Of a DNA stretch of 64,000 nt, positions 1-64,000 are shown piece by piece. The stretch covers positions 5,208,001 to 5,272,000 of the forward strand of contig OZ176056.1 in NCBI GenBank assembly GCA_964247055.1, read 5' to 3'. Positions within the stretch are counted from its first letter, which is position 1. Each line of letters begins with the position of its first letter. The notes below the pieces were generated by a model, which was not told the DNA's origin, searched no databases, and saw nothing but the letters and a program-made list of their open reading frames with translations. The stretch comes from Paragordius varius. Its lineage: Eukaryota; Animalia; Nematomorpha. The translations under genes were made by a program, and so were the position numbers.

Positions 1-3000
1 TAAGAATTTTTTCTAAGTAAATTGAAGATATAAAATTATATTTTTTAAATTTATATAAAATATTAAATAAATTACAATATAAATTAATATTTTATACAAA
101 ATTTTTATATGTTATATTTTCAGAATGAATATTGGCCAAAAAATGTTTATAAATAAAAAGCGATTTTCGTAAAATACACTACAAGTGGTTGGCTTTTTCA
201 TCATGATAATTTTTTATATAAGAATAGTGGATTATGAGATTAACGGAACAGGCTAATCACCACACTTATATATGCATACCAAAATAAAAAAATAAAAAAA
301 ATAATTTTCCAAAAATTTGTTTGAGCCAAATGTGTTAGGACAGATTTTTTGTGATTTATTCCACCAATAAAATCCTATTTAATTGAAAAAATATTTTCTC
401 TGTGAAAATTATTAATTCTGTAAGCAAATATAGATTATTAATTGATTTTATAAATATAAATAAGATTTTTTAAATTATATTTTTGTAATTTTAAAGTTAT
501 TGTCTTATAGTCTAACGATCAATATTTTTTTAAATTCGGCAACCTGACCATCATATAATTATATCTTTAAAAGCAAGATCCAAAAAATTAGAAATCCAGA
601 TTAAAAAGTAAAATAGTTGGATATTTTAAAACTTAAATTTTACACTATGACTTATTTTGCATGGTTAAAATTAATAAAAAAATGTAATGTTGTATAGATT
701 TCATTACATATCAAGATAAAACCAAGTTGGTTGGCAACAAAGACCTTGAAATTAACTACGTATACTACTAAAATATATGTGCTCAATTATTTTATTGGAA
801 AAATGACAAATCATATTTTTTGGTAAAGTTTTTTTAGTTGATGATACTGTTATCAGACCTTCCATCATAAGATTGAGCGAAAAATGTTATCTCATATAAT
901 AATATTATAGAGGTTAATACAGTTTAGGTATACAAGATAACAAGCAGCACATTGATTATGGACATTAGTGAACATCACGTTTTAAGTCAATTATAGAATT
1001 TCAACACTACTTTCTTATACTAATTCAGTTTATGAAAAAGGAATGAATATAAAACTACTATAATCTGTTATTAAATTAAGTAGAAGATCAAATAGTATCC
1101 AATTTTACTTTTCTAACTCACAGTTTAAGTAATGAACAAAATACTGGCTTGAAAGTTGTTTTGGTTGACAAACCCTCTTCTCTATATTAATAAAATTTCC
1201 TAATTTTTCCCTTTTTGACCTCTGAAATCCCAAATTCAGATTGCTTCAGAATAAAAACGAACAGCTAAAATCAATTTTATAAAATTTGCTGTACACATTT
1301 ATATACCCGTATTTATTTAAAAAATTAATAGGAATAAGCGGCGTAAATGTAGGAGATTACGATACTATACATTTTAAATGTATCATGCGCCTAGTATAAG
1401 GAAAGCAATTAAAATTGGTCCAATGCTATAAATATATTTTAAAAATATTATTTTAAATATCTTCTAAATCATGAAGTGTTAATGTATAGAAAAATTGGAT
1501 TCTGGTATGCAAGAATTTTTTACATACCATGAATAAAAAAATATTTTTAAAATGATTCGTTTGTTTTGCAATATATGAATATAGCAACCAACATTGGCGG
1601 TGTCAGAAATTTTAAACACTAATAATGTGGCCCCATAAAAGGAATTTTAAGTCAATTTATCCAAGATATAAATTTAAATTTTTTTATGTGAATGTACTTT
1701 AAATGAATTTATCAATAATTTAAATGCGCGGCATAAATATTATCACCTTGTTCAGAAATTATTAAATCACCGTTTAAATTATCGTAAAATATTGATTATG
1801 CATTTTTTTATACTATGGTAAATTGCTTCAACCTATTTTAAATTTATTAAAAACAAAACTTATCAATAAGAGTATCGGTAATATCAAAATATTTGCATCA
1901 AATCTTTGAACTGAATATTATGAATTACAAACTGAATGTATTACTAACAATGACAAAAAAAGCCTCGCGTCTCAGTCTAAACTGTAATTATATTTTTGAT
2001 GAATATAAATGGATGCTTGAGGAAGAATACCATTTTATAGATATATTATTGCAAAAAATTAATACACCATGTGACAAATTTGTTCTTTAAATGAACTTTA
2101 AGCAATAACGCTCAATCATAATATATTTTGTTTTCGATACCCATCAAATATCAATTTATTTAAGGATGGGATGGTGGTATGACAGGGTAGGAAGGCATAC
2201 ATTGTATTAATAAAAAGATGTTTAAAAAATAAACACTTTTAATACATAATAACATTTGATATTCATGTTTTGTTATGTTTGATAATAATAAGTAATTATT
2301 TGCGTACGTTGTATTAATAATTTCTGGTTATGACGATGAAATCCAAAACGGTCCACAGTTATTATTTTCTACCTCAACACATACTTTTAATAATTAATTT
2401 GCCTATTATAATAAATACCTTTAATATGGGGGAAAAACATGGTCAATGATAATAGCCTTAGATTTTAAACTATTTAATGTATATTGAAACCTCTTCAATT
2501 TTTTTAGGCTTTAGATAAAGATTCCATAAATTAAATGTAGTTTATATATATTTCAGTGTGCCATAACCCTGCAATATTTAAAATAAATAATACAAAAAAA
2601 ATCATTAATGTATATTTAATCAAACATCAATGTTCGAAGTTTATGCATTCTATTTCGATTACAATATTTAACTTTATTTCATGTTAAGATTCAATGATTT
2701 TTTGAAAAAGTAAAAAAACTTTATTTAATACGCCTTAAAGAGTATCGATAGCAGAGGAAAAAGTTAGACTAGTATCTTCATATATTACTCTGTTGTCCTT
2801 GTGAGAAATAAAAAATCAATAAGTCCCGCTTTCATGCAATTTTTTAACAGAGATTTAATCAATCAAACAACAGGAGTGAATATTGTATAAACCTAAATCA
2901 ATTAAATTACATAACGTTGGCAGAAAAAATATTATAATTAGTATTTTTGCGGTCTTTTTGATTTTATTGTAAAGTTAATTAAAATATTTTAATTGAAAAT

Positions 3001-3314
3001 CATATATCATATGGCAAATTTAGGGAATGTATTTTTGTATTAGCTTGTATAGAAAAATTTAGGGGCACAAAAAAATTATTATAAATATATAAATTATTAA
3101 TAAATTTCATTTATAAATCGTAATATATAAAACTTTTCATATCAAAAGATAAAAATTCAAAAAATTAATAAGCTTTTATTACAAAAAGCATCGAAATTAA
3201 CAAGTAAAGCGTTTACAATGCATTAATTTAAAGGAAAACCAAATCAAATTTTTAAAAATATGGTTGTGCCATGTTCAGAAAAAAGATATGTTTTGTTTAA
3301 GAAAGTTTATTTTT

Positions 3315-3438
3315 TGACATACTTATTTTTGGTGCGGATCCTAAAATGAGCATATATACAATAATTTTAGATAATGTGACATACTTATTTTTGGTGCGAA
3401 TCCTAAAATGAGCAAATATACAATGATTTTAGATATTG
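3315..3438. repeat. 62-bp direct tandem duplication
   Basis: tgacatacttatttttggtgcg(g/a)atcctaaaatgagca... starts at 3315 and again at 3377. Confidence 0.8.
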
Positions 3439-3882
3439 TAGTTTAAAAATATCTCTTCCTAAGCACCAGGGATTAAGTATATGTTTGTATAAAAAAAGTA
3501 ACAAAAATTAATAAAACTGATACTTTATTAATTCTTAACCAAACCAATTTTTACGAAACTTATTTTAGATCAGGGGTGTTTCACACAAATGGCTTCACGG
3601 ACCATCATAAATCTATAATTCGATTTGGCTCCTTGTGCACAAAAATCGATGGCGGTCTATAGTATCAACAGTAAGTTGAGTTTTCTTCCAAAACAAATCA
3701 GTTAATGATAATCAAAGATTTTATAAATCAACCTTTTAATTATAAAATATCGTTTTCTAGTTGACATAGCCATTTGATTAACCAACCATTCGAATCCGCT
3801 CCTTGTGCCGATAAGGATGGCGGTCCTAGAGTATAGGTACCAAATTGAATTTTCTTCCAAAACAAATCGGTTTAAAAGATAA

Positions 3883-4110
3883 CACTGTACAATAAATTTT
3901 GCCACTCGAGTTTTTTGCATTCTTTTAACAGTTAATCTTAAATATAGTACACCTAAATATTTTGTATAATTAGATATTTTTAATTATGCGCTCTCTTTAT
4001 CAAAATTTTACTAAAAAATGTATTTCTTTGAAATAAAACAAATGCACATTTGTTATATATCATTCGAAAGAGTAGTAGAAACTCTATAAAATGCATACTA
4101 ATATGTTTTA
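3883..4110 (+). mobile_element. Partial copy of the CACT-terminated DNA transposon family seen at 60720-61815
   Basis: Begins cactgtacaataaattttgccactcgagttttttgcatt and shares the blocks ctctttatcaaaattttactaaaaaa and aaactctataaaatgcatactaatatg with 60720-60975. Confidence 0.65.
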
Positions 4111-6257
4111 CATCGATAGTAATGATAATCAATGCAGTTGCAATGGAGAACCTTTAAATTTTATAGTATCTATTAATAAATTATTACAATCAACACAGCC
4201 ATTTCGTCAACAATTCATTCAATTTTGCTGATTGTGCCTAGAAATAGCTGCTGGTCAAGAGTAACGGTAGCAAATCTCCGTTATACATCTAATTTAGAGA
4301 TAGTTTAAAGAAACATTACCATCAATTGAGTTTTTTTATTCCTACAACAAAGTTTATAATAATACAATTAGTTGAAAACATAAGTTAATTTATATAATCT
4401 CTGATTGGCTCTCATGAAGTTAATTAAAATATACATCACAACATTTATATTTAAGTTACAAATTCTACAGCAAAATAATAACCAAAACCGTTTAATTTAT
4501 ATAAATGAATGTTTATAAAGTATATACTTTTTACTAAATATATATAAATATTGCAATAGTTATGTTAATCCATATAAAAAACATGGTTAAGCCCAAAAAG
4601 CTGTTTTATATTAGTTTCTCTTTTTCTTCTAGTTTTTGTATACCATTCCATTTTATATATCGAAACTAATATTGTCAAGCATCGTACAAAATATAGTTGT
4701 GTTTAAATGAGTACTAAATTAATTAATATCAGTAAATGTACATGAAAATTTGGGTAAGAATAAAGGGCTTCTGAATGTTGTTGATTTCTCATAAAAGTTG
4801 TTGCTACAATAATTTAAGCCCTTATGACCTTTTCACTATTTTGCCCTGGTCATATTGGGGCAGTTTTAGCCAGAGCTTAATTTTGAAATAAACTACAGAT
4901 TAAGTTATCCTAGTTAAAAATAAATTATTAAACATTGCACCCATATATTAGAATAAATAGGTGATATTTTGTACAGTTTTGTATAGAGTTTAAAATTGGG
5001 ACAGTTCCAAAGCACGATTGAATATCGTAAGTCTGAAAACTTTTTGAGTTTTTTTGACCATAATATACACTTTGACTGTTGAATGCAATTTAAAAAAATT
5101 ATAAAGAATAAAAGAAAAAAAATGCTGTATTTTGGCCAAAATCTGACTTTTTATTGGTTGGCGTAAGAATATATCTGTGGTTGAATCTTAATTTGATAGT
5201 TAACATAAGAAAAATCATATTGTGGAGCAAAAAAACAACTTTTCAAATTTACATGCGAATGTTATCTTTAACGAATCATAATTAGCTTTAATATTAATTC
5301 TTGAGATATTAATAATCTAATTGATTCCGCACCACAATGATCACTATTTGTGATATTTTCTACTGACAAATATAAAAGAAAAACCTGAAACTTTACCAAT
5401 GAAATACTAAAAGTTCGGATTTTCTTCAAATATTACGGTTTTGTGCGATAATTACAGTATTCTTATAATATGTCTCTTTATCTGCACGGATAGTTGCGTA
5501 TCCATGGTAAATAATAAAGAAATGTCTTTGTTTCGCAGATAATTATAGTAAAAACTAATTATGCCGACTAAAAGTAAAAAAGGGATAATAAAAGACAACC
5601 AACCATACTTTAAATCTTAATTTTTCTTTTATAAAATATTGAAATTAAATATTTCATTGATTGTGATACCAATTTTCTTTTATATATTTTAAGTTTAAAG
5701 CAAGGTATATTTGAAAAAATAAAGTTTAAAAAAGTATAGCGGTCGTTTGAAAAATATATAGATCTATATTTTATTACCTTTTGTCTATATATTTTAGTAC
5801 TGTTCTAATCAGTCCATGTTTCATTCATCCAAGGACTCAATTCATAAATCTATAGGGTGGTTGATATAATCAACACGACACAGAAATTACCGTTTTATAT
5901 TAAAATATATTTTATAGAGCAAAATTATCACTGCAGGAGATGGTTAATTTATTATAAAACAAGCAGTATTGTACAAAGATATTAATAACGAATGGCGTCA
6001 AGTTATGTTTCGTGTTCGCCACAACTTACGTCTGCGAGTCCATATATTGAAAAATAATAAAAATATATAAATTTAATAGGTCTCAATATAAGACGTATTA
6101 AGATTGGCCATAATCTTAAAACAGATTTGTTGATAGGTGTTGCTGATGAAATAGTTGCCTTATGTAAATTTTAAACTAAATGGCACAAAAAATATATATG
6201 CTGTATTTTATATACGATTCGTAAATCCCGGTGTATGGTGCAGTTAAAACAACTGTC

Positions 6258-6282
6258 TATATATATATATATATATATATAT
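6258..6282. repeat. (TA)n microsatellite upstream of the CSTF3 start
   Basis: Perfect TA run. Confidence 0.9.
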
Positions 6283-6409
6283 GTCAACCACCTATTCAAT
6301 ATTTGCGATATTATGTAATAAATGACCCTTGAAAGAATTTTTTAAGCCCGTCCAATTTTATATTTTTTTATCATATTTAACTCGTTCATTCATTATCTTA
6401 CATGCCCCA

Positions 6410-9400
6410 ATGGTTACCGATGCCAAATTAAAAAAAGCTTATTCCGAAATTGAAAACGGCTCTTCTGCAAGCGATATTGAATCTTGGAATATTATTTTGA
6501 AAGATATCAAAGTTATACATTATACTTTAACATTGGATTTTTGTGGTTACATTATAATATTAATAAAATCTATATTTTTATATATGTCTTCAATTGTTTT
6601 TTTATTTTTCTGAGATAGTATTATACTTTTTTAGTATCAATTTGTTGATATGGCTTATTTTGATATTGTTTGCTTTTTTAATTACAAGCATTAAAGATTT
6701 TTATCACATTTTAATACTCTTAAAATTTGATAATATTAAATTTATTTTACTCTATAATGGGGCAGCATTTGTTATTTTACTTAATTTGGTGCTAAAATAC
6801 ATAAGTTTTACCAGGTTCTTAGAAAAATTATGCCCAATCTTGTCATTGATCGTTTAATTTGTGACTACTGTTCACTTAGCCTCTGATACAACAAATCTAC
6901 TTATAAGTTGCAAGTTTTTTAATTATTTACACTCTGAGTTTTCCAAAAATATAATATTTTGTTTGTGCTTTGATTACATATCTAGTTTTTTTTAGCAATT
7001 TTGTAATAATTAATATTGTAATATTAAGTAAAAATATTTAATTAGACGATAATATCTATTATTAGTTCAATAATTTATTATCTTTTATAAAATTTGTAGT
7101 ATTTAAAATGTTTATTATTCAATATTCCATTTATTTCATGTTATAAACTTATATATATATATATATGACATTATTTATAAAAAACCATTTTTTGACTTTA
7201 TTTTGGGGCAGCTTCCGGCCCGCATGTTAGACACCTCTTTTACCTGTTTGAGATAACTAAAAAGTTATCATAATACTGATAATCAGCTGTTTGGCGTTAA
7301 ATATTTTATGCATTTACCGTTTATGTCGGCTTTCAACCCAATTTTTTACAAAAAGCTTTTTATTGAAGTCTAAAAAATTGAATTCATTAAACGTGTATAA
7401 CCACTAATAATATGACACCTTCGGATAATATGATTAAAATCTTTTTACCGTTTATTGACATATCTAGTTTGGGGTCACATGGAATTACAAGAATTTATAC
7501 ATTATTTCAAGATATTTGAAAACAGAACCACAATTGCTAATATATCAATATATAGCCGTTGTTAGGATACAATAGTTTTAATGCATTAAATTATATATCA
7601 GTAGTATAAATTTGGATTTAAAGGATGGTATTTATGTTACACATTATATAATCATATTACTCATTAAATATGGTATATTTTACGAAATGCTAATTAAATG
7701 CCACTCCAGACTTACTGTAATTCCATATAATTTGTTTTCAAATTGGCTTAATAAAACACAATCAATATATTATATTTCATCTAAAGCCAAATAAAAAGAT
7801 GATAAATTTATCAAAAGACAGGATATCATATTATTTGCAAAAGGAGAGACCTTTATAATTTTATAACATTTTCGGTTAGGCTTATCTATATTATCTGAGG
7901 TGTTTCCAAAATGATTTTATACACTATTTGGAAATGAAACTTCTTTCAATCGAATTAAGAAATGCAAATTCAGTAATAATTTTTTGCATATTAACAAAAA
8001 CAGATGTGCCAACCGAAATTATTCCATAAAAATAATGGAATAGTTAATGAGGGTTTGGCGCTCTCAGGTGATCTCTGCAAAAAATATATAATACATATCA
8101 GACAGGAAGATAACAAAAAACCGACTAATACATACTATTTCATTAATATCATGCTAATGTGTCATGCACAGATTTTATGCTCATATTTCTGTTAATTAAA
8201 ATGAATGATTTTAACTTATTATGTTATACTCTAATTTTAAGCTATAAATCGTCGTCATACCTATAAATTTTACATAAGAGAAAACTAATGAACGCAACTT
8301 TTAAGACTGGACACCCCAAGTCAATTGCGTGGTCATGATAATAACACTTTCAAATAAAGGAGTTGGTTACATACAGTGATGGAATAATTAGTGATTATTT
8401 ATGATGTTTTAAAAAGAAATATATTTATGTATATATTTAATTTTTGCCCTTAGCGGGCATATCGCCTCATTTGGGTATTAATTTTATTAATTTATGGGGT
8501 ACAATATGGTTTTTGTATGGCACACAAACTTTTTAATTTTGACTTTGCATAGTATACTTTAACATGAGATTAAATATTTTTATATTAAGCGAGGATTTAT
8601 TAATGATATGGTTAATAAAAATTTGAGTCTACGCTCTTTTATATTTTATATGTGATGAAATGGATCGAATCTGGTTTGATACCAATTTACATATTTTTAA
8701 TTCTGGTGTTTTATGCATCACAGGTACAATTTTTTTATCCTTTTTCAAAGGAACAATAACCTATGTATCTCCAAAACCTATATTTTTATTAATTTAATTA
8801 TAAATTATATTTTGTCTTTGATTGAATATTAGTGCTAAATATGTAATTCAAATAGAAAAGTTATACTAGAAAAAGGAATCGGAACTCATTTATTTTTAGA
8901 GAAAAAAGTTTTAACTGGAACCAAATATTTTCGGAAAATAAGGAGCTGGAGTTACGGAAAAAGATGAAAAATTGTCGTGGGACTGAAACCAAAAATGATT
9001 CTACGAATCTTAACCCATATAATTGATATCAATTATAAACGCATATCATACTGTGAATTAGCGTACTTTTAATTTAGCGTAACTTGATTAGGGGTTGATT
9101 GTATTTTACATTATGCTGCTTTGTTACATTATTATATTGTGATATCTCAATCAATAATATATATGCCGTCAAATATTCTTAAATTAGGTAAGTCGCTATT
9201 AAGGAAAATCTATCTTTTTATTTTAACGTTATAAGATAAATAAAACAGTTTTTGCAACAACTAAGGAAACGAGAAATATTGTTAATAATATAACCCACCA
9301 TGATAGTCTATTAGGATTTTTTCGAATCTTTAATCATGTCTCCTATTACCTTTACCTTTCTCCTTCCAACCGATGTAAGCGTATTAGAATTATTAATTTT

Positions 9401-12400
9401 TTTACATCAAATGTAAATGGAGATTCTAAATTTTTCGAAGAGCAGATTGCCAAGTTCGACGCGGTCAGCCTTGTTTATTTCTATGCCTAGGTGAGTATAA
9501 TTGGATTAGCTTTATCCAGTTTGAACTTTGGGCTCTATAGATGTGAACAGCCCAGCTTAAACGATATTATCTATAAGCGGCATTAAGTAAGGGCAAAATT
9601 TGGATCAAAAATCATAGATGTTTGGATTATGTGTAAAAAGAACTGCATTCAGAATTTTCTGCCTTTCGCAGTGAATGGGTATATTGATATTAAATATACA
9701 AGAGAGAGGATAGACATTGTATAAGTAACTTTACTTTTTACTAATTTGTTTAATTTTGGTGAAAAAAATACCATTGCAAATATCTTCAAGTCGTTGAATG
9801 ATTTACATATTTCATCTGTATATAATGTCACTGCTAAAATATCCGTAAAGGCTCATGCCTGAACGAATGAATGAGAATATTAACTGTAGTCTACTATAAG
9901 CCACCACATTTACAGTTCAAATTCACGCTTAAACAATTCGAATTCACGCTTGAACAATCCAAATTCACCCTCGAACAATTCAAATTCACCCTAAAATAAA
10001 TTATGTATTCTTCAAGATTAAAAATTACTTATATTTTTTTATATTTTTGAAAATGAAATTTCGATTAAAATTAATATAATACTGAAAAAATAATTAACTA
10101 TGCCATAAGAATATATTTCTCTTTAATGATTAGCCCGAAAACACACATTTTATTTTTAGGGTGAATTTGGATTGTTAATATTAAATTGTTCAATGGTGAA
10201 TTTGAATTGTAAATGGTATATTTATTATATTATTATTTATGTTAAACATGTTCATATATTTATGATTTGTATCTATGAATCGATATAAACCGAATATTAT
10301 TATCATAAACCCTTTATATTTACATAATATGCTGTTAACAAATATTTATAAAATGAGCCCAGAGTACTAATGATATAATTTAGAATTTTTCCATTTTTTG
10401 TGATAGGTATACCCATAAGTCTAGTTAAGAAAATATTTTGCCCGGAAATATTTTATAAATTTAATTATAGGCGATATGCAGCTTATCTTAGTGTATAAGG
10501 TGGCCAACACATGGGCCGCTTGTGGCCTTCCAAAATATTTTTGCAGCCCGCGAGAAATTTCAAATTTATTTTTTTTACAAAATCTAAATAAAATTAATTT
10601 TCTTAAACAAATTATCTGAATAAATCATACCGAATTTCGGCAATGAACTAGCAAAAATTGTTATCAATAGTAGTTTAGTTTTTACAGTCTTATGTTTGAA
10701 ATGAAATGAATAAAATATTTCTCAATTCCCATATTATTTTCGAATGCGGTTTGGATTTTAAAATGCGGCCCGCGAACCTGATTGGATGCACGAAATTTAA
10801 TCTAGAAATTCTGTATCAAACTGTAATTAAGACCATAATTATAATTAACTGATATTGATGGAAAAACGAAACATAACTTGCCATTTTACGATGTATATTT
10901 TTTCATTATTTTTTACCTTTATATAAATAACCATAAATTGCCAAATTTAAATTTAATTCAAATATAGTTTAAATTTATTAACCCCTATATTTTTATTGTT
11001 AAATTAAAATTTGTTAAGTTAAAAAAATTTAAATTGTTAACATCCTTCATAATTGCCAAAAATTAATTAGAATTTTTGAATCGAATATTAAGGTAAGCAT
11101 AGTTCTCAAACGTAAAATATTTTTTATGTGATTGTTGCATCCGTTTTGGACTATTATTATTCTGATATATCATCACATCGAATTCACCCTCAAACAATTT
11201 AAAGGCAGCCTTAATCAATTATGTGTTTTTTAAGATTAAAAATTACATATATTTTTTTATATTTTTAAAAATAAAATTTTGTTAAGATTAAAACAATAAG
11301 CGATAAAAATATACTTCCTATTAATAATGACTTATATAGCCCGAAAATACTTAATTTATTTTTTGGTTGAATTTGAATTGTAAAGTGTAATTTCAAAAAG
11401 AATATGCAGTTATATACATTTAGATTAATATGCTTAATTATTTTCATATTACAGTAAATGTTAATTTTTAATATCAAGAATTTTTTATTTAATCCATGTG
11501 GCATTTTTTATCCTTTTAAAAGTTGTTTTACAAGCATATAAAAAATAACACTTACATATATATTTAAATGTACTTACATGTCCCTTTTCGGTACACATAT
11601 ATGAGAGATATATATGCAATATGTTCCTCTTCTCGCTTTATTTCTTATTTGAGAAATGGTAACATTGCATATGTGTTTTGCCTACTTTGATAAATATTTA
11701 GGTTTGATATAACATTTTTTATAAAATTAGGTATTAATCAGTATGTTATGTGTTGTGCATACTTTGATTTTTAATTTATAAGTTTATATATTTTTTTTAT
11801 ATAAAATATTAGGTTTTTATTATTTTGTCAAAAAGATAACCCAGACTCCAGAGATCAAAAAAAGTCAGGAAAGATGCCATTTCAATGTGGAAGAATTGAT
11901 TGAAAACTTAACTCAAATTCTTGAAAATATTCAGCACATTCATTTTCTTAAGTATTATGAGCACACCGAAAAAATTGTCAAAAATATTTGCTTAAATAAA
12001 TTACCACTTGTAAAATAATTAATTATAAATGGTATTATTTTACCATTTTTCGTGACATTTCTCAGTTTAAGTAATTTCAAGTGATATAGTGTTTTCAAAA
12101 AAAGTCAGCAAAATCAAATCAATATTTAAATTTGTATAATACAATTTTATTACGCACGTAAGCGATTTATATGTTAATTTCAAATATATTTTTCTTTTCT
12201 GAAATATTTTTTAATTAATTATTATAAACTTAATTTTTTATAAAAAAAATTATATATAAAACCTAAAAAATTATTTAATGAAGTAGGCACAACACATATG
12301 CAATGTTACCATTTCTATAATGAGATATGTAGCGAAAAGGGGAACATATTGCAATGTTAATATATCTCTCATATATGTGTACAATAGACCCATTCATTTA

Positions 12401-15400
12401 ATTTTTAATATATAACAATAAAATCCTTCTTTAAAATTTATTAAAAAGTCTATTTACATTATATATAGAACAAATCGATCGATAAATGTCGAGAAGTGTA
12501 TGAAAAACTATTAATCGCATTTCCAAACCAAGGGAAGTTTTGGAAATCGTACATTGACGCTGAAATGAAGGCCAAAAATTACGAAAATGTTGAAAAGGTT
12601 ATTAAAATAAAACAAAATAAAATTATAATTGGTTATAACACATTTTTTTACAACCTGTTAATTAATTAACAATTTATTTTACGACTTGTTGTGGATAACA
12701 TTTTTAATATTTTCTAACTGTTTATTTAAATAGCAATCAACCACGGTCATGAATACAGTTATAAAAACCTATCAATCCTTAACCTATGAAAAATGTTTAT
12801 TTTTAGATGTCCATAACATAATATAATATATAAAGTTTACATTTTTTGATATAGTTTTTAATGTATTTCATAAATTATATAGTTGTTTCAAAGATCACTG
12901 ATAAAAATTTTGAACATTGATTTATGGATATGTTATTTGAGTTACATCAAGGAAGCCAAAGCTAATTTACCCAGCTACAAGTATGAGAGTTAATTTTATA
13001 ATTTATGCATTAAGATTGGTTTTTACAAACCCCATTTTTTAATTTTATTTATCTAAATTCTATATTAGAGAAAAGTTGGCCCAAGCTTATGAGTTTGCTA
13101 TCGAAAAAGTGGGTTTGGATTACAAAAGTCAACCTATATGGCAAGGACAGATTGATTTTCTGAAAAACATGTAATTATTCTCATTTGTCTTGTCCTGCCT
13201 TTAGATATATAATTTATTAGTTAGATGATTTTATCTGTTCTTTTATGTGATTACAATCGATTTATTTAGAGAAGCGGTCGGATCTTATGCTGAAAATCAA
13301 CGTATTTCAGCTATTCGTAAGGTATATCACCGCGGTTGTTTAACACCTCATCAAAATATGGAACAATTTTGGCGTGATTATCTGGCCTTTGAACAGGTAT
13401 GTAACTTAATTTTATCAAACCTAAATAAAAGCTCTGCTATTGAATTCTTTTATATCATGCATAATGGGTGTTTTACCAACAATTAAAATTTGCCATATTA
13501 ATACTCCAATGTACACCGTAACATTTTTGAAATTTTTTGTATAAAGCCAATTTTCACGCATGAAATCATGTGCTTAAAATCGGCAAGACATCCGAATTCG
13601 ATAATTATCATAAAAGGAGAGTAACATTATTTTACATTATTGTATACTATAAAAATATTTAAAAATATGTTTCTTTTTTGTAATTATTAATTTTTTTGTT
13701 GTTGAAGTTTTTTTATTTGTATGCTAACTATGTAATTTAAAGAGTTTTAATTCATACTTCATCAAAAATCATTGTTATACATATACTAGCGTAGCCATAA
13801 GTTCCTTATATTTTTTTTATGATTGTTATACAAAGTAAATATTAATATTCAAAATTTATCAAAATTGACAACATTTATAAAGGTTAATTTTTAAGTAGAT
13901 TTTATTTTATTATTATAGATATTTAATTTTTTTTGTAAAGAGGGTAAGGGAGAGGGAAGGCAAGCAAGCCACCCTCGTTTTATTATTGCCAAAAAATAGT
14001 TTTACTATATGCAATTGACGCACCCTTTCAAATTGGGGTGCTGGAACGTACCTTCATTAACAGAAACCAAACAGGTTATAATTGAAAGGGAAATGGAAAG
14101 ATTGAACTTAGATATACTGGGTCTAACGGAAACTAAGCAAAAAGGTAGCTCGAAAGCACAAAACGAAAATTATACACTGTTAAGATCAGGGAGAGAGGAG
14201 CAGAAATCAGAAGGCGTTGCAGTATTAATAAAAAACAAATTAAATAAAAGTCTCATTAGTTATACTATACCCAGAATCATGAGTATTAGGCTGAATGCTA
14301 AGCCACTTAAATTTACATAGATAGTAGTCTATGCTCCTACGTCAAACGCTCCCAAAGAAGACATAGAGATTTTTATGCAAAGTTGCAAACAGTTTTGGAT
14401 GAAACTAAGAAAGGAGATATGTTTATCATAGGAGGTGATTAGAACATCAAAGTTGGTAGAGTAGATCAAATAGTTGGCCCATATGGATTGGGAGAACGAA
14501 ACGAGGATGGGGAGGCACCGATCAATTTTTGCGAAGAAAATGAGATGATGATACCCAACACATGGTTTCCACAACACAATAGGAGGTTATACACATGGAC
14601 CTCTCCATGTGGTAAATATAAGAACCAAATCGATTACATAATATGTCCACAAAAATGGAAAAGCTCCATACTCGATACCAAAACAAGCAAAAGCAGCGCT
14701 TGCTCTAGCGATCATGAGCTTTTAGTAACCAAAATCAAGCTTAAAATAATTAAAAATAAGGTTAAACAGACACACAGATATGACACTTTTTAGAACAAAA
14801 ACAAAAGATAGATTAGAAAGATTGGGCAACGAATGTAGCTCAGAACATGGGGATAAAAAAATTTATATATAAAATGGCAAAAGAAAAAGTGCAGAGGGTA
14901 AAGAGGAAATATAATAAATGGATATCAGAAAAGAGTTTAGAGATAGCAGAAAAGCGGATAAAAGCTAAATCAAGAGATGATAATAAAATGGTTTAATTAT
15001 ATAACAGAAATTTCAATGACAAACAAGGAAAGATTATGAAGATTGAATGTCTGGAAGTGGAATAACTGTAGTAAATCGAGAAACCGTAAAACAATAAGAT
15101 TTATTGAGATAAATTGCAATTAACTAAACTATATACAGTTTACGATGTTTATATACTTTTTGTGGATATAATATTTACATGTTAAACTAAGGTAAAATAA
15201 CGTGTGCAGGTTAAATACAAAATTAATACAATAGTTTAACTCATATATAAAAGGTCATCAAAATGTATTCAAATCTAATATATAAATTAGTCTCGTCTAA
15301 GGTTAACTAACTTGATGTATTCTAATCTATCATATCTCCTTATCCAAATCCAAGCCGATCTGGTGCTTTTCTTTCCCTAAGAGGATATCTCCTTTCAGGT

Positions 15401-18400
15401 TCTTTCTCAGTTGTCTTTTCCGTTCTTATTTCAACCTTGGTGTCTTTCTCGTTTTTCGTTGCTTGGTTCCTTTCCCACCTCCTGATTATTAATTGTCATC
15501 TCTTCATCTGTTTGGTTTATCGTTAAATTATCATCCTCCTCAACGCCGTTCTCGACTCCGGTCGGCCGTAATTGATCCACATGCTTGCGACGTGTTCGAT
15601 TTCCATCTTTAACCGTGTACGAGAGTACCTCTGTTCTCTCCAAAATTGAACCTTTTCTCCACCCTGAATTGATTTCATTCTTTATGTACACTTCTTCGTC
15701 CGGTCTAAAAACTTGATTGGGAATCATGTCGTCCTCTAATTGTTGTGCGGGTCTTTCCCTAACCCAAAAGAAGGGGGTATTAATATGTCTTTTCAGAAAT
15801 AAAATATACGGGCACTCTTTTGTGGCGCTATGTACGGCGGAGCGATAACCCCATAGTACTTGGTTTATTTTTTTGTCAGGAGTCAGCTTAGAATCCGTTA
15901 ACGATTTATAGTGTGCTTTTAAGGTGTAAATAACCCGTTCCACCAGCCCATTTGTTCGTGGATGATAGGGGACACTAGTGACATGTTTAATGTTTGCTCG
16001 TTGCAAGGTATCTTTAAAATCTTTTGATGCAAAATATGATGCATTATCGGTAACTATCATTCGGGGAAACCCGTACCTTACACACCAAATTTCCAACCAA
16101 TGTAGTATGTTTGCAGAATTAACAGTTCTTAGCAATTCGACTTCAACCCATCTGGAGCTACTATCGATAGCTACTAACCAATACAACCCATCTATAGGAC
16201 CGGCAATATCAAGATGTATCCTTTCCCAGATATTCGTATTAAAATTCCATTTGTACGTTGGATTACTTTTTAAGTTACTCCGGTTTAACTGACACCCCAT
16301 ACAAGATCTCACATAACTTTCAATATCTTGATTTATACCTGGCCAATAAACCCTAGCCTTGGCAGACTCTTTCATTACATTAGCCCCCGAATGTCCAACA
16401 TGCAAAAATTTTAACGTTTCATTTCGCAACGCCCTGGGAATAAACAGACGATCGCCCCAATACAACAACCCATATAATTCTTGTATTTCGTTTCTTATAC
16501 TCAATATCGAATTTAAAATTGGAGCTGACCAATCATTATGATGTAGAGCCTATTTTAATGCCATCATTAACTCATCCCGTAAAGTATTTTCTTTCATTCG
16601 CTGTACGCTTAAATTGTCAGTTGTTAGAAAGTTGATTTGCCTGGGTTGCTCCTCAACTTCCTCAGTCGGTTCTTCATACGGTAGACGAGATAACCAATCC
16701 GCTAAATTTTCCGAACCATTAATATATTGTATAGTAAAAATATAATCGGCTGTTCTGAATATCCATCTTACTAATCTACTATTGTTAATATTACTTAGAT
16801 CTCTCTTAAAGCCAAACAACTTGATCAGGGGTTTATGATCGGTTAATAATACGAACTTTCTGCCATACACAAACATTTTAAATTTTTCTAGCGCATATAA
16901 AATTGCCCTTGCTTCTTTTTTAATTACCGAGAAATGTTGTTCTGCCTTCGCACATTTTCGAGACGCAAAAGCTATCGGCCGTCACTTGTCTTATGTGATA
17001 AGACTGCTCCGAATCCGTCATTCGATGCATCTGTTTCCAACACTAACGGAAGGTTCGGGTTAAACGGTATTAGACATAATGCATTACTCACCAACAGTTT
17101 AGCTTTATCAAAAACCCTCTCTTCTTTTGTCGACCAACACCATTTCTTAGAACCTGTAAGCGCATGTAAGTCCGCGATTGTAGCATGCAAAAATGGAATA
17201 AAACGAGCGTGAAAATTTAACATTCCCAAAAAAGACCGAAGTGATGTTTTATTGGTAGGTGTAGGACAATTCAAAATTGCTTTTACTTTTTCGTTATCAG
17301 GTTTAATTCCTTTGTCTGAAATTATATATCCTAAGTATGACACTGAGGAACGAGCTAATTGGATTTTATCCTTTTTTAATTTAAAACCCACAGCAGCTAA
17401 TTTGTTCAACACTTTTTCTAAATATCCTTATGCTCCCTTACCGTTGTTCCACTAACAATTACATCATCTAAGTAAACCGCTGTACCTCGACAATCTTTTA
17501 ATAACTCATCCATAATTTGTTGAAATATCGTGGGTGCACTAGATATTCCAAATGGCAGTCTCTTAAATCGAAAAAGACCTATATGTGTACTAAACGTGAG
17601 TAAATGTTGATAATCTTGGTGTATCGGCATTTGCCAGTAAGCTTCTTTTAGATCTAAGGTCGTAAAAACTTTTCCTTGCCCGATTTTAAACCCCAACTGA
17701 TCAAACGTTGGAATCAGATGATCTACAGGAACCAGACTTGGGTTTAAAGTAACTCTAAAATCACCACATATGCGAATATCATTATCATTTTTTTAACTAT
17801 CACCAACGGAGTTACCCAGTCAATTCGTGTTTGCGAGGGGTTTATGGACTCTATAATACCCAGACTTTCAAGCCTCTTCAATTCACTTTCCACCTTAGAC
17901 TGAAGCGGAATAGGTCCCCTCCTGGCTGCAAATCTTTTGGGGATACTCCCTTTTTTGAGAAGCAACTTGATGGGTGGTCCCGTGTAACACCCCATACCCT
18001 AACCAAACAAATCCTTAAATTTATTCAAATCCACGTAATTAACATTTTTTACACATACAGCCTCTGGAAATCTGCATTCAAAGCTTTTCATCCATGGTAA
18101 CCCAAAAATGTTACCCCAATCCTCCCTAGTAACCATACATTCCAACTGTTTGACCATACCATTCCATTTCACATCTACCACACATTGTCCCATCACCTCT
18201 ACACCTTGATGGTTGAACCCAACTATTGGACCCGCGGGTGCTAAGGTCGGCCTTCCAATCTCCATCCACGTGCTCTTCCCAATCAATGATATTAGAGCTC
18301 CGGTATCGTACAACATCCTCACCCAATGGCCATTCAGACTTGCTTGCGTTCGGGCTTCATTATTATTATTGTTACCATTCAGTATATTAACGCGCCGGCA

Positions 18401-21400
18401 ACACCTGCCAAAATGACCACGTCCTTTGCATCGGTAACACTCCATGCTTGAAGCGGGACACCGGTTTATCGCATGCACGTATCCACATTTTCCACATTTT
18501 TTTCTTATCATCATAACCTGCCTATTGTCGGGACCCTGATCAATCAAACAACTGTCCGCCTTTTGTACGCCATTGCCATTTCTACCACCATCTCCAACGT
18601 AACAGGTTTCCCATCAACCATTGCATCTGGAAATTTTGTGAACAGATCTATTTCCAATCTTTTGAGTGGTAACCCTCCCACAAACCCATCTCTGATTCTT
18701 AGCATTGCATCTTGCCCAAAGTTGCACCGGGCAGCACATTCCTTTACTTGAATCAAAAAATCCATCACTGATTCCGTGGCTTTCCTTCGGAGTTGCGTAA
18801 ACTGGAACCTGGCTGCAAACACATTGTATGTCGGAGCAAATATTTTTTCCCAGCTGCTACCAAAGAATCCCAGCCCACCTCCTCTAACAGTACGGGATAA
18901 AAGAATTTCTTCAACTTTGGAATATGGGATAGACCAATGTAGGCCAATAATAAGTTTTTTTTGTTTCGTCATCTTCTGGAATTAATTTCACTTTTAACAT
19001 TCTCTTTATATAATCGATATAATCATCAAAGCTAGTTGCGGGATCATAGGCTTCCAGACTTAATTTCTCCATGCGCGAATGTAATGAGGTAAAAAAAATC
19101 GACCGCGCCAAATGTAGTAAATCGAGAAACCGTAAAACAATAAGATTTATTGAGATAAATTGCAATCAACGAAACTATATACAGTTTGCGATGTTTATAT
19201 ACTTTTTGTGGATATAATATTTACATGTTAAACCAAGGTAAAATAACGTGTGCAGGTTAAATACAAAATTGATACAATAGTTTAACTCATATCTAAAAGG
19301 TCATCAAAATGTATTCAAATATATAAATTGGTCTCGTCTAAGGTTAACTAACTTGATGTATTCTAATCTATCAATAACAAAAAAGGATTAATGCAACCAA
19401 TGTGCCAGAAACTGAAGCAAACTCACAAACCTTATATATCATCCCAAAAGTTTAAAAAAGAGAATGGCACCATATTGTGCAAACAAACAGAAGTACGAGG
19501 ATGGTGGAAGGAATACACCCAAAAACTCTATCAGGCTCCTCAAGCAAAAGTGTTGCAATTAAAAGAGGAAGAACGTGATCCAGATATACTTAGAGAGGAG
19601 GTTGAATTAGCCTTAAACAAATTCCTAACAACAAAGCGATGGGATTAGACAATATCTCAATAGAGTTAATAAAAGCTATTCCTGTAGAAACGTTACAAAG
19701 TTATGTCAAAAGGTGTGGGAAACATGTGAGTGGCCAAACGACTGGATAACATCTGTATTTCTCCCAATATACAAAAAGGTGATTACTCCAGTGCGAAAAC
19801 TACCAAAATATAGCTCTTATTAGCCACGCTAGTAAGGTCTTGCTAAAAATAAATACCAGAAAATCAAGCCGGATTTATGAAGGGAAAAAGCACTAGATAT
19901 TATATCTCAAACATGAGATGGATAATGGAAACATCTAGAGAGTTTCAGAAAGAATTATACGTGTTTTTTATTGATTACAGACAAGCCTTCGATTCCATTA
20001 ATTATGACTCATTGTGGGAAACATTAAGTTAGTAGGGGTATCGTCCCACTTAATAAGATTAATTAGCTTCTTTATGTAAAACAAAGAGCGATTATTAGAA
20101 GATCGCAAGACACATACGAAATACCTATCTTGAAAGGAGTCAGACAAAGGTGTTGCTTATCCCCTTATCTGTTCAAAATGTGCACAGAAATGATAATGAG
20201 AAAGTTAGATGGTAAAAATATTGAAGTAAGAATAAGAGGAGAACAATCAATAATTTAAGGTTTGCAGACGATACCACTCTTATAGCTGAAAGTTGGTTTG
20301 AAGGAATTGATCGAATAGATTCGAAAGGAAAGTTTGAGTTATGGTCTCATGCTTAACCCTGTCCAAAATATTTGTACTGGAGAAAAGCCTACAATTATTA
20401 TTGAAGGAGTAGAAATAGATATAGTTAAACAGTTAACGTTTTGGGGCGCAATAATATCAGAGGATGGGTTTTCAACTCCTGACATCAGAAAGAAAATAGG
20501 ATTGGGTAGAGAAGCGATGACCAAATTAATAAAGATTTGGAAAATCAAAAGCGTAGAAGTTGAAACCAAAAAAAGATTACTCTACTGTTTCGTTCTCCCG
20601 GTCACCTAATATGGATGTGAGAGCTCAACTCTCAGAAAAAGGGGCAAAGAAAGGCTCATGGCTTTCGAAAGGAGCTGCTGGCGTAGAATGCTAGGATACA
20701 CCTGGAAGGATAAAATTAAGAATGGAAATCTAACTACCTAAAACAAACATCCTGGAGATATTTCTAAAAAGAAAGTTGACATTTTTGGTCATGTATGCGA
20801 TCGAATTCTCTAGAGAAGGATACAATGTTTGGGAAGGTCGAAGGAAAATGAGACTAAAATGACATTAAACGATCTCAATCTAGCGGTAAAAGATATAAGA
20901 AAATGTAAAGAAATATGAAAACTATATCCAAAAAGTCGTTTACGACTTAGGAATAACCACCAACCAACCAATTCGAACAAAGTTAAAAAGAATACATAAG
21001 AGACTACTTAATATGATTACATAGAACTTCTCTGTTTCTACCTTAAGACATGACCAATAAATTTAATTCCATCAATAGATATCAAATTTAATATTTATAT
21101 TTTTCTCAAATTATAAAGTCAGGGATCCAAATTTAAAGAAAAATTTAAATTTTCGCATGCAAACATATACTAACCGATAAAATTGAAATTCTTTGCTTTG
21201 GTAGTATTTTCATGACAAATAATTAAATTATTAAAAATTATGTTGCCAAAACAATTTCACATATCCTTTTTGTTTGCGTTTTAATAGTCCATAAATCCAT
21301 TGATTGCCAAAAAATTGACGGATGAACTTAGCAAGGATTATATGAATGCCCGGAGAGCCCTCAAAGAAATGGAAGCTATTACACGAGGTTTGATTAAAGG

Positions 21401-22198
21401 AAACCCGCCTACCCCCATGACTGGGAACGTTAATGAAATAAAACAGGTATTATATATCATTGTGCCCACATTTTCAATGATTTAGGTTAAAAAAATGTTT
21501 TTCAAAAAACAATATATAATTTTAAAGTCTAATATAAAATATGTTTTCTGTCTTAGATACAAATTGGTAGAGATGACTGCCTTAGCCTCTTTATATGATA
21601 TGTTTGTTACTAACATATATATAAATTTAATACCCTGAAAATAATTTCCCTTAATACTTTGTACCTTTTTAAGGTTTTGGTTTTTACGATTAAATAGTCA
21701 TTTTTTAGCAAAGCTTTGGCCATTGCTATTATTAAATTTATATTAATTTTTATCTAGATTGATATTTGGAAGCGATATTTACGATGGGAACGTAACAATC
21801 CACTAAATTACGAGGATAAAAATATGGTTATAAAACGAGGTTTAAATTTAATCATCAATAATCGTTTAAATTAATATTTTTCCCTTGCCATTAAATTTTT
21901 TTATTAAATTTTTATTTCAATATAGTGGTTTATGCTTATGACCAAGCCTTGTTAGTTATGAGTTATAGTTCTGAATTATGGCTCGAAGCTGGTCTCTATC
22001 TCAGCAAAATGGGCCAAGAGTTTATTGAACAAGGGGTATAAATTTTTTATCATCATTTTTCTATTTATTTAATTTTTGGCATCAAAAGTTACTTCCGTTA
22101 CCCTTACACATTATTACATTTGTTTCTAATTTATATTAAAATCAACTCTTTATTATTTTTAATACTATATCTTTTAAAATAATTAAAGCAACACGATT

Positions 22199-22253
<55 letters not shown>

Positions 22254-25200
22254 TTTTTATATTTTTTGCCATCTTTTAAAGGAAACATCGGCAGGCAAAA
22301 TTTTGCTTGACAAAGCTTCTGACTTGTATACAAGGGCAACTAGTACATTTTTTCAAACTTCACTCTTGTTACATTTTGTTCAAACCGATTTTGAAGAGGT
22401 ATCCTTAAAAGAATTATATATTTTTAAATCTTTGGAATATATTTTAATTATCAAAATATAATTAGATGAGGGGAAATTGGACAAAAGTCGAAATTATATT
22501 TGAAAAATTGATTGATCTCAAAACTAAACTCGAACCCGATGATGTGACATTGGTAAACTTTGATTTATTTAGCATGATATAACTATTATTTTGATTTGAA
22601 TATATCATTTTTTTTCGTTAATCACATTTCTACAACGTCCATTTATAACAATCGTTTTTATATCAATTTAGCCAAATTATTTTCATTACATTTTAAGGTT
22701 TACATCCAATACATGAGATTTAGCCGAAGACACAATGGTATAAAGGGTGCCCGGTTAGTTTTTAAAAAAGCCAGAGAAGATACTCGAACTAAATATCACG
22801 TATTTACAGAATCGGCTCATATGGAATATTATTGCAATAAAGTATAAAATGGCTCATTAATTTTTATAGAAGATGCTAGTCTTTTCTTAGTCCCATAAAT
22901 TTTTATACTATTTTATTGTGCTTAGGACAAAAACATTGCACTCAAAATATTTGAATTGGGTCTTAAACGTTTTGCCACAGAAATTGATTATCTCAAGGAT
23001 TACATTGATTTTTCCTTATCTTTGAATGGTATGTACTTCTCATTAATAATATAATTTTACTTTTAATTACAGTAGCTTACCCTTATTACATCCTTCATCA
23101 TAACCTTTCAAATTATTAGCCACTTTAACAATTAGCTCATCTTGCAATATTCGGATTTTGTGATAATTTCAAATTTTTAGGATATCTCAGAATTTGTTTA
23201 CACCGTTCGACAAATTAATTTAAGTATAGGTATTTTTAAATCTCATAATAATAACCGTACTAAAACTTATATTTTTTATATCATCTGTAAAATATTATTA
23301 AGAATATACATTTAACTCTGCATATATTATTATTTAATGTACTATATTACTTTTTTGCTTTTTTTAGATGACAATAATACCCGCGTATTGTTTGAAAGGC
23401 TAATTAGCTTAACACATAATCAAATATCTACCCAACATGCTGAGTATTTTCTCTTTGAAATCTTATTGTTTTAACATAAATTACAATAATTTTTATATCA
23501 ATATAGAGTATTATGGAATCTGTTTTTACGGTTTGAAATGCAAGTTGGTGACCTTAACATAATACAATGTATTGAAAGGCGGAAAATGGAAACGTTTCTA
23601 AAAGCTGTATAATTGAAATAAAAAATATTCTTTATTAGTTTTTTTTTCTGTTTAACATAAATTCATATCATAAAAAAACTATTTTTAGAATGCCGAAGAT
23701 CCTGAAGCCTATATTTGTGGACAATTGATTGAAAAGTTTAGTGTTCGAGAATTATTGCCTTGCAGTACGTTGGATTGCAAACTTATGCACTACATTCCTT
23801 CCATCTTGTTAAATTCTACCTATACGGCCTCGGCTAATTTGCGAAATATAAATTTTGCAAATTATTTAAATGACACTGGTCACCTGCTATCGGATAATGG
23901 TATATACGCCATAATGTTAAATATTACTTAGATAATATTTAATATTAGAAATCATTTAGTTAGTGCGTATTTGGATCATTATTTGTAATGGAATATATGA
24001 TTGAATTCATACCGACGGTTAATGTTGGACCTCATGATGTGTTTTTTTTCTTATAAAATAATTTTCGGTTCTTGTTTTTCAAAAGTAATTTATTACAAAC
24101 AAAAGGACACCCTGATGGATTATAAGAAATGCATGTAAATATTTTTAATTTACTAATCGCAAAATTCCCTTATGTTTGAATAAAACGATTATCAAATTTT
24201 ATTTGGATGGTCAGAAGAAGCAGATTTTAATATTCAATTTTCACTGTTTAGAAGCTTTTTTGATTTTATTTGTTCGTTAATAATTTATATTTGTGTGATT
24301 TTACTTAGATTCCAAAATAAATCCCATATCATCCATAAACATAATGATGCCTGACACGAGCCAAATGATACCTTTTAAACCATTCAAGCATACTGGTAAA
24401 AATAAATATGGCTCTCAAATATGGCCATATAATTAATTTGTTAAACACTATTTAAGTTTTATTCTTGGTGTTTACAACGCAAATGTCTTCACACGCCGCA
24501 TTGTTAATTCAAAAAAACCGGTTGGCCGTATTTGGAAATATACAAGCATGAACAAAAATTTTATTAGTTTAAACATAAGATTTGTAAAAGAATATGTGAA
24601 GACAATTAAACAAATCCAATATTTCAGGTCGCTAGTTCGTTGCCAAAATTTGGAGAGACTTATAAAGAAAATTTGTTGAAGTTATCATCAATATTTTTGC
24701 AAATTATGGAATCTTAAAAAATAATACATTTTATTTTTGCTTAACTTAAAAAAAAATTTTTAGTGTATGGAGATCATATGTTACCCATCCCAGGGGGACT
24801 TTTTGCTTATCCACCAGCTATAGAGGTTATGTTAACAATGTTACCACAATCCAATTCATTCAATGTAAGTTTCGGGAACGAATTTGGGGGTGTTACAGTA
24901 AAAACTGTAATTATACGAACATAACGTAAAAAATAAAGACATATATTTTTTGCGAAAACAACCATACTTTTTAAAACCTTAATTTTCCCTGTATAAATTA
25001 TTTATTTTTAATCATAAAATATATAATTGATTTCGTTATCAATTTACATCTATATCTTTTACAGTATAGTTTGAAACATTGATTCATCTCTGAAAAAAAA
25101 ATCAAAATTAAAAAAGTATGTTTCTTTTTTTAAAAAATATTTGTTTTTATATTTTCTTCGGTGATTTCATTTTATACTGTAAACTGAAATAATAGTGAAA

Positions 25201-27069
25201 ATACTAATTAAGTTAGATAGAGTGGAACCATCCTTATGATGAATAGGCCTTTTTAAATAAACAGCGCCTATAAATTATTTAGTACTCAGTTATTCAGATT
25301 TTCAAGACCTAGTTTTTAGGTTATATGGTTCGAAATTGGAATACCTAGTTCTTAATCTTACAATTTGTGGGTACTTCGCTATCGCCATAATGAGTCAAAA
25401 ATAATAAAAAAATATTTTTTTTTTTAATTTATCACAAATATATGTAAGATAGAAGATTCACTGTATATATGCGGTTCTTAAATATTAAATTATTTTCATC
25501 AAACCTCTTCTACAACTTATCCCAAATATTTTATTAAATATTTTTATGCTTGGACAGGGACCATATGTATCGGTGGACAATTTAATGGGAACACTCTTTA
25601 CCATGGATTTGGAAAAGGGTAATTTTTCATAATCTTCCTTAAAATTTAAATATAGCTGTGGAATCCGGATAAATATCACGATAAATATATGTATATTCTA
25701 ATAGATATAATATTTCATGATAAGATTTAGTCGAATGTATTAAGAATGCAATTTGCTCCATGTCGAGAAATCGCCAATTTTATAAATAAATATTGTTTAT
25801 CACATAGTTTTAAAAAGCAAAGCAATGTTGATAAAAAAAATTTCGTAAGAGCTTTGCGCAAATTTTTGTCCGTCTAAAATGGGCTAACTGGTAATAATTG
25901 CAAAAAGCCATTTTATAGTAATATAACATAAAAATATCTTTGAACAACATACTTTGTTTATTTCACTTTTATCAATTTTTTCAAAGGTTATTTTATGGAA
26001 TTTTGAAGCTTAGTGGAACGCGTATAAATATATATTATTCGTTGATGCAGACATTAACATTTCAGAAATTTGATGGTCTCCATATTTAAGACATAATTTA
26101 TTTTTTAAAAAAAATTATCTGACAAAAATTATTTTAATTTAAAATTTTTGGTGAGAGAATTGTTTAGTGTCAATGAATTATGTAGAAAAAATGTTTTTTA
26201 CAGTTTCCCGTATTCTTCCAAATACCACCCAACTCAAATTTTTGATAAAGTATGCATTTTTTGAAAATTTTAAATATTGGAATCAAGCATATATTATATT
26301 ATCGGCAATCTCGGCATTTTTGCCTTTATTTTAACAAAACTAGTTGGAGGGGGCAAAAATTTTATAATTTCGAGCTCTTATCTAAAATATTGTGTTGTTT
26401 TTTGAATAGATTGTTTATTAAATATCATAATGATTTTTTTTAAAGTAAGTTAGTTTCACCAAAAAAATTATTTAGCATGATTTGCACAAATGCGTTTTAT
26501 TAAATTGACCAATCAGTGCTAAAGTTTATATATATATATATATATTACTTAAAAAACTAGTAACGTCCAAAAACTAAAAGCACCAACATTCATTAGTCAA
26601 TCACAAAACGTGTATTTCTCACCATTTTTTTGTAATTGTATATATTATAATCTATTTATTATTCTTGGTTTACAGTTAATTCCTCAAACATCTCTTATGC
26701 TAACACCTTGCCTACTGATCCCATGTTTGATCCAAAATCAATGGTTCCTACCAAAGGAAGTAAGATATGAAAAATGTTTTTTGGCTTAGTACATTTTTGA
26801 AACTATATAATGTAAACGTTAATCCACAATAGATGTATGTCTAATTTTAATTTAGAAATTATTTCTCTTTATTGTTGTATAACTTCTCTAAGATTAAATA
26901 TTCTTGATATTATAAATTTTTTGGAATAATAATTTTACATATACACGTTTTTTATGGTTGTATTTTAGATAACCCGAGCGAAATGGATGACGATTTGTAC
27001 GGTCTTGGGTCGGAACACATAATTAATGATATTTATCGTTTACGACAACAGCAAAAGAGGATCAAATAA
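6410..27069 (+). CDS. CSTF3: Cleavage stimulation factor 77 kDa subunit (CstF-77 / suppressor of forked / RNA14 family, HAT-repeat protein), 20 coding exons, ~726 aa
   Basis: Manual exon join: 6410-6511, 12469-12597, 12883-12980, 13069-13170, 13270-13396, 21288-21446, 21758-21839, 21926-22035, 22282-22398, 22466-22552, 22698-22841, 22926-23028, 23368-23443, 23507-23606, 23689-23899, 24309-24395, 24764-24864, 25558-25618, 26676-26759, 26969-27069. All introns are GT-AG, phases are compatible, and the total is 2181 nt (726 aa + TAA). Peptides match CstF-77 motifs: [120 protein letters not shown]-terminal [13 protein letters not shown]. The start Met (6410) and the boundaries of exons 15 and 19 are less certain. 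Confidence 0.93.
9907..10215. mobile_element. MITE with TIRs built from 20-bp subrepeats (ttcaaattcacccttaaaca family)
   Basis: The left end catttacagttcaaattcac and right end gtgaatttgaattgtaaatg are inverted. There are 3-4 tandem 20-mers on the left arm. A degraded copy lies at ~11175-11395, and one copy sits in each array unit (e.g. 47001-47306). Confidence 0.75.
10498..10790. mobile_element. Degraded hAT (Charlie-like) non-autonomous element
   Basis: ggtggccaac...gcagcccgcgag...tgcggcccgcg motifs typical of Charlie-type MITEs. A similar end fragment (ccggcccgcatgttagacacc) lies near 7215-7235. No TSD found. Confidence 0.4.
11591..12382. mobile_element. ~790-bp non-autonomous DNA transposon/MITE with ~100-bp TIRs
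   Basis: gtacacatatatgagagatata...gagaaatggtaacattgcatatgtg (from 11591) is the reverse complement of cacatatgcaatgttaccatttct...tatatctctcatatatgtgtac (to 12382). No clear TSD. Confidence 0.75.
13940..15061 (+). mobile_element. RTE-clade LINE, 5' part (APE endonuclease region), decayed
   Basis: ORFs 14009-14320 ([16 protein letters not shown]) and 14488-14793 ([34 protein letters not shown]) encode an apurinic endonuclease with frameshifts. The 5' region gaaggcaagcaagccaccc resembles RTE/BovB leaders. Confidence 0.85.
15067..15332 (-). repeat. 3' LTR (266 bp)
   Basis: tgtagtaaatcgag...ctaatctatca; differs from the other LTR by 7 substitutions and one 5-bp indel (hand count). Confidence 0.95.
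15431..17998 (-). pseudogene. pol (RT, RNase H, integrase) of the Ty3/gypsy element, split by stops and frameshifts
   Basis: ORFs 17744-17995, 17418-17696 ([17 protein letters not shown]), 16972-17412 (ETDAS), 16550-16876 (TDHKPL, ADWLSR) and 15431-16504 (HVGH..CMGC zinc finger, rve core). Confidence 0.9.
17999..19075 (-). pseudogene. gag-protease of the Ty3/gypsy element (frameshifted)
   Basis: ORF fragments [11 protein letters not shown]..., [20 protein letters not shown]...[44 protein letters not shown] and VRMLYDTGA. Confidence 0.85.
19113..19373 (-). repeat. 5' LTR (261 bp)
   Basis: Direct repeat of 15067-15332. Confidence 0.95.
19379..20971 (+). mobile_element. RTE-clade LINE, 3' part (reverse transcriptase), decayed
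   Basis: Resumes directly after the LTR TSD. Fragments include [44 protein letters not shown] and a GKVEG motif, with many frameshifts. It ends in a short (CCAA)n tail at ~20956-20971. Confidence 0.85.
22203..22250. repeat. (TA)24 microsatellite in CSTF3 intron 8
   Basis: Perfect TA run. Confidence 0.9.
22399..22465 (+). other. Putative U12-type (minor spliceosome) GT-AG intron, CSTF3 intron 9
   Basis: The donor reads GTATCCTTAA, matching the U12 5' consensus RTATCCTT. The 3' end (atcaaaatataattag) has no polypyrimidine tract, and a degenerate branch-like TTTTAAT lies at 22442-22448. The other 18 donors are ordinary U2-like. Confidence 0.6.
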
Positions 27070-27114
27070 TTTTATAGTTATTATTTTTTTCATTCCCATA
27101 TCATGCGGAAATTA

Positions 27115-27120
27115 AATAAA
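27115..27120 (+). promoter_or_regulatory. Candidate polyadenylation signal of CSTF3
   Basis: AATAAA 46 nt after the stop codon, followed by T-rich sequence. Weak evidence in such AT-rich DNA. Confidence 0.35.
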
Positions 27121-27654
27121 TTGTATAAATAATGTTAAATAATTATATGATAACAAAATATGTTTCTTTTTTAGTCAATTATCCTAAAAACAATAGGTCA
27201 TGGAAATATAAGGACGACGCCTATTCATTATTACTACGCAGAGTAACCCTACGAAATAAGGCGTTAATAACAAAAAATACTTATCCATTTATAGTTGGTC
27301 GCAACCATTGAAAAATCCATTCGAGTAGAGAAAGCGTAAAAATTTGCTATTTTATAGTATAATTGCAAAAGAGGTAAAAATATAATACTTGAATCAAAAT
27401 TCTCATTATCTATTTTTAATCTTATCTTTGGAAGATTTTTTTCTGAAAGAAAGTATACCCTGATGTGAATATAAGGCCTATTGACAACTAGCATGTGTAT
27501 GCACAGAGAGCTTTACATCTTCACTTTTGATCAACCTCCTTTTTTATAAACATTAATTAAATAAATCGATTTGAGGTTGAAGTCAATAGGTAGTTTTTGT
27601 AAATGTGAAAAAGGGGAAAATTCACAATAAGATTTTTACTTAAACGCAAACTAT

Positions 27655-30333
27655 GGGTGGGGTGATAAAAAAGTCACACTTGTAAGCCAAGCGTGGCAAG
27701 TTGAGCAAGTTTACTTAAGCCAGCAGGTGTACACTTGAAGATCGGTGATAAAAAAACACAAGTCTTTTGCTTATGAATGTAACATTTTTTTACCACCCAA
27801 TTCAAACTATGTGGGAAATATTTTAAAATTTTACAACGAAAATTTATTGATCAAGACAATAAAAAATAAACATCCAATAGAATATGCATATATTGAGTTA
27901 AAACTCAAAGTCACGTATTATAAAATTATAAATATTAAAAAAATTTAAATGTTCAAACTGGTACCTATAGTTTATAGGTTGAGGAAACCATTCGCCCTTA
28001 AACACTCTTTATTTATTTATTTTAAGCACTACCAGTTTCACGAAATAACGATTGCGCTTAAAATATCTAATCAAAGGTTTAAGAAATTTCAGGAAGATAT
28101 ATAGAATTGGATTTAACCCATAAATCACGGAATAACAGGTGATATATCTAAATAACTTACGTAATTCAATAAAAATATTTGTATAAATACATAGATTGTT
28201 GCACGTTAAAAAATGAATGACGTTCCCTGAACAATTTTCATCGTTATAATTCCTGGAGATCTATAAATTAAGGTTAATTTATTTTTGAAAATATATATTA
28301 GATTATAGATTTTAAAAAAATATCCTTCCATTAAAAAAAATTTATATTATGTAGGTTATTACAGTGAAAAAATGCATATGAACAATTCTAGAAACAAATC
28401 GGAGCGCAAAAAAATAGAATTGCAACATATGAAATTGGTAAGATTAATAATGAAAGCATTTAGTTTATAAGTTCATGAATTTTTCCAAATGATATTAATA
28501 TAAAAAGAGGTGGCGAACTTTCACCCAGATTATGTGTGGAGATTTTCCTCCGTTACATTAGCGACCCCGAGTTTCAAGTTCGCTAATGATTTTGGTGTAG
28601 AACGATTAACCCCAACTTAAACAGTATCTAAAGTGGCAGAAAAAATTGTGAGATTACTCATAAATGGATCCGATTTCCATCTAACCAGTTCTAACTAGAA
28701 GAGGCTAAACAACGTTGGCAGAAGAATCATATGTGACGGTGATGAAATCATAACGAGTTTAAACGTTAAAATGCCGGGAAGCGTTCACAATAGCCGTTTT
28801 CAGAAAAAGTATAATTCTTTCTAGCCACCAATGCAGCACTATTGAGTGACAGTGGGTAGCCAATATTTAAGAACCCCATTTAAACCTTATACAAACTAAA
28901 TTCAATACATTACACGCCAAAGAGAGAAAAATCATTGAAAGACATTTGGTCAATTAAATGCCGGTTTCCTATATTGCTAATATTATGCAAGTCCGTTTAA
29001 TTCCGCAATTAATATCATTGTAATCTGAGCCGTTTTATATAACATGGCTAAATTTTTAAAGGAGATTTTATAATGTGATATCGATTTAGATAATATTTAT
29101 GATGACGATGAAGACAATACGGATAGTGATAGTGCTCAGAGACGAAAGAATCTCAGGCTAACAAAAACGAGATAATATACTAAATATATTGAACGCATAT
29201 AATTTATTATTCTCAATTTTTGTTCAATAAAATAAAAAATCATAGTCATAATTGTCGTGTATATATAAATAAATAGATTATGACACAAAAGGAATATAAT
29301 GTAATATAAAAAAGATGCTTATAAAAATAAGATTAACAATTAATATATATACTGTATATCATAGGAGCGAAATTACATGTGAACTTATAGTTCAAAAGAT
29401 TATAAATGTAATAGGAATACGATTGGCAAGTTCTCGAAAAGGGAAAAATTTGAGAATATTTATGGCGAAAATTAAATTATTAAAAACATAAAATCGATAT
29501 TGCCTAATTTCGAAAAAAATGATTAATTACCAAAAAATTTTAATCGATGCCAACTTGAATTTATTATAATAACTTAAAAGAAACATAATAATGAATTTAA
29601 GACCATGTTATTAACACAAAAATACAGGTATCGAACATACTCTAAAAAATTGTATCAAACAAAAAAATTTCTATATCATGATAAATAAGTATTTACTTCG
29701 GTTAAAATCAGCGACACTTTATATACGTTGTGCATTAAATGTTTTTAAATACCAAAAAACTGAACCATTAATATAAATAGCATATAGCTGAAAAGACTTT
29801 CTTTTCCCTTTATCATTTAATTACATACAAGTATATTTACATTATGCCTATAAATCAACCTATATCCGCAACAACAAAGGGCTGCATTGATGCATTACAC
29901 TGGTGTAAAAGGTAGCATAAGACATTTTCTGTAAACATTATCGCATAAAAATTATAATAGGATTTAATATCTACTTACACATTTTGTAGAGTTTTTTCAA
30001 ACATTTCATTTTCATCTGTATCCACCCAGTATGAACATGTAAAATTAGCCAAAATTTTTAAATAACTGATCAAAGGTTCTACATATAAAACCTAAATTAT
30101 ATACATAAAAAGTTACCAAAATATTGTTTTTCCAAGTGTTTGAATATGTCAAGTGTGCCCTATACCACACTTGCAATATCTTCTAGTTTTTCTTAATCAT
30201 ATGATGTTATATCACCTCCGGTTTAAGTTTTATTGCTTGACTTAAGTGCTCTAATGATAAATTTATCACATGAAAGCAAGCCATGACTTGAAAAACTTGC
30301 CATTAAAATCAAATTTTTTTTATCACCCCACCC
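27655..30333 (+). mobile_element. PIF/Harbinger DNA transposon relic, 2679 bp
   Basis: 18-bp TIRs GGGTGGGGTGATAAAAAA (27655-27672) and TTTTTTATCACCCCACCC (30316-30333), a 3-bp flanking repeat TAT, CAAG/CTTG-rich subterminal motifs, and an internal decayed transposase. Confidence 0.85.
28340..29200 (+). pseudogene. Harbinger (DDE_Tnp_4 / HARBI1-like) transposase pseudogene
   Basis: Frameshifted fragments VEIFLRYISDP, ICDGDEIITSLNVKMPGSVHNSR (cf. WPGSVHDSR), LLSDSG* (cf. LLGDSGY), FNTLHAKERKIIER and AVLYNMA, followed by an acidic tail. Confidence 0.8.
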
Positions 30334-30634
30334 TATATTTAAAATTTTGAAACTCCTTAGTTATGAGGGTCATAAAAGTGATATTTTTTTATAATCCTTT
30401 ATTTATTAAATTTAAACATCTGAAACAACATTATTTTAAATGGTGAAGCATATTGGTTCTTTAATTGAATGTCTGGCTGATATCATAGGTGTTTGTATAT
30501 TTTTTAATGCAGCTCAAAAAACATGGAATCGCTAAAAAAATTATTCATATTATTGCCATATTATTGGTAAAGTGCAGGAGGAACCTATTTTAATCAACAC
30601 ATAAAAATATCGAAATTCCCATTTTTCTATAAAA

Positions 30635-30685
30635 CTAGTGTAAATCTCTGGCTGCTGAGCACCCCGAGAAAGTCCATCGACTTCT
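30635..30685 (-). mobile_element. Helitron-type 3' terminus (degraded copy)
   Basis: ctagtgtaaatctctggctgctgagcaccccgagaaagtccatcgacttc is a paralogue of 31636-31686. It shares a downstream ~130-bp repeat (30850-30950) with 32110-32580. Confidence 0.55.
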
Positions 30686-30996
30686 TGGGGGGTGGTTAAA
30701 ATATTTTGTCTTTATACTCGTATGATCTATTAATTTTAACGAGAAATGACCTCAAAATGATAATGTTAAGCGGGTTTAAGGATATAAAGGCCCCAAACAC
30801 ACCAAATTTAAACAATGTTAACTAAAAAATATTTATTCAGCAATGATCTTAGTATAAAAACATAAGCAATTATTGGGTGAAAAACTGCAAAAAAAGCTTT
30901 ATTTTTGACATTGGGTATATAAATAAAAAAGACATGTATAATTTTGTCTTTATGGACTAAAAAGGTTGGACTTACACACATTTGTAAGATTCCTAT

Positions 30997-31034
<38 letters not shown>

Positions 31035-31635
31035 ATATTAATGCATAACCAGTGGATGCAGTTGATCACTGTAAGAAAGTTTTGTCCTCATGGAGTAAAT
31101 ACACTGAGTGCAAAAAAATTTTAACGAAAATTTTTTTCATGAGATATCTTATGACCAGTGTATTCATTTGCCGCACAAATTTTTATTTGTTGACAACCTA
31201 GTTTTTGAAATATTGAGAGAAAACTGAAATCAGGCAAAAAGTGAAAATTAGGGATAATTAAGGATAATTCAAAAAATAATGATAAAATCTGAAATCTTGT
31301 TGTTTAATATCATTTTAGAAGATATTTTCAATATATAAATAGCCTAAAATCATATAGTTAGGGTTTCTATAAAATTACAGGTCAAAAGATGGCTTTCTTT
31401 TATTACATTTAAACAAAAAAATGAAACTATATTAATAATTATTAATTATTTACTACCTAAAATCAGGGGCGTACCGAGGGGAGGGGACAAGGCGGTGCAT
31501 CATGCCCCGGACGCCGTTATTTAGAGGCGCCTAAATGATTTTTCAAAATTAAATTTTAATTATGCAAAAATAATAAGAACTTTCAAATGAGATTTTTCAG
31601 CAATTTAGGTAATAATCCCTAAAATATATACTATA

Positions 31636-31686
31636 CTAGCGTAAATCTCGGGCTGCTACGCAGCCCGAGGAAGTCCTTTGGACTTC
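31636..31686 (-). mobile_element. Helitron-type 3' terminus with a double hairpin
   Basis: On the minus strand: gaagtcc-aaa-ggacttc, then ctcgggctgc-gta-gcagcccgag (perfect 10-bp stem), then atttacg-CTAG followed by T. This is the canonical hairpin + CTRR|T end. Confidence 0.7.
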
Positions 31687-32109
31687 TGGGGGAGGGGGGT
31701 AAGGGACAATAAAATGATCCACATATGTGGATTATTTCAAAACGTTATTTAATAGATATAATTTTAAAGGAATTTTAAAACGGTGCATTCATAGTAATAT
31801 ATTGTACAAATGAGGGTAAAATAAATATAAAAAAAATTTTTTAAATGGCATTTTACGGGGAGAGCGGGTAAAAAGAGGGACTAAATCAAAAAGGCGAGAG
31901 GACTATGTTCGGCCCGATCAAAAATAAGTAAACAAAAATCATATTTGAAATTGAATGGTCCAACACCTTCTCCAAAAAATTGTCTCAAACACACGATTTT
32001 TGTGGACCTCTGTTTTCAAAAACGAACCCGTTTTTCACACGGGGTGGGTCCAAACTGGAGGCATATTTCAAAAAAAGTGGAAGAATAAATAAATAATCGG
32101 TATTTATTT

Positions 32110-32580
32110 TAATATAAAAAAACATAAGCAAATATTGGGTGAAACTTCCAAAAAAACAATATTTATGACATTGCGTTTATAAATAATAAAAATCAAATGT
32201 ATAATTTTGTCCACTTTAATGAGTAGAATATGTCCACATTGTTACACCAAATTTAGACCATATTAAAAAAAATATTTAATCAATAAATTTAGCATAAAAA
32301 ACCTAAGCAAATAATAGGTGATACGTGCAAAAAAACGACTATTTTTGACATTGCGTATATAAATAATAAAAACAACATGTATAATTTTGTCCGGTCTAAT
32401 GAGTGAAATATGTCAATAATGTAAAGCTCTTTTAGTATAAAAAACATAAGCAAATAATAGGTGAAACGTGCAAAATAAACGAAAATTTTGACAATGCGTA
32501 TATAAATAATAAAAACAACATGTATATTTTTGTCCGGTCTAATGAGTGTAATATGTCCATAATGTAAAGCTCTAAGAATA
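32110..32580. repeat. ~130-180-bp tandem repeat, about 3 copies
   Basis: ataaaaa(a/c)ataagcaaata...tgacattgcgtatataaataataaaaacaacatgtataattttgtcc recurs at ~32110, ~32290 and ~32435. Confidence 0.75.
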
Positions 32581-32596
32581 AAAAATCAACCCAAAA

Positions 32597-33854
32597 GGTT
32601 GCGGATCAGGTAAGGTATATTTACCACCATTCAGAATTTACCCACAACATTAAATAAATTAGCCGGTAATACTTACGATTCTAAACATTTTTACTTAAAT
32701 ATTAGGGGTACAATTCCTGCTCTCAAATCACATCGTTTGGAGCGGATATAGTACCAACTAAAGAACTAACTTCTCAGGTGAGGCGTAAAATCTAATATAA
32801 GGCAGGCTCTTTGTCTCCAGCACAAGGGAGCCATCACTATTTTTTACAAATATAATATGTTGGTGATGATACCGTTAAATTTGCTAAGCGTTGCAATGAT
32901 TTTACCAATGTTAAGAGGCCAATAAATATGAGTGACAGGGACCATCAGCAAAAGCAGTCGGCGAAGTTCTTTCAAACTGCAAAATATATGATGCCATCTA
33001 ATACATATAAAGTTATTCATGCTTAACAATCGCTTCATGGCGACCATGAACGTAGATATAATACTCCTACAATGAATGAGGTGGCGATGTTAAAAATGGA
33101 GATCAATTTTATTAAACAATATATTTATTCACCTAGAAAAATGGTTCAAAGACTCATAGATGGTATGATACGTTACAATATCCACTAATATTCTAGAATG
33201 GTACAGATCAATATAAATTTATTTGTTTAGATGATTAATACTATCACTAAAGAAGAGACTAATAAAAAATGTAGCGCAATGAAATATTTATGTATTAATG
33301 TCAGGATATGCATAATATAAGATGAAGACATTTATTTGACCAATACATTGTAGATATGCATGCAATAGAAACAAAATATGCTACATCTTCCTAAATCAGG
33401 CTAAACTTTGTTCTGGAGAATATATACACCTAACCTAATATCAACGATATTAGGAGATATACAATACTACCATCCTCATACATAGGTAGTCTTCGCCATA
33501 TGCATGAATATGCCCAGGATGCTCACGCGTATGTGGCAAAATGTGGCCGCCAGGATAACTTGTTACATTTACATGAAATCTTATTTGGGAATCTATAAAT
33601 CTTCTTCTATTCCCTGGTCCAAAATAAAGTCAAGTGAAATAGATTCTGTTATCCGCTGCCTATTCTCACTTATTGTTAAAAACCTTTAAAGCTCAATATT
33701 AGAGATGAAATGTCCCAGTATCAGTCAGGAATATATATAAGTAGCTGTATGGTGCATATTTTCGTTTCCTATATATGAACGTAGCCCTCCAGTTGTTCAA
33801 TTGGCAATACATTTAGAAAATGGGCAACGTGTTTATTTTACACCTTCTAATTAG
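32597..33854 (+). pseudogene. Helitron Rep/helicase N-terminal relic, internally deleted
   Basis: Frameshifted motifs CGSGKVYLP, DSKHFYLNIRG-YNSCSQITSFGA, HERRYNTPTMNEVA, LFDQYIVDMHA, GSLRHMHEYAQDA and AVWCIFSFPIYERSPPVVQLAIHLENGQRVYF. The HUH motif region was not seen. Confidence 0.85.
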
Positions 33855-33864
33855 AGAGTAAAAA

Positions 33865-34685
33865 AAATATTCTGACATGGAACATTTTTTACAAAAAAAA
33901 TATTTAGATATTTTAACCTTTTTTAAAATTTTCTATACAAAATATAAAAATTTATAGTTACCCACAATAACGGAAGAAAAATATGAATATTTAAAAGCTT
34001 TCATAAATACTTTGGGGATGTAGATTTAAAATCTATTTGAGATTTTCTATTATAAATAAATACGAAACACTATTAATAAACCATACCTCTTTTTAACAGT
34101 GTCAACAATATGTGGCGCCTCATTTTTTCTTAGTGTATGATATGGAATTTGTTTTTTCAATCTTTGGCTTATATGTTTTGATAGCAGAGCTTTTCTGGGT
34201 AAAAAATGCATAAAAAAAATATATGGTTAAATAAGCTGTATTTGAAAAGAGAGATTATATTTTTACCTGGGTAAAAAATGCATAAAAGAATTATATGGTT
34301 AAATAAGCTGTATTTAAAAAGAGAGATTATATTTTTACTTTGCTAGAAGACAGCGCCTTTTTTGAGTATTCAGTTTTTTAATTCTTTCGCTTTTACGTAT
34401 TTTTGTTGACTTCTCAATGGCTGATGCAGGTTGATCGATAATATTTGATTCATAGTTATTATTTTCCGCGTCATGTGATGGTTTCATTGTTTGATAAGAT
34501 AATGGATATTTATATAAAGGTGCAATATGATAAAAAACAATATTTATGCTAATATTTTAGAGTAGCACTATTAAAGGAAAGGGACCCATTTTTATTTAAT
34601 GTTTATATCATGATAAAAATTTTATAAAATGGTTAAAATATCTAAATAATTTTTTTTGTAAAAAAAGTTTCATGTCAGAATATTT
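33865..34685. mobile_element. ~820-bp MITE with ~80-bp TIRs and an internal ~71-bp tandem duplication
   Basis: aaatattctgacatggaac...tatttagatattttaacc is inverted at ~34600-34685. ctgggtaaaaaatgcataaaa... occurs twice at ~34195-34337. Confidence 0.7.
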
Positions 34686-34759
34686 GGACGGCATTGTTGT
34701 TTTAGAAATTTTTTGCAAAATATCGTTTTCATTTAATTTTAAAGGTAAAGTTAATGATA

Positions 34760-37700
34760 TTATTATTACATTACATGTTTTCACTCGTGAGAGCGGTCAT
34801 GTTATACAACCTGTCTCGCCATAAAACTCTATCTATGACGTCCTCTGCATTAAGCTCGTATTCTGCTAGCTCTCTTTTTACTGTATCTATCCATTTTGTT
34901 TTAGGCCGCTTACGTCCTCGTTTTCCTTCAACTATATGACTATCTATTATTTTTGCAATATAATTAGAATCTCTCCTTTCAATGTGCCCGAACCAACGTA
35001 GCCTATTTTTGACATTTTTTCCACTATAGGTTTAATATTAGTGCTCCCACGAATAAATCTATTCTCAATTCTGTCCTTTCTTGTTACCCCACACATCATT
35101 CTGAGCATTTTCATTTCAGTCACGTTAAAATGTCTTTCTTCGGATTTTTTGACACCCCACGTCTGTGAATTATACATCATTGAGGGCTGGACAACTGAAC
35201 TGTAAATCTTACCTTTCACTCTAACATCAATATTTCGATCGCATAATACGCTCGAAATTTTCTTCCAATTTACCCAGCTGCTCTTTATTCTTAAATTAAT
35301 ATCGTCAGTTAACGAACCATCTGCACTTAACATAGCTCCCAGATATTTGCAACTTTCTTTACCCTTCAGAACCCAACTATCATCAACTACCATTTCATGT
35401 TGTGGACCCCCAAAAGTAATAAGTTCGGTTTTTGCTTTGTTTACTTTCATACCATATTGATCCGACATAACAACCCATCTGTTTACCGTTCGCTTTAACT
35501 CAATTAATGAATCAGACAAGATGATTATGTCATCTGCATACATTAAGTACCATCCTGAACTCACATTAACAACCTTGGCTACCTCGTCCATACAAATTAT
35601 AAAAAATAAGGGGCTGAGTGATGAGCCTTGGTAGACTCCATGCTTTATTGAAAAGGGCTCTGATAAACCTTGTGGAGTTTTAATCCTGGAGGTGTGTGAT
35701 TCGTACTTTATTTGTAACAACTTAATATAACTTTCTGGCACCTTTTTACGACGGAGACTCCACCAAATAGTTTCTCTAGGAATCCTGTCAAACGCCTTCT
35801 CCATATCAATCAAAACCCCGTGTAATTCTTTCTTTTTTTCAATGTGTTTTTCAATCAACCTCCTAACCGCATGTATAGGATCTACTGTTGACTTTCCTGG
35901 CATGAAACCAAATTGATTTCCTTCTATAGATATCATTTTCCTGATTCTCTTTTCAATAATTTTTTCAAACAATTTCATAGTGTGCGACATAAGTTTTATC
36001 CCTCTATAGTTACTACATTCATTTATATCACCTTTTCCTTTAAATAAAGGCACAATTAAACTTTCCTTCCATTCAACCGGGATTTCATACGTTGAAACAA
36101 CTTTATTAAATACACGCTCCAATCCAGAATTTCCAAGCACTTTCCAACAATTTATATTTATGTCGTCCGATCCTACAGCTTTGTTGTTTGGCATTTCTAA
36201 CAAATTAGATTCTACTTCCTTTTGTGTAATTGCTTCTATTGGTCTATCAGTAGCTTCAACTGTATTTGGCAAAAATATCTCGCCTACCCCTTCATCTAAA
36301 CTCACAAAGTACTCTTTCCATCTTTTTAATATTTCTACATTTTCGCACAGCAAGATTCCATCTTTTCCTTTTATTGCAGTCGCATAACCTGGCAAATCCA
36401 TCCTGCGTTTATTCCTTTGCTGCGCAACTTTATACACTTTGTTTAAACCTTGCTTACTATTTAACTCATCATAAAATTAATTCATTTTTTCTTTCTTAAC
36501 CTGGCCGACTAATTTTTTCAATTCCTTATTTAAACTTTTATACTTATCTCTATCATCATCATTCCTTGTATGTCTCCATTTGTCAAAAGCCTTACCTTTT
36601 TCTCGTGACATCAATATTATTCTTTCATCGTAAAGCCAAGCCTCTCTGTATACTTGAGATTTTCCGCCTCTTAATCCACAAACTAGAGTTCCTGCCTTTT
36701 TGATTAACTGACTTACTTTATCCCAATCACCATTTAACCCACCATCCTCGGATAACCGTATTTCTTTTATAAAAGCCTGCCTTTTTTCGGATAATTTCTC
36801 CCACTTAATACTTTTTAATCTCTTTGAATAAGAACCACTTTGTTTAGACTTTTATTTCACGGAAAATTTACAAATAAGTAAATTATGTTGCGAACTAACC
36901 TCTAAGTTTGGCACGACCTTACAATCTATTACAAGCTTCAATAAGTCTCTTGGAACATGTATAAAATCTATTTGAGATTTGTTTATGCCGCTCTTAAAAG
37001 TTACTAGATGACTCTCTCTTTTTTCGAAAAACGTGTTCGCTATCGCCAAATTGTGAGATTGTGCAAATCTGAGCAAATTAATTCCTTCCTCGTTTCTTTC
37101 TCCATAAGAATGTCCCCCGTGCCATATTTCAAAAGATTCCCTTTTTGAACCAATATGACCATTAAAATCCCCACATAAAAACTTGACTCTGAGCTGAGGG
37201 AGAGCGACTATTTTTTCATCTAGAGTCTCGTAAAATTGCTCCTTTTCTTGTTTCGGTAAACCTATTTGCGGGGCATATATACTAAATACCGTTATGACCT
37301 CGTTTCCTACCAAAATATCTAAATTCATGATTCGGTTGTTATAGCGTCTTACTTCTTTAACCTGATTGGACAACTTGGGATTAATGATTATTGCCACTCC
37401 ATTTCGTCCGCCACTTTCACCTGAGTAATATAGTCGATAATTCTCTTCCAAAGTCCTTGCTCCGTTTCCGCGGTAACGAGTCTCTTGTAATGCCAAAATA
37501 TCAATATGTTTAACTTTCATTATTCTCACAATATCATTTAACTTACTTTTCAATGAACCAACATTTAAACTAGCAAAATACAGGCATCCCGTATTCCTTT
37601 GCATTCTCTTTGTATTATTGGCCACAACACCAAAACCGCGGCTGGCCAGGCCTGACCGGTTATTACTATACACATCAATATTCATTTGACAGCTTTAAAC

Positions 37701-38147
37701 AAACAAAATAAAAATAATAAAATTGAAGTGTCGAACTAATTATGACAAATTGATAGATGTTAAAAAAAACCTAGGCTATAGGTAAAAACGGAAATTATAT
37801 TTCGCAATAAAAATTTAAAGCAAAAATTATGTATAAAACAATATAAATCAAGGGTTATTTTATGTGTCATAGTAAAAAATAAAATAAATAGTGCTACAAT
37901 ACTTATCCAAGAATACAATCTATATATTTAAGAGAATATTAATAGGCAAATTATAGGAAAAGGCCAACGGTAAGTCCTACGTCCAAAAACAAAAATGGGA
38001 ATAGGTATGTTATAACAAAATTTAAAGTATAGGATAAGTGATAAAACATAGAATAAACTTTGAAGATAAATAGATATAATATAAAATAAATAAGAATTTA
38101 GAATTTTTCGTTTGTGTAGTGGTCGAACGCGCGCGCGTAAAATATAT
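34760..38147 (-). mobile_element. Full-length RTE-clade LINE, 3388 bp, with a 14-bp TSD
   Basis: TSD TAAAGTTAATGATA at 34746-34759 and 38148-38161, a short (TAA)-like 3' tail, and a single EN-RT reading frame. Confidence 0.92.
34771..37685 (-). pseudogene. RTE endonuclease-reverse transcriptase ORF with two in-frame TAA stops and one late frameshift
   Basis: ORFs 36852-37685 (APE: SLNVGSL, LALQETR, GDFNGHIG, SQIDF, SQHNLL) and 34947-36437 (RT: GVYQGSSLSP, MYADD, KYLG) are in the same frame. Stops fall at 36852-36854 and 36477-36479. The C-terminus RLRWFGHIERR...KRPKTKWID lies in another frame and ends at 34771. Confidence 0.9.
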
Positions 38148-38487
38148 TAAAGTTAATGATAACCTTTAATTAAATTAAAACTAACATTATAGAAATAGAA
38201 AATTGGTTATTTTTATAATTTAGCCAATGACCAATTACGTTGACTAAATTATTACCTTTCGGTTATAAATTTAAATAGGTATGTATTATCAAGTATTTTT
38301 AAATTTTTTTTATTTTTATCAATTTATAAATTTTTTATAAGCGCAAAATTATTCCCTGGTTATATCTTCCATATATTTCTAGGGTATTGTGTGTTAAACA
38401 CGTAGGGTATTCATATACCCCATTTTGAATCGAAGGACATAAATGAATGATGTAAGATAGTGTTAATTTTTTTACTGTGTAATGTTT

Positions 38488-39675
38488 GAGCCTGCGAAAC
38501 CGCTATTTGAAATTTGGCATTAACATAATTGTGATATTCTATGATGGCGCATTTTTCAGGGCGTGTACGGCTAAATTAAGGGCTAATTTAAAAAAACCGC
38601 ACGATGTAAATTTTTGCCTTGTTGCGGGTGATATTTTTAGCAGCTATTGAGCTCATATGGCCTGATAAGTTTTCTGAAATTTAACCCCAAAGGCACGCAA
38701 AAACGATATGACGGGTCGGTTTTTAGCGGTTATCTCCCTACCCAGCAGCTATCATTAAAGAAACGCCTGACTAAAATTTTTGGCTTTTAACAGGGATTAG
38801 CTGGAATCCTTATCGAATCCCTACGGTTTCATACCTTGTGCGAAAAATACATTCAAAAAATATTTTGATGAACTTAGTTTTTTTGAAAAAAGTGCTATTT
38901 TACGGAGGTAGCGGGTATAAAGAGGGCCTAAATCATAAAAGCGGGCCGACTATGTTCGGCGCGATCAAAAATAAGTAAACAAAAATCATATTTGAAATTG
39001 AATGGCCCAACACGTTCTCCGGAAAATTGTCTCAAAGATACCCGTTTTTTACACGGGGTGGGCCCGAACTGGGGGCCTATTTCAAAAAAATGGCGAAGCT
39101 ATTGTCGAGGCATTCATTGATCATTATATTTTTTCGATGTTTGGATTTGATTGGGTTCACCGGTTTTCCGGAAACAGATCACAAAGTTATATGAAAAATC
39201 AGTTTTTAGCGGGTAGCTCCTTACCCAGCAGCTATCATCAAATAAACGGTGGACTAAAATTTTTGCTTTTTAACAGGGAATACGTGGAATCCATATTGAA
39301 TTTTTACGGTCTCTTACCTAGGGCGAAAAATCGATTTAAAAAAATATTTATGTGGACTTTGTTTTTTGAAAAAGGTGGCATTTTACGGGGGGAGCGGGTA
39401 AAAAGAGGGCCTAAATCAAAGAAGTGACTCGACTATGTTCAGCGCAATCGTAAATAAGTAAACAAAAATCATATTTGAAATTGAATGGTCCAACACGTTC
39501 TCCGGAAAATTGTCTCAACCCGTTTTTCATACGGGGTGGGCCCGAACTGGGGGCCTATTTCAAAAAAAGGGCGAAGCTATTGTCGGGGCATTCATTAATG
39601 ATTATATTTTTTCGAAGTTTGGATTTGATTGGGTCTACCGGTTTTCCTGTACCAGATCATAAAGCCAGCATTTTC
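38488..39675. repeat. Dispersed repeat family with internal ~120-250-bp subrepeats, copy 1 (possibly Helitron/Helentron-derived)
   Basis: Starts gagcctgcgaa(a/g)ccg and ends aagccagcattttc. The block gatcaaaaataagtaaacaaaaatcatatttgaaattgaatggtccaacac recurs at ~31920, ~38965, ~39450 and ~42230. Superfamily is inferred only. Confidence 0.6.
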
Positions 39676-40725
39676 AATTTTTATAAATATATAGATTATT
39701 CACCTAAGTACGTTTATATTTATTTTACTAAATTGTTTTATTGGCTTTAAAAAAAGTGGGGGCATCATAAAAGTTTTATACCCTGGGCGCCGCAAATGCT
39801 CGGTACGCCACTGCCTAAACTCACTATTAAGATCTTAATATTCATATTTTATTCAGTAAAATAAACTTCTAAATCAAAATAAAACCAAAAATATTGTTTT
39901 TTATTTTGGCATTTTTTTGTCATCTGGTTTATGAGTAAAAAATTTATACTGTTTTATTTTGGATTCTTACATGATTAGGAATTATTAAGTATATAATTTA
40001 TGGAAAATATGATTTAAAAGTAGTGGAATGTCAACCAACAATCCTTACAATTTCCTTTAACAAGTCTGTTTTATGACAAATTAATATTTGGATTGGGATT
40101 TGTACGGTTGTTGGTTGATATTCCACTAATTTTCAAACCTATTTTTCATAAATTATATACTAAATAATTCCTAATCATGTAAGAATCCAAAATAAAACAG
40201 TATAATTATTAAAACACTCATATACTAGATGACAAAAAAATGCAAAAATAAAAAACAATATTTTTGGTTTTATTTTTATATAGAAGTTTATTTCCTGAAT
40301 AAAATATAGATGTTTTTTAATAGTGAGATTAGGTAGAAATAATTGATAAAAATTATTAATATAGTTTCATTTTTTTTCTTTTAAGTGTGATAAAAGAACG
40401 CCATCTTTTGACCTGTAATTTTATAGAAACCCTATTTAGGCTATTTATATATTGAAAATATCTCCTAAAATGATATTAAACGATAATATTTCTAATTTTA
40501 TCATTATTTTTTGAATTATCCTTAATTATCCTTAATTTTCACTTTTTGCCCGATTTCGGTTTTCTCTCAATATTTCAAAACTAGGTTGTCAACAAATAAA
40601 AATTTTTGCAACAAATGAATACGCTGGTCATAAGCTATCTCATGAAAAAAAATTTTTTCGTTAAATCAAAATGACCCTCTTTTTTGCATACAGTGAATAT
40701 ATATGGCTTACACACAATCGGATTG

Positions 40726-42471
40726 GAGCCTGCGAAGCCGTGATTTGAATAAAGGGCCAAATTGTAATCCATATATGAGGATTATTTCTAAACATTATTT
40801 AATAATTATGATCTCATAGTTTTAAAACGGTGCTTCATTTTCAAAACTGTGCCATTCTAATATATTGTTTACTGCTGTAAAGGCCCCAGGAAAAACCGAT
40901 ATACTATAATTTTTACCTTTTTATGGGTATTATTTAAAGCCTTTATTGAACTCGTATGACTTCTTAAGTGTTTTGAAAATTAGCTCCAAAACCACGCAGC
41001 TTTTGTAGGCGTCTCAGTTTTAAGCCGACCCTTACCCATAGACCGATGAAAAAGCGCTGAGTTAAATTTTTTGTCTTTATAGGGCAAATATTTGGAATCA
41101 TCATTGATACCATTGTCTTATGGGTTAATCAAAAAAATAACTCAACACTAAATAATCGTTATATGATGGCGTATTTTCATGGTATATAGCTCCAAAACAA
41201 CTCCATTTCCATATAGTGGCGCAGTTTTTGGCGGGTAGCTCCTTACCCAGCAGGAAAAAAAGTGTTGGGCAATATTTTTGCCTTTACCTGATAACCCCCT
41301 ATACTAAAATATTCTTTCTTAAAGAATAATAAATATTTTAGGCCCTTATTAAACTCACATAGTCTCATAGGTCTAAAATTTGGTTCTAAAGGCAAGGTGT
41401 ATCGATATGGTGAGACGCAGTTTTACGCGGTTAGCGCCCTAACCAGGGGCGAAACAAAAATCGATTTAAATTTTTTGCCTTAATTCGGGTAATATTTGTC
41501 CATATGCTCTCGTGGGATTTTCAAAAAATTGCCTCAAAACCAAAAAGTCATTTTTAGGTGGCGCATTTTCTTTTTACGGGTATTTCAGGCCCTTATTAAA
41601 CTTATATAGCCTGATAAGTTTTCTGAAAATAAACCCCTAAACAACACAATTTTGATATGGTGACGCAGTTTTAGCCGGGAATTACCAACCCAGAGGCTGA
41701 TACAAAAAAAGCGCTTGATTAAAATTTTTACCTTTTTACGAAGAATACTTGTAGCCATGATTGATTCCATATACTCTCATAAGTTTTTGGAAAAGTTTCC
41801 TCAAAACTAAAAAATTATTTTATGGTTGCGCATTTTTCGGGGCGTGAAGGGCCTAATTAACGGCTAATTAAAAAAAACCGCACGACCCAAATATTGCCTT
41901 TTTACGGGTAATATTTTAAGTACTTATAGAACTCATATGGTTTGATAGGTTTTCTGAAATTTAGCCCCAAAGGCACGCTATTTCGATATAACGGATCAGT
42001 TTTTAGCAGGTAGTTTACCCAGCTGCCGACATAAAAAAAACGCACGACTAAATTTTTTGTCCTCAAGGGAATACCTGGAATCCTCATTGAATTTTTACTG
42101 TCTCATACCTTATCCGAAAAATAAATTATTTTTGTTGACTTTTTGAAAAAAATGGCACTTTACGGAGGGAGCGAAAGATGGCCTAAATTAAAAAAGCGAG
42201 CCGTCAGTGCAACAGAAAAAAGTAAAAAAAACCATATTTGAAATCGAATGGTCCAACACGTTTTTCGGAAAATTGTCTCAAAGACACGATTTTTTTGACT
42301 ACTGTTTTCAAAAAAAAACGTTTTTAACACGGGGTGGTCCCGAACTGGGGGCCTAATTTAAAAAAAGCAAAGTTATTGTCGGGTCATTCATTAATGATTA
42401 TATTTTTTTGATATTTGGATGTAAATGGATTTACCGGTTTTCCGGAAACAGATCACAAAGCCAGCATTTTC
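40726..42471. repeat. Same dispersed repeat family, copy 2 (longer subrepeat tract)
   Basis: Same start and end motifs as 38488-39675. Subrepeat markers ggcccttattaaact occur at ~41341 and ~41589. Confidence 0.6.
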
Positions 42472-43264
42472 CATTTTATTCTATTAATTAATGCTAATAA
42501 ATGCAATATGTTGACTGAGTTGTTTAGCAGATAGAAAAACAATACCCATAAATAATTCATAAGACGTAAAATGTTAAATTGTTTATGTAATATTAGTCAA
42601 AAAGTGGCTTTGTTAACTCAAATTATTCCAATTATTTTGTGATTCATTGCAGTATAACCCATAAAAATTATGCTACCCCTAATTGTTTATATAAAATATT
42701 TATTTGAATCTTTAATTATCATTCCAGAATTTCTAATGATTTGGTATATTGCATGTTTGAGAATCTATCAACCAAGTTGATTTTTGAGAATATCTAATAA
42801 TAATTATTATTAAATAAAATTTATAAAAGTTTTTAGTACTTTCGGAAAAAATATTTAAATAAATAATTGTTGAAAATCATACCACAAAATTTTAACCCCC
42901 AATTATTTTTTGAAGGCCTGCGAAATTAATTTATTGGACTTGCATAATAAAATTAATCATTTTAATAAAAATATTTTGAGTAAATATGCTAAAAGTATCA
43001 TGACCATATATCTATTAGCTCATAGTTATATTTATACTCAAAGTTGCCTTAAAATAATCTCAAAAGTATTAATGGTATTTTGGATGTTAGAAATGATAAA
43101 TGGCTTTTAGGATGAAAAAAAGCATAAATTATAAATAATAATATTATTCAACTAAATATAAAAGGAAAATATCATTAAAAACTTTGTTACATTCGCAAAA
43201 AAAGTTTCCATATATGTGTTAAACGATTTTAAACAATTGATTATGATTGATTTAAAAAAAATTC

Positions 43265-44211
43265 TATATATGAATAGCTTATAATCATAAATAGGGTTTC
43301 TATGAAATTTTAGATCAAAAGATGGCGTTGTTCCTTTAACCACTTAAAATTCATAAAAAATTTAAAAACTATATTAAATATAATTTTATTCAATTATTTA
43401 TAGCTAACCTCACTATTAAAATCTTAACATTCATATTTTATTCGGTAAAAAATTTTCGAAATAAAACTAAAAAATATTGTTTTTAATTTTTTCATTTTTT
43501 TATGATCTGGTTTATATAAAATTTAATACTGTTTTATTTAGGAATCTCACATGAGTGGGAATTATAAAGTATATAATTTATGCAAAATAGCATTTAAAAA
43601 TAGTGCAATATCAACCAACAATCCTTACAAATCCCTTTAACACTGTTTTAAGACAAATTAATATTTTTATTGGGATTTGTACGGATTGTTGGTTTATATT
43701 CCACTAATTTTTTTGTTTATATTAAATTCCTGCTCATGTAAGATTCCAAAAAAAGTATAAAATCTTTATACATTCATAAACCAGATGACAAAAACATGGA
43801 AAACTAAAAAACAATATTTTTTAGTTTTATTTTGATCAAGAAATTTTTATGCTGAATAAAATATGAATGTTTAGAATTTTATAGTGAGTTTAGCTAGTGA
43901 ATAATAAAAAAATTATTTTAATATAGTTTCATAGTAATATTTTTAAGTGTTTTTAAAGAAAAACGCCATTTTTCGAACTGAGATTTTATAGAAAACCTAT
44001 TTATAATTTTAGGCTATTATATATAGAAAATATCCTAAAATGGTAATCAACCATAATATCTCAACTTTTATTATAATTTTTTTGAATTATCCATAATTTT
44101 CACTTGCCCGATTTCGATATTCTCTCAATATTTCAAAAACTAGGCCGTAAACAAATTAAATTTCGGAAATCTCATGAGAAAAAATTATTTTGTCAAATTT
44201 TTTTGCACACA
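43265..44211. mobile_element. Palindromic CACT-family element, copy B (left end truncated)
   Basis: Arms are inverted about a centre at ~43636-43674. The right end ttttttgcacacagta is followed by (TA)n at 44212-44242. Confidence 0.75.
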
Positions 44212-44245
<34 letters not shown>

Positions 44246-44639
44246 GATGATTACACGTATTTGATGGAGGAATAAAGACACACATCAACCAATTTTTATT
44301 ATAGATTTTAATTTTTTCTGACGGCCATATATAATTTTTATAATGAAAGCAACAAATATGTAAAATCACACCCTATTAAGAACTTTGAGTTAATATGCCC
44401 TATAAAAATGGAAATATTTGAGGGTTATTTTAAAAATTTCCTAGATGCTTCTTTTTAATTTATAGAATATAAAAGAAATCAACAACCATATTTTACATTA
44501 TTATATTTTGCAATACAATGAACAAAATTTTATTATCACAATCAAGATTAGATCATTAAATACCTGTATAACCTAAAAGATTGTAAACAATATATAATTT
44601 CATATACAGTAGCGTATGGCATAAAACATTATTAGTCCA

Positions 44640-45481
44640 TAACTTATATATCAAAATAAAACCAAAAAAATATTGTTTTATATTTTTACATTTTTTTGTC
44701 ATCTGGTTTATGAATGTATAAAAAATTTATACTCTTTTATTTTGAATTCCTACATGAGTGCGAATTAAAGCATATAATTTATATAAAATATGATTTAAAA
44801 GTAGTGTAATATCAACCAACAATCCGTGCAAATCCCTGTAACAAGTCTGTTTTATGACAAATTAATATTTTTAATGGGATTTGCACGGATTGTTAGTTGA
44901 TATTCTACTACTTTTAAATCATATTTTGTATAAATATACTTTTAATTCGCACTCATGTAAAATTCCAAAACAAGACAGTATAATTTTTTTATACACTCAT
45001 TAACCAGATGACAAAAAATTGTAATATAATACAATATTTGGTTTTATATAAGTTTTTTTTACCGAATAAAATATGTATGTTAAGATTTTAATAGTGAGTT
45101 TAGCTAGTTAATAATTAAAAAAAAATATTTTAATAAAGTTTCACCATTTTTTTATCTTTTAAGTGTGTTAAAAAAAACGCCATCTTTTGAGCTTAAATAT
45201 TATAGAAATCCTAACTATATGATTTTAGGCTATTTATATAGTGAAAATATATCCTAAAATGATAATAAACCATAATACTCAAATTTTATCATTATTTTTG
45301 AATTATCCTTAATTAACCTTTATTTTCACTTTTTGCCCGATTTCGATTCCTCTCAATATTTCAAAAACTAGGTTGTTAACAAATAATAATTTTTGCGGCA
45401 AATGAATTTACTGGTCATAAGCTATCTCATGAAAAAAAAATTTTCGTTAAATCAAAATAGCCCTGTTTTTTACACTTAGTG
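44640..45481. mobile_element. Palindromic CACT-family element, copy C (left end truncated)
   Basis: Centre at ~44835-44877; right end tttttacacttagtg followed by TA. Confidence 0.75.
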
Positions 45482-46362
45482 TATCAAATAAACGGCGTAC
45501 TATCCAACAATCCCAACTCCAAGTGACATTGGTTAAAACAAATCGATATTTAGATTTGGATTTGTAAGGAATAATTGATATTCCTACTTGTAAATCCTAG
45601 TTTGTATTAATTATACTTTGTGATACCCGGAAGATTCCAAAAAGGAACTGTTATATCACTCATAAACCAGTTAAAAAAGAGCAAAAATAATAATCAATAG
45701 TTTATTATTTTTATATTGATTTATAACTTTTGTTACATAAAATATGGTAAGATTAGAATAGTGAGTTTAGTTAATAAAAAATGATTCCAATAAAGTTTTA
45801 TAACAATTGTTTATTTATTAAGAAAGAAAACCACTCTTTTTGATCTGAGTTCTCTGATAATATTATAATAGTTCTTAATATCTCAAGTTTTATCATTATA
45901 TCTTTAAGTACCATTCTTTTTCAATTTTTGTCCAATTTTAATTTTCTTTCAATAATTCAAAAACTAGGTCGTACACATAAAATTTTATTCTGGCAACGAT
46001 TTCGGTGTTAAAATCTCTTGAAAAAAGATATTTGTTAAAAAAATTGACCTCTTGAACACACAGTGTAATATTTTTCCGTTACTAATTTATTATATAACCT
46101 TTAAAGTAACCCTCTCAAAAAATTATTAAATAATATGCGGTGAATTCGCGACTTGTCGATTTGCAATCCCTAATCGGATTCTTAATAACTCTGAAGTATT
46201 AGTTAACTAGAATGTGTTTTTGTCAATATTTGCCAAAAAATCTACTGCTTCAATATATCATGTCACTGTAGTTATTGATGATTGTAGTTACAATCCTTTT
46301 TTTCTAAAAATTGTTGAAAATCAAAGATCTTGGCCAAAAAATTAATTTAAAAAACTAAATAC

Positions 46363-49300
46363 CAGAGATAGTATTTGGTTTTCCACTTTCTTTAGATTCC
46401 ATCCCAGATCCGTCATTTGTTACTTCTGGAGATTTTAAAATACACAATATATATTTAATATAAGTTAAATTAAATTGCTAAATCGGTCATAAATGTAGTT
46501 TTTATAATTTTAATACAACCCACTATATCTCTCAATCGGAAAATATATAATAACTCAAAATTTAGTCGGCTATTTTTGACGAAAAATTTTGTATTAGCTT
46601 TTACAGCAAGCACGGAAATTAATATTAGAGAAGCAATATTCTTTGATTACATCAAGGCTATAAATGGTTAGGAGATCGCATGCGTATGGACTGCGTTTTT
46701 AATATCTCTATGTAGAGCAGTCCCTTAATATTGAACCATATTTTTAAAATAATATAAAAATACATTTAAATAACTTTTAGAAAATTAGCTATTTTTACAC
46801 AATATATTAATAAACCATTGATAAAATATTTAAACCTTTTGTCATTATGTAATATATATAATACCAGTTGCAGTGCTTTTGTCTTCAAGCTCACCACTGG
46901 ATTCTGTGCTATGGTCTTCTGGCTCACCACTGGATTCTCTCTTATTTTCTTTTGGCACTAAAGTAATTATTTTTGAATGAAGTCTTAAATCAATATATAC
47001 CATTTATAATTCAAATTCACCCTTAAACAAAAATTTTCCTTTAAGTAATTTAAATTTTTTTTCAAACAATTCGATTTCACCAACAACAAATTCACCCTAA
47101 AAATTAATTATGTTTTTTCTATCTAATATAATTCATCATTATTATGAATAATATCTTTATGGCTTAGATTATTATTTTATCCGTATTATGTCATTTACAA
47201 ACAAAATTTCATTTTTTAAAAATATAAAAAAATTTGTTAATTTTTAAACTTTAAGAAATGATTTTTTTTAGGGCGAATTTGAATTGTTAGAGGGGGAATT
47301 TAAATTAGGACCTGCCTCTAAGGATTCAATTAAGCAATTACGCATATTTAAGATATAGATCGTTGAATATTCTTGTATATTTGTATACTTTTTGATAAGA
47401 AAACACCCGATTCGCATGTTAAAATTGAAGAAAATAATTTAAAACAAAACATAAAACTGTGTCTTGTTTACGTTTAAAAGATGATAGCATGTGATTGGTA
47501 ATAAATACAAATTTTTTACGAAATAATAATAAATTGTCTAAAAACTTCTCTATTTAGCTCACATTTAAATAACTAAATACTTGTGTGCAAAATTTATTAC
47601 TGAAATTTTTTTAGGATAGCTTATAACCAACAAATTCATTTTCAGCAAATTTTATTTGTTCACCACCTAGTTTTTGAAATATATAGAGATGATCCAAACG
47701 GCCAAAATAGGGATTAACAATCTTAACTAACTAAAATTCTTTCTATCAGACATTTGCAATTTATAAATAGCGTAAAATCGTGTTTTTTCTTTATTCTACA
47801 CAAATTTTTTTTATAAAATTATTAAAATATTTTTATTTATTTAACTAAATTCATTTTTGAGATCTCAATATTCATTTAATAATTTGCATATCAAGGTAAA
47901 TTAATTAAATAGTATTTGTTATATTTGTCATCTGGTTTAAGAGTGTATAATAAATTTAATATTGTCTTTTGAAATACATGAGCATTAAGTATATTAAAAT
48001 ACAAAAGTTAGAAGTAGAGGCGTACTATCCAACAATCCCAACTCCAAGTGACATTGGTTAAATCAAACTGATATTTAGATTTGGATTTGTAGGGAATAAT
48101 TGATATTCCTACTTGTAAATCCCAGTTTGTATTAATTATACTTTGTGATCGGAAGATTCCAAAAAGGTACTGTTATATAACTCATAAACCAGTTAAAAAA
48201 GTGCAAAAATAATAATCAATAGTTTATTATTTTTATATTGATTTATAACTTTTACATAAAATATGGTAAGATTAGAATTGTGAGTTTAGTTAATAAAAAA
48301 TGATTCCAATAAAGTATTATAACAATTGTTTATTTATTAAGAAAGAAAACCACTCTTTTTGATCTGAGTTCTCTGATAATATTATAATAGTTCTTAATAT
48401 CTCAAGTTTTATCATTATATCTTTAAGTACCATTCCTTTTCAATTTTTGTCCAATTTTAATTTTCTTTCAATACTTCAAAAACTAGGTCGTACACATAAA
48501 ATTTTATTCTGGCAACGATTTCGGTGTTGAAATCTCTTGAAAAAAGATATTTGTTAAAAAAATTGACCTCTTGAACACACAGTGTAATATTTCCGTTACT
48601 AATTTATTATATAACCTATAAAGTAACCCTCTCAAAAAATTATTAAATAATATGCGGTGAATTCGCGACTTTTCGATTTGCAAGCCCTAATCGGATTCTT
48701 AATAACTCTGAAGTATTAGTTAACTAGAATGTGTTTTTGTCAATATTTACCAAAAAATCTACTGCTTCAATATATCATGTCACTGTAATTATTGATGATT
48801 GTAGTTACAAACCTTTGTTTCTAAAGAAAATTGTTGAAAATCAAAGATCTTGGCCAAAAAAATTAATTTAAAAAACTAAATACCAGAGATAGTATTTGGT
48901 TTTCCACTTTCTTTAGATTCCATCCCAGATCCGTCATTTGTTACTTCTGGAGATTTTAAAATACACAATATATATTTAATATAAGTTAAATTAAATTGCT
49001 AAATCGGTCATAAATGTAGTTTTTATAATTTTAATACAACCCACTATATCTCTCAATCGGAAAATTTATAATAACTCAAAATTATTTTTATTAGTCGGCT
49101 ATTTTTGACGAAAAATTTTGTATTAGCTTTTACAGCAAGCACGGAAATTATTATTAGAGAAGCAATATTCTTTGATTACATCCAGGCTATAAATGGTTAA
49201 GAGATCGGCGTATGGACTGCGTTTTTAATATCTCTATGTAGAGCAGTCCTTTAATATTGAACCATATTTTTAAAATAATATAAAAATACATTTAAATAAC

Positions 49301-52300
49301 TTTTAGAAAATTAGCTATTTTTACACAATATATTAATAAACCATTGATAAAATATTTAAACCTTTTGTCATTATGTAATATATATAATACCAGTTGCAGT
49401 GCTTTTGTCTTCAAGCTCACCATTGGATTCTGTGCTATGGTCTTCTGGCTCACCACTGGATTCTCTCTTATTTTCTTTTGGCACTAAAGTAATTATTTTT
49501 GAATGAAGTCTTAAATCAATATATACCATTTATAATTCGAATTCACCCTTAAACAATTCAAATTTTCCTTTAAGTAATTTAAATTTATTTTCAAACAATT
49601 CGATTTCACCAACAACAAATTCACCCTAAAAATTAATTATGTTTTTTCTGGCTAATATAATTCATCATTAATATGAATTTTATCTTTATGGCTTAGATTA
49701 TTATTTTATCCGTATTATGTCAATTATAAACAAATTTTTAAAATATAAAAAAATTTGTTAATTTTTAATTAAGAAATGATTTATTTTAGGGCGAATTTGA
49801 ATTGTTAGAGGGGGAATTTAAATTAGGACCTGCCTCTAAGGATTCATTTAAGCAATTACGCATATTTAAGATAAATAGATCGTTGAATATTCTTGTATAT
49901 TTGTATACTTTTTGATAAGATAACACACGATTCGCATGTTAAAATTGAAGAAAATAATTTAAAACAAAACATAAAACTGTGTCTTGTTTACATTTAAAAG
50001 ATGATAGCATGTGATTGGTAATAAATACAAATTTTTTACGAAATATTAATAAATTGTCTAAAAACTTCTATATTTAGCTCACATTTAAATAACTAAATAC
50101 TTGTGTGCAAAATTTATTACTGAAATTTTTTTAGGATAGCTTATAACCAGCAAATTCATTTTCAGCAAATTTTATTTGTTCACCACCTGGTTTTTGAAAT
50201 ATATAGAGATGATCCAAACGGCCGAAATAGGGATTAACAATCTTAACTAACTAAAATTCTTTTTATCAGACATTTGCAATTTATAAATAGCGTAAAATCG
50301 TGTTTTTTCTTTATTATACACAAATTTTTTTTATAAAATTATTAAAATATTTTTATTTATTTAACTAAATTCATTTTTGAGATCTCAATATTCATTTAAT
50401 AATTTGCATATCAAGGTAAATTAATTAAATAGTATTTGTTATATTTGTCATCTGGTTTAAGAGTGTATAATAAATTTAATATTGTCTTTTGAAATACATG
50501 AGCATTAAGTATATTAAAATACAAAAGTTAGAAGTAGAGGCGTACTATCCAACAATCCCAACTCCAAGTGACATTGGTTAAATCAAACTGATATTTAGAT
50601 TTGGATTTGTAGGGAATAATTGATATTCCTACTTGTAAATCCCAGTTTGTATTAATTATACTTTGTGATCGGAAGATTCCAAAAAGGTACTGTTATATCA
50701 CTCATAAACCAGTTAAAAAAGTGCAAAAATAATAATCAATAGTTTATTATTTTTATATTGATTTATAACTTTTACATAAAATATGGTAAGATTAGAATAG
50801 TGAGTTTAGTTAATAAAAAATGATTCCAATAAAGTATTATAACAATTGTTTATTTATTAAGAAAGAAAACCACTCTTTTTGATCTGAGTTCTCTGATAAT
50901 ATTATAATAGTTCTTAATATCTCAAGTTTTATCATTATATCTTTAAGTACCATTCCTTTTCAATTTTTGTCCAATTTTAATTTTCTTTCAATACTTCAAA
51001 AACTAGGTCGTACACATAAAATTTTATTCTGGCAACGATTTCGGTGTTAAAATCTCTTGAACAAAGATATTTGTTAAAAAAATTGACCTCTTGAACACAC
51101 AATGTAATATTTTTCCGTTACTAATTTATTATAAATACTATAAAGTAACCCTCTCAAAAAATTATTAAATAATATGCGGTGAATTCGCGACTTTTCGATT
51201 TGCAATCCCTAATCGGATTCTTAATAACTCTGAAGTATTAGTTAACTAGAATGTGTTTTTGTCAATATTTGCCAAAAAATCTACTGCTTCAATATATCAT
51301 GTCACTGTAATTATTAATGATTGTAGTACAATCCTTTTTTTCTAAAGAAAATTGTTGAAAATCAAAGATCTTGGCCAAAAAAATTAATTTAAAAAACTAA
51401 ATACCAGATATAGTATTTGGTTTTCCACTTTCTTTAGATTCCATCCCAGATCCATCATTTGTTACTTCTGGAGATTATAAAATACATAATATATAATTAA
51501 TATAAGTTAAATAATATTGCTAAATCGGTCATAAATGTAGTTTTTATAATTTTAATACAACCCACTATATCTCTCAATCGGAAAATATATAATAACTCAA
51601 AATTATTTTTATTAGTCGGCTATTTTTGACGAAAAATTTCGTATTAGCTTTTACAGCAAGACGGAAATTTTTATTAGAGAAGGAATATTCTTTGATTACA
51701 TCAAGGCTATAGATGGTTAGGAGATCGCATGCGGACTATGGACTGCGTTTTTAATATCTCTATGTAGAGCAGTCCCTTAATATTGAACCATATTTTTAAA
51801 ATAATATAAAAATACATTTAAACATCTTTTAGAAAATTAGCTATTTTTACATTGAAATATATTAATAAACTATTGATAAAATATTTATACCTTTTGTCAT
51901 TATGTAATATATATAAGTTGCAGTGCTTTTGTCTTCAAGCTCACCACTGGATTCTGTGCTATGGTTATCTGGCTCACCACTGGATTCTCTCTTATTTTCT
52001 TTTGACACTAAAGCAATTATTTTTGAATGAAGTCTTAAATAATTCAAATTCACCCTTAAACAATTCAAATTTTCCTTTAAACAATTTAGATTTATTATCA
52101 AACAATTTGATTTCACCAACAACAAATTCACCCTAATAATTAATTATGTTTTTTCTGGCTAATATAATTCATCATTAATATGAATTATATTTTTATGGCT
52201 TAGTTTATTATTTTATCCGTATTATGTCAATTACAAACAAAATTTCATTTTTTAAAAATATAAAAAAAATTAGTTAATTTTTAAACTTTAAAAGATGATT

Positions 52301-55300
52301 TATTTTAGGGCGAATTTGAATTGGGTGAATTTGAATTAGGACCTGCCTCTAAGTATTCAATTAAGCAATTACGCATATTTAAGATAAATAGGTCGTTGAA
52401 TATTCTTGTATATTTGTATACTTTTTGATAAGAAAACACCCGATTCGGCATGTTAAAATTGAAGAAAATAATTAAAACAAAACATAAAACTGTATTTACG
52501 TTTAATAGATGATAGGATGTGTAGTAATAAATACAAATTTTTTACCAATTTATAATATGAAATTGTAACTTCTCTATTTAGCTCATATTTAACTAAAAAT
52601 ACTTGTGTGCAAAAATTTTTAATGAAATTTCTTTTAGGATAGCTTATAACCAGCAAATTCATTTTCAGCAAATTTTATTTGTTTACCATATATATAGAGA
52701 TGATCCAAACGGCCAAAATAAGGATTAACAATCTTGACTAACTAAAATTGTTCCTTATTACCAGACATTTGCAATTTATAAATAGCGTAAAATCGTGTTT
52801 TTTCTTTAATATACACAAATTTTTATAAAATTATTATAATATTTTTATTTATTTACTAACTAAAATCATTTTTGAAATCTCAATATTCATATTAATAACT
52901 TGCAAATCAAGTTAAATATATTAAATAGTATTTGTTATATTTGTCATCTGGTTTAAGAGTGTATAATAAATTTAATATTGTCTTTTGAAATACATGAGCA
53001 TTAAGTATATTAAAATACAAAAGTTAAAAGTAGAGACGTACTATCCAACAATCCCAACTCCAAGTGACATTGGTTAAAACAAATTGATATTTAGATTTGG
53101 ATTTGTAGGGAATAATTGATATTCCTACTTGTAAATCCTAGTTTGTATTAATTATACTTTGTGATACCCAAAAGATTCCAAAAAGAAACTGTTATATCAC
53201 TTATAAACCAGTTAAAAAAAGTGCAAAAATAATAATCTTTATTAATTTTATATTGATTTATAAATTTTTTTAAATAAAATATTGTGAGATTGTGAATTTA
53301 TTTAGTAAAAAATGATTCCAAAAAAGTTTCATAACAATTGTTTATTTATTAAGAAAGAACACCACGATTTTTTGATCTGAAAAGTCTGATAATATTACAA
53401 TAATTCTTAATATCTCAAGCTTTATCATTATATCTTTAAGTACCATTATTTTTCACTTTTTGTCCAATTTTAATATCAATACTTCAAAAACTAGGTCGTA
53501 AACATAAAATTTTATTCTGGCCACGACTTCGGTGTTAAAATCTTTTAAAAAAAATATTTGTTAAAAAAATTGACCTCTTGAACACAAACTGTAATATTTT
53601 TCCGTTACTAATTTATTTTATAAACTATAAAGTAACCCACTCAAAAAATTATTAAAATAATATGCGGTGTATCGTGACTTTTCGATTTGCAATCCCTAAT
53701 CGGATTATTAAAAATCTGAAGTATTAGTTAACTAATAGAATGTGTTTTTGTCAATATTTACCAAAAAATCTACAGCTTTAATATATCATGTCATTGTAAT
53801 TATTGATAATTATAGTTAAAATCCTTTTTTTCTAAAGTAAATTATCGAAAATCAAAGATCTTGGCCAAAAAATTAATTTAAAAAACTAAATACCAGAGAT
53901 AGTATTCGGTTTTCCACTTTCTTTATATTCCATCCCAGATCCATCATTTGTTACTTCTGGAGATTCAAAAATACATAATATATATTTAATATAAGTAAAT
54001 TATATTGCTAAATCGGTCATAAATGTAGTTTTTATAATATTATTAGAACCCACTATAGCTCTCAATCGGAAAATATATAATAACTTAAAATTATTTTTAT
54101 TAGTCGGCTATTTTTGACGAAAAATTTCATAGCTTTTACAGCAAGCACGGAAATTTTTTTTAGAGATGCAATTATCTTTGATTACATCAAGGCTATAGAA
54201 ATGGTTAGGAGATCGCATGCGGACTATGGACTGCGTTTTTAATATCTCTATGTAGAGCAGTCCCTTAATATTGAACCATATTTTTAAAATAATATAAAAA
54301 TACATTTAAATATCTTTTAGGAAATTAGATTTTTACATTGAAAAAAATTAATAAACCATTGACAAAATATTTAAACCTTTTGTCATTATGTAATATATAA
54401 AATACCAGTTGCAGTACTTTTGTCTCCAAGCTCACCACTGCATTCTGTGCTATGGTCTTCTTGCTCACCACTGGATTCTCTCTTATTTTCTTTTGACACT
54501 AAAGTAATTATTTTTAAATGAAGTCTTAAATCAATATATACCATTTATATTTCAAATTCACCCTCAAACAATTTAAATTTTCCTTTAAGTAATATAATTT
54601 TATTTTCAAACAATTCGAATTCACCAACAACAAATTCACCCTAATAATTAATTATGTTTTTTCTGGCTATTATAATTCATCATTAATATGAATTCTATTT
54701 TTATGGCTTAGTTCATTATTTTATCCGTATTGTGTCAATTAAAAACAAAATTTCATTTTTAAAAAAATAAAAAAATTAGTTGTGTAAACTTTATAATATG
54801 ATTTATTTTAGGGTCAATTTAAATTGGGTGAATTTGAATTAGGACCAGGATTCAATTAAGCAATTACGCATATTTAAGATAAATAGATCGTTGAATATTC
54901 TTGTATATTATGAGGAAACACCCGATTCGCATGTTAAAATTGAAGAAAATAATTAAAAACAAAACATAAAACTGTGTCTTGTTTAGGTTTAAAAGATGAT
55001 AGCATGTGATTGGTAATAAATACAAATTTTTACGAAATAATAATAAATTGTACAAAAACTTCTCTATTTACCTCACATTTAAATAACTAAATACTTGTGT
55101 GCGAAATTTATTACTGAAATTTTTTTAGGATAGCTTATAACCAGCAAATTCATTTTCAACAAATTTTATTTGTTTATTACCTGGTTTTTGAATATATAGA
55201 GATGATCCAAACGGCCAAAATAAGGATTAACAATCTTGACTAACTAAAATTGTTACCTTTTTATCCATTTGCAATTTATAAATAGTGTAAAATCCTGTTT

Positions 55301-58300
55301 TTTCTTTATTATACACAATTTTTTTTTTATAAAATTATTAAAATATTTTTATTTATAAACAAAATTTATTTTTGATTTCAATATTCATGTTAATAACTTG
55401 CAAATCAAGGTAAATTAATTAAATAGTATTTGTTATATTTGTCTGGTTTAAAAGTTGATAATAAATTTACTATTGTCTTTTGAAATACATGAGCATTAAG
55501 TATATTAAAATACAAAAGTTAGAATTAAAGGCGTACTATCCAACACTCCTAACGCCAAGGGACATTGGTTAAAACAAATTATTATTTTGGATTTGTAGGG
55601 GATAATTGATATTCCTACTTGTAAATCCTAGTTTGTATTAATTATACTTTGTGATACCCAAAAGATTCCAAAAAGAAACTGTTATATCACTTATAAACCA
55701 GTTAAAAAAGTGCAAAAATAATAATCTTTATTAATTTTATATTGATTTATAAATTTTTATTAAATAAAATATTGTGAGATTAGAAAAGTGAATTTAGTTA
55801 GTAAAAAATGATTCCAAAAAAGTTTTATAACAATTGTTTTTTTATTAAGAAAGAAAACCACGATTTTTTGATCTGAAAAGTCTGATAATATTATAATAAT
55901 TCTTAATATCTCAAGCTTTATCATTATATCTTTAAGTACCATTAGTTTTCACTTTTTGTCCAATTTTAATATCAATACTTCAAAAACTAGGTCGTAAACA
56001 TAAAATTTTATTCTGGCAACGAAATCTTTAAAAAAAAATATTTAAAAATTGACCTCTTGAACACACACTGTAATATTTTTCCGTTACTAATTTATTTATT
56101 TAAACTATAAAGTAACCCTCTCAAAAAATTATTAAATAATATGCGGTGTATCGCGACTTTTCGATTTGAAATCCCTAATCGGATTCTTAAAAATCTGAAG
56201 TATTAGTTAACTACTAGAATGTGTTTTTGTCAATATTTACCAAAAAATATACAGCTTTAATATATCATGTCATTGTAATTATTGATAATAATAGTTAAAA
56301 TCCTTTTTTTCTAAAGAAAATTGTTGAAAATCAAAGATCTTGGCCAAAAAATTAACTTAAAAAACTAAATACCAGAGATAGTATTCGGTTTTACACTTTC
56401 TTTATATTCCATCCCAGATCCATCATTTGTTACTTCTGGAGATTTTAAAATACATAATATATATTTAATATAAGTAAATTATATTGCTAAATCGGTCATA
56501 AATGTAGTTTTTATAATTTTAATACAACCCACTATATCTCTCAATCGGAAAATATATAATAACTCAAAGTTATTTTTATTAGTCGGCTATTTTTGACGAA
56601 AAATTTCGTATTAGCTTTTGCAGCAAGCACGGAAATTTTTATTAGAGAAGCAATATTCTTTGATTACATCAAGGCTATAGAAATGGTTAGGAGATCGCAT
56701 GCGGATTATGGACTGCGTTTTTAATATCTCTATGTAGAGCATTCCCTTAATATTGAACCATATTTAAAATACATTTATCTTTTAGAAAATTAGATTTTTA
56801 CATTGAAAAAAATTAATAAACCATTGACAAAATATTTGAACCTTTTGTCATTATGTAATATATAAAATACCAGTTGCAGTACTTTTGTCTCCAAGCTCAC
56901 CACTGGATTCTGTGCTATGGTCTTCTGGCTCACCACTGGATTCTCTCTTATTTTCTTTTGACACTAATAATTATTTTTTAATGAAGTCTTATATCAATAT
57001 ACTATTTATAATTCAGATTCACTCTTGAACAATTCAAATTTTCCTTTTAACAATTTAAATTTGTTCTTAAACAATTCACACCAACAACAAATTCACCCTA
57101 AAAATAAATTATGTTTTTTCGGGCTAATATAATTCATGATTAATATGAATTATATATTATTATGGCTTAGTTTCTTTTTTTATCCGTATTATGTCAATTA
57201 CAAACATTATTTCATTTTAAAAAAATAGAAAAAAATCAGGTAATATTTAAACTTTAAAAGATGATGTCTTTTAGGGCGTTAATCGAATTGTTCGAGAGTG
57301 AATTTGAAAGTACAAACTGCCTTTAAATATCCAAATAGGCAATTACACATATTTAAGATAAATAGGTAGTTAAATATTCTTATAAATATATATCATTTCC
57401 ACTTCAAGAGTGTCCTTGAACACTTCAAGTTGGTCCTTGAACATTACAAGTTGGTCCTTGAACAATTCAACTTGGTCCTTCTACATAACAAGTTGGTCCT
57501 TGAACATTTCAAGTTAGTGAACACTTTTGGTCCTTAAAATTTATTAATCTTGATTTAACCATAATTTTTGCATTTATTATTTTATTTTATTATTTATTAA
57601 AATAATTTTCTTAATTTATTATATATTTATTCATTTAAAAATAAAAATTATTAAAAAACCACTTTTTTGTTTCAAACTATTTATTCAATTGAACAAAATT
57701 TTTAATGAAAAATTTTAATTAATAACCTAGAAAACTTTTATATTTTTTTCATTTCAGGTTAAAATCTTATAAATATCCAAAATAATTTTAAGAAATTAAT
57801 AAAGTAATACTGTTTCTCAAAGAATAAAAGTTGATATCTATGTTAAATAATAGAAAATAGGTTAAAAAAATAAATGTATTATTTACGATTTGGTTAAAAT
57901 AAAAACTAAAAACAAAACAAAAAAGTTAAATGACCAACTTGAAATGTTCAAGGACTAACTTGAAATGTTCAAGGACAAACTTGAAGTGTTAAAGTTCACT
58001 CTTGAGGTGCAAATGATATATTTTATTTTTTGATAAGAAAATACCCGATTCATGTTAAAATTGAAGGAGAAAATAATTAAAAACAAAACATAAAACTGTG
58101 TCTTGTTTACGTTAAAAAGTTGATAGGATGTGATTGGTAATAAATACAAATTTTTTACCAAATAATTATATGAAATTGAAACATCTCTATTTAGCTCACA
58201 TTTAAAGAACTAAATACTTGTGTTATAAATTTATAACTGAAATTTCTTTTAGGATAGCTTATAATCAGCAAATTCATATCCCTAAATTTTATATGTTTAC

Positions 58301-61300
58301 CACCTGGTTTTTGAAATATACAGAGATGATCCAAACGGCCAAAACGTGATTAAGGATAATTAAACAAAAATCTTGACAAACTATAATTGTTACCTTTTTA
58401 TCAGATATTTACAATTTATAAATAGCCTAAAATCGTGTTTTTTCTAACTAATTTCATTTTTAGGATGTCTTCATATTATATAACCTGCATATCAAGGTAA
58501 ATTAATCAATTAGCATTTGTTGTATTTATGATCTGGTTTAAGAGTGTAAATAAATATACTTTTGTCTTTTGAAATACATGAGCATTAAGTATATTAAAAT
58601 ACAAAAGTTAGAATTAAAGGCGTATTATCCAACAATCCTAACTTTAATTGACATTGGTTAAAACAAATTATTATTTTGGATTTGTAGGGAATAATTGATA
58701 TTCCTACTTGTAAATCCTAGTTTGTATTAATTATACTTTGTGATACCCGGAAGATTCCAAAAAGAAACTGTTATATCACTTATAAACCAGTTAAAAAAGT
58801 GCAAAAATAATAACCTTTATTAATTTATATTGATTTATAATTTTTTTAAATAAAATATTGTGAGATTAGAAAAGTGAATTTAGTTGGTAAAAAATGATTC
58901 CAAAAAAGTTTCATAACAATTGTTTATTTATTAAGAAAGAAAACCACGATTTTTTGATCTGAAAAGTATGATAATATTATAATAATTCTTAATATCTCAA
59001 GCTTTATCATTATATCTTTAAGTACCATTATTTTTCACTTTTTGTCCAATTTTAATATCAATACTTCAAAAACTAGGTCGTAAACATAAAATTTTATTCT
59101 GGCAACGACTTCGGTGTTAAAATCTTTAAAAAAAATATTTGTTAAAAAAATTGACCTCTTGAACACACACTGTAATATTTTTCCGTTACTAATTTATTTT
59201 ATAAACTATAAAGTAACCCTCTCCAAAAATTATTAAATAATATGCGGTGTATCGCGACTTTTCGATTTGCAATCCCTAATGGGATTCTTAAAAATTAGAA
59301 GTATTAGTTAACTACTAGAATGTGTTTTTGTCAATATTTACAAAAAAATCTACAGCTTCAATATATCATGTCATTGTAATTATTGATAATTATAGTTAAA
59401 ATCCTTTTTTTCTAAAGAAAATTGTTGAAAATCAAAGATCTTGGCCAAAAAATTAATTTAAAAAACTGAATACCAGAGATAGTATTTGGTTTTCCACTTT
59501 CTTTAGATTCCATCCCAGATCCGTCATTTGTTACTTCTGGAGATTTTGAAATACATAATATATAATTAATATAAGTTAAATTATATTGCTAAATCGGTCA
59601 TAAATGTAGTTTTTATAATTTTAATACAACCCACTATATCTCTCAATCGGAAAATATATAATAACTCAAAATTATTTTTTTTAGTCGGCTATTTTTGACG
59701 AAAAATTTCGTATTAGCTTTTACAGCAAGCACGGAAATTTTTATTAAAGAAGCAATATTTTTTGATTACATCAAGGCTATAAATGGTTAGGAGATCGCAT
59801 GCGTATGGACTGCGTTTTTAATATCTCTATGTAGAGCAGTTCCTTAATATTAAACCATATTTTTAAAATATAAAAATACATTTAAATATCTTTTAGAAAA
59901 TTAGCTATTTTTACATAATATATTAATAAACCATTGATAAAATATTTAAACCTTTTGTCATTATGTAATATATATAATACCAGTTGCAGTGCTTTTGTCT
60001 TTAAGCTCACCACTGGATTCTGTGCTATGGTTATCTGCACCACTGGATTCTCTCTTATTTTCTTTTGACACTAAAGCAATTATTTTTGAATGAAGTCTTA
60101 AATAATTCAAATTCACCCTTAAACAATTCAAATTTTCCTTTAAACAATTTAGATTTATTATCAAACAATTTGATTTCACCAACAACAAATTCACCCTAAT
60201 AATTAATTATGTTTTTTCTGGCTAATATAATTCATCATTAATATGAATTATATTTTTATGGCTTAGTTTATTATTTTATCCGTATTATGTCAATTACAAA
60301 CAAAATTTCATTTTTTAAAAATATAAAAAAAATTAGTTAATTTTTAAACTTTAAAAGATGATTTATTTTAGGGCGAATTTGAATTGGGTGAATTTGAATT
60401 AGGACCTGCCTCTAAGTATTCAATTAAGCAATTACGCATATTTAAGATAAATAGGTCGTTAAATATTTTTGTATATTTGTATACTTTTTGATGAGAAAAC
60501 ACCCGATTCGACATGTTAAAATTGAAGAAAATAATTAAAAACAAAACATAAAACTGTGTCTTGTTTACGTTATAAAGATGATAGGATGTGATTGGTAATA
60601 AATACAAATTTTTACCAAATAATAATATGAAATTGTCTAAAAACTTTTCTATTAGCTCACATTTAAATAACTAAATACTTGTGTGCAAAATTTAATGAAA
60701 TTTCTTTTAGGATAGCTTACACTGGACAACAAATTTTTCTGCCACTCGAGTTTTTTGCATTTTCTGATATTTAGTATCATATTAAGAGTAAATCTGAAAT
60801 AAAAATAACTCGTTGGAAGAATTTTTTTATAATTTTATTTTTTTGATTATGCGCCCTCTTTATCAAAATTTTACTAAAAAATATTTTTCTTTGAAAATAT
60901 ACAAGTAATGACCATTTGTAATATATCATACGAAAGAGTAATAAAAACTCTATAAAATGCATACTAATATGTATTATCAGTTAATATTGGACACAAAAAG
61001 CGACAAACGCGCGAAGCGAGAGCATTTTTTTTAATTATTATATTTTTAATAGGATGATAGCTCGAACTTTGTTTAGATAGTGATGAATGTCCAAAAAAGA
61101 TAACACAAGAAAGTTTTGATTAAAACATTTTTTATTGCTTCACTCAAAACAGCCATTTTTAAGTTTTTTGTTTTTTAAAAATTACCCTCTCATCAATATA
61201 AATTTATTTTATTTACGAGGCTGATAATTTCGAAATTTTAAAGATAAAAACAAAGTTTAGGTATTTTTTATCTTTTATAGCCATTATGTAATAAATTTAG

Positions 61301-63420
61301 AGTTATAACTATGCAATCTAGTATCCACTAGGTAAAATATTTATTATAATAATAATTTTTATTAAAAAAGCAAACCAAAAGCTTTTTCAAAACATTTTTT
61401 TTAAATTAAATACTAATATAACCCTAATAATTATATTAAAATAATTAATATGATTTTCAAATTAGTTTGTTTGTGAAAATCTTGATTTATTTAAGGATTG
61501 AAAATTCCGATCATTTAAATCCAAATAACTTTTACATTCGATTGATTTAAATGACTTACTACCATTTAAAAGATGCAGTTTTTTGCGCTCTTTCGAATGA
61601 TATAAAATACATGGCTTCATATCTAACACTTTTAATTTTCGAAATTTTGAGTTTAATGTTAAATCGGGGCCAAAAATTATCGATAAACTCTAATATATAA
61701 AAATTGCATGCTAGACCAATTTTCTTTTCAGATATAATAATTATGTACTTTAATGAAATAAATTTTGAATTTACAAGAATGGCAGTTAAAAAAAGTTAAA
61801 ATTTGTTGTCTAGTGTTATAACCAGCAAATTCATTTTCCGCAAATTTTATTTGTTTACCACCTGGTTTTTAAAAATTTAAACGAAACGTGATTAAGGATA
61901 ATTAAACAATAATCTTGACTAATAAAATTGTTACCTTTTTATAGACATTTACAATTTATAAATAGCGTAAATCGTGTTTTTTCTTTATCATACACAATTT
62001 TTTTTTATAAAATTATTAAAATATTTTATTTATTTACTGACAAAATTCATTTTTGAGATCTCAATATTCATATTATATAACTTGCATAAGGTAAATTAAT
62101 TAAATAGTATTTGTATATTTGACATCTGGTTTAAGAGTGTATAATAAATATACTATTGTCTTTTGAAATACATGATCATCAATTATATTAAAATACAAAA
62201 CAGAAGTAAAGATGTACTATCCAACAATCCTCACTCAAAGTGACAAGTTTGTTTAAAATGATATTTAGATTTGGATATATACGGAATATTAATTGATATC
62301 CAGTACTTGTAAATCCTAGTTTGTATTTATTTTACTTTGTAAATTCTCGCTCATGAAAGATTCCAAAAAGCAACAGTTATATCACTCATAAACCAGATGA
62401 AAAACAGTTAAAAAAATATACAATATTATATTAATCTTATATTGGTTAATATTACCTATCTTTACTGTATAAAATATGTTAAAATTTAAAGAGTGAGTTT
62501 AGCAAGAAAAATGATTCTAATAAAGTTTTATAACAATTGTTTATTTATTAAGTATGTAAAAACACGATTTTTGTAATGTGTTCTCTAATATATATTATAA
62601 TAATTCTTAATATCTCAAGTTTTATCATAAATCTTTAAGTAGCATTATTTTTCACTTTTTGTCCAATTTTAATTTTCTATTAATACTTCAAAAACTAGGT
62701 ATCTGGCAATAAATTTTATTATCTTTTGAAAATATTGGTTAAAATAACCCTCTTTTTTACACACAATGTAATATTTTTTCTTAACTAATTTATTATATAA
62801 ACTCTAAAGTAACCATCTCAAAAATATTATTATATAATATGTGGTGACCATAAATTATTACATATTTCCAGATTGTATATCATAATTTTGTGTTTAAAAT
62901 AAAAATCGCATTTAAAAGATAAAATTTGAAGCTATTTTAAATTATTTAGGTATGGTAATCATGTATCAGATATTACATCAAAATAAATTTAATTCAAAAA
63001 AATGATTAATATTTCATTATCCGAAACTTCTCAAAATTCAAATATAAAGTAGCCTACTAAACATTATGAGTTTAGAGCTGCACCGCTAATGATTCCTACA
63101 AATTTTAACATAATTAATGCGCCGTCAAAATTCAATGTGTAATTTGGCGATATAAAAGTTTCTAAGTATTATTTAATATAGAATGTTTTTTGAATTTAAA
63201 ATATATTAGATAAAAGTAGTGCCTCCACATATCTCTAATGATAAATAGTAAAAACTCTACGCCTAATACACTGTAATTATTGATGATTTTAGTTGCAATC
63301 CTTTTTTTAAAGAAAATTTGTTAAAAGATCATGGCAAATAAATCAATTAAAAAAACTAACCAATGATAGTATTTGATTTTCCACTTTCTCTAGATTCCAT
63401 CCCAGATCCGTTTGTTACTT
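46363..63420 (-). CDS. Partial gene: repeated phase-1 exon pairs encoding an acidic Ser-Gly-rich (proteoglycan/mucin-like) module; 5' end beyond the window, 3' end not located
   Basis: Exon Y (63 nt): 46363-46425, 48884-48946, 51405-51467, 53894-53956, 56373-56435, 59474-59536 and 63361-63420 (60 nt). Exon X (93 nt): 46865-46956 (92 nt), 49391-49483, 51891-52007 (117 nt, alternative donor), 54406-54498, 56871-56963 and 59981-60070 (90 nt). All are flanked by AG/GT on the minus strand, are phase 1-1, and have no stops. They are much more GC-rich than the rest of the unit. Confidence 0.65.
57388..58021. mobile_element. 634-bp TIR element with 20-bp subrepeats (ttcaagttggtccttgaaca), inserted in array unit 5 only
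   Basis: Ends atatatcatttccacttcaagagtg and cactcttgaggtgcaaatgatatat are inverted. There are about 5 20-mers on the left arm and about 3 inverted on the right. The other units show the empty site. Confidence 0.85.
60720..61815. mobile_element. CACTA/EnSpm-like non-autonomous element, 1096 bp
   Basis: 17-bp TIR CACT(G/A)GACAACAAATTT and 3-bp TSD TTA. The other units show the empty site gcttataacc. Confidence 0.8.
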
Positions 63421-64000
63421 CTGAAGATTCTAAAATACATAATATATAATTAATATTCATAAATTAAATTATAAAATCGGTGATTAATGTGGTTTTTATA
63501 ATTTTCATACAACATATGAGATCTCTCAATTGGAAAATATAGAACAACTCAAAATAATTTTTGGTAATCGGCTATTGTTGAGAATATTTTGTATAACCTT
63601 TCAGAACAAGTAAGTAAAGTGTGTGAACAATCAGATTTTTTTTGAAAATAATCCAAATTTGAAAAAAAAATTAATAAATTGGCTACTTTTGTTGAAAAAG
63701 CTTTCATATATATATATATATATGAAGTAAAGTGTAATGATCCATCAGATTGAAATAATAAAAAATATTATAATCAAATTTTATATTTTAATATAATTAA
63801 ACTTTCATCAAAATATAATTATATGAAGTAAAATTTAAAAGTCATTTTTTATATTCAAGCAAACTTTACAATTGATGGTTATAATCAATTTTTTGAAAGA
63901 GAATCTTATGTTATTTGTTTTATAAACGGTGTTTGACATTATTGTCATCTAAGTTTACTGTAAAATTAATTTTTTGGATTTGGACACTACTGCTCTTATT

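Follow-up and report, generated by a model that had tools for sequence, protein, structure and literature searches.

Does a tandem array of kilobase-sized units in the genome of the horsehair worm Paragordius varius conceal the exons of a gene? The array, whose unit measures ~2.5 kb, lies within a window of 64,000 nucleotides of contig OZ176056.1, in a very AT-rich genome. A first-pass annotation had proposed that each unit carries two minus-strand segments bounded by AG...GT, X of 93 nt and Y of 63 nt, both of phase 1-1, and their coordinates were reproduced by BLAST and direct reading. The explanation that we favour, plausible if a little short of probable, is that a stretch of an unannotated, lineage-specific gene on the minus strand was amplified here as an array of exon pairs. 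The gene itself is unproven, and a sugar-chain function for its product even more so.

A young array with two exon-like segments per unit

The array spans ~18 kb (about 45351-63601; repeat families D1-D20). Repeat-family search, MAFFT alignment of the units and edge alignment resolve it into six full units (46363-63360) and two partial ones, one at the low end (45351-46362) and a diverged one at the high end (63361-63601). Unit starts are spaced 2479-2529 nt apart in the repeat-family search, and 3101 and ~3887 nt apart at units that bear insertions: unit 5 contains a foldback or MITE-like insertion (57385-58024) with 96-nt inverted arms made of 21-nt repeats, and unit 6 alone contains an insertion of ~1.1 kb (60732-61811). 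The array is young, with about 90-97% identity between copies. Each unit also includes a dispersed repeat that itself contains tandem repeats of 21 nt (46993-47345 in unit 1; TRF, repeat family D9 and read depth), and which reaches a depth of about 10^5 in DNA-like sequencing runs, where the baseline is about 10^2-10^3. Its low edge was set by loose read ends and its high edge is approximate; as the low edge lies 36 nt from X, X is ruled out as a part of this high-copy repeat. Rfam and tRNA scans of the window gave no matches.

On the minus strand, X is present in six copies (46865-46957, 49391-49483, 51915-52007, 54406-54498, 56871-56963 and 59981-60070) and Y in seven (46363-46425, 48884-48946, 51405-51467, 53894-53956, 56373-56435, 59474-59536 and 63361-63420). 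The borders read tttag/TG...CTG/gtatta in the first X and ctccag/AA...CTG/gtattt in the first Y, which would be the last copy in transcript order; no acceptor was identified downstream of it. AG...GT borders are intact in 12 of the 13 copies, the exception being the third X, whose donor G/GTAT is gone through a 5-nt deletion. The sixth X (90 nt) and the seventh Y (60 nt) have each lost 3 nt in frame, as had been claimed, and this last Y does retain both splice sites within the diverged seventh unit. X is absent from that unit, in which homology to the repeat unit ends ~180 nt upstream of Y, at ~63601. Between X and Y lies a putative short intron (46426-46864 in unit 1) that is conserved between units as well as the exons are, and between Y and X a putative long one (46958-48883 in unit 1), which is indel-rich and has 25% variable columns; the small indels described for the introns indeed number 108 across units.

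None of the 13 copies contains a stop or a frameshift, and all are open in one common phase. The lengths of 93 and 63 nt, and the variants of 90 and 60 nt, are all divisible by three and share the same phase, and a 33-nt internal duplication inside X is likewise in frame. The array thus has kilobase-scale units with complete splice-bounded segments, and gain or loss of a unit would keep the reading frame, as in a coding exon-pair macrosatellite. Besides X and Y, other islands of 38-45% GC are present in every unit.

Gene-like signals and the comparison between units

The splice sites and the codon-position composition of X and Y resemble those of real genes in this genome. The donors (G/GTATT) and acceptors (TTTAG/ and TCCAG/) match those of the neighbouring gene, named CSTF3 by Pfam Suf, with donors GTATAA, GTATCC and GTAAAA and acceptors TTTTAG and AATTAG at the junctions that we chose as most plausible. 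GC content in the proposed frame is 48, 50 and 26% at codon positions one to three, with 38% G at the first position (chi-square p=0.026), and this pattern is the same in X and Y taken separately and recurs in the CSTF3 exons, with 45, 33 and 32%. When the six frames are scored with a phase model trained on CSTF3, the proposed one comes out on top for the first and fourth X and the first and fifth Y, by small margins. In ~23 kb of the CSTF3 antisense strand, three single AG-3n-GTA open segments and no pairs occur, so that about 0.03 pairs would be expected per 2.5-kb unit. Finally, the seventh Y, the oldest copy and part of the edge unit, is 93.3% identical to the consensus where its homologous flanks are 82.5% identical (Fisher p=0.043); all four of its mismatches are amino-acid changes. 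Because of this splice-site type, the codon-position composition, the low chance rate of pairs and the conservation of the seventh Y, there is moderate support for X and Y being, or deriving from, genuine phase 1-1 exons. Open reading frames were rejected as coding evidence, X being stop-free in five of six frames; Y is open in three of six.

The comparison between units speaks otherwise. Variable columns make up 14 of 156 in the exons and 45 of 447 in the short intron (p=0.76), and after correction for base composition 16.6 variable exon columns are expected where 14 are observed. Indel density does not differ between the exons and the adjacent short intron (p=0.54), with only two indels falling within exons, both of 3 nt. 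Exon changes are distributed 10:4:0 over nonsynonymous, synonymous and stop, where neutrality predicts proportions of 0.75, 0.20 and 0.05, and in the unit alignment several intron stretches are conserved as well as the exons or better. The claim that constraint acts on the frame therefore lacks statistical support, as substitutions, indels and the ratio of nonsynonymous to synonymous changes are all indistinguishable from the short intron or from neutrality and stops would not be expected in any case, and frame-preserving evolution fails statistically as an argument for the gene. Indel and stop spectra alike in exons and introns had been named beforehand as a result that would refute it; the outcome comes near to this, although the array, at about 90-97% identity, is too young for the test to have power. 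No hint of purifying selection emerges between units, nor could one be expected of copies this young. The preserved frame, the intact splice sites and the absence of stops are uninformative on selection because in a young array they are inherited from one ancestor. At present, the value of this locus is mainly cautionary: in a young array, none of these three features is evidence of selection.

Searches and rival explanations

In five small RNA-labelled runs carrying the same species label, the share of sampled words from the locus was 0.00, an estimated nine or so of these words lying in exons. The search of sequencing runs for locus words also returned six runs of unknown kind. Four runs, aligned to 5991 letters of the locus, cover the introns throughout and pile up enormously on transposons, and therefore behave like DNA; no X-Y or Y-X splice joint is among the 15 joints listed for the DNA-like runs, for which 419 more joints exist. 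A protein word search with Y-X-Y (73 aa) yielded no candidate of 40-128 aa, and exact searches of metagenome contigs with both spliced-junction sequences returned no matches. A HMMER profile of six X peptides found no credible match among 1.84 billion representative proteins; its single match, a bacterial beta-propeller repeat, is spurious, matching E-x-x-G-E-L-K-x-x-S-T-A-T only. The minus strand was scanned for flanking exons at 27.1-34.9 kb and 42.4-46.4 kb, on either side of the LINE-bearing 34.9-42.4 kb, and at 60.1-64 kb. These parts of the window yielded neither a start exon nor a signal peptide, neither a terminal exon nor a stop, nor any segment of similar composition, and 63421-64000 holds nothing exon-like; any 5' end of the gene falls beyond position 64000, outside the window.

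How, then, is the array best explained? These searches, which found neither RNA nor homologues nor flanking exons, would be expected of a non-coding macrosatellite, that is, of ordinary repeat-rich intergenic or intronic DNA in which purine-rich, moderately GC-rich islands mimic exons, and in which phase and lengths were inherited from one chance ancestor. Such an origin, which we consider somewhat unlikely, also agrees with exons that cannot be told from the adjacent intron by their substitutions or indels, with the neutral ratio of changes, with intron stretches that are no less conserved, with an X that is open in almost every frame and with the further GC islands of every unit. It does not readily account for an X-Y-like pair that chance would so rarely produce in a unit, nor for a codon-position GC pattern that fits the one frame open in both segments, a seventh Y better preserved than its flanks, and splice sites of the type used by the genome.

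A second rival is that the exons were genuine in the ancestor and that their amplified copies are unused, either as spare pseudo-exons in the inflated intron of a real gene that employs one or a few of the copies, or as a recently dead pseudogene. This we hold to be improbable. While symmetric exons of the same phase are exactly what permits the inclusion of all copies, and no single-copy 'master' pair stands apart from the others, the change between copies is neutral in pattern, one X has already lost its donor, the RNA-labelled runs carry no signal of expression, and no exon can be recognised downstream of the intron in which the array ends. The presence of both splice sites in nearly all copies, free of stops and frameshifts, also counts against disuse, though it is to be expected at the age of the array.

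The amplification of a stretch of a lineage-specific gene has to be set against both. In this favoured explanation, a stretch of a gene with two short symmetric (phase 1-1) exons would have been amplified by unequal exchange into the young 2.5-kb array, each unit gained adding one more 52-residue module; as the length of either exon is divisible by three and their phase is the same, the frame would stay intact. The third X, with its donor lost, would be skipped, and the encoded protein would be disordered and strongly acidic, with six or more repeated modules. A much more specific proposal is that of a working horsehair-worm gene encoding a secreted, polyanionic, lineage-specific polymer with GAG chains or dense phosphate, its length set by the number of 2.5-kb units and tuned by skipping of symmetric exons. 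Such a gene would be an invertebrate counterpart of the size polymorphism of human LPA, found in a parasite about whose secreted molecules hardly anything is known; this we regard as quite unlikely.

The predicted module and known systems

The consensus translation agrees with the proposed X-Y module of 52 residues with four Ser-Gly dipeptides, and reads V-SKENKRESSGEPEDHSTESSGELEDKSTAT-E-VTNDGSGMESKESGKPNTIS, with P in place of S at the start in two copies. It contains 21% Ser, 19% Glu and 10% each of Lys, Thr and Gly, lacks Cys and aromatic residues, and has a net charge of about -7. All four dipeptides (in ESSGEPED, ESSGELED, NDGSGME and KESGK) have acidic residues within about eight residues, the spacing by which putative chondroitin attachment sites have been recognised (PMC2063922). 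The module also contains five S-x-E phosphorylation motifs (SKE, SGE, STE, SGE and SKE), no less frequent than the dipeptides. Secreted acidic phosphoproteins carry such S-x-E sites for the Golgi casein kinase (Fam20C), and the disordered, Ser/Glu-rich and strongly acidic predicted module resembles them by motif only, with no homology. The first-pass reading of the product as proteoglycan- or mucin-like therefore divides: the Ser-Gly motifs near acidic residues, on which the proposed GAG attachment is solely based, are consistent with a proteoglycan, and a secreted phosphoprotein would fit equally well, whereas a mucin with PTS domains does not fit, as Ser, Thr and Pro make up 18 of 52 residues against 20 of 52 for Glu, Lys and Gly, Pro occurs only twice, and the repeats are spread over separate small exons. 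That X and Y are spliced at all, the number of copies used, secretion, and any modification by GAG chains or phosphate are inferred.

Micro-exon genes (MEGs) of Schistosoma have short symmetric exons, mostly of 36 nt or less and each unique, and their products are lineage-specific and presumed to be secreted. As in these flatworm genes, the exons proposed here are short, symmetric and hidden in AT-rich, repeat-filled DNA, with room for exon skipping. They are, however, 63 and 93 nt in length, longer than the symmetric exons of at most 36 nt that make up the bulk of a micro-exon gene's coding sequence, and they occur in tandem 2.5-kb copies, so that diversity would come from unit number instead.

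In nematodes, CPG-1 to CPG-9, the core proteins of chondroitin proteoglycans, are ecdysozoan and lineage-specific, with no homologues in vertebrates; they have signal peptides, are rich in Ser-Gly flanked by acidic residues, and were found by mass spectrometry of their modified serines (PMC2063922). The predicted module shares with them Ser-Gly flanked by acidic residues, at four per module. It shares no sequence similarity, is predicted from DNA, and belongs to repeated exon-pair units, as which the CPGs have not been described (PMC2063922). If X and Y are spliced as proposed, the Nematomorpha, whose annotation misses small-exon genes, would gain a candidate for a secreted molecule of the matrix or the host interface.

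In architecture, the closest likeness is to the kringle IV type 2 copy-number repeat of human LPA, which consists of 5.5-kb units with two exons each (PMC4378929, PMC11515395). In both, a kilobase-scale unit contains an exon pair that keeps the frame, unit number sets, or here would set, the number of modules, and the copies are nearly alike including their introns. Yet the LPA modules are folded, Cys-bonded kringles with clear homologues, and their expression and copy-number variation are proven, whereas the module predicted here is a low-complexity acidic one of 52 residues for which the homologue search was negative. Spliced as proposed, the array would be a clear non-vertebrate case of protein length set by the copy number of a multi-exon repeat.

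Anatomy of the tandem array

One unit was read on the minus strand, and its two exon-like segments, X and Y, were BLASTed against the window, with all copies and their flanks listed. A repeat search of the window places the tandem array at ~45351 to 63601 with a spacing of ~2.5 kb. It holds six copies of X (93 nt, one of 90 nt) and seven of Y (63 nt, one of 60 nt), here called X1-X6 and Y1-Y7 from low to high coordinates. With a slash at each border, X reads ..ctttag/TG...ACTG/gtatt and Y reads ..ctccag/AA...TCTG/gtatt. The first-pass annotation had counted 12 of 13 copies as intact and derived a 52-residue module from X and Y together; our count agrees, the exception being X3, where a 5-nt deletion has taken G/GTAT, and the module is identical to our consensus. 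Unit 7, at the diverged edge, is only partial: its homology begins ~180 nt upstream of Y7, and no X was found in it.

Since a high-copy dispersed repeat begins 36 nt from X in every unit, and since unit 5 carries a foldback insertion and unit 6 insertions of ~1.1 kb and 0.18 kb, describing the unit as TE-laden was fair. Tandem repeats of 21 nt (unit about CTTAAACAATTCAAATTTACC) build an element family at 57385-58024, 46993-47345 and equivalent positions, one member of which, a foldback insertion, has inverted arms of 96 nt; the member adjoining each X has a very high genomic copy number (depth ~10^5 versus ~10^2-10^3). Furthermore, units 3 and 6, 8 kb apart, share 300 nt at 100% identity (51975-52274 versus 60038-60337) as well as an ED-to-DN change in X, and units 1/2 and units 4/5 are paired in a comparable way. 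The pairing points to higher-order duplication or to recent gene conversion among the units.

Exon-like character judged against CSTF3

The GC content of the window (~24%) is consistent with that of a published nematomorph genome, which has 26.9% GC and 64% repeats (10.1101/2023.06.26.546503), and mobile elements are its GC-richer parts. As a source of real exons and introns of P. varius we used the gene for CSTF3/Suf (cleavage stimulation factor 77 kDa; 13069-27066, + strand), with recognisable exons at 13069-13170, 13311-13400, 21928-22035, 22282-22398, 22466-22555, 22704-22841, 23505-23606, 23689-23784, 24347-24394, 24766-24867 and, as the final one recognised, 26971-27066. GC islands below 13 kb may include additional 5' exons. 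Its introns range from 67 nt to >8 kb, one of them enclosing a whole gypsy-type LTR element (~14-21.5 kb; integrase, RNase H and protease matches). Between CSTF3 and the array lies a LINE (34947-37685) with ORFs for an apurinic-type endonuclease and a reverse transcriptase; like the putative X/Y gene, it is on the minus strand. A further repeat occurs twice on the + strand (31945-32088 and 39475-39750), its ORF starting MKLNGPT(P/R)SP(K/E)NCL; a 141-aa ORF adjoining one such copy (39002-39427) had no Pfam match.

The ancestral X and Y segments look moderately like exons. Their splice sites are of the same kind as those of CSTF3 (donors GTATAA, GTATCC and GTAAAA; acceptors TTTTAG and AATTAG), the latter taken from the junctions judged most plausible. 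In the proposed frame, GC at codon positions 1/2/3 is 48/50/26%, with 38% G at position 1 (p=0.026 overall), a pattern present in X and Y separately; the CSTF3 exons give 45/33/32%. A position-specific phase model trained on 361 CSTF3 codons ranked this frame top of six for X1, X4, Y1 and Y5, by small margins, Y7 being an exception. Moreover, scanning ~23 kb antisense to CSTF3 for AG-(3n, 45-150 nt, GC >=0.35, open)-GTA with a pyrimidine-rich stretch upstream returned three segments, no two of them in the same phase and <=1 kb apart, from which roughly 0.03 X/Y-like pairs per unit are expected by chance. Identity to the consensus is 93.3% for Y7, the oldest copy, and 82.5% for its flanks over 234 aligned positions (p=0.043); all four differences in Y7 change an amino acid.

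Variation between units and the coding status of the array

The first-pass annotation had proposed constraint on frame, and this did not rise above chance. With the six full units aligned by MAFFT, variable columns number 9/93 in X, 5/63 in Y, 45/447 in the short intron between them and 483/1926 in the long intron, with 2, 0, 12 and 96 small indels, respectively. Between exons and short intron there is no difference in substitutions (p=0.76; 14 variable exon columns versus 16.6 expected once the greater mutability of G/C sites is allowed for) or in indel density (p=0.54); for indels, a hint emerges only when the exons are set against the pooled introns (p=0.064). At the short-intron rate, 2.4 frame-breaking indels are expected in the 156 exon columns; the exons contain none, and one donor is lost to such an indel. 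Substitutions in the exons number 14 (10 nonsynonymous, 4 synonymous, no stops), in agreement with the 0.75/0.20/0.05 predicted by the intron mutation spectrum, and the pattern is therefore neutral; zero stops has a probability of 0.48. Five of six frames are free of stops in X and three of six in Y, and several intron stretches are conserved as well as the exons or better. The array, at ~90-97% identity, is too young for such tests of constraint, and what resembled constraint was inherited from a single ancestral unit.

How, then, should the array be read? That X and Y are exons of a live gene, with several units spliced in, is the reading we tentatively hold, at slightly short of an even chance. 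A non-coding array, to which we give a lesser though real chance, has the neutral exon changes on its side and the codon-position pattern and rarity of chance pairs against it. It is rather unlikely that the exons are genuine and their amplified copies unused or dead; the lost donor of X3 speaks for this reading, and the intact splice sites of the other 12 copies and the open frame of all 13 speak against it, although both are expected at this age. The six sequencing runs that contain the locus behave like DNA, with introns covered and 10^5-fold depth on transposons, and no splice joint was among the joints listed. Five small RNA-labelled runs under the same species label contained 0.00 of 55 sampled words, of which an estimated nine or so lie in exons. 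Spliced X/Y junction strings were absent from metagenome contigs, and protein searches with the X/Y peptides found no relative; their sole match, a bacterial protein, was rejected as spurious. If the gene is real, its design is that of the human LPA KIV-2 repeat (PMC4378929, PMC11515395), and it would add to this already known type rather than represent a novel one.

Predicted product and extent of the putative gene

The module consists of 21% Ser, 19% Glu and 10% each of Lys, Thr and Gly, without Cys or aromatic residues, and carries a net charge of ~-7; the predicted peptide is therefore almost certainly disordered. This composition is not mucin-like, contrary to one earlier suggestion. Putative chondroitin sites in nematodes have been recognised by Ser-Gly with acidic residues near, together with a signal peptide (PMC2063922). 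By sequence, the Ser-Gly dipeptides of the module do have such acidic neighbours. The secretory-pathway casein kinase has S-x-E as its consensus, and given five such motifs per module, a putative secreted phosphoprotein would be an equally good guess.

The scanned parts of the window contain no 5' exon, signal peptide, terminal exon or stop; the 5' end of the putative gene must lie beyond 64000, and its 3' end, if any, is between 27 and 45 kb among the transposons. In four of four runs, depth over Y and ~180 nt upstream is ~5x that of neighbouring unit parts (46400-46599, 48800-49199), with a summed contig depth of 1736-1980 versus ~250-350 in the run labelled X1. Edge unit 7 retains this very stretch, and given the depth over it, further Y-type copies may exist beyond 64000 or elsewhere in the genome.
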